Sequence record: MT446416.1 | From: Escherichia virus TH47 | Reading direction: 5' to 3' (one strand) | DNA length: 64,000 nt | Part shown: positions 1 to 64,000 of the stretch, piece after piece | Layout of the letters: each line of letters starts with the position of its first letter | Numbering within the stretch: the stretch's first letter is position 1 | Notes under the pieces: generated by a model | Seen by the model: the letters and a program-made list of their open reading frames with translations, nothing else | Told to the model about the DNA's origin: nothing | The model's database searches: none | Translations under genes and position numbers: made by a program

Positions 1-1
1 A

Positions 2-1051
2 GAAGCTGAAGTAATTGACAATACCCTATCTGATGGTGATAAGGTTATGATATTCACAACTGATGGTGAAGATTATGTGAGATACCAAAACAATGCATGG
101 GAAACCATCTTGAGTGTATCAAAAATCAAAACTGACACCACACCAACCTTGTACACAGTAAGAAACACTGCGAACGGAACTGTAGAACTACTAGATAGTA
201 CTGGAGTTGTACTTCGTTATGATAACATCACTAAACAACAGAATGAACCAGCAATACCTCTAGCATTGAACATCGTTCGTATTAGAACCTTTGCTGATCC
301 AGAATTCTTGGTTGATGGTGTTAAGTTGTATGAAACAAATAGAAATTATGCTATCGACGCAATGAACTATGAAGTATTCTACGACACAACACTATACGGT
401 GGTTCTTATAATGATGGAATTACACCAGATGACGTTGATGTTTGGGTAGTGTCTAACGAGATATTTGAAGTTGATGGTGTTACCATTGATAACGGATATA
501 ACTTACCAATTACTGGTGCAGGTGTTCTTAGTGAGTTAGTGAGAACAAAAATGACTGATAGTGTGGAAATTAACGTGTTCGAGTATGATGTTGGTATTAT
601 TCAACCTGTACTGAATGCTGAAGGGGTATGGGAATATGCATATCCACTAGTTAGTGATACATATATTGGTGTAGTTGGTGGAACAGTAACTAACATTACT
701 GCTATCAGTGAAGAAAATGCTACTTATGTTTCACAACCAGATTCAGTTAGTCCATATAGTGTTACTAATAATGTTCTATCTGGTGCTGGTGCAAGTATGA
801 ATGATATTATTTCTCTTGGTTTTGAAAAAGTTGAAGTACGATTTGCAAATAACTTACTCCGTGGGGTAATGTATAGTGCAGAACACGACTTTAAAGAGAA
901 TGTGACATATTCATTTAATGGATTGAACTTAGGTAAAGTTAATTTACTAAAACGTTATAGTGTTAACAGTTATCCAATCGAACTATCGGTTTACTCCGAT
1001 AGTTTGCAAATAAGTGGTAATGACATTAAAAATCTATTAGAAGTTAAATAA
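2..1051 (+). CDS. hypothetical virion/tail-associated protein, 5' end truncated by window edge
   Basis: Frame open from nt 2 with no stop until TAA at 1049-1051; ORF track start at 47 is an internal Met; followed by hairpin terminator. Confidence 0.5.
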   Translation, partial: EAEVIDNTLSDGDKVMIFTTDGEDYVRYQNNAWETILSVSKIKTDTTPTLYTVRNTANGTVELLDSTGVVLRYDNITKQQNEPAIPLALNIVRIRTFADPEFLVDGVKLYETNRNYAIDAMNYEVFYDTTLYGGSYNDGITPDDVDVWVVSNEIFEVDGVTIDNGYNLPITGAGVLSELVRTKMTDSVEINVFEYDVGIIQPVLNAEGVWEYAYPLVSDTYIGVVGGTVTNITAISEENATYVSQPDSVSPYSVTNNVLSGAGASMNDIISLGFEKVEVRFANNLLRGVMYSAEHDFKENVTYSFNGLNLGKVNLLKRYSVNSYPIELSVYSDSLQISGNDIKNLLEVK

Positions 1052-1054
1052 CAA

Positions 1055-1086
1055 AAAGGAGAGCAAATGCTCTCCTTTTCTTTTTT
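1055..1086. terminator. bidirectional rho-independent terminator
   Basis: Perfect 10-bp stem aaaggagagc/gctctccttt with 4-nt loop, A-run upstream and T-run downstream; sits between convergent genes. Confidence 0.7.
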
Positions 1087-3373
1087 ACGCAATAACTTTT
1101 TCTACTGCTTTAGTTCGTTTAGGTTTGATTGCCAATTTACCATCAATCACATCAAACGTTACGTTACCACCATTAACCAGAGAACCACACAACATCTCTT
1201 TAGCTAGTGGGACACGGATGTTTTGCTCAATAGTGCGTTTCATTGGACGTGCACCCATTCCAACTTTAACACCATTTGTTGCCAACCACTCACGAGCCGC
1301 TTTGGTCAGTGAAACTTTAACTTTGCGGTCTTTGATTTGTTCATTCAAACTTCCCATGAACTTATCAATGATGCTGTCAATCGCTTCGCTGCTTAGGTCT
1401 TTGAATGTCACAATACTATCGATACGGTTGATGAATTCAGGTGGCAAGAATGCTTTAATCGCTTTATCTTGTGCTGTATCACTACCGCTCATCCCAATAC
1501 TACGCTTGGTTGAATCTGCTGCACCAAGGTTAGTCGTCATAATAACAGTTACGTTATTGAAGTAAACAGTTTTACCTTGTGAACCAGTCAAACGTCCTTC
1601 GTCCAGAACCTGTAGGAAGGTTAGTAGTACTTTACGATCAGCTTTTTCGATTTCATCGAGCAACAGTACTGCATTCGGGAACTGCTCAATCTTGTCGAGT
1701 AGCAGACCGTTACCAGAATCGTGACCAACATAGCCTGGAGGTGAACCAATCAGTTTAGCAACAGTATGTTCCTGTGAAAACTCGGACATATCGAAACGAA
1801 TCAGTTCAGAACCAGTTGCATCAGCCAGTGCTTTGGTAATTTCAGTTTTACCAGTACCAGATGGCCCAACAAACATGAATGCACCTTGAACACTTGATTT
1901 ATCACGCAGACCAGCACGAGCTACCATCACGTTATCAACCAGTTTCTGTACTGCTTCTTCTTGACCGTATACACGAGAACGGAGTGCATCTGGTAGATTA
2001 CGCATACGTTCACTTTCAGTGCAAGCAACCACGTTAATATCTAGGTTTGCGATACCTGCAACAACTTCTTGAATCAGTGCAACAGTGATGATGTTATCAT
2101 CAGTTTCACGAGAACGTACTTTCGCTGCCGCCGCATCCATTAGGTCGATTGCTTTGTCAGGGAAGTGTTTGTTCTTCAGGAACTTATCACTTAGTGTAAT
2201 AACTGCATCCATTGCTTCAGTACTGAACTCTACGTTATGGAAAGTTTCATAAGTAGATTTCAAACCATTCACAATCGCACGGGTTTCATCAATTGATGGC
2301 TCAACTACATCAATTTTCATGAAACGACGAGTTAGTGCACTATCTTTTTCGATGTTTTTACGATATTCATCGTAAGTTGTTGCACCGATTACACGAATCT
2401 CACCACGAGATAGTGCAGGTTTGAGCATGTTGCTCATATCCATAGAACCGTTGCTTGCTGAACCAGCACCAACCATAATATGGATTTCATCGATGAACAC
2501 AATAGTGTTTTCACGTTTCTTCAGTTCTTTTAGTAGGTTATCGATACGTTCTTCGAACTCACCACGGTACTTAGTACCAGCAGTCAGTGCACCTACGTTC
2601 AGAGACAGAATTTCAACATCTTTAAGATGCTCTGGTACTTCACCATCAGCGATTGCCTGTGCTAGACCATCAATGATTTGAGTTTTACCAACACCAGCTT
2701 CACCAGTCAGGATGGCATTCTTCTTAGTCTTACGGGCCAGAGTTTCAATCAGTGCAGAAAGCTCTTTCTGGCGACCAATCATTGGGTCAAGTTTACCTTC
2801 TTTTGCAAGTGCTGTTAGGTTAGTGGTGTAATCTTCTAAACCTTTTTGTTTGGACGATGGTTGCTGTTGTGCCACTTTTTTCTCCCCAGTTGGCTCATCA
2901 CTAATGCTTTGAAGGTTGATTCCGTTGTCGATTGCTTCTACGTGCTTCTGTAGAGTTCGTGCTGCTTCAGTACAAGTGATACCCTCTTCACGCAATGCTG
3001 CTTCTAGTGCAGTATTTGGGAAGGACAAACACTCAAACAGTACAAAATAAGCATCAATTGAGAAATCATCACGTTTAAGTTGCTCAATTACTGATTTCTT
3101 AGAAAGTTCCTGAACTACACGGTTCACGAGAAGTGATGTGCGGTTCGCTTCATCACCATCAGCACTTTTAGGTGCATGTGGGAATGTTGTATTCTTCAGA
3201 TATGCAATCAAACGACCGTGTAGGTTGTCTGCATCGATGTTCATATCTTCAAATACTGCTTTGATGCTATCGATTGTCAGTACTGTAGCACTTAGATGGT
3301 CAATAGTCAAGAAGGTATGACCCAGAGAAGTTGCCAGTTCGTCGCTTTTTTTGAATAATTGGGTAAGATTCAT
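1085..3373 (-). CDS. clpA: ClpA-like AAA+ unfoldase (Clp_N domain plus two AAA modules)
   Basis: N-terminal Clp_N-like repeats; D1 Walker A GEAGVGKT and Walker B FIDEIH; D2 Walker A GPSGTGKT and LLLDEIEKA; IGM tripeptide in D2 (ClpP-docking IGF/IGL-like loop); no ClpB middle domain. Start placed at ATG 3373 (GGAGAA SD 6 nt upstream) rather than GTG 3397. Confidence 0.85.
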   Translation of the reverse strand: MNLTQLFKKSDELATSLGHTFLTIDHLSATVLTIDSIKAVFEDMNIDADNLHGRLIAYLKNTTFPHAPKSADGDEANRTSLLVNRVVQELSKKSVIEQLKRDDFSIDAYFVLFECLSFPNTALEAALREEGITCTEAARTLQKHVEAIDNGINLQSISDEPTGEKKVAQQQPSSKQKGLEDYTTNLTALAKEGKLDPMIGRQKELSALIETLARKTKKNAILTGEAGVGKTQIIDGLAQAIADGEVPEHLKDVEILSLNVGALTAGTKYRGEFEERIDNLLKELKKRENTIVFIDEIHIMVGAGSASNGSMDMSNMLKPALSRGEIRVIGATTYDEYRKNIEKDSALTRRFMKIDVVEPSIDETRAIVNGLKSTYETFHNVEFSTEAMDAVITLSDKFLKNKHFPDKAIDLMDAAAAKVRSRETDDNIITVALIQEVVAGIANLDINVVACTESERMRNLPDALRSRVYGQEEAVQKLVDNVMVARAGLRDKSSVQGAFMFVGPSGTGKTEITKALADATGSELIRFDMSEFSQEHTVAKLIGSPPGYVGHDSGNGLLLDKIEQFPNAVLLLDEIEKADRKVLLTFLQVLDEGRLTGSQGKTVYFNNVTVIMTTNLGAADSTKRSIGMSGSDTAQDKAIKAFLPPEFINRIDSIVTFKDLSSEAIDSIIDKFMGSLNEQIKDRKVKVSLTKAAREWLATNGVKVGMGARPMKRTIEQNIRVPLAKEMLCGSLVNGGNVTFDVIDGKLAIKPKRTKAVEKVIA

Positions 3374-3411
3374 GTATTCTCCTAAATGAGTAGTCACTCT
3401 AATTAATAAAC

Positions 3412-3439
3412 ATTATATCACATTCTTTGCGTTTGTCAA
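3412..3439 (-). promoter_or_regulatory. sigma70-type promoter TTGACA-N16-TGaTATAAT driving the ClpA-like gene
   Basis: Minus-strand reading TTGACAaacgcaaagaatgtgaTATAAT; consensus -35 and extended -10, about 32-nt leader to the ATG. Confidence 0.6.
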
Positions 3440-3444
3440 CAAGG

Positions 3445-3450
3445 TAAATA
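3445..3450 (+). promoter_or_regulatory. T4-late-like TAAATA motif 31 nt upstream of ATG 3482
   Basis: One of eight TAAATA sites found 31-36 nt upstream of gene starts in this window. Confidence 0.3.
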
Positions 3451-3481
3451 AAGATATACCCGATTTATTTTGGAGACAAAC

Positions 3482-4978
3482 ATGACATACAGAATGTGGA
3501 AAAAAGGTAGAACCAATGATTACAAGTTCATTGACTCTGCCATAGCAGAACAATACAACATCGGTGGTGTTGACATGTGGCTTTATGCCTATGTCGGACC
3601 AAAACAAGTCGCTGATAACACTGATTTATCATATGGCGGTGATTATTATGGTTCAGATAGTACCGTTGTGTCAAGCATTGGTGATTTAATTTTTGGTGAC
3701 ACTCCAAGTCGTAACTATAATCTCGAAGCTATCACCTTAAGTTGCGTCTACCAAGTCCAAGAAGCAACTCCTGACTTGAAAATCCCAGGATTGTTCTTCA
3801 ACTTTAACACTATGGACATCACAATTCATTATAACACAATGATTCAGCGTTTGGGAAGAAAAATTATGCCAGGTGACGTAATCGAACTCCCTAACTTACG
3901 TGATTTTGATGTACTTGGTAAAGATTCTGGTTTAAATCGCTTCTATGTAGTACAAGATGGGTTTAGAACATCAGAAGGTTACTCAGTTACATGGCAACAT
4001 CACATTTACAAACTCCGTGTTAAACCTCTTACTGATTCACCAGAGTATTCAGACCTTCTAGGTAACAATAACTACCCTGATGACCCAGATGAACCAAACA
4101 ACGGCAATGGTAATACTGATGATGGCTCTTCAGAGAACAGCAGCTATGGTAATGAAATGGACATTATGAACCGTATCATTATGCAAGCTGATGATGAAGT
4201 ACCATACATTCATTTTACTAACGAACACTTGTTCGATGACAGACCAGATACCGTTGATTTGTCTAAGTATATGCTAAATGGATACGAATTACCAGAGGAA
4301 CCAGCAAATAAAATGTATTTCCTCAAGAAAACTTACCCAGTACTGAAAGAACTATCTAATGATACATGGATTTCTGTAGAAGTCAAGCGTGGAACAATCT
4401 TTCCTCGCAAACCGATGGATGGTGACTTCTTCTTTAAAGAAAACGAGGCTGATGTCACTGGCTTCTCATTGTATCAATACGATAAATCTGCCAAAAAGTG
4501 GCTAAATTGTGATGTTGAGTATACTACAGAAAGCACACCACCACAAGGGGTTGATGATTTTTATATTGAATACAAAGAACCACACATTTATCAGTACTTA
4601 AATGGTAAATGGGGAGAACCAGAAGTAACTTACGTTAATGACCCATTCACTTCTAATAGTGTTTATGGAAATATCGATTCACAACAAGATTATCGTCCTA
4701 AGATTCCTCCAGCACGAGGTACAGTTCCTGAAGGTAATATGTTCCCAAGTGATGCAGTTGATGGTGATTACTACTATCGTACCGATTATACACCAGTAAC
4801 CCTATGGGAATACAGTGCATCCAAGAATTCTTGGGTGATTTTCGATTACGGTGGTAGAAAACCGTGGGAAGGTGCAGATCTTGCTCTAACAGAATTTGTT
4901 AATAGCCCGAACCGTGTACCATTACATGATGCAGTTAAACCTAATACAGCGTATCGTATACATAAGGATTCAGAATGA
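3482..4978 (+). CDS. hypothetical protein (possible virion structural)
   Basis: 498-aa ORF; ATG 3482 with GGAG SD; ORF-track start 3470 is TTG; stop overlaps next ATG (ATGA). Confidence 0.5.
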   Translation: MTYRMWKKGRTNDYKFIDSAIAEQYNIGGVDMWLYAYVGPKQVADNTDLSYGGDYYGSDSTVVSSIGDLIFGDTPSRNYNLEAITLSCVYQVQEATPDLKIPGLFFNFNTMDITIHYNTMIQRLGRKIMPGDVIELPNLRDFDVLGKDSGLNRFYVVQDGFRTSEGYSVTWQHHIYKLRVKPLTDSPEYSDLLGNNNYPDDPDEPNNGNGNTDDGSSENSSYGNEMDIMNRIIMQADDEVPYIHFTNEHLFDDRPDTVDLSKYMLNGYELPEEPANKMYFLKKTYPVLKELSNDTWISVEVKRGTIFPRKPMDGDFFFKENEADVTGFSLYQYDKSAKKWLNCDVEYTTESTPPQGVDDFYIEYKEPHIYQYLNGKWGEPEVTYVNDPFTSNSVYGNIDSQQDYRPKIPPARGTVPEGNMFPSDAVDGDYYYRTDYTPVTLWEYSASKNSWVIFDYGGRKPWEGADLALTEFVNSPNRVPLHDAVKPNTAYRIHKDSE

Positions 4979-6318
4979 AAATAGATTATTATTATGATGG
5001 TCAATTTCGTCGAGTACTGAAACATCTTATCAGAGTGTTTGGTGAATTTCAAGTACAAAATGGTGTTGATGCTGACGGAAAACCAAAATATAAGAAAGTT
5101 CCTTGCCGCTATGCAGATATTTCACGTATGGCAGCAGCAATTATTAATGGTAACAGTGAGAACGTGCTTCCAACAGCACCAATCATGACCATTAGTGTAA
5201 ACCAACTTAAACTAGATCGCAAGTCAGTTCGTTCAAACGCAAATGAAACATTAGTTATGGGGACTAACAAGTCCCCTGGAATTAACGAATATACTAAAGA
5301 CTTAGATAAACAGTATAAAGTAACTCGTCATAACCCAGTACCTTGGACATTTACGTTTGATGTTAATATTTGGGTTACACAAACACAAACTAAAATGGAA
5401 CTATTTGAGCAAATTTCAACATTGTTTGCTCCTAGTATTCAATTACAACTCTCCGAGAACCCACTGGATTGGACATCATTGAGTGATGTGGAGTTGATTG
5501 ACTGTCAATTTACTACTCGTGGTTTCCCACAAGGAACCGATAGTGATTTGGATATAATGGTATTGACATTTGAAACCACAATTTGGTTCTCTTTGCCAGC
5601 TATTGTTGAGAAACCAAAACTTATCCAACAAATCACCACCAATATTAAAGGTGCTCGTGATGAACTTGATTTTGAAATTGGTAATTACTCGGATATCATT
5701 ACTGATGTATTCACACCAAAGAACTTATGTATTAAAGTTGATGAAATAACAAACTCTGAACTTAATATCCCAGATACTTACCAACTCACTCTTGTTAGTC
5801 AATCACTATCAGAAACATCACCAAATGGTGGGATTTATTCATGGGAAAAATACCTTAAGTACTTGGACCCAGAATATGAAGACAAGACTGTAGGTATTAA
5901 ATTCCAACAAGCTATAGAAGAGGATAACCCACTAAAAGGACATATCTCTTCATTTGGGGAAGGGGCTGATTCTAACAAGATTGTAGTTCAGCTTGATAAT
6001 AGTAATTATACTGTTGATTATACAATACATGGATTCATTAGTAAAGACTCTTTGTTATATAACGCACTACCTGAACAATATTATGTAAATAATAGCATAC
6101 ATAACATCATTTACAAAGAGACTGAAATCCCAGCGAACTATTTGTTTAAAATTACCAATGATGGAGCAGAACTTATTGAGCCATCGCGAGTACACCACTA
6201 TGTTTATAATATGGAAGATAGTGGATATTATAGATATAATGACAAATTCAAATGGCATAAGAGTATTATGTCAGTATATCGTCAGGGATATTGGAAAATA
6301 ACTTTCACTGACAAATAA
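4975..6318 (+). CDS. hypothetical protein
   Basis: 447-aa ORF translationally coupled to upstream gene; no recognisable motif. Confidence 0.5.
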   Translation: MKIDYYYDGQFRRVLKHLIRVFGEFQVQNGVDADGKPKYKKVPCRYADISRMAAAIINGNSENVLPTAPIMTISVNQLKLDRKSVRSNANETLVMGTNKSPGINEYTKDLDKQYKVTRHNPVPWTFTFDVNIWVTQTQTKMELFEQISTLFAPSIQLQLSENPLDWTSLSDVELIDCQFTTRGFPQGTDSDLDIMVLTFETTIWFSLPAIVEKPKLIQQITTNIKGARDELDFEIGNYSDIITDVFTPKNLCIKVDEITNSELNIPDTYQLTLVSQSLSETSPNGGIYSWEKYLKYLDPEYEDKTVGIKFQQAIEEDNPLKGHISSFGEGADSNKIVVQLDNSNYTVDYTIHGFISKDSLLYNALPEQYYVNNSIHNIIYKETEIPANYLFKITNDGAELIEPSRVHHYVYNMEDSGYYRYNDKFKWHKSIMSVYRQGYWKITFTDK

Positions 6319-6330
6319 GGAGGTGTTGTT

Positions 6331-6795
6331 ATGAATGAAGCAGTAGGTGCTATATTTTTATCTAAAAGTACTGGACACATGATGTTAAACTTGAGATCAG
6401 AAAGAAGTACGTATTCTAACAACTGGGCATTTGTTGGTGGGAAGCTTGAGTATAATGAAACTCCGTTACAGGGTCTTATGCGTGAGATTAAAGAAGAGCT
6501 AGGTGATTCTATTCCAACGATAATAGATATTATACCATTTGATGTATTTTGTACGAAGAATGGTAAATTTAAATATTATTCATTTGTCATTGTAGTTGAA
6601 AATGAATTCGTACCTACTTTAAATCATGAGAGTTCTGGTTATGCATGGGTTAAGATTGGCTCATGGCCCAAACCATTACATCCTGGTGCAAAAAACACAT
6701 TACTTAACACAAATTTAATGAAGGATTTCTATTCATTGTGGGAAAGTATACGACAAGGTACACAGTTTGTCAACAGCTTACCATATCGATATTAA
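6331..6795 (+). CDS. Nudix hydrolase
   Basis: Nudix box GGKLEYNETPLQGLMREIKEELG (G-x5-E-x7-REUxEExGU); AGGAGG SD. Confidence 0.8.
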   Translation: MNEAVGAIFLSKSTGHMMLNLRSERSTYSNNWAFVGGKLEYNETPLQGLMREIKEELGDSIPTIIDIIPFDVFCTKNGKFKYYSFVIVVENEFVPTLNHESSGYAWVKIGSWPKPLHPGAKNTLLNTNLMKDFYSLWESIRQGTQFVNSLPYRY

Positions 6796-6800
6796 TAAAA

Positions 6801-6830
6801 AAAGGAGCCAATGGCTCCTTTTTTCTTTTT
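6801..6830. terminator. bidirectional rho-independent terminator
   Basis: aaaggagcc/ggctccttt stem flanked by A-run and T-run, between convergent genes. Confidence 0.7.
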
Positions 6831-7929
6831 ATACCCCAATTAGTGGGATACCTGTTATATTAAGTAGAACAGATACTTGAAGCTTAACTGACTCACCTGC
6901 CGAAAGGTTGTTTACTATACCATCTACGCGGAACCCTAAGTTTTTATTAGAGTTAAGAGAGTTAATCACCCAGTTTTCGTAATCCGCTTTTGTAATACCA
7001 TTCGGATTTGGGAGAGTTGGGTCAACACCATTAATTACCATAGATACATCCCAATTAGGGCGACTACTTGTAATTACATCCTTGATTGATTCTAGTTGTG
7101 TAATGCGACGTGGGTCTGGAATCTGACTTGCACCAATTGAACCAGGAACAAATTTACCTTGGTTATCAACATAGAACTGACCTTTAATGAAAAATGTTTT
7201 TGAATTATACGGAAGAGAAACAATTTCACCTGATGAATCACTAACTTCACGAATCATAATTTTCAATTCATAAAAATAGTTACTACCAAATTCAAACACA
7301 CCAGTACCATTTGTGAATGTTGTCCAGTTATTTGAATCAACCTGTGAAGTACCACCCATATTGAAGTAAGCTAATGGCTTAGTACTGTTACTTTGTGTAA
7401 ATTCAATATATTTCTTACCTGTATCATAGTTGATATCAAGTAGTGTGGAGTACTCTTTATTTTCTGGACGAGATGTTTGAATTTCACGCCATTCTTTATT
7501 TTTCATTAGGACACGAAGGGAATCACCATTACTGGTAAGAACCATACGACCCATAATACTATTTTCACCATCTGGTACGGTGTTGAAAATTGAAATCATT
7601 GGGATAGATGCCCAGTCAGCTTCAGATGCAGTATCTACTGGCTGACGAGCATTATCAACTAATGCAAGAAGTAGTTCGCCAGTGTTGCCAGTATTTCTGT
7701 ACCAAATCTGACCATTAACGTTACCACGAGGTGCAGTTGCTCCACTGAAGTTCTCAACCAAGTGGAGGAAGTTTTCGTTCCATGCTTGACCGTAACCAAC
7801 TTTATTTCGACCTGCAAAGTTTAACGGTACTGGGTTACTACCAGGTTGGTTTGGTCCTAATATTACGTTATTTGGAATGGTAGCATAAACGCTACCATTA
7901 CTTCTATAAATTGTATAACTTACACTCAT
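6829..7929 (-). CDS. hypothetical protein (possible tail/baseplate component)
   Basis: 366-aa ORF, ATG with AAGGTGA SD; first of three co-oriented genes. Confidence 0.5.
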   Translation of the reverse strand: MSVSYTIYRSNGSVYATIPNNVILGPNQPGSNPVPLNFAGRNKVGYGQAWNENFLHLVENFSGATAPRGNVNGQIWYRNTGNTGELLLALVDNARQPVDTASEADWASIPMISIFNTVPDGENSIMGRMVLTSNGDSLRVLMKNKEWREIQTSRPENKEYSTLLDINYDTGKKYIEFTQSNSTKPLAYFNMGGTSQVDSNNWTTFTNGTGVFEFGSNYFYELKIMIREVSDSSGEIVSLPYNSKTFFIKGQFYVDNQGKFVPGSIGASQIPDPRRITQLESIKDVITSSRPNWDVSMVINGVDPTLPNPNGITKADYENWVINSLNSNKNLGFRVDGIVNNLSAGESVKLQVSVLLNITGIPLIGV

Positions 7930-7941
7930 ATCATCACCTTA

Positions 7942-8550
7942 TTATTGTAGTTGGACACGAACTGTGTATTTGATTTGCAAAACACGGTTAGCACTTTTCT
8001 CAACTGGGTGAAAAATAATATGGGTAAGTGGAATACCGCTATCACCATTTGTATATAAACCCAATTCGTCAAATACATATGTCCCATCCATGCTAGTACC
8101 AGAGCTAACACCTTGGTCAGATGGCTCACCTAAACCTAATGTACAAATACAGACGATATCAGTGTAAGCTTGGCCTGGAATGTGAACAGTTGTAATGTTG
8201 TTATATTGTGAATCAATACCAGCAGAGATACGTGGGTTGATTTTTTTCAGATAAGTCTGAGAATATAGACCACCGAAAGAAGTAACGCGTGGTTTCTTGT
8301 ATGTGATACGACCAGTACTCAAAACTACTGTTCCACCATTACCAAAACGCATCTCACTAATAGATCCAATAGGAATACCAGTACTATCTTGATTATAAGC
8401 CAACGCATTAGCAATAGCAGTACTCATATTTTCAGGGTGAATTGCGTTTGATTTATCCAAAACGATTTTTTGGTTAGATGGATCAGTAACGTCAGTAATT
8501 AGTACATGACCCTTAACAAATAGTTTTGGTTGTTCTGTTTCTAATTTCAT
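7942..8550 (-). CDS. hypothetical protein
   Basis: 202-aa ORF, ATG with AAGGA SD. Confidence 0.5.
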   Translation of the reverse strand: MKLETEQPKLFVKGHVLITDVTDPSNQKIVLDKSNAIHPENMSTAIANALAYNQDSTGIPIGSISEMRFGNGGTVVLSTGRITYKKPRVTSFGGLYSQTYLKKINPRISAGIDSQYNNITTVHIPGQAYTDIVCICTLGLGEPSDQGVSSGTSMDGTYVFDELGLYTNGDSGIPLTHIIFHPVEKSANRVLQIKYTVRVQLQ

Positions 8551-8559
8551 TTCTAATCC

Positions 8560-9057
8560 TTAGTAGTTAATTAAAATTTGTTCTAACTTACCAGCTAAAC
8601 TTTTTTGTACATCAGATGGATACTTGCTAATGTAATCACGGTCAATACCAACTTTCAGATAGGTAAAGTTTCCGGTTAAGGTTTCAGCGAATGTACCAGT
8701 TGTACCTTGTTCTCTAATAAGGTCACCACCATTTGGGTTAAGAATGACATTATCAGTAAATTCAAGATAGAAGTTGCAGCTTTCGGTAAATTTAATTGGG
8801 AACCAATCATCGTCCGATGGATTACTTGCCAGTGTAGCGAGTACGTAAATTCTACCAATGAAGTTACGTAGGGTAAAGGATATTGTATGTAATCCTGTAG
8901 TACTACCATAATAGCCGCCACTAGCTAATGATAATGTTTGTTCGTTCCAATGATAATCTAAGTTAGCAGGATACCAGCTATCTGATTCAGGAAATTCTTG
9001 CCATGAACCATCTTTAGTTTTTCTTTTGAAGAGGAAGTCTTTTGATCTTAATGCCAT
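8560..9057 (-). CDS. hypothetical protein
   Basis: 165-aa ORF; first gene of minus-strand operon. Confidence 0.45.
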   Translation of the reverse strand: MALRSKDFLFKRKTKDGSWQEFPESDSWYPANLDYHWNEQTLSLASGGYYGSTTGLHTISFTLRNFIGRIYVLATLASNPSDDDWFPIKFTESCNFYLEFTDNVILNPNGGDLIREQGTTGTFAETLTGNFTYLKVGIDRDYISKYPSDVQKSLAGKLEQILINY

Positions 9058-9088
9058 TGTTAAGCCCTTTTAGTAGTGAACTTTCATT

Positions 9089-9094
9089 TATTTA
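9089..9094 (-). promoter_or_regulatory. T4-late-like TAAATA motif 31 nt upstream of ATG 9057
   Basis: Recurrent motif and spacing. Confidence 0.3.
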
Positions 9095-9124
9095 TTAATG
9101 GCAACGAAATGTATTTTGTACTGA

Positions 9125-9130
9125 TAAATA
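9125..9130 (+). promoter_or_regulatory. T4-late-like TAAATA motif 36 nt upstream of ATG 9167
   Basis: Recurrent motif and spacing; divergent partner of the 9089 site. Confidence 0.3.
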
Positions 9131-9166
9131 TTGGTATATGACATTAACTCATACAAGGGAAATATT

Positions 9167-10294
9167 ATGACAATTTCATTCAACAATGGGTCAGGTGGTT
9201 CATGTAATAATTCTGGCATCAAAAGTTTAGTTATTAACGCTGCTGGACATTTAATTGTAACCTATTCCGACAATACAATCCAAGACCTAGGTCTAGTGGT
9301 TGGACAAAATGGTGCTAACGGTAGAAACTTTTATCCAAATGAGATAGGTTTTGAAGTTCCTAATGAACTCTTCCGTGTTGGTGAAGAACTAGGGTGGTGT
9401 TATCTTAGTCTTGCAAATGGCACTAGTACTTTATATTTTAAATCAAACGATGCACAAGAAGAAATTAGTACTTGGAACCGTGTAGAGTTTGGTAAAGGTG
9501 ATACTGGCGAAACTGGTAAACCATTCCACATTGACAGTTCTGGTACGGTGTTTCCAACAACTGGTCTTTTCAATAATTACACATTCTATAATACTGAAGA
9601 TGGTAAATTATATTTCTATCAAAGCGTAACTGCAACATGGAGTGATGGTATTCCTTTCCGTGGTGAACAAGGTCTACGTGGTCGTTTCCATATTGATAGT
9701 ACTGGTAGTCAATTCCCAAGTATTGATAATCTACCACAAGATTATTGCTTCTATAACACTACTGATGGTAATTTGTATTATGTTGATATCGTAACTACAT
9801 CATCAACCCCAACTAAAGAGTGGAGTGCTGGAATCTTATTCCGTGGTAAAGACGGTGAAGAAGGTAAGCAAGGTGAGCAAGGTGTTCAGGGTGAACCTGG
9901 TAAAGACACAGTTGTTATCATCAACACTATTGATCATTCATGGACTAACGCATTGTTAGTTATTGGTACATGCCCTGCTGGATACCTAGTAACTAATATC
10001 GAAGTTGACATTAATCAAGCATATGATGAACCAGTAAATGAAATGTTTGTACGTTTCGGTGGTGAAGCACAAGAAGATATTGGTGGTACTGTAATTGCAC
10101 CTGTTGATTATTTCGATATCAACCGCAAAATGCGTTACATTGTTAACGAAACCAACCACGAAGTATCAAGTAAAGATGAAATCATTTCTTGTGTATTCAA
10201 TGATTCCGTAAACAACAGTTCATTTGGTGAAATGAAGATCGTTTGTACTTTATCATGGCAAGCACCTATTCAGCCTATTCAAGATAACATTTAA
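9167..10294 (+). CDS. tail-fibre-like protein with collagen-like G-X-Y tract
   Basis: Seven consecutive G-X-Y triplets (GKDGEEGKQGEQGVQGEPGKD); duplicated ~30-aa segment FHIDSxG...FYNTxDGxLY; ATG 9167 preferred over TTG 9131. Confidence 0.55.
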   Translation: MTISFNNGSGGSCNNSGIKSLVINAAGHLIVTYSDNTIQDLGLVVGQNGANGRNFYPNEIGFEVPNELFRVGEELGWCYLSLANGTSTLYFKSNDAQEEISTWNRVEFGKGDTGETGKPFHIDSSGTVFPTTGLFNNYTFYNTEDGKLYFYQSVTATWSDGIPFRGEQGLRGRFHIDSTGSQFPSIDNLPQDYCFYNTTDGNLYYVDIVTTSSTPTKEWSAGILFRGKDGEEGKQGEQGVQGEPGKDTVVIINTIDHSWTNALLVIGTCPAGYLVTNIEVDINQAYDEPVNEMFVRFGGEAQEDIGGTVIAPVDYFDINRKMRYIVNETNHEVSSKDEIISCVFNDSVNNSSFGEMKIVCTLSWQAPIQPIQDNI

Positions 10295-10308
10295 AAGAGG
10301 GTTGATAC

Positions 10309-10344
10309 ATGGCAGTTTTTTCCAATTTAGAAGGGACCATGATG
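10309..10344 (+). repeat. conserved N-terminal module, copy 1, shared by adjacent fibre genes
   Basis: atggcagttttttccaatttagaagggaccatg versus copy at 12465; encodes MAVFSNLEGTM. Confidence 0.7.
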
Positions 10345-12450
10345 CCAACATTCAAGTTGGGTAAACGTGGTGCTTCTATTAATTTTGTAAACGATTCTGT
10401 CGCAATCAAAGACTTTTTAGGTGAAACGTTCCTACCTGTTAAGGTGGGAACTCCTAATGACGATGATTCCGCAGTAAACGTTATGTATCTTGAAGATAAC
10501 CCAAATGCTTTATTTGGCGTACTTCCACCAACAAATGACATTGGTAAAAATAACAACACTTATTTTCAAGTTGATTCTGAGGGTATTGTTGATATCTTTG
10601 CAAAAACAAATGATGTTTGGGTAAAATCATTATACATTAATAAAAATGTCCTTTCCAGTGTTAACGGTGCTGATTATATCGGACTTATTACTGGAGGAAC
10701 ACTCCAACAGGCACAGTTTTACATAACTCCAGAAGAGTTTGGTGCAAAAGGTGATGGCATCACTGATGACACGGCAGCGGTTAACGCATGTGCAGTTTAT
10801 GCAAAAGAACACCAAATCCAAATTCAAGCTGGTGGTAATTATCGTATCAGAACTGCTGTTTATTTGAATGATATTCAATGGTTTGGTGGAACAATCACTG
10901 GCAACGGTGGCACAATGGTATCAGTACTGAATAGTACAATCCAACAAGCAACATTAACAGGATGTTATTTAAAATTCTTTGGTGGTGATGGTAAATTTTA
11001 TTTTAATAAATTTATTAATATTACAAGTACTGCTACATTTCTAATGCAAGGTATGACTGAATCAGGTACTATCGACTTTTGCTTTAATGAAATGACACAA
11101 TGTAAGTACGGTGTTCTTCAGCAAGGCACTGGTGAGAAAATGACAGTTGGGCGTTATTCATACAACCACATCCATGATATATATGGTGATGCAATTGAAT
11201 TGAACGTAGTCAACTCACATTACCCAGACGGTTTTGTAATAGAAGGTAACTTGATTGAAAACGTAGATGGTACAGATGCACCAATTCCTCTTTCAAACTG
11301 GGGTATTGGTATCGGCGTTGCTGGTTCTGGTCCTTATGATGTGAATGCTGATGATTCACAATATGTAAAAAAATTCGTTATAAAAAATAACCGCTTGTAC
11401 AATGTCCGTCAATGTATTCACGTTGAGTTGGGTAAAGACTTTAAAATTCTCAATAATGAAGTTTATCCATCAACGTTGGTATCAATTGGTACTGGTTTGA
11501 CAACCGCTGGTGTAATTACTTATGGTTCTGTTGATTTTATTATTGATGGCCTATCTGGGCATCTATTAAATGATCCATCAGTAACTAACCGTATGGTTTC
11601 TATTAACTGGGGTGTAACATCTGGTAAATTTGCTGGTCCTCCACGTAACTTTAAATTATGTAATCTCCACATTCCTGAGTCGTCTATTATTGTGTATACT
11701 TCAGGCTCTGATAATTGGCTAAATACTACTGAACTTTCTAATATTACATGTAGTAGAATTCAATGGCGTGGATTGCCGTCATCTTCCAAGTTTAATAATA
11801 TCAGTACTAAAGAACTTGATGTTATTGGACAACACCTTGCAACTGAAGGTGAAGGAGGGGGCTTATATACTCGCTCTAAATATACATATACCAACTGGAC
11901 TAATTGTGTTGTTCAAGATGATTGTAACATATCAAAATATAGTTTCTCAAGAATGTATGTTGACCGTATTGACCAATCATCTAATAACTTTAAAGTAACC
12001 ACTGCAATTGATGGAACTGGACATCGTGGACCTGTAGTAATACCTGTAGTTGAACAGTATTACGTGCCTTATGATGTTTTTCCTGGTGGGAGATATTTCC
12101 CAGAAGGAACAATTATCCATAAACAATCAGGTGGAAAATTTATTGTTACAGTAGGTGGTTCTTTCTTTGGTCGATATGACACAATTAGACAAACAGTTGC
12201 AGGACAAACTTATATCGAAGCATTGGGTGTATCATGGGGTGATAATCAATATGCTAAAGCTGCTGGAACCGAAATCCTAATCACAGGAGCAGGGGAAAAC
12301 GGCGAAGATTTAAAAACATATATCACTAGAGCAGTTTATGTTGTTAATAATGCGTATCGTATCGATATTGCCGATCCGATTGTTACTGCTACCGCAGCAG
12401 GGGCATTATTGAAAGCTGCTCAACCAATAACATATATCACCCTATCTTAA
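10309..12450 (+). CDS. tailspike with pectate-lyase-like beta-helix (putative depolymerase)
   Basis: EFGAKGDGITDDTAAVNA motif typical of pectate-lyase-fold tailspikes; N-terminal 11 aa identical to next gene. Confidence 0.65.
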   Translation: MAVFSNLEGTMMPTFKLGKRGASINFVNDSVAIKDFLGETFLPVKVGTPNDDDSAVNVMYLEDNPNALFGVLPPTNDIGKNNNTYFQVDSEGIVDIFAKTNDVWVKSLYINKNVLSSVNGADYIGLITGGTLQQAQFYITPEEFGAKGDGITDDTAAVNACAVYAKEHQIQIQAGGNYRIRTAVYLNDIQWFGGTITGNGGTMVSVLNSTIQQATLTGCYLKFFGGDGKFYFNKFINITSTATFLMQGMTESGTIDFCFNEMTQCKYGVLQQGTGEKMTVGRYSYNHIHDIYGDAIELNVVNSHYPDGFVIEGNLIENVDGTDAPIPLSNWGIGIGVAGSGPYDVNADDSQYVKKFVIKNNRLYNVRQCIHVELGKDFKILNNEVYPSTLVSIGTGLTTAGVITYGSVDFIIDGLSGHLLNDPSVTNRMVSINWGVTSGKFAGPPRNFKLCNLHIPESSIIVYTSGSDNWLNTTELSNITCSRIQWRGLPSSSKFNNISTKELDVIGQHLATEGEGGGLYTRSKYTYTNWTNCVVQDDCNISKYSFSRMYVDRIDQSSNNFKVTTAIDGTGHRGPVVIPVVEQYYVPYDVFPGGRYFPEGTIIHKQSGGKFIVTVGGSFFGRYDTIRQTVAGQTYIEALGVSWGDNQYAKAAGTEILITGAGENGEDLKTYITRAVYVVNNAYRIDIADPIVTATAAGALLKAAQPITYITLS

Positions 12451-12464
12451 AGGAGATTATAAAA

Positions 12465-12500
12465 ATGGCAGTTTTTTCTAATTTAGAAGGAACCATGAAG
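12465..12500 (+). repeat. conserved N-terminal module, copy 2
   Basis: Near-identical to 10309-10344. Confidence 0.7.
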
Positions 12501-13364
12501 AAGACCTTCATACTTGGTAAAAATGGTGCACAAATTGCCACTAATGGTAATGTTGTTCAAATCCAGAACTACACGGGTACACAACTTCTTCCTGTTTCAG
12601 CAGGTGACCCAACCGCAAATACACACTTGGTTACATTGGGTTATTTGAATACACATAGCGGTGGTGGTGGCGGTTCCGGTATTTTACGTGGAACTATTGC
12701 ACCATCTGAATCAATTGGTGTAGATGGTGACGCTTACTTCTTAGTTGACAGTACTAATATTATTCAGATCTATATTAAAGACCTTGGTGTTTGGAAACCT
12801 CTCCAAAGCACAACTCCAGGTACTGATAGTTCTTACGTTACTACTGAAATCGTTCCTGTATCGGCATTTACATTAGTTCCTGGAACAACAGATCAATATA
12901 CTTATTCTTTACCTGAATCAGTACATGGTCGTGGTCCAGATATTATGGTTCAGCTACAGGGTGACCCTGGTAACATCCCACTTGACACTGTATTCCAAAC
13001 TAACGTCACTGTGAGTGGTATTGGTGACATTACGATTGATGTTATTGGTCAAATCACTGATTATACAAGTGTCAAAGTCAACATCATAGGAGCAACAACA
13101 ATGACAGTACCTTATAGTAAATTAATTAACCAAGCGGATTGGGTAGTATCTAGTGATGAATACACCATTACTATCCCAGCGTCTGAACATAACCAAACAC
13201 CTGATAATTTGTATATTTCAATTTATTCAAATAAAACTCCAGGTAGCACAGCAGCATCACCATTTGAACTGGTAATAACCGAAACTCAAATTGATGCAAG
13301 TGGTAATGTTACATTCACTTCTGACGAAGCGTTTAGTGGTAAAATAGTAATTTCTGGTAAATAA
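12465..13364 (+). CDS. tail fibre protein sharing N-terminal anchor with the tailspike
   Basis: MAVFSNLEGTM N-terminus; poly-Gly linker HSGGGGGSG; AAAGGAG SD. Confidence 0.55.
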   Translation: MAVFSNLEGTMKKTFILGKNGAQIATNGNVVQIQNYTGTQLLPVSAGDPTANTHLVTLGYLNTHSGGGGGSGILRGTIAPSESIGVDGDAYFLVDSTNIIQIYIKDLGVWKPLQSTTPGTDSSYVTTEIVPVSAFTLVPGTTDQYTYSLPESVHGRGPDIMVQLQGDPGNIPLDTVFQTNVTVSGIGDITIDVIGQITDYTSVKVNIIGATTMTVPYSKLINQADWVVSSDEYTITIPASEHNQTPDNLYISIYSNKTPGSTAASPFELVITETQIDASGNVTFTSDEAFSGKIVISGK

Positions 13365-13373
13365 AAAAAATAG

Positions 13374-13406
13374 TCCAGACTACGATTCATCGAGTCTGGA
13401 TTTTTT
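13374..13406 (+). terminator. rho-independent terminator
   Basis: tccagact/agtctgga stem followed by T6. Confidence 0.65.
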
Positions 13407-13482
13407 ATATCAATAACTAAATATATGTATATTAACAAGGTCAAATGTATTTTATGCTTTTTGCCTATTTGGAGGGAACTAA

Positions 13483-16400
13483 ATGTACTCGATTAAAACA
13501 GATCTCGATATAACTGGTGGTGCAACGGTTGGTAAAGATCTTCTTGTGAAAGGCGATGCAGTATTCAATAAAAATCTAACAGTTAATGGAACCGTAACTT
13601 TTGCTGACGCTGTATTCACTGCGATTGAAGCAGGAACTGTAGACATTTCATCTACACTAGATGTTGCTGGTAAAGCATCATTGAATGGTGGGATTGAAGT
13701 TCATGGTAATTCCGTAATTGGTAATTTACCAGTTGGCTCTGATACTGCAACGATTAATTCTAATGCACAATTCCAAAGCCCAGTATCAATGGCAGGTAAC
13801 CTAACACAAACGGCTGGCACTGCTGTACTAAAAGATACCCAAGTGGCATCAATGGATGTTCTTGGAACTTCTTCATTTAAAGGTAATATTACTGCTGAAA
13901 CTGGCACTACCGCAGCATTTGACAAAATAACTGCAACTGATGCAACATTCACAAACACTGCAACTACTGATATCACATCAACTGGAACTGCAAACTTTAA
14001 AGATGTGAATATTTCCGGTACACTAGGTGGAACATTTAGTCTATCTGATGTTAATGCAACAACTCTAACTGTTTCTGGTTTAACCAGTCTACAAGGTGGT
14101 GTTACATTAGGTTCCAACATTACTGGTGTGAATAGTAGTGCAAACTTCCGTGATATTAAAATTGGTTCCAATGCTGCAAACACTAACTACCGTTTGAGCT
14201 TTAACTATTCTGCTCCAAGTCTTCGTCCAACTGTAATTCTACAGAACGAAATCCAATCAGAATTGATGTCTCCAGCTACCCTAAGTGTATTGAAAACTGC
14301 ATCTTTTGGTGATTCGTCATTATCCACTTTTGGTATTACTGGTAATGGTCTAAACAAACTAGATTACCTAACAGTATCTGGTAACTCTGTTCAAGATCCA
14401 ACAACTCCACTATTACAAGTAACTTCAGGTAAAACTAAAGTTCATGATTTCGAAGTAACAGGAACTGCAACTATTCCTAACATTGAAAGTACTGGAACTG
14501 CTAATTTTAATAACATCAACGTATCTGGTACACTCGGCGGTACTTTCAGTCTTGATGATATTGAAGCAAACACTCTAACTGTTTCTGGATTAACTAGCCT
14601 TGTTGGTGGTGTAACTTTGGGTGCTGATATTTCCGGTGCTAATAGTACTGCTAATTTTAAAGCAGTAAGTTTAGGACAAAACGCAGCCGATGCTAACGTT
14701 AAGTATGGTTTTGCTTATTCTGCCCCTGGTGCACGTCCAACTGTAATTCTACAAAATGAAATTCAGTCTGAACTAGTATCTCCAGCAGTACTAAATGTAC
14801 AAAAAACTGCTACCTTCGGTGATGCATCTCTTGCAACCTATGGTATCACAGGTAACGGTCTAAACAAACTAGATTATCTATCTATTACTGGTAATGGTAC
14901 ACAAAGTCCAGCAACGCCACAACTACAAGTAGCTGGTAAATCAGTACTAAATGATGTTGAATTCACTGGTACTGTAACTGGCCTAACAGTTGATGTAAGT
15001 GGTCAAGACCTAACTCCTAAATCTGTTGTTGCTGCTGAAGCAATCAAAGGACAAACCCTTGAATCTGTTGGTCAAACCACCGTAGGAACTAACCTACAAG
15101 TTGGTGGAACAGCTAATGTTGTTGGTGCACTAACTGGTACTGCTGCAACCTTTACTGGTGACGTAAGTGCTGCTAAAGGTACTTTCAGTGGTGATGTTAG
15201 CGTTACTGGGCAAACTGTAACTGTACGTGATTTAGTAGTAACTGGCACAACTACTGGTGTAACTGCCCAAGCTGACGTTGATGGTCTTGATATCGCCCCA
15301 AATAAAGTTGATGTTACAACAACACTATCTGTTGCTGGGGACACTACTTTAGCTGGTCTAACTGCTAGTTCAGTAACAAGTACTGGTGATGTTACTGGTG
15401 CGTCTGTATCTGGTAATACAGTAACTGCGGCTGGTGCACTATCTGGTGGTTCTCTTGCAGTAACTGGTGCTGGTTCTATGGCTTCACTAACTGTTCCAAG
15501 TATTACTGGGGACACTACTTTTGCTAATAACGTAACTATTACTGGAACACTAACTCCGAGTAGTATAGATTTAAGCACTACTGATGTAAGTGCTGCTTCT
15601 TTAACAACTACTGGTAACGTAACTGTTGGTGGTTCTCTTGCAGTAACTGGTGCTATTGATTTGTCTGCTGCTGATGTAGTAACAAAATCAGTTAGTGCAA
15701 CTAACCCAAGTACATTTGGTGTAATTAATGCATCTTCTGTTGCCGCAACTGGTGACGTTTCAGGTGGCACTCTAACTACTACTGGTGCAGCGAAAGTAGG
15801 AACACTAACTAGTACTGGTGTAGTATCTGGTTCGCGTTTGTCTTCTGGTACTGCAACAATCTCAACTTCTGTAACAGTTCCAACTTTACAAGCTGAAGCT
15901 GCTGGTGCTGGTACACTAAATCTAGCAAGTAATGTTGTCGCGGCAAAAGATCTAACTGTCACTGGTGTATTCAAACCTGAAGGTGGTCTTGACCTAACAA
16001 CTGTTGATATTACTGCAAACTCACTAACTACTACTGCTGATGTTAATGTTGGTGGAAACTTAGTAGTTGATGGTACTTTTGACCTAAGTGCTGCTGATGT
16101 ATCAGTTAAATCTCTTGTAAGTGCAGAGGCAATTACTAGTGGTGGTGTGATTACCGTTACCGATTCAACCAATACTAGTTCGTTCCCTAAAATTACTTCA
16201 ACTGATGCAACACTCTTTACAGTAAATGCAGGTACTATTAATGCAACTGGCAACAGTGTACTACAAAGTGTATCAGCTACTCAAGTAACTGCTACTAGTG
16301 CTGAATTTTCTGGTAGTGGCCTTGGTCTTCAAGTTGATAATGATGCAAACGTTGGTGGTGCATTATCTGTTGGTGGCATTGCAACTGTTGGTTCTTTAAC

Positions 16401-18441
16401 AACAACTGCTGCTTCTCTTAATATTGCAAAAAATACTGCAATCAATGGTGATTTAGCTGTATCTGGTACACTAACTGCTGGTTCAATCGACCTAAGCAAT
16501 ACTGATGTAACCGTTAAATCTCTTGATTCACTAGGTAACGCACACATTGCTGGTAACCTAACTGTTGATGGTGCATTCGACTTAAGTGCAACTAACCTTG
16601 TAGCTGCAAGTCTAGCAAGTACTGGTTCTACTACTGTTGGAACTGATCTAGTACTAACAACTGGTGTTGTGACTGGTAGCCCAGCTATCTCTGGTAATAC
16701 AACAATCGGTGGAACTCTTGGTGTAACTGGTGCTGTTAACCTAACTGATATTGTTAATATCGGTAAGAAAGTAACAGTGAGTACTGGTGGTATTCAGGTA
16801 GTTGATGGTGGTATCAATACTAACACAATTAACGTTTCTGGTGCTACTACTCTAGCAGGAACTTCCATTACTGGAACTTTAGGTGTAACTGGTGCTTCTA
16901 CTCTAGCAGGTGTATCTGCAACATCACTAACAGTTTCTGGTGACAGTACTGTTCAGAAACTAACTGTCCAAGGTGAATTGATCCCACAAGGTGGTCTTGA
17001 CCTAAGCGGTGCAGACATTACTGCTAATAGTCTAACTACTGCAACAACTATCAATGCAACTGGCCTAAGTACTCTAAGTGGTGGTGTTAGTACTTCTACT
17101 GTGACTGCATCTGGTCTAGCAACTGTTGGAAGTTTAACTTCTACTGCAAACGCATCAGTTGGTGGTAATTTGGGTGTAACTGGAACTCTAGGTGTTACTG
17201 GTGCAACTACTGTATCTTCACTAACAGCTACTGGTGCAGTGAAAACTGGTACAACCCTAACTGTTGGTACTCCAGTTGGTGAACAACCTGAAACTGTACA
17301 GATCATTCCAGATACTTATATTGCTGGTAAATTGCGTGTAATCGGCGGTATTAACGCTGATATTGATGTTAGTGGTCAAACACTAGAACCATATGCAATT
17401 GAAGCTGCTGCAACACTATCTGCTGTTGGTAACATTACTTCTGGTGCAACCATCGTTTCTAAAGCTGCAACAATTGGTGATGTTGGTTCACAAAACAACA
17501 ACCTAACTGTTAATGGTAACGTAGTAACTAATGGTGACTTCACAGTTACTGGGGTACTAAATGCACAATTGAACCAAGCAGATTCCGATGTAGCTGTTAA
17601 ATCTTTAACTGCAACTAATAACGTTGCGGCTGGTACTTCAATCACTGCTGGTACTTCCATCACTGCAACTGGATTACTTAAAGGTAATACTTTAGAAGTT
17701 ACTACTACTGGTTCATTTGGTGGTGCAGTAACTATGTCAAGTGGTGCAAACATCACTGGTACAGTGGGTATTACTGCTGGTGACCTAACAGTAGGTGGTA
17801 ATATCTCTGCAACTGGCACTGCTGGATTCGGTGCAACAACCGTTTCTACAATTACAACATCAGGTTTGGCTACACTTGCAAGTACATCCGTTACTGGTAA
17901 CGCAACAGTAGGTGGAACACTAGCAGTAACAGGAGCACTAACTGCGAATGGTAACGTAACATTAGGTGACGCAGCGGCTGACGTTCTAACCGTTAATGCA
18001 ACTTCATCATTTAAAGAAAATGCTGTGTTTGATAAGGCAGTAACAGTAACTGGTGAACTAACCACTACTAATGCTAACTTAACTACTACAACAGTAACTA
18101 CCAAAAAGTATGATGTAATCCCAACTCAAGTTACATCATCAGTAATTGCTCCAACCGGAACATGGACTCCAGATGGTACAAGTAACGTGTACTTCATCAC
18201 TCTAGACCAAGATACCACGTTGGCTCCAATTACTGGCCTAATTGGTGGCGGTAAAGCTGCATCAGTATACATCTATGTTAAACAAGATACAACTGGTAAC
18301 AGAAACTTTACAACTGATGGTACTTATGCTGTTGTTGATGGTGAACTAAACAAAACTGCTGGTAGCGTGACCATTTACCAAGTAATTTATGATGGTGTAA
18401 GTCCAGTTACTGATTTGTTCATTGCACAACGTACTGCTTAA
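13483..18441 (+). CDS. giant repetitive fibrous protein (1652 aa)
   Basis: T/G/V/S/A-rich periodic sequence; GGAGGG SD; tandem 170-aa duplication near N-terminus. Confidence 0.6.
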   Translation: MYSIKTDLDITGGATVGKDLLVKGDAVFNKNLTVNGTVTFADAVFTAIEAGTVDISSTLDVAGKASLNGGIEVHGNSVIGNLPVGSDTATINSNAQFQSPVSMAGNLTQTAGTAVLKDTQVASMDVLGTSSFKGNITAETGTTAAFDKITATDATFTNTATTDITSTGTANFKDVNISGTLGGTFSLSDVNATTLTVSGLTSLQGGVTLGSNITGVNSSANFRDIKIGSNAANTNYRLSFNYSAPSLRPTVILQNEIQSELMSPATLSVLKTASFGDSSLSTFGITGNGLNKLDYLTVSGNSVQDPTTPLLQVTSGKTKVHDFEVTGTATIPNIESTGTANFNNINVSGTLGGTFSLDDIEANTLTVSGLTSLVGGVTLGADISGANSTANFKAVSLGQNAADANVKYGFAYSAPGARPTVILQNEIQSELVSPAVLNVQKTATFGDASLATYGITGNGLNKLDYLSITGNGTQSPATPQLQVAGKSVLNDVEFTGTVTGLTVDVSGQDLTPKSVVAAEAIKGQTLESVGQTTVGTNLQVGGTANVVGALTGTAATFTGDVSAAKGTFSGDVSVTGQTVTVRDLVVTGTTTGVTAQADVDGLDIAPNKVDVTTTLSVAGDTTLAGLTASSVTSTGDVTGASVSGNTVTAAGALSGGSLAVTGAGSMASLTVPSITGDTTFANNVTITGTLTPSSIDLSTTDVSAASLTTTGNVTVGGSLAVTGAIDLSAADVVTKSVSATNPSTFGVINASSVAATGDVSGGTLTTTGAAKVGTLTSTGVVSGSRLSSGTATISTSVTVPTLQAEAAGAGTLNLASNVVAAKDLTVTGVFKPEGGLDLTTVDITANSLTTTADVNVGGNLVVDGTFDLSAADVSVKSLVSAEAITSGGVITVTDSTNTSSFPKITSTDATLFTVNAGTINATGNSVLQSVSATQVTATSAEFSGSGLGLQVDNDANVGGALSVGGIATVGSLTTTAASLNIAKNTAINGDLAVSGTLTAGSIDLSNTDVTVKSLDSLGNAHIAGNLTVDGAFDLSATNLVAASLASTGSTTVGTDLVLTTGVVTGSPAISGNTTIGGTLGVTGAVNLTDIVNIGKKVTVSTGGIQVVDGGINTNTINVSGATTLAGTSITGTLGVTGASTLAGVSATSLTVSGDSTVQKLTVQGELIPQGGLDLSGADITANSLTTATTINATGLSTLSGGVSTSTVTASGLATVGSLTSTANASVGGNLGVTGTLGVTGATTVSSLTATGAVKTGTTLTVGTPVGEQPETVQIIPDTYIAGKLRVIGGINADIDVSGQTLEPYAIEAAATLSAVGNITSGATIVSKAATIGDVGSQNNNLTVNGNVVTNGDFTVTGVLNAQLNQADSDVAVKSLTATNNVAAGTSITAGTSITATGLLKGNTLEVTTTGSFGGAVTMSSGANITGTVGITAGDLTVGGNISATGTAGFGATTVSTITTSGLATLASTSVTGNATVGGTLAVTGALTANGNVTLGDAAADVLTVNATSSFKENAVFDKAVTVTGELTTTNANLTTTTVTTKKYDVIPTQVTSSVIAPTGTWTPDGTSNVYFITLDQDTTLAPITGLIGGGKAASVYIYVKQDTTGNRNFTTDGTYAVVDGELNKTAGSVTIYQVIYDGVSPVTDLFIAQRTA
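13978..14997 (+). repeat. tandem duplication (2 x about 510 bp) inside the giant fibre gene
   Basis: Protein segments 166-335 and 336-500 align over their full length (STGTANF...TVILQNEIQSEL...GITGNGLNKLDYL). Confidence 0.7.
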
Positions 18442-18507
18442 TAATTATAATAAAAAAAACGGTGTCATCAATTATGGTGACACCATCTTAACAAGTGAGG
18501 TAGTTAT

Positions 18508-19287
18508 ATGTTTACATATGTAAAAGGTAGTTCTAAAGAAAATTATGAATTGGGTAACATCATCTCCAACCCAGTTGGTGTTAAGGGTTTAAAAGAACGC
18601 CCTGGGGCAACTCCAGATGATGAACAAACATATCGTTATTTGTACAGTGATATTCGTGCACTTTATGGTATTTCAAGTAAAGATGGTTCTGAAATTGAAC
18701 CTAATAACGCTGTTCGCAAAGAAGAGGGTTTCTGGTGGTTGGAATATAAGAATGTTGGTAATGTGAACGCAATTAATGAGAATTTGGAATATATTAAACT
18801 ACAAGATAGTAATCAACCAGTCATCACATTCTTAGAAGAAGCAGAAGGTGAATATAAAGAGTTAACAGTACTGAAAACTTATAATTATGTTGATATGGAC
18901 ATTGCAGCAGTTAAATCTGATCTGAAAGCACGCACAGTATCATCTCGTAGTGATCGTATTAATGCTGGTTATATGTTTAACGGTCATCGTTATAGTACTG
19001 ATCTAGCTGGTCGTCAAATGCTTCTTAATTATTATACACAAGTAACTTCCGGTTCTGATAGCGTTTCGATTTTCCTTGATGACGCAATTGTAAAACTATC
19101 TGCTGCTGAAATGACTCAACTATACACTGAAGCATTTGCTATGGTTGAATCCCTATTTGCAGAGTGTAATAAGCAATGTGCTGACATTGATGCAGTTCCT
19201 GATGCTGATGAAGATGCAATTTATAAAGCACAACAGGCGGCTGTATGGGTATATGAAGGTATTGATATTCCTGAGCGTACTCGTTAA
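18508..19287 (+). CDS. hypothetical protein (possible fibre assembly or accessory)
   Basis: 259-aa ORF with GTGAGG SD; function is a positional guess. Confidence 0.4.
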   Translation: MFTYVKGSSKENYELGNIISNPVGVKGLKERPGATPDDEQTYRYLYSDIRALYGISSKDGSEIEPNNAVRKEEGFWWLEYKNVGNVNAINENLEYIKLQDSNQPVITFLEEAEGEYKELTVLKTYNYVDMDIAAVKSDLKARTVSSRSDRINAGYMFNGHRYSTDLAGRQMLLNYYTQVTSGSDSVSIFLDDAIVKLSAAEMTQLYTEAFAMVESLFAECNKQCADIDAVPDADEDAIYKAQQAAVWVYEGIDIPERTR

Positions 19288-19302
19288 TTTATATTTTTTT
19301 TA

Positions 19303-19335
19303 AAGGTCAACTATGGTTGGCCTTTTCTTTTATCT
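19303..19335 (+). terminator. rho-independent terminator
   Basis: 8-bp stem aggtcaac/gttggcct (one G-U pair) followed by ttttctttt. Confidence 0.6.
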
Positions 19336-19339
19336 AAAA

Positions 19340-19345
19340 TAAATA
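19340..19345 (+). promoter_or_regulatory. T4-late-like TAAATA motif 34 nt upstream of ATG 19380
   Basis: Recurrent motif and spacing. Confidence 0.3.
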
Positions 19346-19379
19346 CTTAATATATAATCTATTCTGAGGAAATATTTAA

Positions 19380-21344
19380 ATGAGTATAAATCGAATTAGA
19401 GGTGATGGTGGTGTAATTATAGATAGTCAGGCATTTCTAGAATTACCTAAAGCACCGACTAAAGAAACCGCTGATGTGGTTAGATCAGGGATGATTAGAT
19501 ACAATAAAGGATGGAAAGCATTTGAAGGTGTACTAGACTTTGAAGATGGTTCAATGGCATATCGACGTTTTGCAAACCTAGATGCGAACGGTAAACTTCT
19601 TACTTCCCAATTACCAGATTCAGTAACTAGTGGTTTACAATTTGTTGGTACATATAATCCCATCCCAGATGATATCGATCCACCTTTAGCACAAACTCCA
19701 CTACCAGCACCATCACCATCGCTTAATGGTGATTATTATGTCGTTCGTGGTATAATGGATGCCGCACAAGCACATTATGAAGCAAATAATCCACAAACAA
19801 GTCCTGTTACATTTACACCTACAAATCCAACTGGACAAGGTAATTGGATTGAAATTTTATATTATGTTGACTCTAATCCAAATATATCTGGTGCTAAACT
19901 AGTAACATACGCTTTTGCTAGAATTATTACTGCATCTATTCCCAGTACTGGACATGATGGCCTTGAAAATTTAGCAACAGATACTGACTTGACCAAACCA
20001 TTTGCATCTGGTGTTCCAATGAACCAAACTGCACTTTCAGATGGCGATTGGATTATTATAACTGAAGATAAGAATATACGTCTTCGTCAGTCAAGAACAA
20101 GCATTTCCGCTGCTTCAGTATTATATGACAATACTGTAATGATTGCAAATCATCGTCAATTTAGAACAAACGCAGGGACCGTTCAAACATCCATAGATAA
20201 CGTTGTGATTGAGTGTTTACGTAGAACTGGCGATTCCATGTATAATGATGGAACAGACGGCTCTGGGCGTTTTGGGGTGGTGTATGGCAGTGCAGCAGCA
20301 CCAGCATTGACATTTAATAATAATCCGTTTGACCCAACGAATAACCCAGGTAATGACCCAACTAAGTGGTCCGATGCTAATACTGGTATATTTCATCCAT
20401 CCGATGACGCAATTGGGTTCAGCACTGCTGGCACAGAACGTGTTCGAATTAATAATGGAACACTAACATTATTCCAAACTACCGCTACACCAGCAGCTAC
20501 GCCAGTAATACGTTTTGATAATGCATCAAACACAAACGTAGGGATAAGTGCAAGTAGTAATATTATTTCTTTAAGTTCAATGAATAAAGTTCAAGTTGAA
20601 TTTAAAAATGGTGAATCACATTTTCATGGAAATATTATTGTAGATGGTTCAACATCACTAACTGGTGATTTAGACGCAGGTAACATCAATGCCAGCGGGA
20701 ATTTAGTTGTTAAAGGTAATACAACACTAGGTGACACTACTGGTGACACTATTACAGTTAATGGTGTTAGTACTTATAATGCAAATACTAATTTCAATGG
20801 AACTAATAACAAATTCAAAAACATAAACTTACTAGAGAATGGTGTATTCACATTAGAAAGTACTACAAACCAAAGTGATATAAAACTACTTGGTGCAGAC
20901 TTACGTTTCACTATGGGAAGTTATGCTGATGTAAGTATATATGATAACGGTGTTATTCGTACTCGTTTCAACCGATATGGTATTCAATTACCAGTACTGG
21001 CTACAATTGATAACTCGGTTGGTGTTGATGGTATGATTGCATACTCAAATACCGAACGTACATCGATGCAGAAGGTTCAAGGACAATGGGTTCCAATTGG
21101 TTCTGGTTCTGTTCGTACTGACCCGTTTGTTGCGTCAGCGTGGGTTTTAAACGGCTCATATTACACATTAACAGTAACTGCTAGTAACATAGTAACTGCT
21201 GAAATTCAAGAACTCGTAAGTACTGGTGTTTACACTCGTGTTGAAGTTGATAGTGTTACATTCAATGGAACAAGCGTAGTGTTCAGTATCCCTGCAACTC
21301 CTGATGTGAGATTTGCCGGACGTACACTGGTTACATTAAGATAA
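19380..21344 (+). CDS. tail-fibre-like protein
   Basis: 654-aa ORF; N-terminal GMIRYNKGWKAFEGV segment and Gly/Asn/Thr-rich body resemble fibre proteins. Confidence 0.5.
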   Translation: MSINRIRGDGGVIIDSQAFLELPKAPTKETADVVRSGMIRYNKGWKAFEGVLDFEDGSMAYRRFANLDANGKLLTSQLPDSVTSGLQFVGTYNPIPDDIDPPLAQTPLPAPSPSLNGDYYVVRGIMDAAQAHYEANNPQTSPVTFTPTNPTGQGNWIEILYYVDSNPNISGAKLVTYAFARIITASIPSTGHDGLENLATDTDLTKPFASGVPMNQTALSDGDWIIITEDKNIRLRQSRTSISAASVLYDNTVMIANHRQFRTNAGTVQTSIDNVVIECLRRTGDSMYNDGTDGSGRFGVVYGSAAAPALTFNNNPFDPTNNPGNDPTKWSDANTGIFHPSDDAIGFSTAGTERVRINNGTLTLFQTTATPAATPVIRFDNASNTNVGISASSNIISLSSMNKVQVEFKNGESHFHGNIIVDGSTSLTGDLDAGNINASGNLVVKGNTTLGDTTGDTITVNGVSTYNANTNFNGTNNKFKNINLLENGVFTLESTTNQSDIKLLGADLRFTMGSYADVSIYDNGVIRTRFNRYGIQLPVLATIDNSVGVDGMIAYSNTERTSMQKVQGQWVPIGSGSVRTDPFVASAWVLNGSYYTLTVTASNIVTAEIQELVSTGVYTRVEVDSVTFNGTSVVFSIPATPDVRFAGRTLVTLR

Positions 21345-21350
21345 TAAAAA

Positions 21351-21380
21351 AGGGAGACATAAGTCTCCCTTTTCTTTTAT
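21351..21380. terminator. bidirectional rho-independent terminator
   Basis: agggagac/gtctccct stem, A-run upstream, T-run downstream; between convergent genes. Confidence 0.7.
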
Positions 21381-22306
21381 ACAGCCATTGGTGCTTTGAT
21401 TGTTGGCATTGGATCGTAATTAACTAATTTGAAAGAATCCATAGTGAAATCTTCAATATCAGTAATAGTAGGATCTAACCATAATTCTGGTAATGTACGT
21501 GGTTCACGTTGGAGTTGCTCTTTTACTTGTTCAATATGGTTTTGATAGATATGGCAGTCGCCACCATTCCAAATAAATTCACCAACATCTAACCCAGTAA
21601 TTTGTGCAATCATATGAGTTAGTAGTGAGTAACTACTAATGTTAAATGGTACACCAAGGAATAAATCAGCACTGCGTTGATGAAGAATACAACTTAGTTT
21701 ACCCTGTACAACACAAAACTGCACAAAGCTATGACAGGGTGGCAAAGTCATAGCATCAAGCTCACCAACGTTCCATGCACTTAGAATGTGACGACGACCG
21801 TATGGATCAGTATTGATACCTTCAATAACTTGTTTTAGCTGGTCAGTTACACGACGCATAATAACACCATGTGAACCAGTATAATCAATAACTTTATACC
21901 CTTTATCTTTTAGTTCTTGAATTTCTTCAGTACTGGAACTGAATTTATAATCTTCCCATTCACGCCATTGTTTACCATAAACTGGGCCAAGCTCACCATC
22001 AGAATACCCAAGGCTTACACCTTGATTAAGGTAGTTGTCTGTCCAAATTGTTTTCTTTTCTACATCACGTGTCCCGTGTAAAATTTCACACAGACGACGC
22101 TCATCGTGAGAACCTTCAATAAACCATAACAATTCTGAAGTCATTGCTTTCCAAGCCAAACGTTTAGTAGTTACTGCTGGGAAACCTTCTTTTAGGTCAA
22201 AACGCATTTGTTGTCCGATTAGCTTGATAGTGCCAACACCAGTACGATCAACGCTTTCGACACCTTGATCCAGAATTCTTTGATATAGTTCTTGTAGTTG
22301 TTTCAT
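21377..22306 (-). CDS. thyA: thymidylate synthase
   Basis: DRTGVGT, LPPCHSFVQF (catalytic Cys), GKLSCILHQRSADLFLGVPFNI, C-terminal IKAPMAV; about 33-aa in-frame insertion relative to E. coli ThyA. Confidence 0.92.
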   Translation of the reverse strand: MKQLQELYQRILDQGVESVDRTGVGTIKLIGQQMRFDLKEGFPAVTTKRLAWKAMTSELLWFIEGSHDERRLCEILHGTRDVEKKTIWTDNYLNQGVSLGYSDGELGPVYGKQWREWEDYKFSSSTEEIQELKDKGYKVIDYTGSHGVIMRRVTDQLKQVIEGINTDPYGRRHILSAWNVGELDAMTLPPCHSFVQFCVVQGKLSCILHQRSADLFLGVPFNISSYSLLTHMIAQITGLDVGEFIWNGGDCHIYQNHIEQVKEQLQREPRTLPELWLDPTITDIEDFTMDSFKLVNYDPMPTIKAPMAV

Positions 22307-22899
22307 TTTACGTCCTTGAAAAATGTAATAAAGTGTTCCATGTGTTTTTGTGTAGCATTACGTGAACCAATCCCAGTCCAGTTACCGTGTGGTGCTGGTA
22401 TTGAGAATGTTTCAGTAAACTCTTTCAGTACTGTATCATAATAAAATACAGAGCGAGTGTTCATATCATAACAATATATTTCTGGATTATCAACTGAATC
22501 CATATACATCTGTACTGCCCATGCAGTTCCACCTGAAACTTGCGTAGGTGATGTAATATTTGCAATACAATATACTCTTTTAGTATTAAGTATCTGATAA
22601 CTATTTCTTGCAAGTAATTTATATACATACGAACCGGGCTTCGGAACTGTTCGGCGTAAAGAGTAACATGCAATGTTTAATTGTTTTAATATTGAACTAT
22701 CACAAAGGATATTGGATGGAATTTCTAATATAGTATTTTCATCTACGCTGCTTTGGTGACCCTTGAATGAAAAATTTATTACTTCAAATCCATTGTCTTT
22801 TGCATAGATAGAAAAAAGGCGGTCAGCACCTGCTGCCCCGCCACTGAAACATACATTAGATAAACCATTGATTGCTTCATCTAATTCTATTTTATTCAT
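22303..22899 (-). CDS. Rossmann-fold protein with DprA/LOG-like G-G-A-x-G-A-D signature, function unknown
   Basis: CFSGGAAGADRLF motif; ATGA overlap with thyA start. Confidence 0.4.
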   Translation of the reverse strand: MNKIELDEAINGLSNVCFSGGAAGADRLFSIYAKDNGFEVINFSFKGHQSSVDENTILEIPSNILCDSSILKQLNIACYSLRRTVPKPGSYVYKLLARNSYQILNTKRVYCIANITSPTQVSGGTAWAVQMYMDSVDNPEIYCYDMNTRSVFYYDTVLKEFTETFSIPAPHGNWTGIGSRNATQKHMEHFITFFKDVK

Positions 22900-22904
22900 T
22901 TATA

Positions 22905-23558
22905 TTATTTTGCTTTACGTTCTGCAAATGCCTGTTTAACTTTCTCAATTGCTTTGGTTTGTGAAATTCCTTCTGGGATTTCAATATAGAAAGTTTTGCT
23001 ATCAGGTGCTACAGGTGTTGCTTGAACTTGTGGACGTAGAGATGGTTCTAAGTTGTAAGCACGTTCAAAGTGCTCTTTAGCCAACTGCTCATAACGTTGT
23101 GCATCTTTAAGTAGTTGCTCAACAATGGTAGCTTCTTCAACAGAAGTATCAACTTCTTGTGGCTTGAATGGGTTGTATTCTTTAACTTTACCATCTTCAT
23201 GTTTTTTAGTATCATTATCATTGATTGCGTTGTTTAGAACATCAAGAGAAATCTTACTGTTTCCGCCAACATGCATATCAATATCACAAGTACGTGCACG
23301 ACGCAAATGTTGTAGATTATGAAGAACATCTAGCATTTTGCGACCGTCTAGATGACCAATCTTATGCATAACTTCCCACAAATCTACATTCGATTGACCT
23401 TGATTCATTACTAAATCTGCAACAGATTGAGCATATGCTTCAGGAAGTGAGTCGCGATAAACAATGAGACAATGTTCTGGATCATCAGGGAGTGAACGCC
23501 ATACCACAAATACTCGTGAACCCGTATTACGTACTACACCAACGTGACGAATAGCCAT
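22905..23558 (-). CDS. hypothetical protein
   Basis: 217-aa ORF with AAAGGAGAA SD. Confidence 0.5.
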   Translation of the reverse strand: MAIRHVGVVRNTGSRVFVVWRSLPDDPEHCLIVYRDSLPEAYAQSVADLVMNQGQSNVDLWEVMHKIGHLDGRKMLDVLHNLQHLRRARTCDIDMHVGGNSKISLDVLNNAINDNDTKKHEDGKVKEYNPFKPQEVDTSVEEATIVEQLLKDAQRYEQLAKEHFERAYNLEPSLRPQVQATPVAPDSKTFYIEIPEGISQTKAIEKVKQAFAERKAK

Positions 23559-23560
23559 TA

Positions 23561-23791
23561 TTATTCTCCTTTATTTTGTTCAGCAGCAGCTTGTGCAGCA
23601 TCAGCTTCTTCTTGTGCTTTGATATCTTCGAGTGCAGAGTTAGCAAACTCAACAAACTTAGATACGACTGGAGCAACATCAACAAGTTCTTCGACTTTAA
23701 ATGAATTACGAGCAACAGCAGCTTCCATGATTTTAGCAGCGTTGATTAGGTCGATTAGGGTTAGTTGAATTTTTTCTGGTTCTTGTTCCAT
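23561..23791 (-). CDS. small acidic hypothetical protein
   Basis: Start placed at ATG 23791 (GGAGAG SD); ORF-track start 23890 would overlap the upstream terminator and promoter. Confidence 0.4.
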   Translation of the reverse strand: MEQEPEKIQLTLIDLINAAKIMEAAVARNSFKVEELVDVAPVVSKFVEFANSALEDIKAQEEADAAQAAAEQNKGE

Positions 23792-23825
23792 TTTAATACT
23801 CTCCATGTATGTTGTTACAAATATA

Positions 23826-23853
23826 ATTATATCACCTTTTTCCAAGCTGTCCC
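23826..23853 (-). promoter_or_regulatory. promoter GGGACA-N16-TGaTATAAT
   Basis: Minus-strand GGGACAgcttggaaaaaggtgaTATAAT; same architecture as sites at 44835 and 57615. Confidence 0.55.
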
Positions 23854-23856
23854 GCT

Positions 23857-23888
23857 GAAAAAAGTAGAGAACGGAATTTTCCGTTCTC
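23857..23888 (-). terminator. rho-independent terminator after the VWA gene
   Basis: Perfect 8-bp stem gagaacgg/ccgttctc with T-run on minus strand; immediately upstream of the promoter. Confidence 0.65.
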
Positions 23889-23900
23889 ATTATTTAGTAC

Positions 23901-25310
23901 TTAGCTACGTTGACGCTTTTTGTCAGCTTCATATTCGTAGTGTACAGTTTCGCCAAATGGTGCTTGTTTGTTAGGATTACTGTGGATAACAAACAGTGTC
24001 TTACAGTAATCAGGATCACCCCATGACTGCCACGGCTCACCATCGGTAAACATAATAAGCTGTTTAGGCTTATAGTTGTCATGCTTCATATGAACCCATA
24101 CTGCTTCAAAGTCAGTACCACCACCACCTTTCACTGGATATTCGAGAATCTTACTCTCTTCACCAGTTTTGTAATCTTTAACAGTATAAACTTCAGTATC
24201 GAACGTCATGATACGGATTTTAAATTGTTTAAACTGCTTAGTGATACCCAGTACTTCACTGATGAAATCACGGAGCATATCTTCAGAGATAGAACCGGAT
24301 GCATCTAGTGCAATTGCAATATCAATATCATCATCTGGTTTCATGCCTGGGAAGATTGGATTCCCGTAGAATGAACCAGTACTACCAAAACCAGCACCCC
24401 ATGAACGACGATTAGGACTTTGATAAGTTGCGTCAGACTTCAACCAGCTACGCAGTGTGCGGTGAAGTTTGGAACGCCAGTCAATCTTAGGTTCTTTGAA
24501 GTTGTTAATCATACGTGCGATTTCAGCAGGAGTACCACCTGCACGAGCAGCATTCATCATTGCTGTTTTGAAATCATCCATATAATCACGTTTTTGTTTA
24601 TCACTTGAACCACCTTCTTGACCTTCTTGTGGAACGTCATGCTGGTCGATTGTTGTACCTTTGCCTTTACCATCTTTGATATCACCAAAAGTACCGCGTG
24701 ATTTACCTTCACCCTCACCACTACCAGCCTGTGGATTTCCTTCACCTTCCCCGTCTTGATCCTGTTTATCTTCTTCTTCGAGAATGTTATAAATCTCTTC
24801 AGCAGTCATACCATCGTACTTTTTATCGTACAGCCATTGGCTTTGGATTTTACCAATTTTATCACGAACAAGAATCTGGTTAATTGCATAGTCAGCAGCA
24901 CGGTTATAACGCTGCGGGTCACGCATACCACGACGCAAGAAGTGGTCATATGCACAGTGAAGAATCTCATGACAGATAACTGCAATCAGGTTTTCATCAG
25001 TCAAACCTTCTGTCATTTCTTTAAGTTGTTCTTCAGTTACTTCAGGATGTTTCTCACGAATTGCTTCTTCGTATGCGGACTTTTTGGATTGGTCCTGAAT
25101 ACCCATGATGAATTCTACGTTGTAGAATAAATGCTTACCATCTACTGCCAAAGTACGACACCATGTATTGTTTGCAACTGGACGCAGACGAGAAGCCAGT
25201 ACACCAAAGAATGGGAATGTTAGCATTAAAGATGTGCGAGCTAAGATCAGACGATCTTGACATTCTTTCTGGAGAGCCGGAGTAACATCACTGAAACGTT
25301 TATCTGACAT
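23901..25310 (-). CDS. VWA-domain protein with N-terminal HExxH metallopeptidase-like domain
   Basis: HEILH motif in N-terminal half; MIDAS-like DASGS in C-terminal VWA region; GAGGAAA SD. Confidence 0.75.
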   Translation of the reverse strand: MSDKRFSDVTPALQKECQDRLILARTSLMLTFPFFGVLASRLRPVANNTWCRTLAVDGKHLFYNVEFIMGIQDQSKKSAYEEAIREKHPEVTEEQLKEMTEGLTDENLIAVICHEILHCAYDHFLRRGMRDPQRYNRAADYAINQILVRDKIGKIQSQWLYDKKYDGMTAEEIYNILEEEDKQDQDGEGEGNPQAGSGEGEGKSRGTFGDIKDGKGKGTTIDQHDVPQEGQEGGSSDKQKRDYMDDFKTAMMNAARAGGTPAEIARMINNFKEPKIDWRSKLHRTLRSWLKSDATYQSPNRRSWGAGFGSTGSFYGNPIFPGMKPDDDIDIAIALDASGSISEDMLRDFISEVLGITKQFKQFKIRIMTFDTEVYTVKDYKTGEESKILEYPVKGGGGTDFEAVWVHMKHDNYKPKQLIMFTDGEPWQSWGDPDYCKTLFVIHSNPNKQAPFGETVHYEYEADKKRQRS

Positions 25311-25342
25311 TTGTATTTCCTCGTTTAGTTAAGATAAAAGAA

Positions 25343-25360
25343 GGATACCATGTGGTATCC
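25343..25360 (-). promoter_or_regulatory. intercistronic hairpin (possible attenuator) between ATPase and VWA genes
   Basis: Palindrome ggatacca/tggtatcc followed on the minus strand by tcttttat. Confidence 0.35.
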
Positions 25361-25385
25361 TCCTTGTCAACACTCTTTTTAATTA

Positions 25386-26714
25386 TTAACCAAGAGAGCG
25401 TGCTTTACGTACTAGGTCAGAGTACTTCATAACGAAGTCTTTAAACGCTGGTACATCTTTAATCGTAATCGCTACTTTATGAAGCGTGATGGTACGAATC
25501 GCCAGTACTGCCAGTTCTGCTTGAGTTGCAGAGAAGTTATGGTCTAGGAAGGTGATGAAGTTGTTGCACAGCTTACCCCAATCTTCCACTGGTAGACGTT
25601 GTTCTTGCTTCTCATTGTAGAGGTCGATAATTTTGTAAACCAGATTCAGAGTGATGAAGTAGTTCGCGGAAATATCAAGCGAAGCATCAATCTCTTTAAT
25701 CTCACCCTGTAGGATGGACATGGTATCTGGTAGTTTAGCTACGTTATCAACATACTCGATGTATTCAGTTGCTACGCCTTCACCAACACGACCTGCAATC
25801 ATCGCACGGAACACTTCTTTATCAATGTTCTTAACTTTCTTCAGATCTTCGTAGCGTGCTACTGCTTCCCATGAACGTGGAGAAGTACCACCACAGTGAG
25901 AAGGATCTTGTGGGCTAAGGGTGTTGAAGTGTTTAGCACCAGTGTTGTTGATGAACGCAACAGTTGCTGGGTTCAAACGCTTGCCAATCGCATAATCGTT
26001 AATCCAATCTTGATGATAAGGAATCATTTCGATGTGGGTCATACGGTCACGCAGTGGTGTAGCTAGAGAGAACGTTACACCGCCATCAGTTTCACGGTTA
26101 CCTGCTGCGAGAATCAGTGCAGTCTTAGGTAGCTTCATCTCACCAACACAACGGTCGAGGATTAGCTGGTAAGACGCTGCCTGTACAATCGGCATTGCAG
26201 AGTTGATTTCGTCAAACAGGATAACACCTTTCCAATCATCGGGCAATTTCAGTACTTTTGGTGCTGCCCACACAACTGCTGTTTCAGCGATGTAATCTTG
26301 TGCACTAGCCAGTTCAGATTCAATCAGTTGCTTACCATCCATATCAAGGAACACTTTCTCTGGAACTGGAATACCACGAAGGTCACTTGGTTCAATCTGA
26401 GACAAACGGAAATCGATAAAGTTAGTGTCTTGGTCGATTAGTTTGGCTTCAAACGCTGCCAGTTCACGGCGAAGTTGATCGGCATTTTCAGTATCAGCTT
26501 CGATTTGTTGTTTCATGAACTCAATTTTTGCCACGTTATCTTTACGCAGTGGGTAGTTCTCATCAGCGTATTGACGTGCGATAGCAGATTTACCGATACC
26601 AGGGCTACCCCAAATCATCAGGCTATCTTGAATCATGTCAGCCAGTGCCATTGCTTCTTTAGCTTTCTTAGGAGTCAGTTTTACGTTCAGGATATCGTTG
26701 TTTTGAGTAGACAT
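25386..26714 (-). CDS. MoxR/CbbQ-like AAA+ ATPase
   Basis: Walker A GSPGIGKS, Walker B ILFDEIN, coiled-coil insertion; AAAGGAAAA SD. Confidence 0.75.
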   Translation of the reverse strand: MSTQNNDILNVKLTPKKAKEAMALADMIQDSLMIWGSPGIGKSAIARQYADENYPLRKDNVAKIEFMKQQIEADTENADQLRRELAAFEAKLIDQDTNFIDFRLSQIEPSDLRGIPVPEKVFLDMDGKQLIESELASAQDYIAETAVVWAAPKVLKLPDDWKGVILFDEINSAMPIVQAASYQLILDRCVGEMKLPKTALILAAGNRETDGGVTFSLATPLRDRMTHIEMIPYHQDWINDYAIGKRLNPATVAFINNTGAKHFNTLSPQDPSHCGGTSPRSWEAVARYEDLKKVKNIDKEVFRAMIAGRVGEGVATEYIEYVDNVAKLPDTMSILQGEIKEIDASLDISANYFITLNLVYKIIDLYNEKQEQRLPVEDWGKLCNNFITFLDHNFSATQAELAVLAIRTITLHKVAITIKDVPAFKDFVMKYSDLVRKARSLG

Positions 26715-26754
26715 GTATATTTTCCTTTTGTTGGATAAAATCGTTTAGGTTTCT

Positions 26755-26783
26755 ATTATAGCCAATCCGTGGGCAAAAGTAAA
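26755..26783 (-). promoter_or_regulatory. proximal promoter P3 (TTTACT-N17-TATAAT)
   Basis: Minus-strand TTTACTtttgcccacggattggcTATAAT about 40 nt upstream of the ATPase ATG. Confidence 0.4.
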
Positions 26784-26823
26784 GGAACTGTGTTAAAAGA
26801 ATTTTTAACTTATCAGTTCCTTT
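26781..26823 (-). promoter_or_regulatory. hairpin (possible attenuator/terminator) between P2 and P3
   Basis: Perfect 10-bp inverted repeat aaaggaactg/cagttccttt with 23-nt loop, followed on minus strand by acttttg. Confidence 0.4.
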
Positions 26824-26885
26824 GTTACTTCATGAATCATCCGTGTATTTAAAAAGGCATTTCTCTTTGCCGTCTTGATGTGGTC

Positions 26886-26913
26886 ATTATATCACATCGT
26901 TCAGGCTTGTCAA
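26886..26913 (-). promoter_or_regulatory. promoter P2 (TTGACA-N16-TGaTATAAT) with A-rich UP element
   Basis: Minus-strand aaaaaaaagttgTTGACAagcctgaacgatgtgaTATAAT; part of a ~70-bp direct repeat. Confidence 0.65.
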
Positions 26914-26979
26914 CAACTTTTTTTTATTTCTTTTTCAATCTCACATCTTGTGATTTTGAAAACTTGCTTCGTGGTGGTC

Positions 26980-27007
26980 ATTATATCACATCATTCGGCG
27001 TTGTCAA
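26980..27007 (-). promoter_or_regulatory. promoter P1 (TTGACA-N16-TGaTATAAT) with A-rich UP element
   Basis: Minus-strand aaaaaaaaagatgTTGACAacgccgaatgatgtgaTATAAT; second copy of the repeat. Confidence 0.65.
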
Positions 27008-27034
27008 CATCTTTTTTTTTCTTTATTTTCGAAG

Positions 27035-27412
27035 CTACATGTGCATCGAAATTAACATTCTAAAATCATCACCACACAATGTTAACTCTGTAACTATCAT
27101 TGCGTCAGAGAGGTATATGTACTGCCCTTCAACATAGTAGGGTGAAGTACATATCCTATCAAGCGATGTAAAGATTATAGAACTTTTGAACTCTCTTTGC
27201 AAGGGGATTTTTGTAAATTCGTAAAGAATGTTTTCTTTACAAATTGTATATCCAAACTTGCTAAGTCTTAAACCACCGCCAGTTCTGAAATTTTCAAAAA
27301 TTGACATCAGAAGCATACGGTCTGTTAATTCAGCGTCTGATCCATGTACTTCTCTAACTTTTAAAAGTACATCGTTTTGAAATTCAGTACTGTTGTGTGG
27401 TTCAGGGATCAT
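27035..27412 (-). CDS. hypothetical protein
   Basis: 125-aa ORF, last gene of a long minus-strand operon. Confidence 0.45.
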   Translation of the reverse strand: MIPEPHNSTEFQNDVLLKVREVHGSDAELTDRMLLMSIFENFRTGGGLRLSKFGYTICKENILYEFTKIPLQREFKSSIIFTSLDRICTSPYYVEGQYIYLSDAMIVTELTLCGDDFRMLISMHM

Positions 27413-27415
27413 ATA

Positions 27416-27808
27416 TTACATCCCCACAAAACCCTGTCTTGCTGCATATGAAGGAGCATCTTTAACTTTATAGTCTTGGACACCATCTTTACCAATTTTC
27501 GGACCCATATCTTTGGTTCCGAAGCAGCAATCAGTGGATTCATCAACTTCTTCAGTACTTTCATCATTATATCGAACATCCGATAAAATGTCACACGCTT
27601 TTTGAAGCTTTTCTACGATTTCTTTTTGATCTTCACCTGATTTAACCTTATCCACAATGTGGATAAGGCATTCGGTGATATCTTTAAGTAAATCGGTGGC
27701 TACAGCATCAGAAGGAGTCTCAACTGCAAAACTTTCTTCTTCAGTAGATTCTTCACTAGAAGTGATTTCATCTAATGCTTCAACCAATTCACGATAATTA
27801 TATCCCAT
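27416..27808 (-). CDS. acidic hypothetical protein
   Basis: 130-aa ORF with AGGGGA SD. Confidence 0.45.
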   Translation of the reverse strand: MGYNYRELVEALDEITSSEESTEEESFAVETPSDAVATDLLKDITECLIHIVDKVKSGEDQKEIVEKLQKACDILSDVRYNDESTEEVDESTDCCFGTKDMGPKIGKDGVQDYKVKDAPSYAARQGFVGM

Positions 27809-27809
27809 C

Positions 27810-28799
27810 TTATTTGTCCCCTAGAAATTGTTGATATTTCTTCTGGAGACTTTCGAAAATGTCTTCGACTTCTTCATCGCTTTCATCTTCTAGTTCTTCG
27901 TTACCTTCCACGGACTCATCACTCTCATTAACATTGAGTGGGTTGTCACCTAGAGCAGTACCTGGAAACTTAGGTTCAAATTTGTGAACACGGTTCTCGT
28001 TACCGTCATTGTCATAGTACTCTGGTTCAGGACGATTGTCAACATCTTCATCAACGACACGTCTCCAGTAGAACTTGTTACCCTTGGTAATAACAACAAA
28101 GTGGTCACCTTCTACACCATTAGTTTTAGCTTGACCGTCACGAACGGCATCAGCTTCAGTGTTGTAAGGTCCAAAATCAGTACTGTCACCTTGTTCTTCA
28201 TCTTCAGAGATGGTTAGGTCTGGTAGGAAAGTGTTTTCTTCAACTTTAACTTCAGTATCTGGGTTACCTTCTACTGAATATTCATCTTCTGGTTCGTCTT
28301 GAAGACCAGCTAGAGATAGCATACGACTGAAATCGAATTCTTCTTCGATGATTTCTTCTTCTTCCTCTTCTTCAACTGATTCTAGTTGAGGTTGACCGGA
28401 AAGATCTAAAGAAAACTCTTCTTCATCTGCAACCCCAGGCTCTTCGAACTCTGCATCCATACTTACTTCTTCAGAATCACCACCAAAATCACCAGCTTCA
28501 GCAGATAGTGAGTCAGCAGCTACTTCCAATGGGTCTTCAACTGGTGCATCAATCGCACCATCCATTGCACCACCAACTTCTTCTTCAGCACCAGCACCAA
28601 TGGAATCCATGTCGAGTGGAGCGATTGGTGGTAGAGAAGGGGTCATAGACCCCATAGAAGGAACTGGAGCAGCAACAGGAGAAGCTTGACGCTCTGCTTG
28701 ACCAGCTAATGCAAGCATACGAGATAGTGTTTCTAGATCTTCAGATTCTAGACCTGCGATATCGATTTTAACTTGTGCTTCATTAATTTTTTTAGCCAT
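27810..28799 (-). CDS. highly acidic (Glu/Asp-rich) protein
   Basis: 329-aa ORF, strongly acidic low-complexity C-terminal half. Confidence 0.5.
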   Translation of the reverse strand: MAKKINEAQVKIDIAGLESEDLETLSRMLALAGQAERQASPVAAPVPSMGSMTPSLPPIAPLDMDSIGAGAEEEVGGAMDGAIDAPVEDPLEVAADSLSAEAGDFGGDSEEVSMDAEFEEPGVADEEEFSLDLSGQPQLESVEEEEEEEIIEEEFDFSRMLSLAGLQDEPEDEYSVEGNPDTEVKVEENTFLPDLTISEDEEQGDSTDFGPYNTEADAVRDGQAKTNGVEGDHFVVITKGNKFYWRRVVDEDVDNRPEPEYYDNDGNENRVHKFEPKFPGTALGDNPLNVNESDESVEGNEELEDESDEEVEDIFESLQKKYQQFLGDK

Positions 28800-28821
28800 T
28801 TTAAATAAATCCTTTTAGTTA

Positions 28822-39256: not shown

Positions 39257-41251
39257 TTAATATTTTTTTGTGTATTTTATATTACCAGAGTTGTAAATCT
39301 TATAATATCCCAATACATCACAGCAAATTTGTCTCTCAGTTAAGTTAATATCATGACCTTTCTTGACCAATTTATGTTTTTGACATTTCTGACGTGAAAT
39401 CCTCTCATGTGTTTGTGGGTCATAATAAAAATATCCGGGTTCTGTATAGCTATCAAACTCAAAGCCAAGAACTGTATAAAGATCACCACTACTCCAATCC
39501 ATATCCGCATATGTCAATAATGATTGTGGATTATATACTGTTTCAAAATATTTTAGTAATTTTGATGCACCACCAACAACTGTACCGGATGAACAGTATC
39601 TGATTAATTCATATTCATAGTTTTTATCAAACCTTGATTTACCAAAGGTCATAACTGCAACTAAATCACTTCCATAGTAAAGTCCAATGTGAATACTTGC
39701 TTGTGCAACACCTTGAATATGGTGTGATTTAGTAAACATATTACTTACTTGTTTGTCTATATTTCTAACAGTACATTTTCTAGCATAAATTCTATTTGAC
39801 ACTAGAAGTTTATTCTTTAAACGTTCCTTGATAATTTTATTTGTTAATGGGTTATCCCATTCATCTTCATAAATGTGAATAAGATTCACCCCATGTTTTA
39901 AACAATCCAATACCTTATCTTGATGTTTAGTGGAATTTACATTTTCATCATTATGCCAATACACACCATTAAATTCAATAGCTAGATTACGGTCTGGGAT
40001 ATACACATCCAACTCTTTAGGTTTCAGCACTGAACGGTCGTTTTCTATAATTTGCATATTTTGTATTAATGATTTTATATAATCAACTAAATCTTTCTCT
40101 TTCAATGAATGACCATTATTTTTCTGACACTTACATTTCACTTTATGATTTTTATACTTACTATAAAACAATTCATCACAATACTCACACCAAAATGGGT
40201 ATTCGTCTGTATTAACTTTCATCATTAGGTCGGTGTTTTCAAATAATGGAATATAGTTTTTATCAATATTTGCAACAATGATATTATATCTTTCGTCTAG
40301 ACGAGCAAGTGACATTTTCTCTTTATACTCATCAGTCTGTGAGTAGTGTTCTGAACCATATCTATTTTTTGTGGTTTCTTTCATTTTTTCAATGATAGAA
40401 TTATTTTGGGCTGGGTGTTTTACACCATATCGCTCCACATTGGTATTATGAACTTTTTCCTGAACACTCATATTGCTCATTGGGTAAAATGAATTATACT
40501 TCAACGTGTTGGTGTTTTTTATTTTATCTTGGACAATTTTATTTGATAGTGGATTGCCACCATATCGTTCAAGATTTGTTTTATTGATTTTTTCACGAAT
40601 CGTCGGTGATGATAAAGAATACTCAGCACCGTATCTTAATATATTTGTGTTTTTGGCTTTCTCTTTTACTTCATTTCTTTTGCTTTGGAATTCAACACCA
40701 TACTTTTTTAAATTTGTTGCTTTTACTTTATTGAATATTTCAGAGTTTTGGTTTGGATATTCACAACCATATCGCTCTATATTAGTTTGTTTGATTTTAT
40801 CTTTAGTTTCTGATGTTTGTAAATTAGATGAGACACCATAACGCTCAATGTTAGTTTTTTCTTTCTTTTGTTTTACTTCTTGTATTTGGGACACATTAGA
40901 TACACCATACATATCCATTAATGTTGATTTTGTTTTATTAGTTCGATTTTTATAATACATTTCATGGCATACATTACATGTATTTTTCTTATTAATCACA
41001 TAGTCATCACAAAATTTATAAAATCCTTTTTGGAAATTTTTGTATCTTGCTTTTTTTCCGCAATATGCAGTTGGAACGGTTGTTATATCATTCATGAACA
41101 TATATAGAATTTTATATATTTCGAAATCAGTTTTTGGTTCTATTCCAAAAGTAGAAAGGAGAACCCTCACACGAGAGTCCCCTTTGTATAAATGTACCCA
41201 TGAATTAATATGTTTTGACAACAAAAGTTTTTTTAATTCTTCATTGTTCAT
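39257..41251 (-). CDS. homing-endonuclease-like protein with ten ~23-aa RYG repeats and a Vsr-like nuclease domain
   Basis: Cys-rich N-terminus; ten ~23-aa R/K-Y-G/N repeats; C-terminal LAIEFNGVYWH motif typical of PD-(D/E)xK homing-endonuclease-like domains. Confidence 0.6.
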   Translation of the reverse strand: MNNEELKKLLLSKHINSWVHLYKGDSRVRVLLSTFGIEPKTDFEIYKILYMFMNDITTVPTAYCGKKARYKNFQKGFYKFCDDYVINKKNTCNVCHEMYYKNRTNKTKSTLMDMYGVSNVSQIQEVKQKKEKTNIERYGVSSNLQTSETKDKIKQTNIERYGCEYPNQNSEIFNKVKATNLKKYGVEFQSKRNEVKEKAKNTNILRYGAEYSLSSPTIREKINKTNLERYGGNPLSNKIVQDKIKNTNTLKYNSFYPMSNMSVQEKVHNTNVERYGVKHPAQNNSIIEKMKETTKNRYGSEHYSQTDEYKEKMSLARLDERYNIIVANIDKNYIPLFENTDLMMKVNTDEYPFWCEYCDELFYSKYKNHKVKCKCQKNNGHSLKEKDLVDYIKSLIQNMQIIENDRSVLKPKELDVYIPDRNLAIEFNGVYWHNDENVNSTKHQDKVLDCLKHGVNLIHIYEDEWDNPLTNKIIKERLKNKLLVSNRIYARKCTVRNIDKQVSNMFTKSHHIQGVAQASIHIGLYYGSDLVAVMTFGKSRFDKNYEYELIRYCSSGTVVGGASKLLKYFETVYNPQSLLTYADMDWSSGDLYTVLGFEFDSYTEPGYFYYDPQTHERISRQKCQKHKLVKKGHDINLTERQICCDVLGYYKIYNSGNIKYTKKY
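40277..40939 (-). repeat. in-frame ~69-bp tandem repeats encoding the RYG modules
   Basis: RYG/KYG/RYN recur every 22-24 residues (protein positions ~115-323). Confidence 0.6.
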
Positions 41252-41277
41252 ATAGTTCTCTTTTTAAATGTTTAAAT

Positions 41278-42069
41278 TTATCCGATAATCATTCCAAGTG
41301 GTTCCCCACCATCTTTATATCGCTTCAACTGTTCTTTTAGTTGTTCTTGTAATTGGATACCTTCATTTCTTAATGTATCACCATCCATTGAAAATGTCCC
41401 TTGCGGTCCAGGCAATGAAGCAAACTTAGCACGGTTACGACCAAGCATAATCATTGCTTCAGACAATGCCCAATCACGAAGCCACGGGTAACTTTGCTGA
41501 CGTTGGAATAACAATGGTTCTGGGATGTTATGATATACATGTAATAATACTTCTTCTGTACCACGAATATCACGATCAATAATAAGTTTCTTAGTCATTT
41601 GGTTGAATTGGAATATAATTTCACGTCCAAACATACGACCAACCAATTCTTGAAATTGAAAGCTGAAATCATATGTTGTTAGGTCATATCCACCTGCATT
41701 CCTAGCAGACGTCAATAGATATGTATTTGTGAATGCCAATGAGAATGGGTCTACGCTGTTACCTGACCCAGAACTTAAATAACCATTACCATAACGATAA
41801 ATCTTTTTAACAATTTCTACTTCTGTTGGTAGCATATATACCGATTGTGAATCATAAAATTTCATATTTAAAAATGCTTCTTCTTTAGAAGCAGAACTCC
41901 ACGCTCTGTAATTTGATACAGCATTATCAATTGCAATTTCTAATTGACCATCAGTAATTTCTACCTCAACTGCACCTGCTCCCAACATTTGAGTGATAAC
42001 ATCTTTCAGTTTTTCACGATGATCAAAATTAGGAGCATCTGGGTTTCCACCCATATAATTGTAAGACAT
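41278..42069 (-). CDS. hypothetical protein
   Basis: 263-aa ORF; its GAGGTG SD lies in the 3' arm of the upstream hairpin. Confidence 0.5.
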   Translation of the reverse strand: MSYNYMGGNPDAPNFDHREKLKDVITQMLGAGAVEVEITDGQLEIAIDNAVSNYRAWSSASKEEAFLNMKFYDSQSVYMLPTEVEIVKKIYRYGNGYLSSGSGNSVDPFSLAFTNTYLLTSARNAGGYDLTTYDFSFQFQELVGRMFGREIIFQFNQMTKKLIIDRDIRGTEEVLLHVYHNIPEPLLFQRQQSYPWLRDWALSEAMIMLGRNRAKFASLPGPQGTFSMDGDTLRNEGIQLQEQLKEQLKRYKDGGEPLGMIIG

Positions 42070-42075
42070 AAAAAA

Positions 42076-42117
42076 AGCACCTCATTAATGTTTATATATA
42101 CATTATTTAGAGGTGCT
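42076..42117 (-). promoter_or_regulatory. SD-sequestering hairpin with TAAATA late-like motif in its loop
   Basis: Stem agcacctc/gaggtgct; 3' arm contains the SD; loop carries TAAATA 34 nt upstream of ATG 42069. Confidence 0.45.
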
Positions 42118-42122
42118 AATAC

Positions 42123-42350
42123 TTATTTTGAATTATACAAGCAGTACAGGTATACCAACGGAGTAAAATGTTCTGAATCTATAGCATATATTAACTGTGT
42201 AACATATATTCCGTATAAATCTCGACTTTTATCTCGGTACATTAACAATGAATTATTAAAGTATGGGTCAACCCAGTACTTTATATTATTTAACATCAAT
42301 GTATTGTTTCTGTATCCTGATAATTTTAAGCATTTAGCCAACTTTTTCAC
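42123..42350 (-). CDS. possible small ORF (75 aa), uncertain
   Basis: GTG start, overlaps upstream gene by 17 nt, no clear SD. Confidence 0.25.
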   Translation of the reverse strand: MKKLAKCLKLSGYRNNTLMLNNIKYWVDPYFNNSLLMYRDKSRDLYGIYVTQLIYAIDSEHFTPLVYLYCLYNSK

Positions 42351-42711
42351 AATTACTTAGTAAGTGTGTGATTACATCGGCAGTGAATGGTCCTAGAACT
42401 AAAACTTCTTCTCCATTACCGAAGATACTCAATGGTACAGATTGTTGTCCTGCTAGATATTCGATTTGTTCTAATTCGAAAATGTCATCAGCAGCATAAA
42501 CAACCTGTTCCATTTCATTATCTTTAATCCATGACTGCCAATGTTCTTTAAACTGCTTCGCTTCGTATTCCAGCACATAGTTAGGTGATTCTGGATTGTA
42601 CTGATGTAGCATTGTCATACCAGCCATGACCAGTTCTTTTGGTGATGGAGTAGAATCTTTCAGTACTACGATAGCTTGGATAGTTTTAACTTTAACGTTT
42701 TGAGCAGCCAT
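42334..42711 (-). CDS. hypothetical protein
   Basis: 125-aa ORF with AGAGGT SD. Confidence 0.5.
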   Translation of the reverse strand: MAAQNVKVKTIQAIVVLKDSTPSPKELVMAGMTMLHQYNPESPNYVLEYEAKQFKEHWQSWIKDNEMEQVVYAADDIFELEQIEYLAGQQSVPLSIFGNGEEVLVLGPFTADVITHLLSNCEKVG

Positions 42712-42723
42712 TAGATACCTCTA

Positions 42724-43032
42724 TTATAGAATGATTTTGTTATCAGGAACAATCAGTGCTGGTTTTTCTTCGATAGCCTTGATTGCTTCAACATAAGCTT
42801 CAACTAGTGCAGGGTTTGCATCACTGATGCTGATGATGTTGGATTTATAAAAAATAACGCCTTTTTCAGAACTAATGAATTCTAGGTAATCACGTAGAAT
42901 GATTTCACCTTGTTCGTCAGTACCTAGCTGTGCTGGGTAGTTAACTACTACTGCTTCAGGTGCATCATTTTGTAGAATTGCTAGTACTGGGCCAACGCTG
43001 TTGATGTTTAGTAGTTTAACGGTCATAGTCAT
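42724..43032 (-). CDS. hypothetical protein
   Basis: Start placed at ATG 43032 rather than TTG 43041. Confidence 0.45.
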   Translation of the reverse strand: MTMTVKLLNINSVGPVLAILQNDAPEAVVVNYPAQLGTDEQGEIILRDYLEFISSEKGVIFYKSNIISISDANPALVEAYVEAIKAIEEKPALIVPDNKIIL

Positions 43033-43051
43033 TTTTGTCAAGTCCTTTTGT

Positions 43052-43528
43052 TTATTTTATAATGTATAAGTGTTTTTCTGCATTAACCAGTCTGTGGTCA
43101 ATGATTTCTTTGATAACGTTCCAGTTACCACCGCCTAAATCGGCTCCAATTTTCGGGAAGTGTACATGAACAGTGCGTTCAACGTTACATAAGTAATTGA
43201 GTTGTTTGAAAACATCATCGATTGCATCATAACTCACATACTTAGAACCGTCATTACCATAGTACTTTTGGGTAATGCAGTTTGCGATAAGCAAATCATC
43301 ACTTATAGAAGAATATGAAATTTGTCCTGTTCTTAGAAATCCCATTTCCTTTTCATATGCTTTATAATCATCATATGCCATCGGGTAACGATTTCTTAGT
43401 TCTTTTGCAAAACCCGAACCCATCTTACCCTGTGCATTACAACCATGAGCGATTATATGCAACGCGGTTTGATCATCAGTAACAGTGTTGAACAATTCAA
43501 ACAAATTACCTAGGTGTTCATGTATCAT
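43052..43528 (-). CDS. macro-domain-like protein (ADP-ribose binding/processing fold)
   Basis: HGCNAQGKMGSGFA and FPKIGADLGGGNW resemble the two glycine-rich macro-domain motifs; GGAGAA SD. Confidence 0.55.
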   Translation of the reverse strand: MIHEHLGNLFELFNTVTDDQTALHIIAHGCNAQGKMGSGFAKELRNRYPMAYDDYKAYEKEMGFLRTGQISYSSISDDLLIANCITQKYYGNDGSKYVSYDAIDDVFKQLNYLCNVERTVHVHFPKIGADLGGGNWNVIKEIIDHRLVNAEKHLYIIK

Positions 43529-43537
43529 TATATTCTC

Positions 43538-43567
43538 CGAAAAGAAAGGACTCTGTAATCAGAGTCC
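43538..43567 (-). terminator. rho-independent terminator/attenuator
   Basis: ggactct/agagtcc stem followed by tttcttttc on minus strand, immediately before the macro gene SD. Confidence 0.5.
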
Positions 43568-43579
43568 TTAATTTATATT

Positions 43580-43837
43580 TTATTCTTCTTCACCGAATCG
43601 AATTTTTTTCAATTCTTTTCGTTGTTTGCGAGCAATGGTACTTTTGTGAAGTCTATTACCACGTTTTGTGTCTTTCGTGATGTACCATGAATCTTCTGGT
43701 GCATTATAATCACAATAACCATCTTCTGTAATCGTCCCTAAGAAAGCAGACTTTTTAGGAATGGATGTTTGAGCTTTAGCAGCGAATTGGCCTTTTGCTA
43801 ATTGTTCACGAAAACTGAGCATAATAGTATCTCCCAA
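43580..43837 (-). CDS. hypothetical basic protein
   Basis: 85-aa ORF, Lys/Arg-rich C-terminus. Confidence 0.4.
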   Translation of the reverse strand: MGDTIMLSFREQLAKGQFAAKAQTSIPKKSAFLGTITEDGYCDYNAPEDSWYITKDTKRGNRLHKSTIARKQRKELKKIRFGEEE

Positions 43838-43867
43838 ATTGTTACGAAGAACTTGTGTTCTTCATTA

Positions 43868-44110
43868 TTATTTAGGGTTGCTCGAAACCTCTACTGAAGC
43901 GATGAATGCCAAAATATCATCTTTACTGAAAGCTTCAATAATATAAGCAACCGCTTTATCGTACTGTTCTTTCTTAGTAGTGTATTCTTTCATTTTGTGA
44001 ATTTTACGTTGTGCTTTAACTTTTGCAGCTTCCATATCAGGCATTTTAAATTCAACACCCAATGTGTCAGCTAAATGTTTTGCACGAGATGATACTTTAT
44101 CAATATTCAT
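43868..44110 (-). CDS. hypothetical protein
   Basis: 80-aa ORF. Confidence 0.4.
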   Translation of the reverse strand: MNIDKVSSRAKHLADTLGVEFKMPDMEAAKVKAQRKIHKMKEYTTKKEQYDKAVAYIIEAFSKDDILAFIASVEVSSNPK

Positions 44111-44358
44111 TAATTCCAGCGACCTTCTTTAAGACCTTCAACGAAACCAGTACAGCCACCTGGAACGTAAACATCGTTTACGAAAATTTGTGGAACCTGT
44201 CGTACTGGCTCGCCACATAGTTCAGATAGTTTAGCACCATCAATACCAGCGGTAACAATATCGATAAACTCCATATCAAATTTGTTATTTTCACATACTG
44301 CTTTTGCAGTGTCGCAGAATTTACAACCAGTAGTGCGACCATAAATTTTAACTTTCAT
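44110..44358 (-). CDS. glutaredoxin/NrdC-like redoxin
   Basis: CKFC active-site CxxC near N-terminus and PQIFVND...GG motif. Confidence 0.65.
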   Translation of the reverse strand: MKVKIYGRTTGCKFCDTAKAVCENNKFDMEFIDIVTAGIDGAKLSELCGEPVRQVPQIFVNDVYVPGGCTGFVEGLKEGRWN

Positions 44359-44758
44359 TTCTTTTCCCTTTATTTCGTTGAAACATCGTAACAGCCTTTA
44401 TTATACTGTTACACATTCGTTCAGTCAAATACTTTTGACAATCTAGTACATCAATGTACATGAACTTATCCAATTCTGGGTGACTTCTACCATATCGGTT
44501 TGTGTAAGTACTCTTACACTCTAACTCTTCTGGTATAGGCTTATCTTTGGCTGTATAGAAAAATAAAACTAAACGTTTCCCCTTTCTATACGATACATCA
44601 CCAAGAAACAGAAGATCATCTTCATCGATTTCATATCCTGTCTCTTCGTAGCATTCGCGAACAGCAGCCTCTTTAAATGTTTCTGTACCTTCAGTTTTAC
44701 CTTTAGGTAAGTCCCAGTGATTCTGTCCGTGTTGTATGCCCGATAAGTATCTGACCAT
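44348..44758 (-). CDS. Nudix hydrolase (second copy)
   Basis: Nudix box GKTEGTETFKEAAVRECYEETGY; start ATG 44758 very close to a -10 element (possible short leader). Confidence 0.65.
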   Translation of the reverse strand: MVRYLSGIQHGQNHWDLPKGKTEGTETFKEAAVRECYEETGYEIDEDDLLFLGDVSYRKGKRLVLFFYTAKDKPIPEELECKSTYTNRYGRSHPELDKFMYIDVLDCQKYLTERMCNSIIKAVTMFQRNKGKRNES

Positions 44759-44834
44759 CACGATAAAATATTATACCACAACTATAACGCATAATCTTAT
44801 CTCTTTATCATCAAGTGATGTTCAGATACTAGTA

Positions 44835-44862
44835 ATTATATCAGAAGATGTTAACTTGTCCC
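44835..44862 (-). promoter_or_regulatory. promoter GGGACA-N16-TGaTATAAT
   Basis: Minus-strand GGGACAagttaacatcttctgaTATAAT just after the CCA-enzyme stop; a second TGgTATAAT lies at 44770-44778. Confidence 0.55.
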
Positions 44863-44867
44863 AGCTT

Positions 44868-45983
44868 TTAGAACATTTGCTTGATTGCTTCAATACGCAA
44901 TTCAGCAACAAAATCACGAATCTCTGATGTTTGGAGTTCACCATCTTTCACTAACTGCTGAATATCAGGTAATTCAACATCAGTATAACGATCATAAACT
45001 TTAATAATCAAATCTTCAAGATCAGAATCAATTTCTTTGTTCAAAATGAAGTTTTCCAGTACTTTGTAAAGGAAATCTTCGCCACCATTGTTTTTGATAT
45101 TCATCTCCAGTAAGATTTGTCCCATTTCAACGGGGGTCTTCTTACGGAAGGTTTTAATATCTTCACGGAAACGCTTGATGTAATTACTAAACTTCACGTA
45201 CTTAACTGGAACCTTAATAGAACCATTAAGTACTGAATCATTATTTACTTCTTCATTTTCAAGAAGTACTGTCCATAAGAAATATGGTTTATATTCTTCT
45301 GTACAATTTGCAGCGATAGCATCAATTAATTCCAGACGTTTCTTGGTAACTGGAACTGTAGTAAATGCCTTTTCGTAATAACCAAATTGTACCAGAGTTT
45401 TGATAAACTTGGAAGGGTTTTCTTCAGAAAGTGCTTTTTCGAATTCAACAAAAACACGATCTGGAACTAGATGGTCTAGTTCACCAGTACTAACCATATC
45501 TTTACACATTGTCATAGTATCATCATGGATTGTAAAGTCTGAGTAACGTGTAGCGAAACGTGCCAAACGTAGTACACGCAATGGATCTTCTTTAAAGTGT
45601 TCTGATACATGACGAAGTACTTTGTTCTTGATATCAGCTTTCCCGCCATAAGGGTCGATGTGAATCTGGAGTACTGGATCATACGCTATGCTATTTACCG
45701 TAATATCCCTTCTGTATAGATCTTGCTCTAGTGTCACGCCTTTAGTATTCACTTCGAAGCCACCGTAGCCAGTACCAGTTTTACGTTCGGTACGTGCCAA
45801 TGCGTGCTCATTACCCTCTGGACTTAGATACACTGGAAAATCCTTACCTACTTGCTTATAGCCAATACTTTGTAAGTACTTAATATCGGATTCGGTAGCA
45901 CCGACAATGACATAATCTTTGTCTTTTGCACGAATACCCATTAAACGGTCCCTCACATAGCCGCCCACCAAATACTTTTTCAT
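44868..45983 (-). CDS. cca: tRNA nucleotidyltransferase (CCA-adding enzyme), head domain only
   Basis: YLVGGYVRD...KDKDYV, EHALARTERK, GYGGF, TLEQDLYRRDITVNS, EDPLRVLRLARF match E. coli Cca as recalled; no HD domain. Confidence 0.85.
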   Translation of the reverse strand: MKKYLVGGYVRDRLMGIRAKDKDYVIVGATESDIKYLQSIGYKQVGKDFPVYLSPEGNEHALARTERKTGTGYGGFEVNTKGVTLEQDLYRRDITVNSIAYDPVLQIHIDPYGGKADIKNKVLRHVSEHFKEDPLRVLRLARFATRYSDFTIHDDTMTMCKDMVSTGELDHLVPDRVFVEFEKALSEENPSKFIKTLVQFGYYEKAFTTVPVTKKRLELIDAIAANCTEEYKPYFLWTVLLENEEVNNDSVLNGSIKVPVKYVKFSNYIKRFREDIKTFRKKTPVEMGQILLEMNIKNNGGEDFLYKVLENFILNKEIDSDLEDLIIKVYDRYTDVELPDIQQLVKDGELQTSEIRDFVAELRIEAIKQMF

Positions 45984-47047
45984 AATATACCTTCCTCTGA
46001 AAGATGTTTTTTTAATACAGTTAAGTGGTCTTCATAATATGTTACACGTATTAATTTAATAAAATTCTTTTCACAATATTGTGTCTTTATAGTATCGTTA
46101 TCCTTGATGTTTTTCAATTTATCTTCTCCACCCCAATGAGGTGATTTCTCAAAATGTTGTTTACCATCATACTCAATACAAATATCATAATCAACCAAAT
46201 AAAAATCAAATCTTAATAACATTTTATTTTTACAGTCACTAAATGTTTGTTCTTTATTAAATTTTATACCATTTTCAATTAAAAAACGTGTTATTTCTCT
46301 ACTAGCTCTGGATTCAGTATGTTCAGATGAGCATATTGGGCAACCTTGTTTTTTATTTTTTGCTATATGAAAATTTGGAATGATATAAAAAGAATTATTA
46401 TGTTTTTTACAAATTATTTCAACATGAGTGCTACTATTAATGTAGATGACTTTTGAATAGTCATATACATTACCATGAATTTCTTTTGCTCGTTCAACAA
46501 ATTCAGCGGTGGTGAATGCGTGTGCTAATCTGGTTTTTTCAAATCGACAAATAGAGCAACCCTGACCACTTTGTATATTACTAATTTCCATTTCATCAAC
46601 GTGACCACATTTTAAGCATTTATAAGTTAATTTGGTTCTTTTATCTTTAATTATTGGTTGTTCTAAAAGTAATTCACATTCACCAGTCATTAGACTTTTT
46701 GAAGTCTTATAAAGATAATATCTATAATTTGCATTGTCATATTTCCCAATGATATATTTCATACCTTTCGTTTTTATATCATTTATATTTCTTTTTGTAT
46801 ATATAATACCATCTTTTTCAACAACAGTTCTTGTAAAACTAGATTTCCATTCATCACTTGATGTTATAGCAAATCCTAAAATATTATATCCTTTTTCTAT
46901 TATTTCTTCAAAATGTTCTTTAGGTGTTTTTGATGTTTTAATTAATTTTGGTGATAAATCTTCGGGACGCATCCATTCGAAACGCATACCTAATTCTTCA
47001 TGGAAATATACCTTCTCGTTATTTTCATTAAAATAAAATTTATACAT
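45980..47047 (-). CDS. homing-endonuclease-like protein (zinc ribbons plus Vsr-like nuclease motif)
   Basis: CLKCGH...CSIC and CPIC zinc-ribbon pairs; RFDFYLVDYDICIEYDGKQHF motif shared with the 39257-41251 protein. Confidence 0.55.
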   Translation of the reverse strand: MYKFYFNENNEKVYFHEELGMRFEWMRPEDLSPKLIKTSKTPKEHFEEIIEKGYNILGFAITSSDEWKSSFTRTVVEKDGIIYTKRNINDIKTKGMKYIIGKYDNANYRYYLYKTSKSLMTGECELLLEQPIIKDKRTKLTYKCLKCGHVDEMEISNIQSGQGCSICRFEKTRLAHAFTTAEFVERAKEIHGNVYDYSKVIYINSSTHVEIICKKHNNSFYIIPNFHIAKNKKQGCPICSSEHTESRASREITRFLIENGIKFNKEQTFSDCKNKMLLRFDFYLVDYDICIEYDGKQHFEKSPHWGGEDKLKNIKDNDTIKTQYCEKNFIKLIRVTYYEDHLTVLKKHLSEEGIL

Positions 47048-47190
47048 TTTCTAATCTTATTCCCCCATCAACCAATCAAGCAAATGTTCCCAGAATCCTT
47101 TAGGCTTATATTCTGGGTATTCATATTCATCAGTTCCTTGTTCGGAAACACCCCAATCTTCTTCTAATACTGTAACCACAATGCCTCCAA

Positions 47191-47613
47191 TTAAATCAAT
47201 CTGTCACGTAGACGGTCGTAATATTTTGCATGTATATCTAGTATACACTGAAATGATGGATAGTCAATACTAAATGTATCATCAATGAACATGTACTGAT
47301 CAAGTGTTTCAGGACCATTATCAACAACTGGCAATGAACCTTCTTTTTTTGACAGTGTGTTCCACATCAACTCACATGTAGTATCGAAAATTGCGTATGT
47401 TAATTCTATCTTACTTTTTCTAAGTGTAATTAATAATTCATCATTCTCTTCTAACGAGTTTCGTATTTTTATACGTACAGTACCCTGAAATTTATTAGTG
47501 GTTAGTACTCTATATTGATTATACGAAATTATACCTCGTATTTCAGTACTGATTTCTTGTTCAGAAAAGAACCTTACTGTACTGTGGAAATTTGGTATTT
47601 TACGAATGTCCAT
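47191..47613 (-). CDS. hypothetical protein, paralog of next gene
   Basis: Shares QYxFIDDTF(S/G)xD(Y/F) motif with 47600-48013. Confidence 0.45.
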   Translation of the reverse strand: MDIRKIPNFHSTVRFFSEQEISTEIRGIISYNQYRVLTTNKFQGTVRIKIRNSLEENDELLITLRKSKIELTYAIFDTTCELMWNTLSKKEGSLPVVDNGPETLDQYMFIDDTFSIDYPSFQCILDIHAKYYDRLRDRLI

Positions 47614-48013
47614 TCAAATTCCTTTCGTATATATGGTATACGTTCATTATACTATTATATAGATCAAAGTCAAATCCAAATGTGTCATCAATGAACTGAT
47701 ATTGTAGATATTCTTCATATGAAGCATCAATTGGTAATGAGCCATTACGCACATCATCTGATTTAAAATCGTCAATGTATCTTAATGTTATGTCTTCATC
47801 AACCGTGATATCTATCATCAACGTATCGTCACTGTACCATAGGTTGTGTATACGGATGTAAAGTCTCTTAGCACGATTAAACCAAGATACATTGGTATAG
47901 CGATGAAGTTTGTCTAAATTGAAGAAAAAACCTGACTCGTTCTTACTTATGTTTTTAATATGTTCTGCAATCGGTTCAATTATATGAACAATGTTGAATG
48001 TTTTCATAAACAA
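47600..48013 (-). CDS. hypothetical protein, paralog of previous gene
   Basis: Shared C-terminal motif; tandem arrangement. Confidence 0.45.
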   Translation of the reverse strand: MFMKTFNIVHIIEPIAEHIKNISKNESGFFFNLDKLHRYTNVSWFNRAKRLYIRIHNLWYSDDTLMIDITVDEDITLRYIDDFKSDDVRNGSLPIDASYEEYLQYQFIDDTFGFDFDLYNSIMNVYHIYERNLNGHS

Positions 48014-48189
48014 ATCTCATAACGGTTTGTGTTTGGATTGTAGCAATAGGTATCATTAATTTTAACACCAGGTTTAAGTGTGATGGTTGTACCTACTTCA
48101 GTACTGGGTTCCGCATCACAGTAAATCATCACACCAACTCCTGCGAGTAAGGCTATGATACATACAATTACACATATGGTATATTCCAT
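48004..48189 (-). CDS. small single-TM membrane protein (holin-like candidate)
   Basis: Hydrophobic segment ICVIVCIIALLAGVGVMIY; GAGGAA SD. Confidence 0.35.
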   Translation of the reverse strand: MEYTICVIVCIIALLAGVGVMIYCDAEPSTEVGTTITLKPGVKINDTYCYNPNTNRYEICL

Positions 48190-48202
48190 TTCAATTCCTC
48201 GG

Positions 48203-48595
48203 TTATAAAAAGTAATTGTACATTTTATTGTACAATATAAAAAGGTCTTTCACATTATCATAAGTAATATTAGATACATCATGAATTAATGATAACTGAA
48301 AAAATGATGCTTCGTCTATATCTACTGGGATTATAACATCATCGTCTTCGTCCATTTTATTGGTGTAGTATTTTATGTGATCAGCATTCATCTCAATAGA
48401 GAACGCAAGGTTGGATTTTGTATAATCTTCAATTAATCCGATAAATTTAGATTTTTCATTAATAAAAAATCCAATCCCAAAACAACGGTTATCTGAATAT
48501 GGATAGTACCATCTATTAAAAACTAGGCTTTCAGGTAAATCATCATCATGTGTTGATACGAGAGATTTTACTACATCTACCCAAACATAATTCAT
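48203..48595 (-). CDS. hypothetical protein
   Basis: 130-aa ORF. Confidence 0.45.
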   Translation of the reverse strand: MNYVWVDVVKSLVSTHDDDLPESLVFNRWYYPYSDNRCFGIGFFINEKSKFIGLIEDYTKSNLAFSIEMNADHIKYYTNKMDEDDDVIIPVDIDEASFFQLSLIHDVSNITYDNVKDLFILYNKMYNYFL

Positions 48596-48648
48596 AATTA
48601 AAACTCCATAAGAAAAGGGACAGAATTAATCTGTCCCTTTATTATATC

Positions 48649-48981
48649 TTACTCTTCGTCTTCAGTCAAGTCTTCTTGAACTGGATGTTCTGGGTGGTTA
48701 CGGCGATGCAATTTGATGCTTTTGTCTTTACCTAAGACAGTTTCCATTTTTTCAAATGAATCACCAATTGCTTTGTATAAATCTGCATCATCGGCTGTAA
48801 CACTCTTACCGCCTGATGTTAAAGTTACGGAATATTGGTTCTTATGCTCTTTCTTCACATGAACACCAATATGCAGTACTGAAGAATCACTAAACTTCGT
48901 TAGTGCATTTGCTTCAGCATGAATTGCGTCATTGATTGCTGGAGTAATATCAACATTACCTTGGATAACTAAATCTAGCAT
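48649..48981 (-). CDS. ribosome hibernation factor-like protein (HPF/RaiA family)
   Basis: Collinear with bacterial HPF as recalled: GNVDIT, VTLTSGGKSV, DLYKAIGDSFEKME, KDKSIK; acidic tail. Confidence 0.6.
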   Translation of the reverse strand: MLDLVIQGNVDITPAINDAIHAEANALTKFSDSSVLHIGVHVKKEHKNQYSVTLTSGGKSVTADDADLYKAIGDSFEKMETVLGKDKSIKLHRRNHPEHPVQEDLTEDEE

Positions 48982-49005
48982 AATTTACCTACCTTTTTTT
49001 TAGTT

Positions 49006-49932
49006 TTAAAGATTACTAACTAACAATTCTGCACGGTTTCCTACTTGACGATACCATAGAGAATTCTTAATTTCTTTTTTGAACTTGTTATCATTTTGAT
49101 TATCAACGCTTTTCCATAATTTATTGAAAGTATTTAACTTATCAACTCCTAATGTAAATGCCATCTCAAATAAAATTCGTTGTTGTTCAGCCGTAAGGTT
49201 TGTTGCATTTCTTTTCTTCAATAATAAAACTAAATCATTATTAGTTCGTTCCATGTCAGACAATAAAAGTTTATGTGCTTGTGACTTCGTAATACCATTA
49301 CGATACTTACTTGCATCTGATTCTTTCTTTCCAAGATAATGTCCGTACCCAATAGTGAAGTTACCTTTTATATCACGATACGGATAAAATTTAGAATTTC
49401 GATATGGAACTCCAACTTTCCCACCAAGTAAACGTCGTTTGTTCTTGGACTGAAATTCAATAGAACCTTCAGCTTCTTTGATGTGATTGACAATTTCTGG
49501 ATCTTTATAATCAAACAGTACAGTCACATCTGGTAACAATACGTGCTTCAAATCCTCTTTTGTTGGGATAAAGATACCCTGAGAAGTATGAAGAGTTGCA
49601 TTTAAGTTGATGTTCTTCAACAAAATGACATAATCTTCAATCTGTACATTTTTAGGTTTAAATTTCTGTGCAATAGAATAATAACTATCACCAGGTTGAA
49701 CCGTATAATGTTTCTCGCTGCTTGGAACTGCTTTTGGTACTGATACCTTTGGTAGTTCCTGCTTTTGAATTTGAGTAAACTGTGGTTTTAAATTATGCAC
49801 CTGACTTTCGTCTAATGATGGTACATGATCACTTTGAGAAAAACCATAAAATCCAATAGCAGCGAATAGGGCTGATGAAACTAATACGCCTACGGCAATT
49901 TTAGTTTTCAGTGCTTTTTTCGCTTTTTTCAA
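49006..49932 (-). CDS. endolysin: N-terminal signal-anchor, LysM, T4-lysozyme-like (GH24) domain
   Basis: TM KIAVGVLVSSALFAAIGFYGF; LysM YTVQPGDSYYSIAQKF; catalytic EAEGS...YRDIKGNFTIGYGH; start likely TTG 49932 after AAGGAGG. Confidence 0.75.
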   Translation of the reverse strand: MKKAKKALKTKIAVGVLVSSALFAAIGFYGFSQSDHVPSLDESQVHNLKPQFTQIQKQELPKVSVPKAVPSSEKHYTVQPGDSYYSIAQKFKPKNVQIEDYVILLKNINLNATLHTSQGIFIPTKEDLKHVLLPDVTVLFDYKDPEIVNHIKEAEGSIEFQSKNKRRLLGGKVGVPYRNSKFYPYRDIKGNFTIGYGHYLGKKESDASKYRNGITKSQAHKLLLSDMERTNNDLVLLLKKRNATNLTAEQQRILFEMAFTLGVDKLNTFNKLWKSVDNQNDNKFKKEIKNSLWYRQVGNRAELLVSNL

Positions 49933-50099
49933 AACGCCTCCTTTGTTGGTTGTTAACAATGAGCAATCACAAAGAGGGCAAAGAGGCCATTTGCAAAAGC
50001 CTCATTGGACTTTCTACAGTACTCAGTTGTTCTTTGGAACATTTAAGTAGTATAGCATACTTTTTAGTTATATCAAGACCTATTTACCAAATAACCACA

Positions 50100-50510
50100 T
50101 TAATCGTAATATGTTCTACCAATGGTGATGTGATATTTGAAATATTTAGATGCTAAACCAAGTTCATCACGAATTTGTGCAATGAAATCATCTTCAAACT
50201 CTATGATAAAGAATGACCCAGGTTTCTTATTGTCTTTTACTTCTTCGATGAAAGGTTCGAACTTAATCTTAACTTTCATACCATCGTACTTTTTCCAGTA
50301 CTCTGGATTTGGTGGCACTTCACCACGAACGATACTGACATGTGCTCCCCATTGGGGGTCTTTAATATCAATATGTAAGTCAGTTCTGATGAAGTACTGG
50401 TAGTATCGAACCAACTGTAATGGAAGTTGCAGTACTAACCAGAAGTCCTTCTTCTTTTTCATAGTGCCACGATCTGGATCATACACCAGAGTTCCTTCCA
50501 TTTCAATCAT
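50100..50510 (-). CDS. 2H phosphoesterase superfamily protein
   Basis: Two H-x-S/T-x motifs, HVSI and HITI, about 67 residues apart. Confidence 0.55.
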   Translation of the reverse strand: MIEMEGTLVYDPDRGTMKKKKDFWLVLQLPLQLVRYYQYFIRTDLHIDIKDPQWGAHVSIVRGEVPPNPEYWKKYDGMKVKIKFEPFIEEVKDNKKPGSFFIIEFEDDFIAQIRDELGLASKYFKYHITIGRTYYD

Positions 50511-50517
50511 ATTTTAC

Positions 50518-50721
50518 CTATAAATTTACATATATGTTTTTATTTTCAATACGAACATAAGTTTCTAAAACATCTTTCGGAATTTTATTACTTGTTTTGT
50601 ACCATGTAGTATTATCTACTAAAACAAAAGTTTCACCTTCAGTTTCACCAAATGTACTTAGTGCATAAATGAAGTAGTTTGGTGATGCACTACAATAAAC
50701 ATCAGCATTAATTTCAATCAT
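50518..50721 (-). CDS. hypothetical small protein
   Basis: 67-aa ORF. Confidence 0.35.
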   Translation of the reverse strand: MIEINADVYCSASPNYFIYALSTFGETEGETFVLVDNTTWYKTSNKIPKDVLETYVRIENKNIYVNL

Positions 50722-50867
50722 ATTTTACACCACAATAAAGCTTAATACAACGAGTGTAATAAACACACCCACAATGGCGGTCATTTCAGGGTTAGCATCG
50801 TATGTATAACGGATGCACTTTAGAAAATCTTTACCAAACTTTTTTAGTCCATTCATATATTTTCCTT

Positions 50868-51224
50868 TCATTTCTTGTGTAAAGGGTCGGCACTTTCATA
50901 ATAGATTGTATCATTGTTTCGCTCAATAGTAAAACTCTTTTGACACAACTCTTCAGCTAAACCCTTAGCATAGTTTAATACATCTCGGTTGAGATATACT
51001 TCTTCTTTTGGAAAGCGTGGGTACTGAATAATACGAGCACACATTCCACTTTCAAGACCACCCGTGTAGATGTATTCACACGGAATCAATTGTACACAAA
51101 AACCAAGATTGAATGTGAACTTTCTTGTGTACTCTCTTGCTGTTTGGATATCACCAGCAATATGAATATTCCAGTACTGCGTTTCAACTGTACCTTTGTC
51201 GATGTATTTCATACTCATCTCCAA
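50868..51224 (-). CDS. hypothetical protein
   Basis: 118-aa ORF. Confidence 0.4.
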   Translation of the reverse strand: MEMSMKYIDKGTVETQYWNIHIAGDIQTAREYTRKFTFNLGFCVQLIPCEYIYTGGLESGMCARIIQYPRFPKEEVYLNRDVLNYAKGLAEELCQKSFTIERNNDTIYYESADPLHKK

Positions 51225-51241
51225 TTATAGCATAAAAAATC

Positions 51242-51637
51242 CTACTTGCCCAAATCTTCTATAATTCTTTTTATGGTATCATTGTTTTCCAGACATAAAG
51301 TACTGAAATTTCTACCTGTTTTTTCATTTAGTTCGCTGATTTCAAGCATAAGATAACCATACGTGATATCTTGAATCCTACTTCGTTTTACCCTTGAGTA
51401 CAGTTTTATGGGTACAGATACACGAGTATTCAAAAAGAATTCTGGTAAATCATAACGATATACCAGGTATTCATTCTTGGAACGTCTACGACTGTACGAT
51501 TCTAAACACTGTGGGAAACGTCTGTCAAAAATACTACTCCTTAACTTAAGGAACATTGGATCTATCTTATGTGAGTAATATGATTTGATTATTTCATCAA
51601 ATCTTTTTGTATGTCGTTTACGCCATCTCATAATCAA
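51242..51637 (-). CDS. hypothetical protein
   Basis: 131-aa ORF. Confidence 0.4.
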   Translation of the reverse strand: MIMRWRKRHTKRFDEIIKSYYSHKIDPMFLKLRSSIFDRRFPQCLESYSRRRSKNEYLVYRYDLPEFFLNTRVSVPIKLYSRVKRSRIQDITYGYLMLEISELNEKTGRNFSTLCLENNDTIKRIIEDLGK

Positions 51638-52077
51638 ACCTTAAAAAATATAATAGGAAAGTATTTTGTTTCCGAATCTGAAATACTGTTACAGTAATCT
51701 TTCAATTCATCATGGATAACATTCAAATGAATAGTAGGATAGTTCATAGGTTTCTGTACTGGGCCAGTGGCATATACGCAATCTGTTCTATCCCAACTTA
51801 CATATTGGGTTGGATAATTATCTTTAGTACGTTCTTCAATAATAATATTATATTCTGGTGTATTCAATACATATATATCACATTGAGAAATGTACTGAAC
51901 ATTAAAATCACCGTCAGTGAGATGGATCATGTTCCCATCGCAATATAAGCATGATGGTTCAGTGTATCCTAAAATTGAAGATAAAGTTCTGAAGTTTGCT
52001 CCTGGACCCAAATATACCAAATTCGTGTGTAAACAAATATCAATGAAACGTTTGAAGACTTCAGTTTCGTTATGCAT
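51634..52077 (-). CDS. hypothetical protein
   Basis: 147-aa ORF, 4-nt overlap with next gene. Confidence 0.4.
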   Translation of the reverse strand: MHNETEVFKRFIDICLHTNLVYLGPGANFRTLSSILGYTEPSCLYCDGNMIHLTDGDFNVQYISQCDIYVLNTPEYNIIIEERTKDNYPTQYVSWDRTDCVYATGPVQKPMNYPTIHLNVIHDELKDYCNSISDSETKYFPIIFFKV

Positions 52078-52120
52078 ATAGATACCTTAAAAAGACCCCA
52101 CATAGTGAGGTCAAACACTT

Positions 52121-52345
52121 TTAAACGTTATCATCATCCAATATTTCACGGTAAACATAATAAACATGTGTACCTAGAAGAACAATGAGTACAATGAAGA
52201 CTAACCAGAATGGTACAAAATGCAGTACAAGTGCAAATGCCATTACGGTAATAATCATTACTACTGAACTGAAAATAAGACTGGTCGCTTTTTTAAATCC
52301 AGATAGTACATCATTCAAAACGCGTTTCATAAATGAATCAACCAT
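52121..52345 (-). CDS. small membrane protein (two predicted TM helices)
   Basis: Two hydrophobic segments. Confidence 0.4.
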   Translation of the reverse strand: MVDSFMKRVLNDVLSGFKKATSLIFSSVVMIITVMAFALVLHFVPFWLVFIVLIVLLGTHVYYVYREILDDDNV

Positions 52346-52922
52346 TTTTCTTCCTCATATAATCCATATAGCAAGTTCTGCATAGACTCTTGTATGATTC
52401 ATCACCACCAATAAAGACTTTATCAGTACTTTCAACTATACGGGCATTCATAGTGGCTTCTTTGCCACACTTCTGATTCTCACACACGTTCTTAAGTTCA
52501 TGTATGTCATCAGCTATTTCGAACAGTCTTTGTGAACCTTCAAAAAGATTGGATTCAAAATCTGTTCGGATTCCATAACAGGAAACATCAACACCATAAT
52601 TATCTGCTATATCAGCTAAATGGTCAATTTGTTCTCTGTTTAAAAATTGACATTCATCAACATAGATACTGTTAATGTCAACGTCATTTTTGAGTGTTTC
52701 TTTAACTTTAAGAAGAACACTAATGTCATTTTTTGGAATTACTTCAGCCTCAGCTTCGATGCCAATTCTCGAAGTAATCTTTCCTGTTCCATAACGATCA
52801 TCAAGTGCACTGGTTAAGTAAATTACCTTCATTCCATTTTTCTTATGGTTATATGCTTTTTGTAAAAGATGAGTACTTTTACCACTAGACATACTACCAT
52901 AGTAATATACTAATTTACTCAT
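52338..52922 (-). CDS. tdk: thymidine kinase
   Basis: P-loop GSMSSGKST, VDECQFL, CYGIRTDF, C-terminal zinc ribbon; collinear with E. coli Tdk as recalled. Confidence 0.9.
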   Translation of the reverse strand: MSKLVYYYGSMSSGKSTHLLQKAYNHKKNGMKVIYLTSALDDRYGTGKITSRIGIEAEAEVIPKNDISVLLKVKETLKNDVDINSIYVDECQFLNREQIDHLADIADNYGVDVSCYGIRTDFESNLFEGSQRLFEIADDIHELKNVCENQKCGKEATMNARIVESTDKVFIGGDESYKSLCRTCYMDYMRKKNG

Positions 52923-53253
52923 TTTTAATCCTTAAGTACGTGTGCTTGCATTTTAATCTATTACCATAGGATGAAATTGGGATATTGAACATTTCTATTT
53001 TACCCTCTTTTAAAAGACGTAAAATATCTGGATCGTTTTTGGTTTGTACACAATGAAGACCATTGACTTGAATTTCTACACCATTATTCAGAAATTCATA
53101 AATCTTCTGTCTACGCTTCCCACCGAAACTTTCATTTCGGATAACATCTCTTAGGTCTTTATATTCTTGTTTTAATTTCCTGTCAAAAAGTGTTCCATCT
53201 TTCTTTCTGATTTCTTCAATACACTTATATTGAGTTTGTCCTCTAAGAGCCAT
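52915..53253 (-). CDS. hypothetical protein
   Basis: 112-aa ORF. Confidence 0.4.
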   Translation of the reverse strand: MALRGQTQYKCIEEIRKKDGTLFDRKLKQEYKDLRDVIRNESFGGKRRQKIYEFLNNGVEIQVNGLHCVQTKNDPDILRLLKEGKIEMFNIPISSYGNRLKCKHTYLRIKNE

Positions 53254-53722
53254 ATTTGACCTCGTTGGGATATTTCTTCATTAACTCATGTAAACGTTGA
53301 ATTTCCTGATTTTTCTTATGTTCTTCATCATACTTCTTAGAAAGATTCTTTCTTGTATTTGATTCTAATAATCTAAAATTAGTACAGAATCTATCATTTT
53401 TAGCAACGTTCTTACGTAACGCATCAAAAACAGTACTGAAATAGTTATCCAATGGAAAAGAAGTGTCAGTGTAATTATAAAAATCCATTACATTTGTCAG
53501 GTTCACATGTTCAATTACCGCACCATTGTGCGTTACAATAAACATTATATCACCATAATTACAATTTGCATCAGTACGGTGCAGATATAAATGATCACGT
53601 AAATAATCTTTTAATTTATGTTCAATACCACTTTGTTCAGTACTTTGAAATACCAAAACTTCACCATAGGTTGTATTACCGTCATATTCATTTGGTTCGC
53701 GGATAATTGTAAGGTTATACAT
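53243..53722 (-). CDS. hypothetical protein
   Basis: 159-aa ORF. Confidence 0.4.
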   Translation of the reverse strand: MYNLTIIREPNEYDGNTTYGEVLVFQSTEQSGIEHKLKDYLRDHLYLHRTDANCNYGDIMFIVTHNGAVIEHVNLTNVMDFYNYTDTSFPLDNYFSTVFDALRKNVAKNDRFCTNFRLLESNTRKNLSKKYDEEHKKNQEIQRLHELMKKYPNEVKYGS

Positions 53723-53730
53723 ATAACTCC

Positions 53731-54021
53731 TTATACCGGAGATACGGTACTCAGCATTAGTAGAGCAGTGTTTTCATCAATTTCATGTTGATTGTCGCAA
53801 ACTAGAGTTTCCAGCAGATCTGGATTGTAATAATAATGTTCATAATCTGTATCATTTGGAATATGGTGATAGGTGAATACAATGTCAAATACATCATCAT
53901 CATTTTCACTTTTGAAACGCTTTAATTCTTCTACACTTTCAACAAAGCCATACTCTTCAAAAGCAGTAGTACCATCTTGTAGTTTCATCCATGCACTTGC
54001 GACAATTTTCATAAATTTCAA
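53731..54021 (-). CDS. hypothetical protein
   Basis: 96-aa ORF. Confidence 0.4.
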   Translation of the reverse strand: MKFMKIVASAWMKLQDGTTAFEEYGFVESVEELKRFKSENDDDVFDIVFTYHHIPNDTDYEHYYYNPDLLETLVCDNQHEIDENTALLMLSTVSPV

Positions 54022-54025
54022 ATCC

Positions 54026-54613
54026 TTATTCTTTTGTAATGTTTAGTTTAGAAACGAAATGGTTTTTTGCTTCTTCAAATGTCATTGAAGTATATACTGG
54101 GTTCCAATTATCGTCAAGATCTGTAAGTACTTTAACTTCCATTACATCTTCAGGTGTGTAGAATTGCCATGTATTATGGTCTGGCTCATAATTAGGATCT
54201 AGTACAAAAACTGTTCCATTCTGACCATAAACTTCCCCATCATTTAATAGTTCACTGAAGAAATCTTCACCTGTTGTTGGGTCTTCGTATGCATTATAAA
54301 AACGAAAAACAACATTCTCAACATCAGTTCGGGTAGTACCATCGTCTTCATCATATTCCACCAAACGGTCCTGATGAAATACTAGGTCAATAGCACCAAT
54401 GCGAGGTTTATTATGTGGAGTTTTGATTTCTTGCTGGGAATTGTAATCCATACGTTCAGTACTGATGAATACACCACTTGGTGTGATTTCAATACCAGAC
54501 ACATTTTCTGGTGAATAGTACGCTTCACACATATCATCAATATACATGTGCTCATGATACACTTCCATTTCAGGGTTCTGCATCAACAGTGCTGCTAGGT
54601 CTTTTGCTTTCAA
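54026..54613 (-). CDS. hypothetical protein
   Basis: 195-aa ORF. Confidence 0.4.
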   Translation of the reverse strand: MKAKDLAALLMQNPEMEVYHEHMYIDDMCEAYYSPENVSGIEITPSGVFISTERMDYNSQQEIKTPHNKPRIGAIDLVFHQDRLVEYDEDDGTTRTDVENVVFRFYNAYEDPTTGEDFFSELLNDGEVYGQNGTVFVLDPNYEPDHNTWQFYTPEDVMEVKVLTDLDDNWNPVYTSMTFEEAKNHFVSKLNITKE

Positions 54614-55002
54614 TCTTCAATCTCCATAGAGTCATCACTTTCGTAATCATCACTAGTGTACTTAGTTTTTACCTCAATACCATTCTCATGTAGGTATGTG
54701 ATAAAACCATTACCATGAACGAATTGATTATAATATGTATTTTCTTCTACATGTGAGTCATAATCATCTTCGTAATATGTGGGCATTGTAACATCATGAC
54801 CAGCACTTTGCAAGTACTGGAACAATTCTTTCAGTACTACTTCGATATCACCTTCTTCTGTACCATAACAATATGCAGGTTCACCGTGAGTGAATTTGAA
54901 TCCTTTACAGGAAACTGTATAAATGTCACTCATGTTCATACCACAATCATCACATTCATGTATAGAACAATGCTGGTGGAATTTAATCTTTTTGATTTGC
55001 AT
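54610..55002 (-). CDS. hypothetical protein
   Basis: 130-aa ORF, Cys/His-rich N-terminus, acidic C-terminus. Confidence 0.4.
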   Translation of the reverse strand: MQIKKIKFHQHCSIHECDDCGMNMSDIYTVSCKGFKFTHGEPAYCYGTEEGDIEVVLKELFQYLQSAGHDVTMPTYYEDDYDSHVEENTYYNQFVHGNGFITYLHENGIEVKTKYTSDDYESDDSMEIED

Positions 55003-55351
55003 TTAGAAAATCCTGTAAAGATGTAGTAGACATTGGACTATCAGCACCATCATACCACAGTGATGTATATGGCTGAACTGAACTAATATCAATACACAAC
55101 CCTTCACGCTCACATTTTTGAGCGAATTCTTCAGTAGTTTGTTTGTTACCAAAAGAAATCTCAAATTCATAACTCTCAAATTCATAACTAGACATATCAA
55201 TATCAGTACTGTAAATTAATGCACCATCATATGTAATATGGAGTTTAGAATCTGCGTCAAAAAGACGATCTGAAATAGCTTCATAATCATCTTCAGGAAC
55301 TGCTTCAATAAGACGGGCCATTAGTCCAGATGTTACGCGGTAATCACTCAT
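54983..55351 (-). CDS. hypothetical protein
   Basis: Start at ATG 55351 (GGAGAA SD) rather than GTG 55381. Confidence 0.4.
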   Translation of the reverse strand: MSDYRVTSGLMARLIEAVPEDDYEAISDRLFDADSKLHITYDGALIYSTDIDMSSYEFESYEFEISFGNKQTTEEFAQKCEREGLCIDISSVQPYTSLWYDGADSPMSTTSLQDFLNANQKD

Positions 55352-55362
55352 ATATATTCTCC

Positions 55363-55392
55363 AAAAGAAAAGGAGAGTCACAATGACTCTCC
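55363..55392 (-). terminator. rho-independent terminator
   Basis: Perfect 9-bp stem ggagagtca/tgactctcc with T-run on minus strand. Confidence 0.6.
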
Positions 55393-55399
55393 ATATATT

Positions 55400-55843
55400 T
55401 TATTGTAAAACTTTAAGTTTGTAAAGCATTCCTTCACAAAAACTCATAATGTCTTCTAGTGTGTTAGTACTGCCATAGTCTTCAGCCTCTTCAAGCATAG
55501 CATGAATGGCTTTACATTGACTAACATATTCTTCAAGAATTGGTACACAATCCTCGATAGGGGTAAAACGATAACTGTTACCAGTACCTACCTGTAATGC
55601 CCCGCGAGTGTTCATAATACCCTCTACAAATGCATCAACGTACTCAGGTAACTCTTTGTATAGTTCATCCAATTGTAGATGCTTAGTGTAGAAATGGCTC
55701 TGTAAATGCCAGTTGTGAGCAGCAGCACTTAAAAATAAACTATTCTCAATAAATGTAAGTAGTACTTCATCATAAGAACTATCTTCTTCAGTATCTCCAA
55801 TAAAGTCCATAACGTGGCGAAGTGTTGATATATCTTCATTCAT
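55400..55843 (-). CDS. hypothetical protein
   Basis: Start at ATG 55843 (GAGGATG SD) rather than 55876. Confidence 0.4.
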   Translation of the reverse strand: MNEDISTLRHVMDFIGDTEEDSSYDEVLLTFIENSLFLSAAAHNWHLQSHFYTKHLQLDELYKELPEYVDAFVEGIMNTRGALQVGTGNSYRFTPIEDCVPILEEYVSQCKAIHAMLEEAEDYGSTNTLEDIMSFCEGMLYKLKVLQ

Positions 55844-55872
55844 ATAATTACATCCTCTATGTGTATTCATAT

Positions 55873-56514
55873 TCATATTTTATTTATAGTAATGGTGATA
55901 TTAAAACTTTCTATATCATTCTTTAATATATCAACTCGTTTTCGTAAACCATCTATAACTTCTGGTATTACATCATTTTTATACATCTCTATTAACTCTT
56001 CTATATATTTTTTCTTTTCTATCTGCCACGCACGATGTGCATCTTCTGGAGTTTCATAAACACCAATGTATGTTGTTTTATTATATATTGTTATTTTAGC
56101 ACAATAAGGTTTGGTATATTCACTCACCATGTCTTTTGGACGTTTTCTGTATATCACTCCCATTCCATATGGTGATGCATTTGCAGCACTGTCTAGTATA
56201 CAGTAATTCAATTCTTTGGGAACAAATGCACATGTTTCAGGAGAATAGATTTTCTTACTCCCACCAATAATATCTTTATCTAATTGATATCCTTCTTTAT
56301 AATGTGATTTGTACCAAATTTTAAATTTTGAATAATACTTCCACTCATCACATACAACAGTTCCAATATAAGAACCCTTAGCCTTATCGGAATAGCATCG
56401 GTCTAACATACGTTGCCATGCACAATATATTGCTCGATCTGGATTTGTTATACTAGCATCACCTTTTATATCACAGATGCCATGACCATAAAACTTCTTC
56501 ATTAATTTATCCAT
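55873..56514 (-). CDS. putative DNA-binding protein with AP2-like domain
   Basis: W..M..RCY...Y.G..VC.EW module and C-terminal YIGVYETPEDAHRAWQ AP2-like motif; no nuclease motif seen. Confidence 0.45.
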   Translation of the reverse strand: MDKLMKKFYGHGICDIKGDASITNPDRAIYCAWQRMLDRCYSDKAKGSYIGTVVCDEWKYYSKFKIWYKSHYKEGYQLDKDIIGGSKKIYSPETCAFVPKELNYCILDSAANASPYGMGVIYRKRPKDMVSEYTKPYCAKITIYNKTTYIGVYETPEDAHRAWQIEKKKYIEELIEMYKNDVIPEVIDGLRKRVDILKNDIESFNITITINKI

Positions 56515-56524
56515 ATTTTTGTAA

Positions 56525-56953
56525 TTAGTTAATAATAAAGGTAACTTCAGGATTCATTTCTGAAACTGCATTTCTTTTACTTCTATTCCATAGTACTCTA
56601 TTGTTATATAATGAAGAATCACAAATTATAAGTAAGCAATTCCTTAATCTACTTACAGTACTTTGATTACTTAAATCAGTTTCTGTAACAAAAAATACAT
56701 TATCAGGAACTTCTACAGGAATTGATTTATCAAAGAAGAAAACTACAATAGGTCTGTTTGTATGAACTAAATTAATAAAGTCTAAAATACTGTTATAAAA
56801 TTCAGTTCCTTTGTTTAAACTTAATGGATCTTTGATCCTCTTCAAATATGTCTGAACCAATTTATGATCGTTTTTGATTTGATACTCAAAATATTCTTTG
56901 AATAACATTTGTGTTAATTCAGATGTATTGGATATTTTCGTTGTGTTACTCAT
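56525..56953 (-). CDS. hypothetical protein
   Basis: 142-aa ORF directly downstream of the non-coding unit. Confidence 0.45.
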   Translation of the reverse strand: MSNTTKISNTSELTQMLFKEYFEYQIKNDHKLVQTYLKRIKDPLSLNKGTEFYNSILDFINLVHTNRPIVVFFFDKSIPVEVPDNVFFVTETDLSNQSTVSRLRNCLLIICDSSLYNNRVLWNRSKRNAVSEMNPEVTFIIN

Positions 56954-57091
56954 TCACTTCGTTCTCTCGTAACTCAAGAAGTCACTACGTTTACTTCGTA
57001 AACTAGTTCCTTCTGAAAATGATAATGTACTTTAAAAGCTTGACGGGATTTGTTGAGGACTATTTCATCCCCCCGCAGGGGAATGAAGGTA

Positions 57092-57116
57092 ATAAAAAAG
57101 AGACAATTAAGTCTCT
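57092..57116 (-). terminator. rho-independent terminator ending the candidate ncRNA
   Basis: Perfect 6-bp stem agagac/gtctct, 6-nt loop, T6-7 on the minus strand only. Confidence 0.55.
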
Positions 57117-57608
57117 CTTGACGATGATGGCATCGGATATTATCGAATTGCGAATTTCTCAAATTTTGGACGGATCTTTCTTGTACCAAAATTTAGAGAG
57201 CGAAAGCGGGTTGCTCGGTTTCTCTCTATCGCAGTCATATGCAACGGTCGCTGGTCTTTTCATCAACAGCACTCAGTACTAAACTCTATTCGATCAAAGT
57301 AGTACCTGTTCTCAAATTTTGGACGCAACTTTCTTGTAAAATCGCGTCCACAATCCTTGAACTCCCTTAGCAAATTCGTAAGGTGCGAACCTTATACATC
57401 TATCTAGGAACTCTCTGTGTGCTTATTGGAGTTCTTTATACAGCCGTGTCGCCGTGATTCGTGGTCTTATCTCGTGTTTGTTTGATTGCCAGTACTCTAA
57501 CAGGTTTCTTTTGCTGTTCGCTACAACGGTAAAGCTCATCTATCCTTTACATTTTCAAGAGAAGTAGGTTCTCATTATCCATTTTTCAATGTCCGTTGTC
57601 ATTTTACA
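57092..57608 (-). ncRNA. candidate structured non-coding RNA (~515 nt), promoter-to-terminator unit without ORF
   Basis: Own promoter at 57615-57642 and own terminator at 57092-57116; all frames interrupted by stops; 17-nt direct repeat at 57156-57172 and 57309-57325; several GC-rich hairpins. Confidence 0.4.
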
Positions 57609-57614
57609 ATATAC

Positions 57615-57642
57615 ATTATATCACTAGGATGTATTATGTCCC
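57615..57642 (-). promoter_or_regulatory. promoter GGGACA-N16-TGaTATAAT driving the non-coding unit
   Basis: Minus-strand GGGACAtaatacatcctagtgaTATAAT just after the stop of the 57644-58057 gene. Confidence 0.55.
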
Positions 57643-57643
57643 G

Positions 57644-58057
57644 TTACATGTATACCTTTTTCAAATCCTTGGAACAACGGTCAAAAATTGTTTTGATGAA
57701 TTCGACATCCTCTTTGATATTGGAGTCTATAGCATCATTCTCGTTTCTTGTCGTGTTCCTGTATTTGTGTTCAGGGTGATTGTATACCACCTTGACTACA
57801 TTATTTAGGTCTACAAAAAATGACGATTTTTGCGTATAGGAAGCCTGAAGCTTAATGAGTTTACCATCGTTTTGTAGATTAGTCTTGTGAATTAGTTCTT
57901 CAATACCATCTAAATGGCTATAGCTATCCTGTTCTTTGACGAATGTAACAGTTACCAGTACTGACTTCTCATCTCCAAAGTCAGAGATATTTTTAACAGC
58001 ACTGATGATTTCTAAGTTTGAAAAATCTAATTCTTTTAGCATTACAAGTATTTCCAT
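57644..58057 (-). CDS. hypothetical protein
   Basis: 137-aa ORF. Confidence 0.45.
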   Translation of the reverse strand: MEILVMLKELDFSNLEIISAVKNISDFGDEKSVLVTVTFVKEQDSYSHLDGIEELIHKTNLQNDGKLIKLQASYTQKSSFFVDLNNVVKVVYNHPEHKYRNTTRNENDAIDSNIKEDVEFIKTIFDRCSKDLKKVYM

Positions 58058-58398
58058 AAAGTTCGATAAGTGATAATTTCTTCTCTGGTAACAGAAACTT
58101 CATAGCACTTAACACCATCAGTTTCATTTCTGAATGGTTCTGCTGGTCTATCTTCTGTTAAACCTCGTTCATACGTACAATGATAATATTTGTTCGTGTT
58201 CATGTCAAGAAAAACTAGATCAAATTCTTCTGTCCATCGTCTATGCCCTTTACTTTCATTACTAATGATTTTGTACTTAACATCTGGATTGAATGATTCA
58301 GTACTGTCATCCCATGTACCATAGTCAGTATATTCATCATCTTCATCTAACTCTGCCAGATGCCACATTAACTGCGGTAAAAAGATTTTAGATTTCAT
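58042..58398 (-). CDS. hypothetical protein
   Basis: 118-aa ORF. Confidence 0.45.
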   Translation of the reverse strand: MKSKIFLPQLMWHLAELDEDDEYTDYGTWDDSTESFNPDVKYKIISNESKGHRRWTEEFDLVFLDMNTNKYYHCTYERGLTEDRPAEPFRNETDGVKCYEVSVTREEIITYRTLWKYL

Positions 58399-58452
58399 TT
58401 ATTTTCTCCAAAAAAATAGGGACTCGATTTCTCAAGTCCCTATCATAACACA

Positions 58453-59064
58453 TTAATTGTGATTATTCAATTTCTTTTGTTCTTTTTTTAGAGCTTTCAT
58501 ATGTCGTCCAAAATCACGGACATGCCATATATGGTCGGTTTCCCATAGTTCTGTACGTAAACGGCGTTCTTCCAATTCTTCTGGAGTAGGAATTTTAGAT
58601 TTCTTCTTATCTTTATTGAAAAAATCATTCATATGTTCTTCCAGTAGATTTCTACCCTTAACTTTTTCCAGGAATTCATCTACTGATTCAGTTTTATTAG
58701 AACGAAGACTGTTACAACGTGAACACATTGTGTTGTAATTTGACTCTAAATCAGGTCCACCCTTAGATGCTAGTTGGTTATTATCTACTGTCATCAGTAC
58801 TTCATATAGACCACAAACTGCATAGACATTTAAGTGAGGTTTACCATATACCGGATCTGTGCTATGTGAACGCTCAATGCGAACTTCAGTAGCTTCAATG
58901 CCACACGCAACGCATTTGCAATTCTTAACGAATGTCAGTACTTTTTGTGGGAAGTATCGGAAAGTAACACCGTTATATGTATAGCGTTTCATCTGTGTAC
59001 TTCTTTGATTTAACTCATTAAGAAGTGATAGTTTGGCAACATAGTAGACCTGATATTTTGACAT
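58453..59064 (-). CDS. Cys-rich zinc-finger protein, possibly HNH-like
   Basis: CKCVAC...H...CSRCNSLRSNK; canonical HNH histidines not all present. Confidence 0.35.
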   Translation of the reverse strand: MSKYQVYYVAKLSLLNELNQRSTQMKRYTYNGVTFRYFPQKVLTFVKNCKCVACGIEATEVRIERSHSTDPVYGKPHLNVYAVCGLYEVLMTVDNNQLASKGGPDLESNYNTMCSRCNSLRSNKTESVDEFLEKVKGRNLLEEHMNDFFNKDKKKSKIPTPEELEERRLRTELWETDHIWHVRDFGRHMKALKKEQKKLNNHN

Positions 59065-59066
59065 TT

Positions 59067-59381
59067 TTAATCCTCGGATTTAATTTTAACCTTAACATCT
59101 TGATTTTGTAAATCACGAATAGTTTTAATTAATGCATCATGTTTTAGTGCACAGTCATTGTACATTGCATCCCATTTTGCAAGTACTGCAAGAATTTCAG
59201 CACCATCATATCCTCTGAACCCGTTTTTATCGACCATGATCTTACTTGGTAGTGGTGTGTTTTCATCACAACGTTCAAGTAAGATTTCTTGTTCTACAAT
59301 TGGCTTAGGTTGATACTTAATTTCTTCAGCACAACCACTAATTAATAGAAAAGAAATTGCAAATACTAAAGCGTATTTCAT
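59067..59381 (-). CDS. outer-membrane lipoprotein, o-spanin candidate
   Basis: Signal peptide with lipobox LISGC; 4-nt overlap with upstream i-spanin candidate. Confidence 0.5.
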   Translation of the reverse strand: MKYALVFAISFLLISGCAEEIKYQPKPIVEQEILLERCDENTPLPSKIMVDKNGFRGYDGAEILAVLAKWDAMYNDCALKHDALIKTIRDLQNQDVKVKIKSED

Positions 59382-59752
59382 TTGAATTTATTCCTCGCTG
59401 CAAGGGAATTCTGTTTAAGTTCATTCAGAAGTTTAACGCCATCTTCATCTAGACATACGTTTTTGTAAACTTCTCTTTCTACTATAATAGGCACTTGTGT
59501 CTCGATAACTTTAGCATTATCTTGCATTATCTTTTTGGTTTCGATATAGTTTTTTGCATTTTCTTGCTGCATCTTAGCGAGTGCAGAATCAACTTTCTTT
59601 TCTATTTTTTGGTCAATACTTTCTTTATAACCAGTATAATAAGTATTTGCTGACCATCCACCATAAACACAACCTGCCATTACTCCTACTACCAAAATTG
59701 GTTTCCAATATGGTATTAAAACTTTTGAAACAATAATTTCTAGTACACTCAT
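59378..59752 (-). CDS. i-spanin candidate (N-terminal TM plus periplasmic coiled coil)
   Basis: TM ILVVGVMAGCVYGGW followed by charged helical region. Confidence 0.5.
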   Translation of the reverse strand: MSVLEIIVSKVLIPYWKPILVVGVMAGCVYGGWSANTYYTGYKESIDQKIEKKVDSALAKMQQENAKNYIETKKIMQDNAKVIETQVPIIVEREVYKNVCLDEDGVKLLNELKQNSLAARNKFK

Positions 59753-59805
59753 AATAACATCTCCTATAGTTGGTAATATTATTTAGAGTGTACTATATTA
59801 TATGT

Positions 59806-60222
59806 TTACAACATTTTTTGAATATGATCTACGAGTTTACATAGCATTGTATCATTATCTTCGTACTTTTGATCAACTTCAACTTTGAATTCTTCTTCAA
59901 GTTCCATGATCATTTCAATCCAGTCAAGCCAATCGAATTTAAATTTATCTTCAATTTCCCATTTCTTAAGATGGAAGTTCATTGATACATCTTTCTCTGA
60001 TGCATTTTTGTCGCGACTTGTAATGAATTTGACAATTGCTTTTTCAACGTCAGTTAGTTCACGTGTGCGATATTCTGGATCAAGATACCATTCGCCATTA
60101 TTGATAGCTTCCAACGAAAGTCTAAGTTCATGCATTAGTTTATAACGATCAGTACTTTTCTGGATGCGGTTAACTTCGCGATTCAGTACACGTAGTGCGT
60201 CTTTGATTTGTTCGTTTAGCAT
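59806..60222 (-). CDS. hypothetical protein
   Basis: Start at ATG 60222 (AAGAGGA SD) to avoid overlap with upstream gene. Confidence 0.4.
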   Translation of the reverse strand: MLNEQIKDALRVLNREVNRIQKSTDRYKLMHELRLSLEAINNGEWYLDPEYRTRELTDVEKAIVKFITSRDKNASEKDVSMNFHLKKWEIEDKFKFDWLDWIEMIMELEEEFKVEVDQKYEDNDTMLCKLVDHIQKML

Positions 60223-60232
60223 AACAATCCTC

Positions 60233-62509
60233 TTATTTTTTACTGTACCATTGCATTTCACGGATATCTAATAGTACCTTCGTAGCCAACTTTATGTTTG
60301 GTCGCTTCGGTAGATGGGTTTTATGATACGCCACATTTCGGATGTAGTCAACCTTTTCGTTGAAATAATCCATAACTTCTTGATACAACCACTTCCCGTT
60401 ACGAATGTCCATCAACATAGCAGCATCTGGTCGGTGAACTTGGATGATGCCAGTTTCAAGTGCTTCCTCGGCTGTATTCAGCAGCCTGATTGTATGCATA
60501 GCATGTTTGCAATTTCCATGTAATGCGGTTTTTCCATTTCTACGAGTAATGAGTGTTCCGTTGGGAACAGAAAAACACACAGTTCTGTAATTAGTAACTG
60601 GAATTTTTTCAAGATTTTGTTTCATGTTCATTTTTTCGGTTTTGGGTTTCATATTGATATGAATTTGATATATATCAACACTACCAAAATTGGTTTCGTT
60701 TGTGTATGGTCCCCATTTTGATGTTTCATAACCACATAGCAATGCTAGTTTTTGAACATCATCAGCTAATAATGAATTGGTAGTATAATATACAAATGTA
60801 TCATTGTCATTAACTAAATTTCGTTTTGTTCCATCACCTTGTAACAAACCTTTCAGAAGGAAATCCATTTTACGTTTTGTTAAATCAAATACCCAATTTG
60901 GAATTCGTTTATTATATGAACCATGTCCACAATCATTATATAATGCTTCAGCTACTTCACTTGGGAATGTATATCTTGATTCGTCATTAGCTTGATAATC
61001 TTTCTTTTCTATAATGTATTCATTAAACATTAATTGACCAGATTTTTTGTATTTTGATAAAGCACAACGCATACCTTGACTAGTTTTTGACTGGGAAATA
61101 TATAAAGATTTTACTTTACCATCCCTGAAATTTATGCACCCATCTGAAATAAACCATCCCATGAGTTGAAGATAAACTTTGATATCCATGTAGTCAATTG
61201 GACTTTTTTTATCTTTGTGTTCTTTAGTTATTGGGGATATTGTATTCAAAATTTTATATGTTTCTTTTAATTGTGCTGCTTCTACAAATTTCCAATCAGA
61301 CATATCTTTTTGTTGATTTCGTGCATAATCCTTAACATACATTCGGTGGTTAGCAGTCACTAAAGTATCTTGGTGATGACCAGTGAAATGGTATAGATTG
61401 CCATTATATAAATTATCAAAACGTTCAGTGTATTTCTGATATTCAACTTTGTGATTTTTGTCAAAAGTAGCTAATAGATCGTTTTCAGTAATATCATCAA
61501 ATAACTTCCAACCATCTTTAGTTAAGAATTCAGTATCAAAACTATAACAGTCATAACCGTGGTGTGATTCAAGAATAGCACGTTTGGCATTACGGTTCTG
61601 CTTCCATTTGTGATAACTCTTACGGTTCTCACTATTTTCTTTGTATTCCTTTTCATTGAATTTTACAATGAGTTCAGGACGAACTTTTAATTCTTCCGAA
61701 GTACGTTCTTTATTGAAGTAACGTAGTGAACCATCAGCATTCACTGTACTTTCATTCGGGTTGATAATTACCCCAAAGATGTTTTCACCGTAATGGATTA
61801 GTTCATATCCAGAATTGTAATTCAATAAATTGAAATCACGATCTAATACTTTGTCAGTACTATAATTATGTACTAAACGTACAAAATGATATTGTTTCAA
61901 TGCTTGTGTTGAAACTAATTGTAATGAAGTATCACGCATGTATTTTTCGAAATCAATTTTTGTAGCATTGAATGGGTGAAGATTGGATTTATTCAAACGG
62001 TCAACCAAATACTGCGGGAATGTATCATACATCCATGAAAGTACTTCGTCAACTGGATGTTCTTCTAAAATTTCATTTAGTTTACGTTCAGCAATTCGTT
62101 CCTTATCGAGCCATCCGTGGTGATTCGACATACGCTTAACCTGATTGTATGCATAACCACTGTATGAATGAGCAATCTTTGAACTCAATAATTGCTGATT
62201 GAATGAGCGTAGATAGTCATAGATTTCAGTACTTTCTACGATGTGTTCCGGTTTAACCCATAGTGATTCAAGAATGTTTGGGTTAGCTTCTGTATAAAGA
62301 CTTAAGTACTGATTGACTTCATAAAATTTAGTATCTTCTTCAGAAGGATCTGAAACTTCCTTAACATTAAAAAAAGGAGTTAGGATAAATTCTTTGTTTG
62401 CAAGGAAGATACCACGATAATCGGTATCACTTTCTGGTGTGCTTGTGCCATACGCCTGTGAACCCGCTAAGTGTTTAACAATTGTTTGTTCTAGAAAATT
62501 GTTTTTCAT
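60233..62509 (-). CDS. Pol-beta-superfamily nucleotidyltransferase-like protein interrupted by an intein
   Basis: N-terminal GS-x9-SDTD nucleotidyltransferase signature; 346-aa insertion with intein and LAGLIDADG motifs; ATGA coupling with upstream gene. Confidence 0.65.
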   Translation of the reverse strand: MKNNFLEQTIVKHLAGSQAYGTSTPESDTDYRGIFLANKEFILTPFFNVKEVSDPSEEDTKFYEVNQYLSLYTEANPNILESLWVKPEHIVESTEIYDYLRSFNQQLLSSKIAHSYSGYAYNQVKRMSNHHGWLDKERIAERKLNEILEEHPVDEVLSWMYDTFPQYLVDRLNKSNLHPFNATKIDFEKYMRDTSLQLVSTQALKQYHFVRLVHNYSTDKVLDRDFNLLNYNSGYELIHYGENIFGVIINPNESTVNADGSLRYFNKERTSEELKVRPELIVKFNEKEYKENSENRKSYHKWKQNRNAKRAILESHHGYDCYSFDTEFLTKDGWKLFDDITENDLLATFDKNHKVEYQKYTERFDNLYNGNLYHFTGHHQDTLVTANHRMYVKDYARNQQKDMSDWKFVEAAQLKETYKILNTISPITKEHKDKKSPIDYMDIKVYLQLMGWFISDGCINFRDGKVKSLYISQSKTSQGMRCALSKYKKSGQLMFNEYIIEKKDYQANDESRYTFPSEVAEALYNDCGHGSYNKRIPNWVFDLTKRKMDFLLKGLLQGDGTKRNLVNDNDTFVYYTTNSLLADDVQKLALLCGYETSKWGPYTNETNFGSVDIYQIHINMKPKTEKMNMKQNLEKIPVTNYRTVCFSVPNGTLITRRNGKTALHGNCKHAMHTIRLLNTAEEALETGIIQVHRPDAAMLMDIRNGKWLYQEVMDYFNEKVDYIRNVAYHKTHLPKRPNIKLATKVLLDIREMQWYSKK
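60512..61549 (-). mobile_element. intein with LAGLIDADG homing endonuclease (346 aa)
   Basis: Starts CYSFDTEFLT (block A), block B TANH, LAGLIDADG motifs LMGWFISDG and LLQGDG, ends HGN before Cys +1; codons checked against DNA. Confidence 0.7.
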
Positions 62510-62907
62510 AAGTAAATCGTTAACTCCTTTAGAAAACCATTATAGTATCGTTTAAAATCATGATCCAGTACTTGGTAGTCATTGTAACTAAAACCTAGAT
62601 TTATAATAGTATCTTCTTGGAAGAATTTCTCTTCATTCATTACTTCGATAGGTTCATATACTTTTCCACCTTTATATACTTTAGTAAAGAACATACCATC
62701 ATTGTTAATTTCAACGTACATGAAATTATTTTCTGGATCTCGTGGACACACAATGTTTAATGAACTGGTTCCGTTGTTATTATATTCGTATGAGATAATA
62801 TCAAAAGAATCGATACCATAACACTTGGACTTTTCTTTGTCACCAAAGACTTTTCTATCTGTACTCATATTGCGTATAGTACTATAGATATCATCAACTG
62901 TAGTCAT
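62506..62907 (-). CDS. hypothetical protein
   Basis: 133-aa ORF. Confidence 0.45.
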   Translation of the reverse strand: MTTVDDIYSTIRNMSTDRKVFGDKEKSKCYGIDSFDIISYEYNNNGTSSLNIVCPRDPENNFMYVEINNDGMFFTKVYKGGKVYEPIEVMNEEKFFQEDTIINLGFSYNDYQVLDHDFKRYYNGFLKELTIYL

Positions 62908-62909
62908 AA

Positions 62910-63419
62910 TTAACCACCGTACTTTGACTTGTATGTTTCTAATGATAAAGAAATACGATTTTGCTTTTTAATTCTTTCATCAATATCCTTTGAATTCTTC
63001 ACACTTCTGTATACATCAGCTAATAAATTATAATCTTCTTTATTTGAACTATGCGGTGACCAACCTATATCTGTTTTGATTCGAACATATGCTTTATTTG
63101 ATGTGAAATAAAAACTGAATCCGTTGGACCCATCAAAAATATCATAAGTATCTACCCAATCGCCATAAGGGAAACTCATTGGTACTGACTCGTGATCAAT
63201 AGTGATATCCGATAAATTTTTAGAACAGTACTTTGCAAAGTGATATACAATCGGATCGCATTTTGATAATTCATATTTGTATTCAATGATAGATTTTCTA
63301 TTAGTATCATTGATGGCATATTCTTTCATCAAAGGACTTTTTTTGATGATAAGAGTCCACAGAAACGATTCTAATCCAGTTTCATCAACTTTTTCTTTCT
63401 TTTTGAAAAATGAAATCAT
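62910..63419 (-). CDS. hypothetical protein, weak paralog of next gene
   Basis: 169-aa ORF; shares E.KY.LSK pattern with 63416-63937. Confidence 0.45.
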   Translation of the reverse strand: MISFFKKKEKVDETGLESFLWTLIIKKSPLMKEYAINDTNRKSIIEYKYELSKCDPIVYHFAKYCSKNLSDITIDHESVPMSFPYGDWVDTYDIFDGSNGFSFYFTSNKAYVRIKTDIGWSPHSSNKEDYNLLADVYRSVKNSKDIDERIKKQNRISLSLETYKSKYGG

Positions 63420-63937
63420 TTATATAAACCCTTAATTTTCTGTCTATTATGTATATCATTTTGCTGAATTTTCAAATTAGTAAGATTGTGTCTTACACCT
63501 TCAACACCACGCATTATTTGTAACATAATTAGTGATTCATCATAGGTTAGCACATTGCTATTATTATCGATATACACCTTCACTCCACTTTCAAGATAAT
63601 CATTTTCTTTGGAGTTGAAGTTTCTAATAGCAAACTTGACTCCATTTGTTGTATCCGTGAATACATATCGTTCAGCACCGTAGAATGTTCTACCACGAAA
63701 TAAACTGCCGTCTTCCCACTTCCAACGACTGGAATCATAATCATTAACGTAATCAATGATTAATGGTAGCAAAGGGTGTTTGCTCAATTTATATTTTGCT
63801 TCTAACAGAACACGACGATCTTGATCTGTATTGATACTATCTTTAAGTGAAAAACTTTTTGATATAATTTTAAAGATAATTTCATGCCAAATTAAAGTAC
63901 TGTTTTGTTTTCCAACTGGGCCAAAAAACATATTCAT
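63416..63937 (-). CDS. hypothetical protein
   Basis: 173-aa ORF. Confidence 0.45.
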   Translation of the reverse strand: MNMFFGPVGKQNSTLIWHEIIFKIISKSFSLKDSINTDQDRRVLLEAKYKLSKHPLLPLIIDYVNDYDSSRWKWEDGSLFRGRTFYGAERYVFTDTTNGVKFAIRNFNSKENDYLESGVKVYIDNNSNVLTYDESLIMLQIMRGVEGVRHNLTNLKIQQNDIHNRQKIKGLYK

Positions 63938-64000
63938 TCCTCATTAATATAAATCAGTAATGTCTTTGTATGCATTAAACTGTAACAGTTTAATGCATAC

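Follow-up and report, generated by a model that had tools for sequence, protein, structure and literature searches.

Background

Among the closest described counterparts of the gene analysed here are the fibre genes of Asteriusvirus phages, namely 121Q gp571, phAPEC6 gp256 (1841 aa) and those of UB (1959 aa) and JP4/CRJP21 (2129 aa), which occupy the same locus and share its N-terminal domain. The phAPEC6 gp256 protein has been detected in virions by mass spectrometry (PMC7247149 Table 1). Fibres of the Mimasvirus group, represented by CBB_226 (1553 aa), its orthologue in GAP32 and a 371-kb uncultivated contig, carry two copies of a 170-aa module and are followed by a gene for a DUF4376 protein; both CBB_226 and the DUF4376 orthologue CBB_225 have been found in the virion by mass spectrometry (PMC5259590). 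In the Alteromonas phages V22 and A5, experiments have shown that DUF4376 proteins serve as chaperones for the fibres (PMC7289586, PMC10579305). The only homologue located in a virion structure is the 793-aa long tail fibre of Pectobacterium phage phiTE (PDB 9CUY/9MJN chain g; UniProt K9L5R6), which is attached to the baseplate; its module and tip have no experimental structure because just residues 14-171 were modelled.

The nearest relatives of Escherichia virus TH47 are WPEC5, fEgEco12 (g317/g316), BF17, Turkey3, Ecwhy_1, vB_Ec-M-J, WPEC3, EC.P1 and CMSTMSU. All nine carry two tandem paralogous fibre genes with differing tips, encoding proteins of 1638-1644 aa and 1899-1988 aa, whereas TH47 has one fused gene. 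The upstream and downstream paralogues are termed here the 403 type and the 404 type, after WPEC5 CDS0403 and CDS0404.

This study concerns the window, a 64,000-nt stretch of the TH47 sequence (MT446416.1), and the fibre gene within it. We consider it likely that the gene encodes a modular jumbo-phage fibre with an old internal duplication, that its family has been shaped by recombination at three levels, and that the TH47 gene arose from two paralogues fused by a deletion of about 5.85 kb.

Results

The fibre gene and its neighbours

The fibre gene lies at 13483..18441 on the plus strand, as do all features described below, and encodes 1652 aa; it is an orthologue of 121Q gp571, phAPEC6 gp256 and CBB_226. 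The ORF begins with ATG and contains no internal stops, and a Shine-Dalgarno sequence, GGAGG (13471..13475), is located 7 nt 5' of the start codon. Inspection of the sequence showed a terminator-like hairpin behind the 299-aa ORF that precedes the fibre gene (13374..13406), with an 8-bp stem (TCCAGACT/AGTCTGGA) and an 11-nt loop followed by TTTTTT; this loop exceeds the loop limit of the terminator scan, and the hairpin is absent from that scan's list. A sigma-70 promoter scan was uninformative, returning 10 sites against 17.7 expected. The fibre is compositionally biased, since five amino acids (T 17.9, G 12.5, A 11.0, V 10.8 and S 9.9%) make up 62% of its residues and it contains one Trp, three His and no Cys. 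A preliminary description, made from the sequence alone, had proposed a giant low-complexity fibre protein of 1652 aa, and the intact ORF and the five-residue bias bear out the first part of this proposal. Protein homology searches gave just 6 and 9 matches, as the biased composition saturates the word index.

The assignment as a fibre was likewise upheld, by a match to PHROG 4549 ('tail fiber', E 1.9e-200) and by the presence of the orthologues phAPEC6 gp256 and CBB_226 in virions. Identity to the PHROG 4549 / 121Q gp571 orthologues is 75-98% at the nucleotide level and 52-100% at the amino acid level, and the gene order 299-aa structural gene, fibre gene, DUF4376 gene is common to WPEC5, fEgEco12, 121Q, JP4, CRJP21, UB and CBB. 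A search of PDB sequences at E <= 10 returned the phiTE long tail fibre as the sole match, while Pfam and NCBIfam gave none, apart from the sub-threshold Bactofilin match described below. The ORF probably encodes a long virion tail fibre, presumed trimeric, of an Asteriusvirus-type (121Q/PBECO4-like) jumbo myovirus.

Directly 3' of the fibre gene, the ORF at 18508..19287 encodes a 259-aa protein with a DUF4376 domain (Pfam PF14301, E 2.8e-9, 37.8 bits against a 25-bit cutoff). From the gene order, this is presumed to be the cognate chaperone or cap and probably folds or caps the TH47 fibre tip. The same arrangement, a fibre gene followed at once by a DUF4376 gene, is found in Alteromonas phages V22 (gp26/gp27) and A5 (gp8/gp9), although their fibres are short (369-462 aa) and no sequence similarity to the TH47 fibre was detected. 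Another downstream neighbour encodes a 654-aa beta-helix-like structural protein.

The tandem 170-aa modules

Two tandem modules of 170 aa were delimited by self-alignment and HMM boundaries: copy 1 at aa 166-335 (13978..14487) and copy 2 at aa 336-505 (14488..14997), the latter homologous to phiTE fibre residues ~207-351. The two copies are identical at 111 of 165 protein positions (67%, with 83% positives; E 5e-80). Nucleotide self-alignment paired gene nt 499-1004 with nt 1009-1511 at 69% identity (E 1.6e-54), and the longest exact match between the copies in the TH47 gene is 20 nt. A diverged tandem duplication of 2 x 510 bp had been suggested beforehand, and the significant self-alignment and the two 510-bp intervals agree with it; the limits given for copy 1 also stand, whereas copy 2 had been ended at residue 500, five residues short of the HMM boundary.

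The module coordinates 166-335 and 336-505 are the same in orthologues with just 75% nucleotide identity, and the copy 1 sequences of TH47, the 404 type, 121Q, UB and JP4 fall into one clade, their copy 2 sequences into another. Because the copies cluster by position across Asteriusvirus and share no more than 20 nt exactly, a recent, unstable duplication was rejected, and the duplication is ancient and fixed in the lineage rather than a labile array. With 69% nucleotide identity and a longest exact match of 20 nt, the TH47 copies would now be poor substrates for recombination. No near-identical tandem units of the kind seen in a contingency-type locus were found, the copies being 69% identical and Tandem Repeats Finder reporting no such array. 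AlphaFold2 applied to aa 150-520, which span both modules, with a 7-sequence alignment gave an unusable model (pLDDT 42.6), and no fold is claimed.

Fibres of the Mimasvirus group are about 32% identical to that of TH47 and differ in having modules that begin near residue 270 with a spacer of about 28 aa between them. The two CBB copies are 70% identical to each other, closer than either is to any Asteriusvirus copy, and therefore reflect either independent duplication or gene conversion.

N-terminal domain, shaft and tip

The N-terminal domain (aa 1-165, 13483..13977) is a beta-helix-like region and the presumed attachment end, with a sub-threshold Bactofilin match (E 2.5e-4, 21.7 bits, below the 27.9-bit cutoff). 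Its length is conserved, the module beginning at residue ~160-180 in most giant fibres; elsewhere the module begins at residue 113, in the 404-type paralogue, or near 270, in the CBB group.

The modules are followed by a Thr/Gly/Ala/Val/Ser-rich shaft (aa 506-1532, 14998..18078), recognised by a quasi-period, super-repeats and node motifs. Between aa 506 and 1480 a quasi-period of about 6 residues was detected (z = 5.8 relative to 200 shuffled sequences), and harmonics of it appear at 11-12. The shaft consists of diverged super-repeats of ~100-120 aa, which score 40-72 bits compared with 25 bits or less in shuffled controls, and the node motif '[ILV]D[ILV]S..D[ILV]' occurs at aa 503, 695, 725, 836, 1002 and 1172. 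Tandem Repeats Finder reported three tiny arrays in the gene and none besides, so that the term 'periodic', applied to this protein in the preliminary description, holds loosely, for the quasi-period and the super-repeats, and fails in the sense of an array. Two strong super-repeat units were located at aa 981-1096 (16423..16770, 76.7 bits) and aa 1151-1253 (16933..17241, 69.5 bits). At the second of these the 404-type paralogue, UB and JP4 have about two extra units, forming a 253-aa block that is missing from the TH47 gene and from the 403 type. UB and 121Q differ by one shaft unit of ~119 aa.

The C-terminal tip (aa ~1533-1652, 18079..18438) is predicted to be all-beta from alignments, AlphaFold2 and Foldseek. 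Its sequence matches the 404-type tip at 100% identity, the tips of 121Q, UB and JP4 at 94-96% and the 403-type tip at 54%. A model of the C-terminal 192 aa reached a moderate pLDDT of 64.5, rising to 68-90 over aa ~1550-1638. In Foldseek searches this model gave no match in the PDB (best E 0.33) and matched only predicted viral structures, the C-termini of many phage fibres, with an E of 7e-8 for the phiTE fibre K9L5R6. PF26209 is annotated on C-terminal matches; it was not reported by the Pfam search of TH47 sub-fragments.

Position on the virion

The fibre gene is located in a baseplate and tailspike cluster, and the phiTE fibre, the sole homologue placed structurally, is attached to the baseplate; we infer that the TH47 fibre is also a baseplate fibre. 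The phiTE protein shares with it the module (one copy, residues ~207-351; E 1.9e-9 against 9CUY chain g), the 'VDVSGxDI.P.SV' node motifs and the C-terminal domain (E 1.8e-32). It differs in being half as long, in having a single module and in carrying an N-terminal helical 'rip-cord' anchor that has no counterpart in TH47, where aa 1-165 gave no significant alignment to the phiTE N-terminus (domain score -3.7).

This difference from the phiTE baseplate anchor is one reason to consider that the protein might instead form one of the whisker fibres that give the tail sheath or capsid a 'hairy' appearance in phAPEC6, CBB and fEgEco12. The long tail fibre of T4 measures ~145 nm for ~2500 aa per chain. 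By this rough scaling a fibre of 1550-1650 aa would be ~90 nm long, a length comparable to the 119 nm of the CBB hairs (PMC5259590). In addition, no protein has been assigned to the hairs of phAPEC6 or CBB (PMC7247149, PMC5259590), and the baseplate fibres of phAPEC6 and fEgEco12 are described as short. However, GAP32 has a two-module orthologue and yet no hairs have been reported for it (PMC5259590), and the gene cluster and the phiTE attachment both point to the baseplate. A hair protein is therefore considered unlikely, and a long tail fibre on the baseplate is preferred.

Probable fusion of two paralogues in the TH47 gene

TH47 and WPEC5 are collinear in two blocks. The TH47 gene is 97-100% identical to the 403 type over nt 1-4161 and 98-100% identical to the 404 type over nt 4197-4959. 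Informative sites compared with four two-gene phages place the crossover at gene nt 4162-4196 (17644..17678; aa ~1388-1399), with 403-type sequence upstream and 404-type sequence downstream: before nt 4160 there are 159-172 sites of 403 type against 5-9 of 404 type, and after nt 4335 there are 194-234 of 404 type against 0-3 of 403 type. The TH47 gene is a 403-type body fused in frame to a 404-type tip. The corresponding spacing at the locus is ~9.55-9.8 kb in the nine close relatives with two genes and 3.74 kb in TH47.

The 403 and 404 bodies share just 60-80% nucleotide identity, whereas TH47 differs from the two-gene phages by 1.4-1.8%, indicating that the two-gene state is far older than the TH47 lineage. 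TH47 was nested within the two-gene phages in 68% of bootstraps, the only outgroup being 27% divergent, and it is chiefly the argument from divergence that gives the event a direction. We infer that the event was a deletion. A deletion of ~5.85 kb would have taken out the 403-type tip, which is divergent, together with the entire 404 shaft. The upstream paralogue's body would thereby have been joined, at the shaft-tip junction, to the conserved tip of its downstream neighbour, leaving a single fibre, possibly with an effect on host range.

Since the fusion has a single witness and spans a stretch in which the paralogues are 93-98% identical, it could be an assembly collapse, the real phage having two genes and the assembler having jumped between the shaft-tip stretches and dropped 5.85 kb. 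The junction falls exactly within this stretch, the fusion was found in none of 50,697 phage records, and the exact TH47 protein is absent from a collection of 15 billion proteins. Nevertheless, in the junction zone the paralogues share at most 59 nt without a mismatch (in WPEC5), which is less than the length of ordinary reads and of the larger k-mers used in assembly. Repeats of this sort usually make an assembler break the contig or form a bubble, and do not lead it to pass over 5.8 kb of unique sequence. In relatives, too, the 403 alleles turn 404-like at varied points, at nt ~4191 in BF17 and Turkey3 and at nt ~4440 in WPEC5; real exchange at this junction therefore occurs in nature, and we consider an artefact quite improbable. 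A collapse would concern the 3' fusion junction and leave the module duplication unaffected.

The reverse history, in which the single gene is ancestral and the nine relatives gained a second fibre through a foreign insert comprising the divergent tip, the intergenic region and the 404 body, draws on 121Q, UB, JP4 and CBB, each of which has one fibre gene followed by a DUF4376 gene, and on the modest nesting of TH47 among the two-gene phages (68% of bootstraps). It would require an in-frame double crossover with a donor in which the two-gene junction already existed. Moreover, the 403-type body of TH47 is without the 253-aa shaft block common to the single-gene phages and the 404 type; because of this block it is the 404 gene, and not the TH47 body, that matches the architecture of the single-gene orthologues. 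An ancestral single gene is accordingly very doubtful, and one deletion is more parsimonious than an insertion into such a gene.

Copy number and length across the family

The fibres of phiTE and of the rV5-like type have one module; most giant fibres have two, among them those of all nine nearest relatives of TH47; and JP4, CRJP21 and the metagenomic protein P0016 have three. The middle module of JP4 is a hybrid, with ~320 nt of copy 2 type at its 5' end and then ~190 nt of copy 1 type, a signature of unequal crossing-over. The Asteriusvirus orthologues resemble TH47 in having modules from residue 166, the same shaft type, a 94-96% identical tip and an adjacent DUF4376 gene; they differ in a body of ~52% amino acid identity and are 190-480 aa longer, owing to extra shaft units and, in JP4/CRJP21, the third module. 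Orthologue lengths range overall from 1553 to 2129 aa. Scans of IMG/VR added only 121Q, GAP32, CBB and one uncultivated contig.

It had been anticipated that such genes expand and contract by slipped recombination and may vary in length between isolates. Relatives with one, two or three modules, the range of lengths and the JP4 hybrid agree with this, with the caveat that the TH47 copies are old (69% nucleotide identity) and that most of the length variation comes from two sources absent from the preliminary description, the shaft super-repeats and exchange between entire paralogous genes. Unequal homologous recombination probably drives the evolution of the family at three levels, each nested in the next: the 170-aa module, in one, two or three copies; the shaft super-repeat of about 112 aa, in about two to four strong copies; and the whole gene, present singly or as two tandem paralogues. 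The TH47 gene would be a product of the third level.

Discussion

The domain map presented here covers a large unannotated fibre family whose module and shaft have no Pfam or NCBIfam model, and sets right several misleading names under which orthologues are recorded (FliK, YadA, colanic-acid-degrading protein, T4 gp34-like). That the protein is not a fibre but a YadA-like adhesin, a flagellar hook-length protein FliK or a colanic-acid-degrading enzyme, as orthologues in PBECO4, CMSTMSU and WPEC5 are labelled, is hardly credible, as no YadA, FliK or pectate-lyase domain was found in Pfam/NCBIfam even at E <= 1 on sub-fragments and the colanidase-like domain belongs to a neighbouring 713-aa ORF; these labels seem to be artefacts that arose from compositional bias or by transfer from a neighbour.

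Host range depends on the tail fibres, and the jumbo coliphages to which TH47 belongs are being proposed as therapy against APEC, O157 and UPEC. The family provides a case of nested, repeat-mediated length change at three levels with a clear footprint of unequal crossover, and TH47 appears to be a natural isolate in which two fibres were merged into one at a recurrent exchange point. The shaft-tip junction is an obvious site for engineered tip swaps. A bolder proposal, which we hold to be improbable, is that the paralogue pair and the shaft-tip junction form a cassette-exchange system, that TH47 is a one-fibre derivative with altered host range, and that the giant fibre forms the hairs. Cassette exchange would mean that shafts and tips are reassorted and that phages are switched between two fibres and one; if the fibre formed the hairs, the numbers of 170-aa modules and shaft units would set hair length.

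The T4 long tail fibre proteins gp34 and gp37 resemble the TH47 fibre in being long, beta-structured and internally repeated, and gp34 is the source of the label 'long tail fiber proximal subunit' carried by orthologues. A gp34-type proximal subunit was rejected, as no sequence relation was found in Pfam, NCBIfam or the PDB, where phiTE was the sole match. In T-even phages, recombination of fibre genes at shaft-tip junctions is classical. Reshuffling by recombination is expected for phage fibre genes, and the TH47 gene is a well-resolved example that does not overturn what is known of fibre evolution.

A giant fibre ORF with a tandem 170-aa duplication

The preliminary description of this locus had proposed a giant low-complexity ORF carrying a tandem duplication of about 170 aa, and this was borne out. 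The 1652-aa ORF (13483-18441, + strand) begins with ATG, contains no internal stops and is preceded, at a distance of 7 nt, by a GGAGG ribosome-binding site; a hairpin and T-run end the preceding gene. T, G, A, V and S account for 62% of the residues in the protein. Counting gene nucleotides from the ATG, 499-1004 and 1009-1511 align with 69% identity (E 1.6e-54), and the translated copies are identical at 111 of 165 residues (E 5e-80), a tandem duplication far above chance expectation. An HMM of this 170-aa unit, the module, places copy 1 at aa 166-335 (window 13978-14487, +) and copy 2 at aa 336-505 (14488-14997, +), and detected no further copies elsewhere in the 64-kb window. Three long antisense ORFs within the fibre gene, of 160 aa (13701-14183, -), 393 aa (15072-16253, -) and 242 aa (17376-18104, -), are most likely by-products of ACN/GGN/GTN-rich codon usage rather than genes.

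A jumbo myovirus belonging to the Asteriusvirus group (121Q, PBECO4) is the source of the window. Over its first 4.25-4.44 kb, the fibre gene matches nine phages at 96-98% (WPEC5, WPEC3, EC.P1, Ecwhy_1, fEgEco12, vB_Ec-M-J, BF17, Turkey3 and CMSTMSU, the closest relatives), and the gene matches the 121Q/phAPEC6 group at approximately 75%. The protein falls in PHROG 4549, 'tail fiber' (E 1.9e-200); in all loci compared its gene is flanked by a 299-aa structural gene on one side and a DUF4376 gene on the other. Of its orthologues, phAPEC6 gp256 (1841 aa, 180 kDa) was represented by 15 peptides in virion mass spectrometry (PMC7247149 Table 1), and CBB_226 was found in virions together with its DUF4376 neighbour CBB_225 (PMC5259590). 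The window fibre is one more member of a phage fibre family that is known but has been little characterised. Pfam and NCBIfam model neither the module nor the shaft (aa 506-1532), and neither database supports the labels FliK, YadA, colanic-acid-degrading protein or T4-like proximal subunit given to orthologues. Internal fibre repeats and paired paralogues go unmentioned in the published descriptions of fEgEco12 and JP4.

A putative fusion of two paralogous fibre genes

At this locus, each of the nine closest relatives has a tandem pair of paralogous fibre genes, here termed 403 type (upstream) and 404 type (downstream) after CDS0403 (1644 aa) and CDS0404 (1906 aa) of WPEC5. Their bodies share 60-80% nucleotide identity and their tips, the C-terminal domains, 54% amino acid identity. 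The window locus is 5846 nt shorter than that of WPEC5 and is collinear with it in two blocks: window 9000-18278 aligns as far as the end of CDS0403, and 17233-23000 with the 3' part of CDS0404 and the sequence beyond it. Informative sites were scored one by one against four reference phages. Before gene nt 4160, 159-172 sites were of 403 type versus 5-9 of 404 type, whereas after gene nt 4335, 194-234 were of 404 type versus 0-3 of 403 type. With the last 403-type site at gene nt 4152-4161 and the first of 404 type at 4170-4197, the crossover lies at window ~17644-17678 (aa ~1388-1399). This makes the window gene a recombinant, a 403-type body fused to a 404-type tip. The tip that was kept is the conserved type, 94-96% identical to those of 121Q, UB and JP4, and adjoins the DUF4376 gene; neither the divergent tip of the 403 type nor the longer shaft of the 404 type remains.

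The longest exact identity between paralogues at the junction is 59 nt. Collapse of two genes into one during assembly is an unlikely source of the fused gene, which was found in no other record searched. Because the paralogue bodies differ by 20-40% and the window differs from the two-gene phages by 1.4-1.8%, the two-gene state is much older than the window's divergence from its relatives; given that age, deletion by homologous recombination is the parsimonious reading of the window locus. Only 68% of bootstraps recovered phylogenetic nesting of the window among two-gene phages, a consequence of the distant outgroup. The upstream paralogue occurs in two allelic forms (4917 nt and 4935 nt), and 403 alleles turn 404-like at gene nt ~4191 in BF17 and Turkey3 versus ~4440 in WPEC5, a pattern indicative of earlier gene conversion between paralogues at the shaft-tip junction. 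As the switch positions differ, this junction is a recurrent exchange point.

The vB_Ec-M-J record splits the 403-type gene into two CDS (3150 + 1749 nt) and has a 404-type gene with 82 additional aa (1988 aa). The CMSTMSU record, marked UNVERIFIED, shows both fibre genes broken into many small 'FliK' CDS. The split CDS in these two phages look like frameshifts or sequencing errors.

Age and copy number of the module

The recent event in the window genome is the paralogue fusion, at the other end of the ORF from the module duplication. In a tree of module copies from the window, the 404-type paralogue, 121Q, UB and JP4, all first copies group together, as do all second copies; clustering by position argues that the duplication is older than the radiation of these phages. 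Each of the nine close relatives has exactly two modules. The longest exact identity between the window's copies is 20 nt, and they are poor recombination substrates at present.

Across the family, copy number has changed several times. One copy is present in phiTE and the rV5-like Vequintavirinae fibres, two in most giant fibres, two with a 28-aa spacer in CBB, GAP32 and an uncultivated contig, and three in JP4, CRJP21 and the metagenomic protein P0016. In the module tree, the two copies from CBB group together. The JP4 fibre (2129 aa) equals the UB fibre (1959 aa) plus one module, and its middle module is copy-2-type over the first ~320 nt and copy-1-type over the last ~190 nt; this c1-[c2::c1]-c2 array is the exact product expected of unequal crossing-over between misaligned copies. 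The expectation that such repeats expand and contract by recombination, with lengths varying, thus fits the relatives, with their one to three copies and the JP4 hybrid, but not the window, whose own duplication is ancient and stable. The module is rare: among 1.84 billion proteins, no more than 15 cluster representatives match it at E <= 1e-3.

Shaft repeats and length variation

The protein had also been called periodic, which holds only loosely: the shaft has a quasi-period of ~6 residues (z 5.8 vs shuffles) and consists of diverged super-repeats of ~100-120 aa with a recurring '[ILV]D[ILV]S..D[ILV]' node, but Tandem Repeats Finder returned no array in the fibre gene. Orthologues range from 1553 to 2129 aa owing to super-repeat differences in the shaft, beside module copy number. 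In a six-way alignment, most of the remaining length difference came from one 253-aa block, present in the 404 type, UB and JP4, absent from the window and the 403 type, and lacking 119 aa in 121Q. It comprises two tandem super-repeats of ~120 aa each, related to other shaft segments.

Just before the tip (window ~17930-18000, aa ~1483-1507), the motif 'LTANGNVTLGDAAADvLTVN.T' is common to the metagenomic proteins P0010-P0015 (250-320 aa). Several of these start with signal-peptide-like sequences, so this element may also occur outside phage fibres.

Neighbouring genes

Directly 3' of the fibre gene, 18508-19287 encodes a 259-aa protein whose C-terminal part is a DUF4376 domain (Pfam E 2.8e-9); its CBB orthologue is an abundant virion protein with 68.5% mass-spectrometry coverage (PMC5259590). 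Upstream lie the genes for the 299-aa virion structural protein (12465-13364) and, before it, a 713-aa colanidase-like tailspike (10309-12450; phrog_6117) with a weak Pfam match of pectate-lyase type. Their N-terminal ~110 aa are 41% identical, the first 11 residues (MAVFSNLEGTM) perfectly so, which suggests a common docking domain bearing two different distal parts. In JP4 the annotation gives the colanidase-like gene only 606 nt, versus 2142 nt elsewhere. A 654-aa structural protein of unknown function (19380-21344; phrog_14293) has at aa 412-465 a stretch weakly resembling a bactofilin-like beta-helix and compositionally like the giant fibre N-terminus. Between the DUF4376 gene and the gene for this protein, a further structural gene of 1368 nt is present in CRJP21 and UB but absent from the window, 121Q and WPEC5.

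Proposed architecture and comparison with known fibres

The fibre has a defined domain order, homology to a baseplate-attached fibre, orthologues in virions and a DUF4376 gene directly 3'. The N-terminal 165 aa, which give a sub-threshold beta-helix-like match and keep their length across most of the family, would form the attachment end and the two modules proximal nodes. The shaft would be a beta-structured rod, its length set by super-repeat number, and the C-terminal beta-domain of ~120 aa the distal tip. An AF2 model of the tip has pLDDT 68-90 over aa ~1550-1638, and many phage fibres have C-termini that match the predicted domain (RMSD 2.6-4 A). The tip domain probably has a recent Pfam entry, PF26209. 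The tip-domain homologues P0007-P0009 carry this as a precomputed assignment; a Pfam scan of the identical window sequence did not return it. DUF4376 proteins have been shown experimentally to fold or cap fibres in Alteromonas phages V22 and A5 (PMC7289586, PMC10579305), and by analogy the window protein may fold or cap the tip. The fibre could sit at the baseplate or be one of the phAPEC6/CBB 'hairs'.

The sole relative with a solved structure is the 793-aa long tail fibre of Pectobacterium phage phiTE (PDB 9CUY/9MJN chain g), which is baseplate-attached and modelled only over N-terminal residues 14-171 (PMC11972413). It has the same node motifs and C-terminal domain as the window fibre, but a single module (residues ~207-351) rather than two, and an N-terminus without counterpart in the window fibre. 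Recombination at repeats and junctions of fibre genes is classical, and the window locus is a well-resolved new example of it rather than a new kind of system.

Follow-up and report, generated by a model that had tools for sequence, protein, structure and literature searches.

A hairpin between two co-oriented genes of an Asteriusvirus-type jumbo coliphage as a possible sense-strand intercistronic mRNA stem-loop

We analyzed a stretch of 64,000 nucleotides from Escherichia virus TH47 (MT446416.1, hereafter the window), in which a strong hairpin at positions 18461–18484 separates two genes that are read in the same direction. Our preferred reading, to which we assign a probability of about 45%, is that this hairpin acts on the sense (plus) strand as an intercistronic mRNA stem-loop and that it derives from the usual A-tract/hairpin/T-tract terminator of the phage, minus the T-tract. 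This reading is built on a comparison of sequences and on a map of predicted promoters and terminators. The window belongs to an Asteriusvirus-type jumbo coliphage and is 98% identical to WPEC5, EC.P1, and fEgEco12 and ~80% identical to 121Q, PBECO4, and G17.

The hairpin and its gap

The hairpin is located in a 66-nt gap (18442–18507) between the genes at 13483–18441 and 18508–19287. Both are encoded on the plus strand, in agreement with the initial annotation. According to the annotation of relatives, the first gene codes for the long tail fibre proximal subunit (1652 aa); the second codes for a virion structural protein of 259 aa (phrog_17968), which also weakly resembles tail-fibre PHROGs. 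The fibre gene ends in tandem stops (TAATAA) 19 nt before the hairpin, and the stop context TAATAATTA is common to this gap and to the one at 25311–25385. A Shine-Dalgarno sequence (GAGG, 18497–18500, plus strand) lies 7 nt before the ATG at 18508, within a block, ATCNTAACAARTGAGGTAGTTAT, that is nearly invariant in the clade. On the opposite strand, the nearest gene upstream in the minus direction is thyA (21377–22306), which is 2.9 kb off and has its own strong bidirectional terminator (21346–21375).

The stretch 18461–18484 reads GGTGTCATCAATTATGGTGACACC and is composed of a 5′ arm, GGTGTCATC (18461–18469), an AATTAT loop (18470–18475), and a 3′ arm, GGTGACACC (18476–18484). The 7-bp arms ggtgtca/tgacacc that had first drawn attention to the site were correct, and the hairpin is real. 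In the plus-strand RNA, the stem has 9 bp (GGUGUCAUC/GGUGACACC), one of which is a U·G pair, and ViennaRNA places an extra A-U pair on top, the stem reaching 9–10 pairs because T18468 pairs with G18477 as U·G. The minus-strand RNA reads GGUGUCACC-AUAAUU-GAUGACACC, followed by a G and U8, and forms 7 bp, an internal A·C mismatch, and inner pairs. The A8 tract that precedes the hairpin on the plus strand (18452–18459), separated from the stem by C18460, is the T8 that follows it on the minus strand. The plus-strand tail (18485–18492), ATCTTAAC, contains three T in eight positions and no U-tract. The A-run before the hairpin and the missing plus-strand T-run after it, both pointed out initially, were thus borne out.

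The hairpin is far better than expected by chance. A 41-nt plus-strand segment folded at −15.5 kcal/mol vs −4.05 ± 1.9 kcal/mol in shuffled sequences (z = −6.0), with none of the 200 shuffles as good. The hairpin alone reached −14.0 kcal/mol on the plus strand and −10.8 kcal/mol on the minus strand, the latter increasing to −16.4 kcal/mol when the flank pairs were included. The pattern GGTGTCAY-N3-12-RTGACACC had a single occurrence in the window and none in 100 shuffles.

The site therefore shares with a sense intrinsic terminator a stable GC-rich stem-loop (9–10 bp, −14.0 kcal/mol, z = −6), and the U-tract expected immediately 3′ of the stem is lacking, with three T in eight positions in ATCTTAAC and two in eight in the other haplotypes. 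A symmetric bidirectional terminator would have an A-tract on the 5′ side and a T-tract on the 3′ side, of which only the A8 was found. On the minus strand, both the stem-loop and the U-tract of an antisense intrinsic terminator are there, the tract having six T in eight positions in relatives. Our consensus terminator scan reported the site on neither strand, because the plus strand is without a U-tract and the minus-strand stem contains the A·C mismatch.

Other identities for the stem were tried and rejected. It is not a repeated element, as GGTGTCA was not enriched (3 found vs 8.3 expected) and the window contains the inverted repeat only once. A search with the covariance models of Rfam 15 gave no match at gathering score in the whole window, and around the hairpin only chance-level matches (E > 2) were returned, such as MicF (18 bits vs a gathering score of 79, E = 4.2). 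Nor is ATCTTAAC a common post-hairpin motif, as its 8-mers occur at chance frequency and the 121Q clade has ATCATAAC instead. A related string, ATCTTAA(C), was seen at 12444 (plus), 18485 (plus), and 25328 (minus), 10–25 nt upstream of three start codons and twice directly after a hairpin; overall, it is no more frequent than chance would give, and the 121Q clade does not conserve it.

A probable late operon around the hairpin

In the related phage CBB, a gp55-like late sigma factor and an ATAAATA late-promoter motif have been reported (PMC5259590). In the window, the core TAAATA occurs 2.6-fold less often than expected (39 vs ~100), and the longer ATAAATA is likewise underrepresented (10 vs 31 expected). 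Gaps between genes, a small part of the sequence, hold about half of the TAAATA matches, mostly sense-oriented and upstream of genes, and in the adjacent 50 kb of fEgEco12, the core stands ahead of almost every late gene (baseplate, portal, capsid). From this distribution, TAAATA works as a practical marker for what would be T4-like late promoters of this phage group. Examples in the window are located at 3445, 13418, and 19340 on the plus strand and at 9089, 34382, 35159, 38225, 42104, and 59780 on the minus strand.

Ahead of the fibre gene, a canonical symmetric terminator (A8, hairpin, T6; 13373–13406, plus strand), an example of the standard module of the phage, closes the preceding unit. 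It is followed by a late-promoter-like TAAATA core (13418–13423, plus strand), which would be the start of a late operon of two genes. The next plus-strand TAAATA, at 19340–19345, is the core of a conserved box, AAAATAAATAC, and the putative late promoter of the next gene (19380–21344). Between 13419 and 19339, the plus strand contains no TAAATA, the hairpin gap (18442–18507) included, and the 259-aa gene lacks a promoter motif of its own. We considered a late promoter within the gap and rejected it, since the candidate TATAATAA lacks the TAAATA core present at all convincing late promoters. The predicted end of the operon is a canonical sense terminator at 19302–19333 (plus strand), AAAGGTCAAC-TATG-GTTGGCCTTT followed by TCTTTTAT, which is conserved out to A4 and Kaldavass with compensatory changes in the stem. 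The gap that contains it (19288–19379) is a complete stop-and-restart signal, with the terminator followed by the AAAATAAATAC box, and this arrangement is also kept to A4 and Kaldavass.

Because TAAATA is found at 13418 and 19340 and not in the hairpin gap, the fibre gene and the 259-aa gene look like one late operon, and probably are. The gap does not resemble the end of a unit, where a sense terminator would be followed by a gene with its own promoter. On the present map (promoter at 13418, terminator at 19302, nothing between), the hairpin would be inside a polycistronic sense transcript, and if the two genes are in one operon, it must therefore let sense transcription through. No published transcriptome of any Asteriusvirus was found in the literature.

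A separate start for the 259-aa gene was nevertheless examined. A sigma-70-like promoter, TGCACA-17-TATAAT (18423–18451), matches the consensus at 10 of 12 positions with a perfect TATAAT, and it would start at about 18458–18460, 1–3 nt before the stem, giving the 259-aa gene an mRNA with a protective 5′ stem-loop. A late promoter closely followed by a hairpin does occur elsewhere, in locus L022 of fEgEco12 (35980–36052 and 48102–48168). However, such promoter-like matches are no commoner in the window than in shuffles (57 vs 57.8), the −35 element is part of conserved coding sequence, and the −10 element is TAAAAT in BF17 and Turkey3. Moreover, a late structural gene would be expected to use TAAATA, which is absent from the gap, and we consider this start very improbable.

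Sigma-70 promoters of a different quality were observed on the minus strand in a 320-nt gap (26715–27034). Two nearly identical strong promoters match at 12 of 12 positions each (TTGACA, a 16-nt spacer with TG, TATAAT) and are each preceded by an A-rich, UP-like stretch, with a third, weaker promoter in the same gap. This is probably an early-promoter cluster.

Variation of the hairpin among relatives

For the comparison of the hairpin, 18 relatives reduce to four haplotypes. The 7-bp core GGTGTCA/TGACACC is unchanged in all 18, while the coding DNA of the flanking genes is merely 75–80% identical. The loops differ in all four haplotypes and vary in length, which speaks against a DNA-binding site of fixed spacing, and a protein operator was rejected on this ground. 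The A-tract ranges from A6 to A9 among the 95–99% identical phages of the window clade and is ATAATAATAAA or ATAATAAAA in other clades. The plus-strand tail is ATCATAAC or ATCGTAAC in these other clades and is never T-rich (two to three T in eight positions). The polarity of the site is thus asymmetric in all four haplotypes, with at least six T in eight positions in the minus-strand tail and at most three in the plus-strand tail. Outside the window clade, that is, in three of the four haplotypes, the minus-strand U-tract is TTTATTAT or TTTTATTA, and 5–11% of the sense-strand intergenic 8-mers of this phage have this composition. The 121Q version of the hairpin has the tail TTTATTATT.

Three pairs of the stem vary, each on one side only, and each change turns a C-G pair into a U·G pair on the plus strand and into an A·C mismatch on the minus strand. 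As a result, 97.9% of the cells compared are paired on the plus strand vs 89.6% on the minus strand, and pairing on the sense strand is kept across relatives, as would be expected of an mRNA stabilizer or processing element. The plus-strand hairpin is also the more stable one in all four haplotypes, by 0.6–3.9 kcal/mol; among the window hairpins of known direction, the sense version is more stable or within 0.5 kcal/mol. The stem changes hence favor the plus strand, in a way that is suggestive only, as the count of plus-compatible vs minus-compatible changes rests on three transitions, a ~1-in-8 event under no preference. No compensatory, two-sided changes were found in the 18 relatives; therefore, conservation of the structure is inseparable from conservation of the stem sequence itself.

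This lack of covariation, together with a standard module that is complete but for one of its three parts, would also fit a functionless relic of a decayed bidirectional terminator. A relic is hard to reconcile with a stem core that stays invariant while the loop and the A-tract change freely and the coding DNA has diverged to 75–80% identity, and we hold this origin to be quite improbable.

Turkey5 and A4 share this gene order, and their gap is occupied by an unrelated hairpin followed by a T-run, an ordinary sense terminator. It is followed by TAAATA in A4 and only by a near-match to the promoter core, TAAAATAA, in Turkey5. A sense-strand RNA hairpin would therefore be the common feature of the site, the full stop accompanying a restart signal. 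Kaldavass also has a terminator and a TAAATA before the homologue, in a gap between two paralogues and hence not strictly orthologous. In XaC1 and Hallingskeid, the gaps measure 14–17 nt and have no hairpin. A small inversion of a former sense terminator was rejected as the origin of the present polarity, as all four haplotypes have loops that align in one orientation, with no sign of a flip. Scanning IMG/VR, GTDB genomes, and JGI metagenomes for further haplotypes returned 121Q itself only.

The full sense terminators of Turkey5 and A4 raise the question of whether the hairpin is a leaky terminator or attenuator, at which a pause or partial release would leave the downstream gene less transcribed than the fibre gene. 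Its stability is indeed that of the bona fide terminators of the phage (−11.8 to −18.2 kcal/mol). Yet the tail, AUCUUAAC, AUCAUAAC, or AUCGUAAC, offers two to three U in eight positions with one U in the first three, and sites of E. coli intrinsic termination with such poor U-tracts release very little polymerase. Attenuation at this site is improbable in our view.

Roles on the two strands and likeness to known elements

The initial annotation described the site as a canonical terminator for the minus strand only, which may end antisense transcripts. The anatomical part of this proposal stood, since the stem plus U-run is present on the minus strand alone in all four haplotypes; as for its use in ending antisense transcripts, the comparative evidence leans away from it. 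A dedicated antisense-only intrinsic terminator would work as follows: the polymerase on the minus strand would fold GGUGUCACC...GAUGACACC, reach the G and U8, and release, so that 'anti-late' transcripts are stopped before the 5-kb fibre gene, and the missing plus-strand T-run would leave the sense operon uninterrupted. Since the sense T-tract is missing, such a terminator has one working direction only, antisense to both neighboring genes. T4 makes anti-late RNA early in infection, which we counted in favor of this proposal; our literature search on 'anti-late RNA' found no paper. The RNA to be stopped could come from read-through of the thyA terminator (21346–21375) or from a minus-strand TAAATA at 19373–19378, which overlaps the ATG of the 654-aa gene. 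Between the thyA terminator and the hairpin, nothing else resembles a promoter for antisense transcription except weak sigma-70-like matches; were this TAAATA active, antisense transcripts from it would cross the 259-aa gene in the direction of the hairpin.

Several observations agree with termination on the minus strand. Its anatomy is canonical there (−10.8 kcal/mol alone, −16.4 kcal/mol with flank pairs, then U8), the asymmetry of the two tails holds in every haplotype, and the terminator scan found no other strong minus-strand terminator between 21346 and 18461. The UE-S1 record, too, has an antisense-strand terminator at this site, as annotated by its depositors. The tract grew to A6–A9 in the window clade, and long runs of this kind are rare: A8 occurs twice in 64 kb, both times just upstream of a hairpin, and A or T runs of at least 7 mostly abut terminator hairpins in the window. 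The minus-strand architecture in the window clade is therefore not just base composition. Finally, symmetric terminators are common between co-oriented genes, and the capacity to stop antisense transcription is thus widespread in the phage.

Against this proposal, no minus-strand gene is present within 2.9 kb, and thyA stands behind its own terminator. No minus-strand promoter is conserved: the TAAATA at 19373 is kept in close relatives only, neither Turkey5 nor A4 retaining it, and the candidate sigma-70 boxes fall within coding sequence, where they drift along with synonymous sites. Changes in the stem weaken the minus-strand hairpin and not the plus-strand one, the tail in three of the four haplotypes is merely TTTATTAT or TTTTATTA, a composition reached at 5–11% of positions, and the same gap in Turkey5 and A4 contains a terminator for the sense strand. 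A dedicated antisense-only terminator is a coherent but less likely alternative to the preferred reading. Somewhat more doubtful is the extended proposal of a one-way insulator in the late operon, which would be transparent to sense transcription, would stop antisense polymerase before the 5-kb repetitive fibre gene, and would have had its A-run lengthened by selection. A short cis-antisense sRNA ending at the hairpin was rejected, as the first 150 nt of the downstream gene contain no conserved minus-strand promoter and the MicF-like match is at chance level.

To see how common the design is, all local hairpins of −8 kcal/mol or better were listed in the window, and the structural module of fEgEco12 was surveyed gap by gap; the fEgEco12 locus overlaps the window by ~5.85 kb, and both surveys together cover ~108 kb. 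Symmetric A-tract/hairpin/T-tract terminators were common throughout, co-oriented neighbors included. Hairpins on the sense strand that lack a T-run were present too, for example downstream of a late promoter in fEgEco12 L022 (35980–36052), and we count them in favor of the preferred reading. Of all hairpins separating co-oriented genes, the one at 18461 alone had an A-run before it and lacked a T-run behind it, and for an antisense terminator this speaks against a general design.

Other elements were noticed away from the gap. Several late-gene terminators with C(UUCG)G-type tetraloops (CTTCGG), known from the intercistronic hairpins of phage T4, were seen at 14772–14851, 18314–18415, and 40318–40427 of fEgEco12 L022. 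The window edge cuts a perfect 33-nt palindrome, GTATGCATTAAACTGTAACAGTTTAATGCATAC (63968–64000, −18.3 kcal/mol). Among minus-strand genes, an ORF-poor stretch of ~600 nt (56954–57643) contains a repeat (57018–57457 and 57496–57624) and has a second copy ~90 kb away in this genome type, at 30115–30666 of fEgEco12 L022 (73% identical over a 456-nt alignment, E = 1e-71). Both copies share an exact 20-mer, CATCCCCCCGCAGGGGAATG, which forms a C/G-rich hairpin and in the window comes after a canonical terminator. The stretch matched no Rfam family, and the pair could be non-coding RNA genes or degenerate small genes.

Under the preferred reading of a sense-strand intercistronic stem-loop, host RNA polymerase redirected by the gp55-like sigma factor of the phage would start near 13418 and transcribe, in this order, the fibre gene, the hairpin, and the gene for the 259-aa virion protein up to the terminator at 19302. 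Because the T-tract is missing, the polymerase would form the hairpin without being released and read into the downstream gene, which has no promoter. Once in the mRNA, the stable stem would most likely be a barrier to decay or processing. After cleavage in the flanking A/U-rich single strands, it could shield the 3′ end of the fibre segment or the 5′ end of the downstream segment, and it may also insulate the nearby ribosome-binding site structurally. Both the joint transcription of the two genes and the role in stabilization or processing are what we infer from the sequence. One finding does not fit easily: the A8 next to the hairpin, which is rare and marks terminators elsewhere in the window, is not needed by a sense stabilizer. 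The two roles are not mutually exclusive, and any antisense RNA reaching the minus-strand face of the hairpin would be terminated too, which we regard as a by-product or, at most, a secondary function.

Stem-loops that act as barriers between the cistrons of an mRNA are known from the REP hairpins of malE-malF, the hairpins of the puf operon, and the stable intercistronic hairpins of phage T4. The present element is similar in being a stable GC-rich sense stem-loop without a U-tract between the cistrons of one predicted transcript, here just after a stop codon and before the next ribosome-binding site. Unlike a REP-type repeat, it is a single short stem of 9–10 bp with a sequence unique in the window, and unlike all three of these elements, which need no A-run, it adjoins one. 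It resembles the symmetric terminators of the phage itself (1054, 6798, 13373, 21346, 35483, 39229, 43546, and 55370) in its A-tract and GC-rich hairpin and differs from them in the missing sense-side T-tract. On the minus strand, the comparison is with the canonical Rho-independent terminators that end cis-antisense RNAs, such as lambda OOP and P22 sar. The hairpin and U8 are likewise antisense to coding genes and near the translation start of the downstream gene; in contrast to OOP and sar, no convincing promoter defines an antisense RNA here, and Rfam matches are at chance level.

If the site proved to be an antisense-only terminator, it would be a tidy case of orientation-selective insulation in an operon, useful for phage engineering or synthetic circuits, with no new principle involved. 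As it stands, the hairpin is an ordinary feature that matters little beyond annotation, where terminator-prediction tools assign the site to the 'wrong' strand, the UE-S1 record being an example. For these jumbo coliphages, it would mean that the fibre gene and the 259-aa gene probably form one late transcription unit.

Follow-up and report, generated by a model that had tools for sequence, protein, structure and literature searches.

In the jumbo phage genome considered here, the gene that precedes and overlaps the thymidylate synthase gene thyA raises two questions, namely what kind of protein it encodes and whether its position next to thyA reflects a role in nucleotide metabolism. The initial annotation had described the product as a DprA/LOG-like Rossmann protein and had drawn the link to nucleotide metabolism from the overlap of the two genes. 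The window, which is the whole analysed stretch of 64,000 nucleotides (Escherichia virus TH47, sequence record MT446416.1), belongs to an Asteriusvirus (RaK2/121Q-like) jumbo coliphage, one of the RaK2-like jumbo myoviruses. The region of the gene is 99% identical to that of Escherichia phages Turkey3, WPEC5, Ecwhy_1 and others; its identity to that of phages PBECO4 and 121Q is 83%. The product consists of one circularly permuted SLOG (SMF/DprA-LOG) domain with a Rossmannoid fold and belongs to a large family borne mainly by phages.

The SLOG gene, its overlap with thyA and the predicted transcription unit

The SLOG gene is located on the minus strand at positions 22303..22899, starts with ATG and encodes 198 aa; both this ORF and the sequence CFSGGAAGAD, found at residues 17–26, agree with the initial annotation. 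It is not a chance ORF, since a word-indexed search revealed 95 homologues and a full profile search delineated a large family, with 2,837 clusters at 50% identity for E ≤ 1e-3 and 744 for E ≤ 1e-30, the former number being a lower bound on the size of this very common family. According to the profile search, the members are mostly stand-alone proteins of 175–210 aa, and the family is hosted by jumbo, T4-like, N4-like and crAss-like phages, as well as by some bacteria.

The overlap with thyA was also read correctly in the initial annotation: the ATGA at 22303..22306 (minus strand) contains the TGA stop codon of the SLOG gene (22305..22303), which shares bases with the ATG of thyA (22306..22304). 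The overlap is genuine, yet common in the window and not special, as 4-nt overlaps are found in 8 of the 68 adjacent same-strand ORF pairs and overlaps of any length in 17 of the 68. Because such overlaps are frequent here, this one is a weak argument when taken alone. A Shine-Dalgarno-like AAGGA of thyA (22313..22317, minus strand) lies 6 nt 5' of its ATG, within the 3' end of the SLOG gene; reading of the sequence showed no obvious ribosome-binding site for the SLOG gene itself, whose ATG begins 5 nt beyond the stop codon of the preceding gene.

The downstream gene (21377..22306, minus strand) encodes a canonical thymidylate synthase (thyA/td) of 309 aa, clearly recognised by the Pfam model Thymidylat_synt (3.6e-101) and by an NCBIfam equivalog model (343 bits, cutoff 327). 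The protein shares 53% identity with E. coli ThyA and keeps residues C191, N222, R21, R171/R172, D214, H252 and Y254, so that the arginines binding the phosphate are retained. An assignment of this gene as a hydroxymethylase was rejected, the catalytic Cys and the dUMP-specifying Asn being canonical. The genes listed for phage RaK2 include those of TK, dNMP kinase, td, dCMP deaminase, DHFR and RNR, and only DNA methylation, with no hydroxymethylase and no glucosyltransferase, was reported for this phage (PMC3622015). The DNA modification implied by the initial annotation is therefore not borne out, ThyA being canonical and methylation being all that was reported for RaK2 DNA (PMC3622015), and nothing supports a role of the SLOG gene in DNA hypermodification.

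The SLOG gene is the penultimate cistron of a predicted promoter-to-terminator unit that ends in thyA. All genes of this likely unit are located on the minus strand, in the order AAA+ ATPase, DUF2201/VWA protein, 109-aa protein, 217-aa protein, SLOG protein and ThyA. The first gene (25386..26714) encodes an AAA+ ATPase similar to N4 gp24; it is followed by the gene of a DUF2201 metallopeptidase-like protein with a VWA domain, similar to N4 gp25 (23901..25310), and by the gene of the 109-aa protein (phrog_13789; 23561..23890). The gene of the 217-aa protein (phrog_15894; 22905..23558) stops 5 nt short of the SLOG ATG, and its position upstream of the SLOG gene is conserved throughout the RaK2-like loci. 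The name thymidylate synthase, given to the 217-aa gene in one GenBank record, was rejected, as the protein has no Thymidylat_synt match. Upstream of the ATPase gene, a consensus scan revealed two promoter-like sites (27007..26980 and 26913..26886, minus strand), each with the perfect sigma-70 consensus TTGACA-16-TATAAT (12/12). A bidirectional hairpin resembling an intrinsic terminator (21346..21375) lies between thyA and a convergent tail-fibre-like gene and would end the unit.

Fold, motifs and relation to known SLOG proteins

Structure prediction had been named as a check in the initial annotation, and the AF2 model of the SLOG protein (pLDDT 96.7, pTM 0.92) has the SLOG fold, that is, a three-layer Rossmannoid α/β architecture, with LOG, DprA and YpsA-type proteins as the closest structural neighbours. 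The best structural match was 3imk, a member of the Pfam family cpYpsA (match figure 12.4), followed by a type-II LOG protein (7.9), TT1465 (7.7), ShosA (7.5), HpDprA (7.2), a PpnN homologue (7.2) and YpsA (7.1); a Foldseek search also gave 3imk as the best match (E 1.3e-3). The strand carrying the GSR motif comes last in the SLOG protein (residues 176–180, beyond the SGGT loop) and first in DprA and LOG. Since this strand is last and the closest structure is of the cpYpsA type, the domain is assigned as circularly permuted. The permuted topology is common to the SLOG protein and the cpYpsA family (PF12694), whose representative 3imk is a 'putative molybdenum carrier protein' from Syntrophus aciditrophicus; unlike cpYpsA, the SLOG protein carries an insert of about 40 residues folded as a β-meander (strands in 141–164), and the Pfam cpYpsA model matched neither it nor its relatives, except for one of 43 (E 0.076).

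Four motifs are invariant or nearly so, namely SGGAxGAD (residues 19–26; SGGAAGAD in TH47), LLxRNxxQ (95–102; LLARNSYQ), SGGTAWA (122–128) and the C-terminal GIGSR (176–180). In an alignment of 43 sequences, the invariant positions are S19-G20-G21-A22-x-G24-A25-D26, R83/P86, L95-L96-x-R98-N99-x-x-Q102, G123-G124-T125-x-W127-A128 and G176-I177-G178-S179-R180; the Gly-rich loops and the helix Arg characteristic of the superfamily (GSR, GxxGxD/M, xxR(N/K) and (S/P)GG(x)T) are thus present throughout the 43 sequences. These four conserved loops correspond to those that form the pocket for the nucleotide phosphate and sugar in solved SLOG proteins, and E. coli PpnN shows this set of motifs as well.

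The sequence searches placed the protein near several curated families and inside none of them. The protein belongs to PHROG 768, named 'DprA-like DNA recombination-mediator protein', whose profile matched most of its length (E 4.2e-27, residues 4–164 against profile positions 23–184 of 191). No Pfam SLOG model scored above threshold; the best, weak match was YAcAr (PF10686; 19 bits, gathering score 28.2, E 0.0013, residues 15–44), which was also matched below threshold by 18 of the 43 relatives. The likeness to YAcAr/DUF2493 is confined to the SGGAxGAD strand and loop, only 30 residues being aligned. DUF2493 is also the name given to the SLOG gene in one GenBank record. The NCBIfam search gave zero matches, and searches of PDB sequences yielded no meaningful match for either the single protein or the profile of 43 sequences. 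Public phage records already carry loose annotations of the SLOG protein, the family being usually 'hypothetical' or 'DprA-like', labels without an experimental basis; no experiments on the family were found in the literature. It is an uncurated new addition to the known SLOG superfamily, claimed by no curated model. The initial designation as a DprA/LOG-like Rossmann protein thus holds at the level of the superfamily, where fold and motifs agree, and fails for DprA proper and LOG proper, as indicated by the Pfam searches and the missing PGGxGTxxE signature.

This signature bears directly on the view that the protein is a strict LOG-type phosphoribohydrolase acting on NMP by the Arg/Glu mechanism of LOG enzymes. 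The SLOG protein lacks the catalytic Glu of the LOG/PpnN nucleotide 5'-monophosphate nucleosidases (5wq3, 9us2) and any match to them at the sequence level. Instead of PGGxGTxxE it has S122-G-G-T-A-W-A-V-Q130, with no Glu at +3 or +5 from T125; the candidate positions for the LOG catalytic Glu are occupied by A128 or Q130, and position 130 varies between Q and E among the relatives, which was judged unlikely for a catalytic base. The Pfam LOG model did not match the protein and hhalign against PpnN was not significant, so that such an enzyme is considered very improbable.

The matches to DprA call for closer weighing. The protein might be a DprA-like ssDNA-binding or recombination-mediator protein, its SLOG pocket gripping nucleotides of ssDNA in phage replication, recombination or repair, with the adjacency to thyA being incidental. 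The PHROG 768 name and RefSeq annotations say DprA-like, and jumbo-phage DprA/Smf proteins were suggested as extra ssDNA binders by Iyer et al. 2021 (PMC7824862). HpDprA and ShosA hold ssDNA via R52 of the GSR motif and R143 of the RN motif (PMC12961424), and the motif equivalents of both arginines, R180 and R98, are invariant in the family; these residues do not discriminate between the readings, because LOG enzymes use the same positions for nucleotide monophosphates. At the same time, the Pfam model DNA_processg_A (PF02481) left the SLOG protein unmatched and reached 11 of the 43 relatives only below threshold, with matches beginning at model position 70, and hhalign against E. coli Smf was not significant (E 0.41). 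In comparison with DprA/Smf and ShosA (PF02481; 4ljk, 3uqz, 8zva), the protein is permuted and has neither a SAM nor a winged-helix accessory domain, lacking what bacterial DprA carries in addition, and it shows no basic bias (pI 6.4; family median 7.0).

Association with dNMP kinase and thymidylate synthase genes in phages

A comparison of genomic neighbourhoods provides the strongest support for a link with nucleotide metabolism, stronger than that of the ATGA overlap. In total, 79 IMG/VR loci were retrieved, their ORFs were called and the neighbours clustered; the SLOG ORF was present in 73 loci. In 30 of these 73 metagenomic phage loci, the gene immediately upstream on the same strand encodes a dNMP kinase (DNMK; PF21448, 66.7 bits), and in 34 loci DNMK is at most two genes away from the SLOG gene. 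The two genes of the pair overlap in 27 of the 30 cases, by 4 nt in 13 of them, and the pair is kept while the neighbouring tail-sheath and PTH2-like genes swap side and strand. In several lineages the SLOG gene is located between DNMK and the sheath gene, and the order DNMK-SLOG-sheath is found in Sinorhizobium phage Phosso and Agrobacterium phage Atu_ph07. A dCMP deaminase gene was found 3 kb from the SLOG gene in one locus.

In the RaK2-like phages the partner is different. Each of the 13 RaK2-like loci has a canonical thyA at most two genes away from the SLOG gene, and GAP32 and RaK2 show it too; the usual order is 217aa-102aa-SLOG-115aa-ThyA, and in Asteriusvirus both small genes (102aa and 115aa) are gone, so that the SLOG gene adjoins thyA. 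The DNMK gene of TH47 (38269..38949, minus strand) still immediately precedes the tail sheath gene (35511..38174), with no SLOG gene between them; from this we infer that, in the TH47 lineage, the SLOG gene moved away from DNMK and is now located beside another dTMP-handling enzyme. As a rough estimate, the chance that a relocated gene arrives beside one of about 12 nucleotide-metabolism genes in a genome of about 550 genes is a few per cent. The connection with nucleotide metabolism made in the initial annotation thus gains ground from an independent source (DNMK in 30 of 73 loci, thyA in 13 of 13 RaK2-like loci), while the ATGA argument on which it had been built proved weak (8 of 68 pairs).

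The pairings with DNMK and thyA are hard to explain otherwise than by such a connection, and a DprA-like ssDNA binder would leave them unexplained, which, together with the profile results, makes that identity rather unlikely. Several considerations temper the weight of the neighbourhoods. Synteny in T4-like phages can persist with no functional link, as the adjacency of DNMK and the tail sheath gene shows, and the loci with DNMK may go back to a small number of independent events. The SLOG gene has no nucleotide-metabolism neighbour in about 26 of the 73 loci. Inspected by eye, the surroundings in these loci without DNMK or ThyA contained peptide-deformylase-like, homing-endonuclease-like and Ntn-hydrolase-like proteins and unknowns, and looked uninformative.

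Taken with the conserved pocket, the comparative context tentatively favours, at somewhat less than an even chance, a module that binds or processes nucleoside 5'-phosphates and is linked to dNMP metabolism. Such a protein would bind a nucleoside 5'-phosphate moiety, with R98 of the RN motif and R180 of the GSR motif gripping the phosphate in the manner of the equivalent arginines of DprA and LOG, and with D26, N99, Q102 and Q130 possibly reading the sugar or base. Its place in deoxynucleotide supply would be the monophosphate step, where it would operate alongside thymidylate synthase in TH47 and alongside dNMP kinase in the DNMK-linked lineages. The protein could be an enzyme that processes (d)NMPs, such as an N-glycosidase clearing unwanted monophosphates, or a non-catalytic (d)NMP- or ssDNA-binding partner of ThyA or dNMP kinase; a LOG-type hydrolytic mechanism is not assumed for it, because the LOG catalytic Glu is absent. 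That the family is found time and again with dNMP kinase and thymidylate synthase is a useful lead that can be tested and not a demonstrated function; if the pairing reflects function, it would add a missing player to phage DNA-precursor synthesis.

Domain fusions, bacterial relatives and other neighbourhoods

Members of the family outside the DNMK and thyA settings suggest other roles. In Caulobacter phage Cr30, the SLOG gene directly follows gp47-gp46, and in three loci it is located between the genes of a clamp-loader subunit and a PD-(D/E)XK nuclease. Fusions were found to a RecA/KaiC-like P-loop domain and to a C-terminal Tudor/SH3-like domain similar to those by which CarD and UvrD bind RNA polymerase; this Tudor-like C-terminal segment gave no matches as the query of a word-indexed search. 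All these associations would suit the DprA-like, ssDNA-binding identity discussed above, as would the setting of the closest bacterial relatives. Bacterial relatives of the protein were found in at least 511 loci, in two main settings. The closest, from Flavobacteriaceae (33–34% identity), retain the RN and Q motifs, and their genes are arranged in the order SLOG, HTH-WYL-WCX regulator and topA, with miaB divergent upstream. This SLOG-WYL-topA arrangement resembles the widespread dprA-topA synteny; in E. coli the order is smf-smg-yrdD, the last gene being annotated as a 'putative DNA topoisomerase'.

A further set of observations concerns the possibility that the protein counteracts defence, serving as a sponge for, or cleaver of, NAD+/ADP-ribose-derived immune signals such as cyclic ADPR isomers, with early delivery or packaging being conceivable. 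Viral SLOG domains of the YpsA clade were predicted to sense or cleave ADP-ribose-derived signals by Iyer et al. 2022 (PMC9503650), and the GxD signature of the YpsA-like clade (PMC6459960) corresponds to G24-A25-D26. A fusion of a SLOG domain with NADAR occurs in a polyvalent-type protein of 2,942 aa, and SLOG domains are embedded in the virion RNA polymerase of the N4-like phage Pylas, a protein of the ejected type, and in a giant crAss-like protein of 4,329 aa. NAD salvage genes are located near the SLOG gene in two loci, the WPEC5 stretch syntenic to the window has a Macro-superfamily protein and several Nudix proteins annotated, and three operon neighbours of the SLOG gene were detected in phAPEC6 virions (PMC7247149). 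The missing SLOG protein in the phAPEC6 virion proteome was rejected as informative, since the intact ORF is mis-annotated there as two fragments.

Against this possibility, most loci couple the SLOG gene to DNMK or thyA and not to Macro, NADAR or Nudix genes, and a search of PADLOC-DB, covering defence and anti-defence families, gave no match to the SLOG protein at E ≤ 1. In contrast to the ThsA SLOG domain and YpsA (the sensor-type YpsA clade), the protein is stand-alone, has no SIR2 or TIR partner and occurs in another genomic context; an experimentally studied anti-Thoeris SLOG protein was not found in the literature. The gene is also conserved syntenically and vertically in the RaK2-like genera, in the manner of a housekeeping gene and not of a variable accessory region. 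The SLOG protein of TH47 shares 52–59% identity with those of GAP32 and RaK2, ThyA 71–80%; since the former values resemble those of the neighbouring genes across the RaK2-like genera, the stable inheritance fits a housekeeping role better than that of an arms-race gene. A counter-defence function is accordingly regarded as unlikely. If one of these two alternatives held instead of the dNMP-linked module, the family would provide a novel ssDNA mediator or a novel class of sponges for immune signals. The Tudor, NADAR and virion-RNA-polymerase fusions, as well as the WYL-topA and cmoA-cmoB neighbourhoods, point towards roles involving nucleic acids or ADP-ribose.

The second bacterial setting, that of a more distant SLOG subfamily in Desulfobulbales, consists of operons of the type cmoA-cmoB-SLOG(-HIT). 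It figures in a bolder version of the nucleoside-5'-phosphate module, which we regard as a long shot: the permuted SLOG family would be an unrecognised component of phage deoxynucleotide metabolism acting on 5-substituted or uracil-type NMPs, either as a dNMP N-glycosidase, or 'pool sanitiser', or as an obligatory partner coupling ThyA and dNMP kinase to DNA. If the proteins act on such NMPs, the recurrent association with ThyA, dNMP kinase and, in Desulfobulbales, CmoA/CmoB, all of which work on uracil C5 or on dTMP, would reflect a shared substrate. Two further domain combinations were observed in the family, a fusion of a His-phosphatase with a SLOG domain and a 3,021-aa protein that contains a SLOG domain along with an AlkB-like domain.

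Predicted transcription signals and genes around the SLOG–thyA unit

Two sites resembling sigma-70 consensus promoters, both perfect (12/12), lie upstream of the ATPase gene (window 26886-27007, minus strand); a strong bidirectional terminator hairpin (window 21346-21375) separates thyA from the convergent tail-fibre-like gene, and a further terminator-like hairpin (window 25365..25338) is located between the ATPase and DUF2201 genes. The 217-aa gene directly upstream of the SLOG gene (window 22905-23558, minus strand) is named 'thymidylate synthase' in the GenBank record PV654397 of Escherichia phage WPEC5. The searches assigned it to phrog_15894, a PHROG family of unknown function, and, since neither Pfam nor PHROG gave a thymidylate synthase match, this name looks like an annotation error. 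Most RaK2-like phages, as represented by the loci outside Asteriusvirus (L010-L020), contain two small genes flanking the SLOG gene, namely an upstream 102-aa gene, which overlaps it, and a gene encoding a 115-aa acidic coiled-coil-like protein, which separates it from thyA; both are missing from the lineage of the window.

Virion-associated proteins and SLOG domains of giant phage proteins

Among the virion-associated proteins, the published proteome of phage phAPEC6 counts ThyA (gp259c, three peptides), the homologue of the 217-aa protein (gp262c) and the ATPase (gp265c) (PMC7247149). The phAPEC6 genome (MK817115.1) contains an intact SLOG ORF of 197 aa (L177, 1501-2094), but its annotation shows two small CDSs there that are unrelated to it, gp261c and gp260c; therefore, the absence of the SLOG protein from the published virion proteome is uninformative. 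The SLOG domain is also embedded in the 3,820-aa N4-like virion RNA polymerase of Klebsiella phage Pylas (L093) and in a 4,329-aa protein of the crAss-like phage cr109_1 (L092), and both are large proteins of a type that the phage would be expected to eject into its host.

Bacterial relatives of the SLOG protein

The closest bacterial relatives are encoded in genomes of Flavobacterium, Paenimyroides and Myroides (L098-L111), where the gene order is conserved: a divergent miaB upstream, followed by the SLOG gene, an HTH-WYL-WCX regulator gene and topA. This arrangement resembles a common dprA-topA neighbourhood. Distant relatives are encoded by a conserved cmoA-cmoB-SLOG operon found in L124, L139, L154, L165, L166 and about 20 other Desulfobulbales loci, with a HIT-family gene coming next in some of them and mnmE located nearby; this operon links the SLOG family to genes for the C5 modification of tRNA uridine-34.

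Possible gene relocation and DUF7487 ORFs

In the window, the dNMP kinase gene (38269-38949, minus strand; PF21448, 42.7 bits) immediately precedes the gene for the tail sheath (35511-38174, minus strand). Several loci similar to that of Agrobacterium phage Atu_ph07 have the SLOG gene placed between these two genes, which suggests that it was relocated in the RaK2-like lineage. A 664-aa DUF7487 ORF (window 39257-41251, minus strand; 131.8 bits) is probably a mobile insertion of the homing-endonuclease type; the 99%-identical phage WPEC5 has no such ORF annotated at the matching place. Further DUF7487 ORFs occur on the flanks of the SLOG gene in the comparison loci L035, L070 and L075.

Follow-up and report, generated by a model that had tools for sequence, protein, structure and literature searches.

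The window, a stretch of 64,000 nucleotides from Escherichia virus TH47 (MT446416.1), derives from an Asteriusvirus jumbo coliphage with 99% identity to Turkey3 and Ecwhy_1. Two adjacent genes on its minus strand encode a MoxR-class AAA+ ATPase and a VWA protein that carries a putative peptidase domain (Table 1). Both open reading frames of the two-gene cassette that a preliminary description had placed at 23901–26714 were recovered, and the motifs quoted there (GSPGIGKS, ILFDEIN, HEILH and DASGS) were all located in the translations. The strand, the leader hairpin with the promoter-like site P3, and the closing terminator with the new promoter behind it were not part of that description. The pair matched PHROG 1297 at 6e-105 and PHROG 1314 at 2e-127, well above any chance level. 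PADLOC and NCBIfam scans of the pair gave nothing meaningful, Rfam gave no match above chance across 23500–27500, and PDB sequence searches with both proteins, one alignment profile and two flanking proteins returned only chance-level or generic integrin I-domain matches.

Table 1 Genes and control elements at the ATPase–VWA locus (positions in the window)
Feature	Position	Strand	Description
Syntenic upstream gene	27035..27412	minus	125 aa, PHROG 15638, function not assigned
Promoter P1	26980..27007	minus	TTGACA-16-TATAAT with TG extension, 12/12 versus sigma-70 consensus; kept in G17 (Asteriusvirus) and Klebsiella phage RCIP0023
Promoter P2	26886..26913	minus	Perfect sigma-70, tandem copy of P1; in G17, absent from RCIP0023
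Leader hairpin	26775..26831	minus	AAAGGAACUG...CAGUUCCUUU, inner GUUAAAA/UUUUAAC stem, then ACUUUUG; between P1/P2 and ATPase start
Promoter-like site P3	26755..26783	minus	TTTACT-17-TATAAT, 10/12; overlaps 3′ arm of leader hairpin
MoxR-class AAA+ ATPase gene	25386..26714	minus	442 aa, 49.6 kDa; counterpart of N4 gp24, phAPEC6 gp265c, 121Q gp563
Intercistronic hairpin	25338..25365	minus	12-bp stem, 4-nt loop, then U-tract UUUUAUCUU; dG −17.5 kcal/mol, z −4.0
VWA/peptidase adaptor/effector gene	23901..25310	minus	469 aa, 53.5 kDa; counterpart of N4 gp25
Terminator hairpin closing the unit	23867..23888		9-bp stem, then UACUUUUUUC; directly 3′ of VWA stop; dG −14.2, z −5.1
Extended −10 promoter-like site	23826..23853	minus	GGGACA-16-TATAAT with TG; restarts transcription for downstream genes
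Syntenic downstream genes	22905..23806	minus	81 aa (23561–23806, PHROG 13789); 217 aa (22905–23558, PHROG 15894)

A sequence search returned 263 homologues of the ATPase. Its Walker A (GSPGIGKS, residues 36–43, nt 26586–26609) and Walker B (ILFDEIN, residues 165–171, nt 26202–26222, with ILFDE at 165–169) motifs contain G36, G39, K42, S43, D168 and E169, which are invariant in 49 homologues. N206 (in AAGNRE), R224 and R280 are likewise invariant in the homologue alignment and, judged by their positions in the model, may serve as the sensor-1 Asn, arginine finger and sensor-2 Arg. In the AF2 model (pLDDT 86), beta2 is separated from Walker B by strands 115–124 and 141–150, and beta4 is preceded by a short hairpin (188–193), features predicted to be the helix-2 beta-hairpin insert and the pre-sensor-1 hairpin of the MoxR clade; a conserved D111-R113-G114-P116 motif sits at the base of the insert. 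A structure search revealed similarity of the model to CbbQ, NorQ, dynein AAA and midasin, and the model also resembled solved MoxR ATPases. Against the Pfam gathering thresholds, generic AAA just passed (21.3 versus 21.2), AAA_3 scored 16.8 (cutoff 27) and AAA_5 gave no match, while the PA5oct homologue gp335 exceeded the AAA_5 threshold (24 versus 22) and homologues at 31–34% identity carry PF07728/PF07726. Since its own AAA_5/AAA_3 scores lie below threshold, the assignment of the ATPase to the MoxR class rests on transitive homology and fold. By analogy with the family, the protein is predicted to assemble into a hexameric ring, hydrolyse ATP and bind a VWA partner.

The second protein matched DUF2201_N (PF13203; 4e-36, 125 bits, cutoff 23.2) in its N-terminal peptidase region and DUF2201 (PF09967; 1e-21, 77.8 bits, cutoff 26.4) in its C-terminal VWA region. 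It is organized as a zincin-like domain, a disordered acidic/Gly-rich linker (approximately 190–235), a helical region, a second disordered linker (approximately 292–325) and the VWA domain. HEILH (residues 114–118, nt 24957–24971) forms part of an extended HEILHCAYDH motif (114–123). Its residues H114, E115, H118 and H123, and likewise D140, show no variation among six phage lineages. The complete MIDAS motif (D336, S338, S340, T399 and D423, with DASGS at residues 336–340, nt 24291–24305) is also invariant, including in homologues at 31% identity. Structure searches related the VWA domain of the model to those of NorD, midasin and BchD, and gave no fold-level match for the N-terminal domain in either of two runs because the VWA domain dominated both. 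The N-terminal domain is accordingly termed a putative peptidase on the strength of its Pfam match, its motif and weak matches to PhageMetallopep and M48. Because all catalytic residues of both proteins are invariant down to approximately 31% identity, the ATPase and the VWA/peptidase protein are both probably active. Pfam matches, invariant residues and model folds thus agree with the earlier reading of the locus as a MoxR-class AAA+ ATPase beside a VWA protein with an HExxH zincin-like domain.

The VWA protein belongs to a large family, with 2,795 homologues from the sequence search and 14,764 cluster representatives (50% identity) at E<=1e-3. The pair co-occurs in about 730–810 phage records, the genus counts of the two genes mirroring each other (730 and 810 phage records), and in all 21 informative bacterial or MAG loci the gene immediately 5′ of the VWA gene, on the same strand, encodes an ATPase homologue. 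In phages and bacteria alike, the two genes occur together, side by side and in conserved order. Among phages, the pair is core in the N4-like Schitoviridae and also conserved in the rV5-like group and in jumbo phages of the RaK2/121Q type, which places it among the more widespread phage gene pairs that lack an assigned function. PhiKZ lacks the pair. Synteny extends beyond the two genes: distant marine contigs that resemble jumbo phages have a homologue of the upstream 125-aa gene immediately 5′ of the ATPase (E 1e-6 to 6e-5), and in marine contigs the pair is followed by homologues of the downstream genes, which also occur close to it in PA5oct (E down to 5e-24). The orthologue of the 217-aa protein, gp262c, was detected with one peptide in phAPEC6 virions.

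The ATPase and VWA genes form a self-contained bicistronic operon. Upstream of it, P1 and P2 lie within a direct repeat (57-nt repeat, 94-nt spacing) and represent two of the three perfect sigma-70 matches in 64 kb, where 0.26 would be expected by chance; the promoter array named in the preliminary description is thus real. T4-type late promoters (TATAAATA) were discarded as drivers of the operon, the motif occurring once in 64 kb. The leader hairpin (fold z −3.8 for 26770–26880) is kept in G17, with a terminator annotation, and has a matching one-base deletion in both arms in RCIP0023, while at the same position in CBB a canonical terminator hairpin of unrelated sequence stands behind an extended −10 promoter. 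The element looks like a terminator or attenuator. P3 is nearly invariant in the window, G17 and RCIP0023. Because this conserved hairpin and P3 stand between P1/P2 and the ATPase gene, the strong promoters may mainly yield short leader RNA. The early expression that had been read from the promoter array is only partly supported: consensus tandem promoters are present upstream, whereas the leader hairpin and P3 intervene, N4 homologues are middle transcripts (PMC4193335) and the ATPase has been found by virion mass spectrometry (MS). The PA5oct homologues fall outside the block defined as early in the paper on that phage. A literature search on Asteriusvirus transcriptomics found nothing relevant.

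It is conceivable, though we hold it only tentatively, that P1 and P2 chiefly produce an abundant short leader RNA (approximately 100 and 195 nt) ending at the leader hairpin, and that the ATPase–VWA mRNA comes mostly from the weaker P3 and read-through, or from transcripts of the upstream structural genes. The conserved hairpin separating P1/P2 from the start codon, its terminator annotation in G17, the promoter–terminator arrangement at the same place in CBB and the near-invariance of P3 all fit this proposal, as do the failure to find a terminator between the upstream gene and P1 and the highly expressed ncRNAs of PA5oct. However, the full leader stem in the window takes up part of the U-tract, so that termination may be weak, and the leader matched no Rfam family.

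Between the two genes, the hairpin that the preliminary description had noted at 25343–25360 is the core of a longer element (25365–25338). Terminator-like hairpins occur at this position in three genera, Asteriusvirus, Alcyoneusvirus and Mimasvirus, with a compensatory G:C to T:A change in Alcyoneusvirus (RCIP0023) and an unrelated sequence at the equivalent position in Mimasvirus (CBB). This positional conservation supports the suggestion that the hairpin tunes the ratio of the two proteins, and the element is likely a partial terminator that lowers expression of the adaptor relative to the ATPase. MoxR/VWA machines have a stoichiometry of 6:1, as in NorQ6:NorD1 (PMC9976466). A terminator is annotated after the VWA gene in G17 at the same place as in the window. 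Taken as a whole, the layout of sigma-70 promoters, leader hairpin, internal attenuator-like hairpin and terminal terminator should provide ATPase in excess of the adaptor.

[quoted passage not shown] All catalytic and MIDAS residues are common to the N4-type and jumbo-phage pairs, but overall identity is only approximately 27–31%. The jumbo-phage ATPase is approximately 90 aa longer than gp24, with a helical insertion of approximately 45 aa behind the Walker A helix and a beta-hairpin insert that is also longer, and its adaptor has a longer acidic linker than gp25. The N4 pair are middle genes, whereas the pair in the window is preceded by promoters of the host sigma-70 type. Literature searches on N4 gp24/25 found comparative genomics only and no experimental work.

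The novelty implied by the preliminary description did not survive, since Iyer et al. (2021) had already reported a MoxR ATPase from jumbo phages of 'group 2.2' whose vWA co-chaperone bears a metallopeptidase fused to its N terminus (PMC7824862). That pair is the one in the window, Asteriusvirus belonging to the 121Q/RaK2/GAP32/PA5oct assemblage. Their account, which proposed virion assembly or processing without experiments, covers neither the control elements (promoters, hairpins and attenuator) nor the syntenic genes on the flanks, and it draws no connection to N4 gp24/25. The pair thus adds no new kind of system; the value of the present analysis is that it corrects a widespread 'HNH endonuclease' label, ties the jumbo-phage pair to N4 gp24/25 and describes the control elements of the operon.

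Among cellular systems, NorQ/NorD, CbbQ/CbbO and RavA/ViaA also place a MoxR-class ATPase beside a VWA/MIDAS partner, and a 6:1 architecture with linker remodelling would be expected here from such bacterial couples (PMC9976466, PMC13036017). Unlike them, the adaptor in the window has a zincin peptidase domain, no gene for a metal-enzyme client lies nearby, and the ATPase has an extra helical C-terminal region of approximately 170 aa and lineage-specific insertions. A chelatase pair (BchI/BchD or CobS/CobT) was considered and rejected, since the models for Mg_chelatase, CobS and CobT gave no match at the level of the family. Another viral pair, p618 (MoxR) and p892 (VWA) of Acidianus two-tailed virus, has been implicated in virion morphogenesis and tail development (PMC7824862, PMC7159879); it comes from an archaeal virus, lacks a peptidase domain and is likened to the present pair by description only. 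The vWA–MoxR ternary conflict systems (Kaur et al. 2020, PMC7159879) share the MoxR and vWA core and sometimes have peptidase effectors, rarely a metallopeptidase, but the window, in its lytic-phage context, lacks a third component (VMAP, FtsH or beta-propeller). The flanks of the pair encode small proteins without assigned function and virion proteins, and PADLOC defence models gave no match to the pair below E 0.02.

The evidence leans, by a modest degree, towards an operon for a MoxR-class AAA+ ATPase and a cognate VWA/MIDAS adaptor fused to an active zincin-type metallopeptidase, the counterparts of N4 gp24/gp25, acting by a mechanism modelled on the family. In this scheme, a hexamer of the ATPase would bind roughly one adaptor, the MIDAS site of the adaptor would capture an acidic residue of the target, ATP hydrolysis would remodel the flexible adaptor linkers and/or the target, and the HExxH(x4)H domain would then cleave the target. 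Remodelling of the NorD linker in NorQ6:NorD1 provides a precedent (PMC9976466, PMC13036017). For this pair we infer complex formation, proteolysis and target alike, the target being the weakest step.

As targets, virion-associated proteins undergoing processing or assembly are our leading, still speculative, candidates, for example the highly acidic structural proteins whose genes lie immediately upstream; second in likelihood comes a host protein. The upstream genes (27416–27808, 27810–28799 and 28822–30366) belong to virion-structural PHROGs, two of the three products being very acidic (pI 4.05–4.2, 25–28% D+E), and CBB has the same synteny of the pair with structural genes. In PVP-SE1 the genes on either side of the VWA gene carry tail-protein annotations, and a role in virion assembly or processing has been proposed for the jumbo-phage pair (PMC7824862). 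Late expression with virion incorporation had been named as an outcome that would refute the preliminary reading, and in part it was encountered: the ATPase orthologue was detected by MS in CsCl-purified phAPEC6 virions (six peptides, 19% coverage) and the PA5oct homologue is flagged ESI-MS/MS, but the ATPase carries no structural label in CBB or 121Q. Thymidylate synthase was picked up in the phAPEC6 virion MS as well, and abundant proteins may therefore have been carried over. Identification of the substrate would account for a conserved infection or assembly step in many phages that are candidates for therapy and would define the first MoxR/VWA machine coupled to a protease.

Several observations weigh against a virion target or speak for a host-directed machine, in which the complex, made at early or middle times, would degrade or remodel a host protein (a defence, replication, transcription or envelope factor common to Gram-negative hosts) for take-over or anti-defence. 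The pair is common to podoviruses and myoviruses with unrelated virions (N4-like, rV5-like and jumbo); the N4 genes are middle genes beside replication and nucleotide-metabolism genes; the pair also occurs in non-phage chromosomal contexts; and cellular and mobile-element homologues adjoin DNA ligase, a sliding clamp and DUF3150. The consensus sigma-70 promoters upstream fit as well. Against such a machine stand the lack of a PADLOC defence-family match or known anti-defence homology, the synteny with structural genes in the jumbo clade, the presence of the ATPase in two virion proteomes and the strict core-gene conservation, which is atypical of anti-defence genes. Anti-defence genes are normally patchy in distribution. 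We regard a host-directed role as unlikely, if still worth serious consideration. Much the same degree of doubt attaches to a composite proposal, an ATP-driven, MIDAS-targeted protease directed at a host protein common to Gram-negative hosts, as a general means of take-over or anti-defence, and, separately, an abundant early small RNA made from P1/P2 with the leader hairpin as a regulated attenuator.

Improbable, by comparison with the protease–adaptor reading, is a metal-cofactor insertase that works without proteolysis, like NorQD, CoxDE, CobST or BchID, with HExxH as a metal-holding site. Metal insertion is the role of most characterized MoxR/VWA pairs (PMC7159879; PMC13036017), and nucleotide-metabolism enzymes recur near the pair (ThyA in the window; dCTP deaminase in N4-like phages; thymidylate kinase, HD hydrolase and MazG in PVP-SE1), but these neighbours vary by lineage. 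The ATPase has a weak Mg_chelatase match that remains below threshold (16.2 versus 20.3 bits), neither CobT nor CobS gave a family match, and the invariance of the HExxH glutamate E115 fits catalysis rather than metal storage. Finally, the reading of the second gene as an HNH endonuclease, a label found in many GenBank records and in PHROG 1314, was rejected as virtually impossible: neither Pfam nor NCBIfam gave a family match to an HNH or His-Me finger domain, and the protein is wholly covered by DUF2201_N and DUF2201, its model consisting of a zincin-like domain and a VWA fold.

Pfam, PHROG and motif evidence bears out the identity that the preliminary description gave to the pair, a MoxR-class AAA+ ATPase with a VWA/zincin-like metallopeptidase protein (hereafter the adaptor), and the motifs it named all lie at the expected residues: GSPGIGKS (36-43) and ILFDEIN (165-171) in the ATPase, HEILH (114-118) and DASGS (336-340) in the adaptor. 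The adaptor matches DUF2201_N, 'putative metallopeptidase domain' (PF13203, 4e-36), and DUF2201, 'VWA-like domain' (PF09967, 1e-21), and falls in PHROG family 1314 (2e-127); the ATPase barely reaches the generic AAA model of Pfam and belongs to PHROG family 1297 (6e-105). PHROG 1314 and many GenBank records carry the label 'HNH endonuclease', which is wrong: the adaptor has no HNH domain, and the label is therefore a propagated annotation error. Adaptor homologues are also labelled 'anti-sigma factor', 'membrane protein' and 'dCTP deaminase'. Among 48 adaptor homologues (43-90% identity), H114, E115, H118 and D140 and the MIDAS residues D336, S338, S340, T399 and D423 are invariant, and H123 is kept in at least 90%. 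The same residues, H123 included, are all invariant against the N4-like, rV5-like, PVP-SE1 and PA5oct proteins (31-45% identity). The domain order of the adaptor was taken from an AF2 model (pLDDT 78).

The region is 99% identical in DNA sequence to Escherichia phages Turkey3, Ecwhy_1, vB_Ec-M-J and others, and 86% identical to 121Q, PBECO4, phAPEC6 and G17; Ecwhy_1 and the latter four are classified as Asteriusvirus, jumbo myoviruses of ~350 kb. By tblastn, 730 phage records contain the adaptor and 810 the ATPase, with nearly equal counts by genus (adaptor/ATPase: Escherichia 215/214, Pseudomonas 110/112, Vibrio 98/95) and identical counts in Pectobacterium, Cronobacter, Achromobacter and Campylobacter. 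Among the matches are N4 (gp24, the ATPase, and gp25) and further N4-like phages, which have the genes side by side in the same order; in rV5-like and PVP-SE1-like phages they lie a few kb apart. In PA5oct (L004 990-6176), three small genes and a 1.5-kb putative homing endonuclease separate them, so adjacency is not obligatory. N4 gp24 and gp25 belong to the 14-gene core of N4-like phages, and N4 makes them as middle transcripts (PMC4193335); the phAPEC6 annotation already reads 'MoxR ATPase' and 'N4 gp25-like protein', and Iyer et al. proposed that the pair serves virion assembly, with processing by peptidolysis (PMC7824862). On these grounds, together with the phage-wide records, the pair is already known; our literature search on it found no functional paper.

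Linkage extends beyond phages. At 50% identity the adaptor family comprises 14,764 representatives (E<=1e-3). Scanning one genome per species yielded 24 loci, of which 21 had sufficient flanking DNA; in all 21 of these an ATPase homologue lies upstream of the VWA gene on the same strand, sometimes with 1-5 small ORFs between. The contexts are phage-like marine contigs, one of 335 kb, and apparently chromosomal loci in Saccharibacteria and a deltaproteobacterium. In alphaproteobacterial isolates (L016, L018, L019, L022), where two or three small ORFs separate the two genes, the conserved block comprises the pair, DUF3150, a DNA ligase, a DnaN-like sliding clamp and a DUF4942 methyltransferase, and resembles a mobile element that carries a replication module. 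The 335-kb contig (L010, PBPT01000016.1) is binned as Neomarinimicrobiota; its size and its genes (a 5'-3' exonuclease, an Mtd_N tail-fibre protein, the pair and syntenic neighbours) point to a jumbo phage genome that was wrongly assigned to a bacterial MAG.

The pair ends a long minus-strand block with structural genes: directly upstream are three virion-structural PHROGs, then tail sheath, neck and related genes, and after the pair, on the same strand, come two small genes, a DprA/SLOG-like gene and thymidylate synthase. Three flanking genes have homologues, placed around the pair as they are here, in distant marine jumbo-phage-like contigs (36-39% identity; L008-L011, L030), which suggests from gene order that they form a larger conserved module with the pair; homologues of the two downstream genes also lie near the pair in PA5oct. 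Directly upstream, at 27416-28799 (minus), are encoded two extremely acidic virion-structural proteins (pI 4.2 and 4.05, 25-28% Asp+Glu), candidate MIDAS ligands or substrates, the smaller of which weakly matches phiKZ-type internal head proteins. The thymidylate synthase gene is intact here (21377-22306); in Klebsiella phage RCIP0023 it is split by an insertion with an 'intron-associated endonuclease' (L003 8229-10186). A 13-bp hairpin with T-runs on both strands (21346-21375), a bidirectional terminator, sits between this gene (minus) and a convergent 654-aa tail-fibre-like gene (plus).

Features of the ATPase-adaptor unit and domains of the adaptor model
Feature	Position	Strand	Details
Flanking gene, upstream	27035-27412	minus	125 aa
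Promoter P1	27007-26980	minus	perfect TTGACA-16-TATAAT + TG extension; in tandem repeat
Promoter P2	26913-26886	minus	perfect TTGACA-16-TATAAT + TG extension; in tandem repeat
Long leader hairpin	~26831-26775	minus	z -3.8
P3, promoter-like site	26783-26755	minus	TTTACT-17-TATAAT; nearly invariant
ATPase gene	25386-26714	minus	442 aa
Intercistronic hairpin, then U-tract	25365-25338	minus	dG -17.5, z -4.0
VWA/metallopeptidase (adaptor) gene	23901-25310	minus	469 aa
Terminator after VWA stop codon	23888-23867		z -5.1
New extended -10 promoter, after terminator	23853-23826	minus
Flanking gene, downstream	23561-23806	minus	81 aa
Flanking gene, downstream	22905-23558	minus	217 aa
Helical domain, three-stranded sheet, HExxH helix	residues ~10-190		AF2
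Acidic/Gly-rich disordered linker, then helical segment	residues ~190-235 (linker)		AF2
Second disordered linker	residues ~292-325		AF2
Compact VWA domain	residues 329-457		AF2

The promoter array reported upstream of the ATPase exists: P1 and P2 are two of the three perfect consensus sites in the window (0.26 expected). P1 is kept in G17 and RCIP0023, P2 in G17 only. Between them and the ATPase start lie P3 and the leader hairpin. The G17 annotation lists this hairpin as a terminator, and in RCIP0023 its two arms carry matching deletions that preserve the pairing. At the equivalent position, but in unrelated sequence, Pectobacterium phage CBB (Mimasvirus, 59% protein identity) has an extended -10 promoter and, after it, a canonical terminator hairpin. 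Given the conserved hairpin and the CBB terminator, P1 and P2 may mainly serve to make a short leader RNA; alternatively, the hairpin may be an attenuator. The whole element (26755-26831) is a possible short early RNA or attenuator. The intercistronic hairpin was likewise confirmed and is positionally conserved, in G17, in RCIP0023 with a G:C to T:A compensatory change, and in CBB as a different GC-rich hairpin with a U-tract. With its promoters, this hairpin and a terminator followed by a new promoter, the pair is, as read from the sequence, an insulated unit of two cistrons that has an attenuator-like element inside it. Such an element would fit the 6:1 ATPase:adaptor stoichiometry of NorQ/NorD (PMC9976466), and the suggested ratio tuning is plausible.

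Early expression, proposed from the promoters, fared less well: the promoters are strong, but the timing is unproven and somewhat contradicted by the middle-gene status of the N4 homologues and by virion mass spectrometry (MS). PA5oct needs the host RNA polymerase at every stage of infection, and the genes defined as early in it map away from the pair. The ATPase orthologue was detected in CsCl-purified phAPEC6 particles (6 peptides, 19% coverage) and the PA5oct ATPase is flagged as MS-detected. Two observations speak against true packaging: thymidylate synthase was also detected in phAPEC6 particles, and the CBB and 121Q ATPases are not labelled structural, though their neighbours are.

By analogy with NorQ/NorD and CbbQ/CbbO, an ATPase hexamer would engage one adaptor, whose MIDAS site would hold a client by one of its acidic residues; driven by ATP hydrolysis, the adaptor linkers and/or the client would be remodelled (PMC13036017), and the zincin domain would next cut the client. 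The client may be a virion protein, as the synteny with the very acidic structural proteins (pI 4.05-4.2), shared by CBB, the genes annotated as tail proteins that flank the PVP-SE1 gene, the ATPase MS detections and the proposal of Iyer et al. would favour. It may instead be a host protein, an option favoured by conservation of the pair across unrelated virion types, its place among middle genes in N4 and the homologues that it has in cells. A metal-insertion role without proteolysis is less likely because the catalytic glutamate of the adaptor is invariant.

The third of the window's perfect sigma-70 consensus promoters (3412-3439, minus), with the ATGTGATATAATG core in common, lies ~15 nt upstream of a 770-aa ORF with a GTG start (1085-3397) and is divergent from the gene on the plus strand at 3470. 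At 39208-39221 and 23824-23837 there are related extended -10 sites. Against 8.5 occurrences expected from shuffles, the 64 kb hold a single copy of the T4 late-promoter octamer TATAAATA, a marked depletion.

Follow-up and report, generated by a model that had tools for sequence, protein, structure and literature searches.

The 320-bp gap 5′ of a MoxR-like ATPase gene in an Asteriusvirus phage (26715-27034 of the window, the whole 64,000-nucleotide stretch of DNA analysed here) holds two consensus promoters, P1 and P2, followed by a hairpin that sequence comparison identifies as a conserved, covarying, clade-wide terminator-like element. We propose, with a probability of roughly 55%, that early sigma-70 promoters feed this leader terminator, which would yield RNAs of ~105 and ~200 nt, let a fraction of transcripts read through and insulate the ATPase against the virion genes upstream.

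The locus and its tandem promoters

The source group of the window is the Asteriusvirus jumbo E. coli myophages (121Q/PBECO4/BF17 group, ~350-380 kb). Identity over the whole locus is ~99% to BF17 and WPEC3/5, ~84% to 121Q, PBECO4 and G17, and ~74% to the Klebsiella phages RaK2 and K64-1. All local genes lie on the minus strand. On the 5′ side of the gap is a block of virion structural genes with a conserved 125-aa ORF; on its 3′ side follow the ATPase, a DUF2201 VWA/metallopeptidase protein, an unknown protein, a DprA-like protein and thymidylate synthase. The gap is the boundary between late-type virion genes and non-late ATPase/DNA-metabolism genes, all of them co-directional. More distant relatives were collected via the ATPase from viral and metagenome contigs, with ATPase identities of 49% to 93%. 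The genes, promoters and upstream elements of the locus are as follows:

25338-25365, minus strand: terminator-like hairpin separating the ATPase gene from the VWA gene; TTGACA-17-TATCCT overlaps it (the usual order)
25386-26714, minus strand: gene for the MoxR/N4 gp24-like AAA+ ATPase
26723-26727, minus strand: Shine-Dalgarno AAGGA of the ATPase gene, read from sequence
26755-26783, minus strand: putative promoter P3, TTTACT-17-TATAAT, 10/12; its -35 overlaps the tail of the leader terminator
26886-26913, minus strand: putative promoter P2, TTGACA-16-TGaTATAAT, 12/12; predicted start ~26879; in all E. coli relatives
26914-26936, minus strand: A-rich UP-like tract of P2
26932-26962, minus strand: HP1, an imperfect hairpin at +11 to +41 of the P1 transcript, overlapping the distal UP region of P2
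26980-27007, minus strand: putative promoter P1, TTGACA-16-TGaTATAAT, 12/12; predicted start ~26973; kept in Asteriusvirus and RaK2/Muenster
27008-27032, minus strand: A-rich UP-like tract of P1 (TCGAAAATAAAGAAAAAAAAAGATG), read from sequence

The original prediction described two near-identical units, each with an A-tract, TTGACA, a 16-nt spacer and TGaTATAAT, and a weaker P3 nearer the gene. The promoter elements are exact at P1 and P2, P3 is found as described, and all of its coordinates are correct on the minus (gene-sense) strand. Two of its details needed revision: the duplicated unit, given as ~70 bp, measures 57 nt (84% identity between 26880-26936 and 26974-27030) with a 94-bp period, and the ATPase and VWA genes, taken to form an operon, are split by a terminator-like hairpin of their own at 25365-25338.

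P1 and P2 carry sigma-70 sequence features (hexamers, 16-nt spacer, TGn and UP-like A-tract). Both have TG at -15/-14, as in extended -10 promoters. The consensus of the UP proximal subsite is AAAAAARNR, which is matched by the tracts at -46 to -38 of P1 (AAAAAAAGA) and P2 (AAAAAAAGT); the RaK2 orthologue also has an A-tract upstream of P1. The pattern TTGACA-N13-TGn-TATAAT has three exact matches in the 64-kb window, each of them on the gene-sense strand. The expectation for the window, at up to one mismatch, is 0.13 matches, and 0 of 100 shuffles reach three. The match of P1 and P2 to the consensus is far beyond chance. The third site (3439-3412) precedes a Clp-like ATPase and has TTGACAA...GAATGTGATATAATG in common with P1 and P2.

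The repeat indicates that P1 and P2 arose by tandem duplication. Promoter copy number is still changing at the locus, since the E. coli relatives have two copies, SP27 has three (at 94-95-bp spacing, with junctions inside A-runs) and RaK2 and Muenster retain an intact P1 together with a decayed P2 (TTGAAT-17-CATAAT at the P2 position). P3 is a TATAAT promoter in Asteriusvirus only; its counterpart is TATCAT in RaK2 and a loose TAnnAY element in other lineages. HP1 is conserved within Asteriusvirus only and displays no clear compensatory changes. An annotated 30-aa CDS in WPEC3 (~26887-26979), which starts inside the P1 -10 and spans P2, was judged spurious. A candidate MotA box, TTTTGCTTA, present in RaK2 and L013, was also rejected; it is not conserved in other lineages and lies 9-10 nt from the -10, not the ~12 nt that separates the MotA box from the -10 in T4.

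The leader hairpin and its flanking GGA motifs

Downstream of P2, the leader contains the following elements:

26839-26844, minus strand: GGA-1, ACGGAU 5′ of the terminator and predicted to be unpaired
26781-26823, minus strand: putative leader terminator hairpin, lower stem AAAGGAACUG/CAGUUCCUUU, upper stem GUUAAAA/UUUUAAC, dG -13.1
26774-26780, minus strand: U-rich tail ACUUUUG, the predicted 3′ ends of the short RNAs
26761-26774, minus strand: HP3, a small hairpin, GCCC-ACGGAU-UGGC, with a conserved ANGGAN loop

A perfect 10-bp hairpin and a U-rich tract had been placed between P2 and P3, and both arms (26823-26814 and 26790-26781, with 4 G-C pairs) and the tail were found there; the 23-nt “loop” itself folds into a 7-bp upper stem (GTTAAAA/TTTTAAC). 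A stem-loop followed by a U-tract, in a structure kept during evolution, is what is expected of an intrinsic terminator, and ARNOLD annotated the same hairpin as a terminator in phage G17. Including the UUU at the stem base, the tail is UUUACUUUU; the terminator tail UUACUUUUG has U at 6 of 9 positions, and a dG of -13.1 is typical of the other terminators of the phage. Within the tail, TCCTTTACTTTTGC is invariant across Asteriusvirus and RaK2, and the tails of all other lineages are U-rich as well. None of 200 shuffled sequences folds as well as the 261-nt leader (z = -3.5). An Rfam scan of 26300-27500 (E ≤ 1) gave a single match, to the sR52 snoRNA, at 18.8 bits against a gathering threshold of 50 (E = 0.33). 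The efficiency of the terminator could be low, given the break in its U-tract (UUUACUUUUG) and the long, two-tiered form that the hairpin takes in Asteriusvirus.

Every Rak2-clade locus has a hairpin with a U-rich tail 30-65 nt past a promoter -10. The version in CBB/GAP32-like phages, a 10-11-bp stem with a tetraloop and CUUUUUU, is by its sequence a textbook terminator. The arms covary between lineages (GGAACUG/CAGUUCC, GGCACUGA/UCAGUGCC, GACACUG/CAGUGUC, AGCACUGA/UCAGUGCU, GCACAGC/GCUGUGC and GGCUCC/GGAGCC). Of the cells in the terminator stem, 89% are paired, compared with 19-51% in slid controls. In a MAFFT alignment 87.5% of cells in the terminator helix are paired and 7 of 11 pairs are altered on both sides; taken jointly, the terminator and HP3 helices have 85.5% of cells paired, compared with 19-51% when the partners are slid. 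The eight core terminator pairs are paired in all 22 distinct sequences of a model-based alignment, which leans towards structure and with which the MAFFT result agrees. The RaK2 loci fall below the strict covariance-model threshold and were compared by eye and with alignment A3.

The same hairpin could be viewed as an RNase III-type processing or stability element that gives the transcripts one common 5′ end, and not as a terminator. Phage T7 has the RNase III site R0.3 downstream of its tandem A1-A3 promoters, and the Asteriusvirus helix can be extended to ~21 bp (AAGUAA/UUACUU plus both stems) with a bulge and an internal loop. The homologous hairpin of CBB/GAP32-like phages, however, has 10-11 bp, a tetraloop and a clean U-tract, and is too short for RNase III; what the clade conserves is the short stem with its U-tract and not a helix of ~20 bp. 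We consider this explanation very unlikely.

The suggestion that the hairpin may attenuate the operon stands insofar as the leader has a conserved, covarying terminator-like element, and falls as regards a classical attenuator: across the clade lineages there is no conserved leader ORF and no competing antiterminator helix. An 11-codon leader peptide, MIHEVTKELIS, extends into the hairpin; outside the genus it lacks conservation, with ACG or AAG in place of its ATG. The “ATG” inside the AUGGAU motifs was likewise rejected as a start, as ACG, AAG and AUG alternate across lineages. Control, if there is any, would accordingly depend on a protein factor or on a stage-specific change of polymerase.

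Two conserved GGA motifs and HP3, which did not form part of the original prediction, bracket the hairpin. Of 22 distinct clade sequences, 20 have an ANGGAN both upstream and downstream of the terminator, the downstream motif lying 10-13 nt past it. The HP3 arms vary and remain complementary (GCUUAU/AUAAGC, CUCAA/UUGAG, UCAAAU/AUUUGA, UCAGAU/AUCUGA) around a conserved loop, and for this reason we read HP3 as RNA; a DNA palindrome or operator was rejected, variable paired arms around a conserved centre being the opposite of an operator.

RsmE binds the hcnA hexaloop ACGGAU, and the consensus for Csr/Rsm sites is ANGGAX within a loop (PMC4005645). The HP3 loop, on its short covarying stem, is identical to this hexaloop and has the consensus in the loop position; GGA-1 is ACACGGAUGA, the Shine-Dalgarno AAGGA 43 nt past HP3 contains a third GGA, and all hosts are Enterobacterales, which carry CsrA/RsmA. 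On the other hand, the Shine-Dalgarno GGA is absent from CBB-like leaders; part of the resemblance may also be generic because a GGAG Shine-Dalgarno commonly follows terminators in the phage. The leader is put forward as a candidate RNA read by CsrA/RsmA, in which occupancy of two ANGGAX sites bracketing the terminator would set termination and/or ATPase translation, or in which the short RNA would titrate CsrA; we rate this decidedly unlikely.

Constraint on the leader is high. In a comparison with the 121Q type, identity is 96% over 26750-26848, a segment that takes in GGA-1, the terminator, HP3 and the -10 of P3, and 94% over the 36 nt that immediately precede the ATG; at the third codon positions of five flanking genes it is 59-77%. 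The P1 unit outside its hexamers reaches only 66% and the stretch just past the P2 start 84%. By this measure the leader is more constrained than coding sequence, although conservation 3′ of the terminator could reflect merely P3 and translation signals.

This distribution of constraint bears on whether the short terminated RNA (predicted at ~107 nt from P2 and ~201 nt from P1, in keeping with the ~100-200-nt RNAs at which P1 and P2 transcripts had been suggested to stop) is itself functional. It might act in trans as a conserved sRNA, of ~60 nt in CBB-like phages and ~105/~200 nt here, produced abundantly by the best promoters of the genome, by binding CsrA/RsmA or Hfq or by base-pairing. The layout of a promoter, 25-95 nt and then a terminator with a U-tail typical of sRNAs would suit such a role, as would the ANGGAN in the single-stranded 5′ part (20 of 22 sequences), and duplication or triplication of the promoter would raise RNA dosage. 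Conservation 3′ of the terminator (HP3 to ATG, 94-96%), however, equals that 5′ of it, and the part that follows the P2 start is 84% identical; each RNA exposes one GGA site, whereas CsrB-type sponges expose many; and linkage of the module to the ATPase is constant, although the ATPase was also the means by which the loci were retrieved. A trans-acting sRNA is unlikely on this evidence.

Order of elements and turnover of promoter class

The order promoter, terminator, HP3, ATPase is kept in all Rak2-clade loci despite three -35 classes. Asteriusvirus and RaK2 have TTGACA at the orthologous position; relatives of the ~75% tier have GGGACA-17-TGTGATATAAT; and CBB/GAP32-like phages have (G/A)TGAAACG...TGGTATAAT, with the -35 class GTGAAACG. 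GGGACA-16-TATAAT has 3 exact sites in the window, where 0.54 are expected, and 12 in the full genome of a relative, all on one strand; these counts indicate a real promoter class of the phage. The TGAAACG class, termed “divergent RpoD-like”, is linked to DNA-synthesis genes in CBB (PMC5259590). The promoter-terminator arrangement has thus outlived changes of what is likely a temporal or holoenzyme class. Asteriusvirus phages encode their own RpoD-like sigma factor, so that P1 and P2 may be used by the holoenzyme of either the host or the phage sigma.

When TTGACA-N10-ATGTGATATAAT was sought across the collection, the matches listed included unrelated phages, and promoters were counted instead in a complete, unannotated 351,992-bp relative. 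This genome has 25 TTGACA-class sites with at least 11/12 matches and TG, 3 of them perfect, and the ATPase leader holds its only tandem TTGACA pair. Most related promoters cluster at 289-318 kb, and the P1/P2 pair lies instead at the virion/DNA-metabolism boundary. A terminator-like hairpin before the first ORF follows 2 of 37 strong promoters (two classes), both of them in the ATPase leader; elsewhere in the phage, terminators come before promoters or overlap them (for example at 23.9 kb, 25.3 kb and 39.2 kb). A covariance model of the leader finds one match of 73 bits in the relative, the next reaching at most 33 bits, so that the leader is single-copy; in the 64-kb window the corresponding values are 74.7 and 32 bits, and the weaker matches are generic terminators. 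The leader element is absent from the ~30%-identity ATPases of other phage groups. What sequence and comparison show is that the elements are present, conserved, covarying and unique.

As tandem promoters in an AT-rich region, P1 and P2 could be imagined to prime DNA replication. Transcription-dependent origins are known in T7 (phi1.1A/B) and T4 (oriF). At this locus, however, there is no gene-strand switch, the conserved features are covarying RNA helices and a terminator, and in distant relatives there is just one promoter, which belongs to a different class; an origin is extremely improbable.

A further question is whether the order of the elements has any regulatory meaning. The hairpin might be a plain, weak terminator or insulator of the late virion block upstream, with P1 and P2 acting as ordinary ATPase-block promoters whose transcripts mostly read through it. 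Such a role is compatible with the setting of the locus, where structural genes give way to DNA-metabolism genes running in the same direction, with the interrupted U-tract and with the position of the upstream stop codon in CBB-like phages, which lies inside the -35 and leaves no room for a terminator before the promoter. Yet the other terminators of the phage precede or overlap promoters, and the reversed order is unique among the 37 promoters and is kept at 49-93% ATPase identity through turnover of promoter class; moreover, constraint on the leader exceeds that on coding sequence, and the CBB-like terminator is canonical (10-11-bp stem, tetraloop, CUUUUUU). A plain insulator is for these reasons unlikely. 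That P1 and P2 transcripts meet the terminator is argued to be functional because the reversed order is both unique in the genome and kept across the clade.

Proposed mechanism and relation to known systems

For the reading that we prefer, that of early promoters feeding a leader terminator, promoter activity, termination and termination efficiency are inferred, as is any regulation. Early in infection, P1 and P2, with their extended -10 and UP-like elements, would be read by unmodified host RNA polymerase, and their transcripts would meet the intrinsic terminator in the leader. Most would end there, at ~105 nt from P2 and ~200 nt from P1. The fraction that reads through would carry the GGA loop of HP3 and express the ATPase, and this fraction may shift with the stage of infection or with a factor acting at the two ANGGAN sites. 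Co-directional transcription that enters from the virion genes upstream would also be halted by the leader terminator. An entry that is independent of the terminator may be provided by P3 or, in other lineages, by the loose -10-like element.

Parts of this scheme are already known, namely leader terminators, tandem early promoters and, in this clade, sigma-70-like promoters with UP-like tracts. In phage lambda, the strong promoter PR′ is followed within ~200 nt by the terminator tR′, giving 6S RNA, and Q-modified polymerase reads through. The resemblance is one of layout only (strong promoter, terminator, short RNA), and the genes 3′ of the Asteriusvirus leader, unlike those of lambda, are not late genes.

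The early promoters of T7 (A1/A2/A3), T5 and T4 are very strong host-type promoters in series that open early transcription, those of T4 with UP-like A-tracts and extended -10 elements. In LUZ7 the two strongest early start sites are in tandem, and terminator efficiency varies with the time of infection (PMC9163698). P1 and P2 resemble these systems in their serial arrangement, UP-like A-tracts and extended -10 elements. The difference is that the promoters of T7, T5, T4 and LUZ7 lead straight into genes (in T7 with an RNase III site and no terminator), whereas P1 and P2 are followed by a conserved terminator and lie mid-genome, at a boundary between late and non-late genes.

Among characterised layouts the closest is the greA leader of E. 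coli, which gives rise to the GraL RNAs. There, two promoters precede a leader terminator that stops approximately two-thirds of transcripts, and the sequence 5′ of the terminator matters (PMC6829880). The analogy extends from the two promoters through an intrinsic terminator in the 5′ UTR to short RNAs, with the remaining transcripts expressing the gene. GraL RNAs differ in being 37-59 nt long and belonging to a host gene with overlapping promoters (here 94 bp apart), in the lack of GGA hairpins and in having a known regulator, GreA.

Within the clade, RpoD-like promoters with a UP-like element were predicted as early in CBB (Buttimer et al. 2017, PMC5259590). Those of CBB and GAP32 share with P1 and P2 the sigma-70 hexamers after an A-rich UP-like tract, and the GTGAAACG class of CBB-like ATPase loci is the “divergent RpoD-like” TGAAACG class of that study. 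The published list, by contrast, covers motifs of one genome, without tandem copies, a leader terminator or replacement of class at an orthologous site. No promoter analysis was found in the Asteriusvirus literature examined, and the literature searched yielded no description of a single-copy, covarying, clade-wide module with reversed order, promoter-class swaps and a GGA hairpin.

Rak2-like jumbo phages (121Q, PBECO4, RaK2, GAP32 and CBB) are under development for therapy, and the locus, with the best sigma-70 promoters of the genome, is a compact, testable entry to their transcription; P1 and P2 are also candidate strong parts for expression constructs. The swap of -35 class at an orthologous site may reveal which holoenzyme, that of host sigma-70 or of the phage RpoD-like factor, serves each class. 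Should transcripts from the promoters simply read through, the locus would represent ordinary phage gene organisation. If the CsrA reading were true, early/middle expression of the phage would be coupled to the physiological state of the host, a new phage-host regulatory link conserved in phages of E. coli, Klebsiella, Cronobacter and Pectobacterium. If termination is regulated, the leader would define the timing of the ATPase/DNA-metabolism block beside the late virion genes.

Boundary between the ATPase and VWA genes

The MoxR-like ATPase gene and the VWA gene downstream of it are separated by a hairpin of terminator-like form:

25338-25370, minus strand: terminator-like hairpin of 12-13 bp between the ATPase and VWA genes

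An A-tract and a TTGACA-17-TATCCT element with TG overlap this hairpin, and transcripts from the element are predicted to start past it. The pair had originally been described as a single ATPase-VWA operon; because the intergenic hairpin is overlapped by this promoter-like sequence, the two genes probably form two units.

Variation within the P1/P2 leader

P1 and P2, the tandem TTGACA-16-TGaTATAAT promoters upstream of the ATPase gene, vary in number among relatives. SP27 carries three such promoters (at 391, 486 and 580 of its record, L006), the extra copy being a duplication of ~95 bp that comprises P2 and 45 nt of leader, with A-runs at the junctions. At the level of sequence, this third promoter shows that copy number has changed recently. 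Two further features lie in the leader:

26932-26962: HP1, a hairpin between P1 and P2
26887-26979, minus strand (3088-3180 in the WPEC3 record, L002): 30-aa CDS annotated in WPEC3

HP1 is kept in Asteriusvirus and is missing from the Klebsiella phage RaK2; it has no clear compensatory changes. It could serve to stabilize the 5' ends of P1 transcripts. The annotated CDS is almost certainly not a gene, since it begins within the P1 -10 element and covers P2. A U(U/C)AAGA motif is semi-conserved 7-10 nt past the -10 in most lineages (leaders of L013-L037; 26872-26879 in the window), irrespective of promoter class.

Other predicted promoters in the window

The window holds further promoter and promoter-like sites:

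3439-3412, minus strand: sigma-70 promoter with an extended -10, the third perfect one, located between divergent genes
48669-48616, minus strand: promoter-like TTGACT-17-TATAAT (11/12) with a strong terminator
23853-23826, 44862-44835 and 57642-57615, minus strand: exact GGGACA-16-TATAAT matches

The first has no leader terminator, and ~35 nt farther downstream lies the gene for a 762-aa Clp-like ATP-dependent protease ATPase. The second abuts the 5' arm of its terminator (AGGGACAGA...UCUGUCCCU), such that its predicted transcripts would lack the full hairpin. GGGACA-16-TATAAT constitutes a second promoter class, with three exact sites in the 64-kb window versus 0.54 expected; the complete relative (OR844650.1) has 12, all on a single strand, and two of these stand in tandem at a distance of 76 bp. 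A phage-encoded RpoD-like sigma factor may recognize this class. The site at 23.8 kb directly follows the VWA-gene terminator.

Promoter cluster in the complete relative

Beyond the region covered by the window, TTGACA-class promoters of OR844650.1 (L229-L236) cluster at about 289,600-318,600 and have in common AGTACTG just upstream of both the -10 and the -35. Two of them lie on the opposite strand, and a rule-based scan found no ORF start within 600 nt downstream of either. The cluster is probably the main early region.
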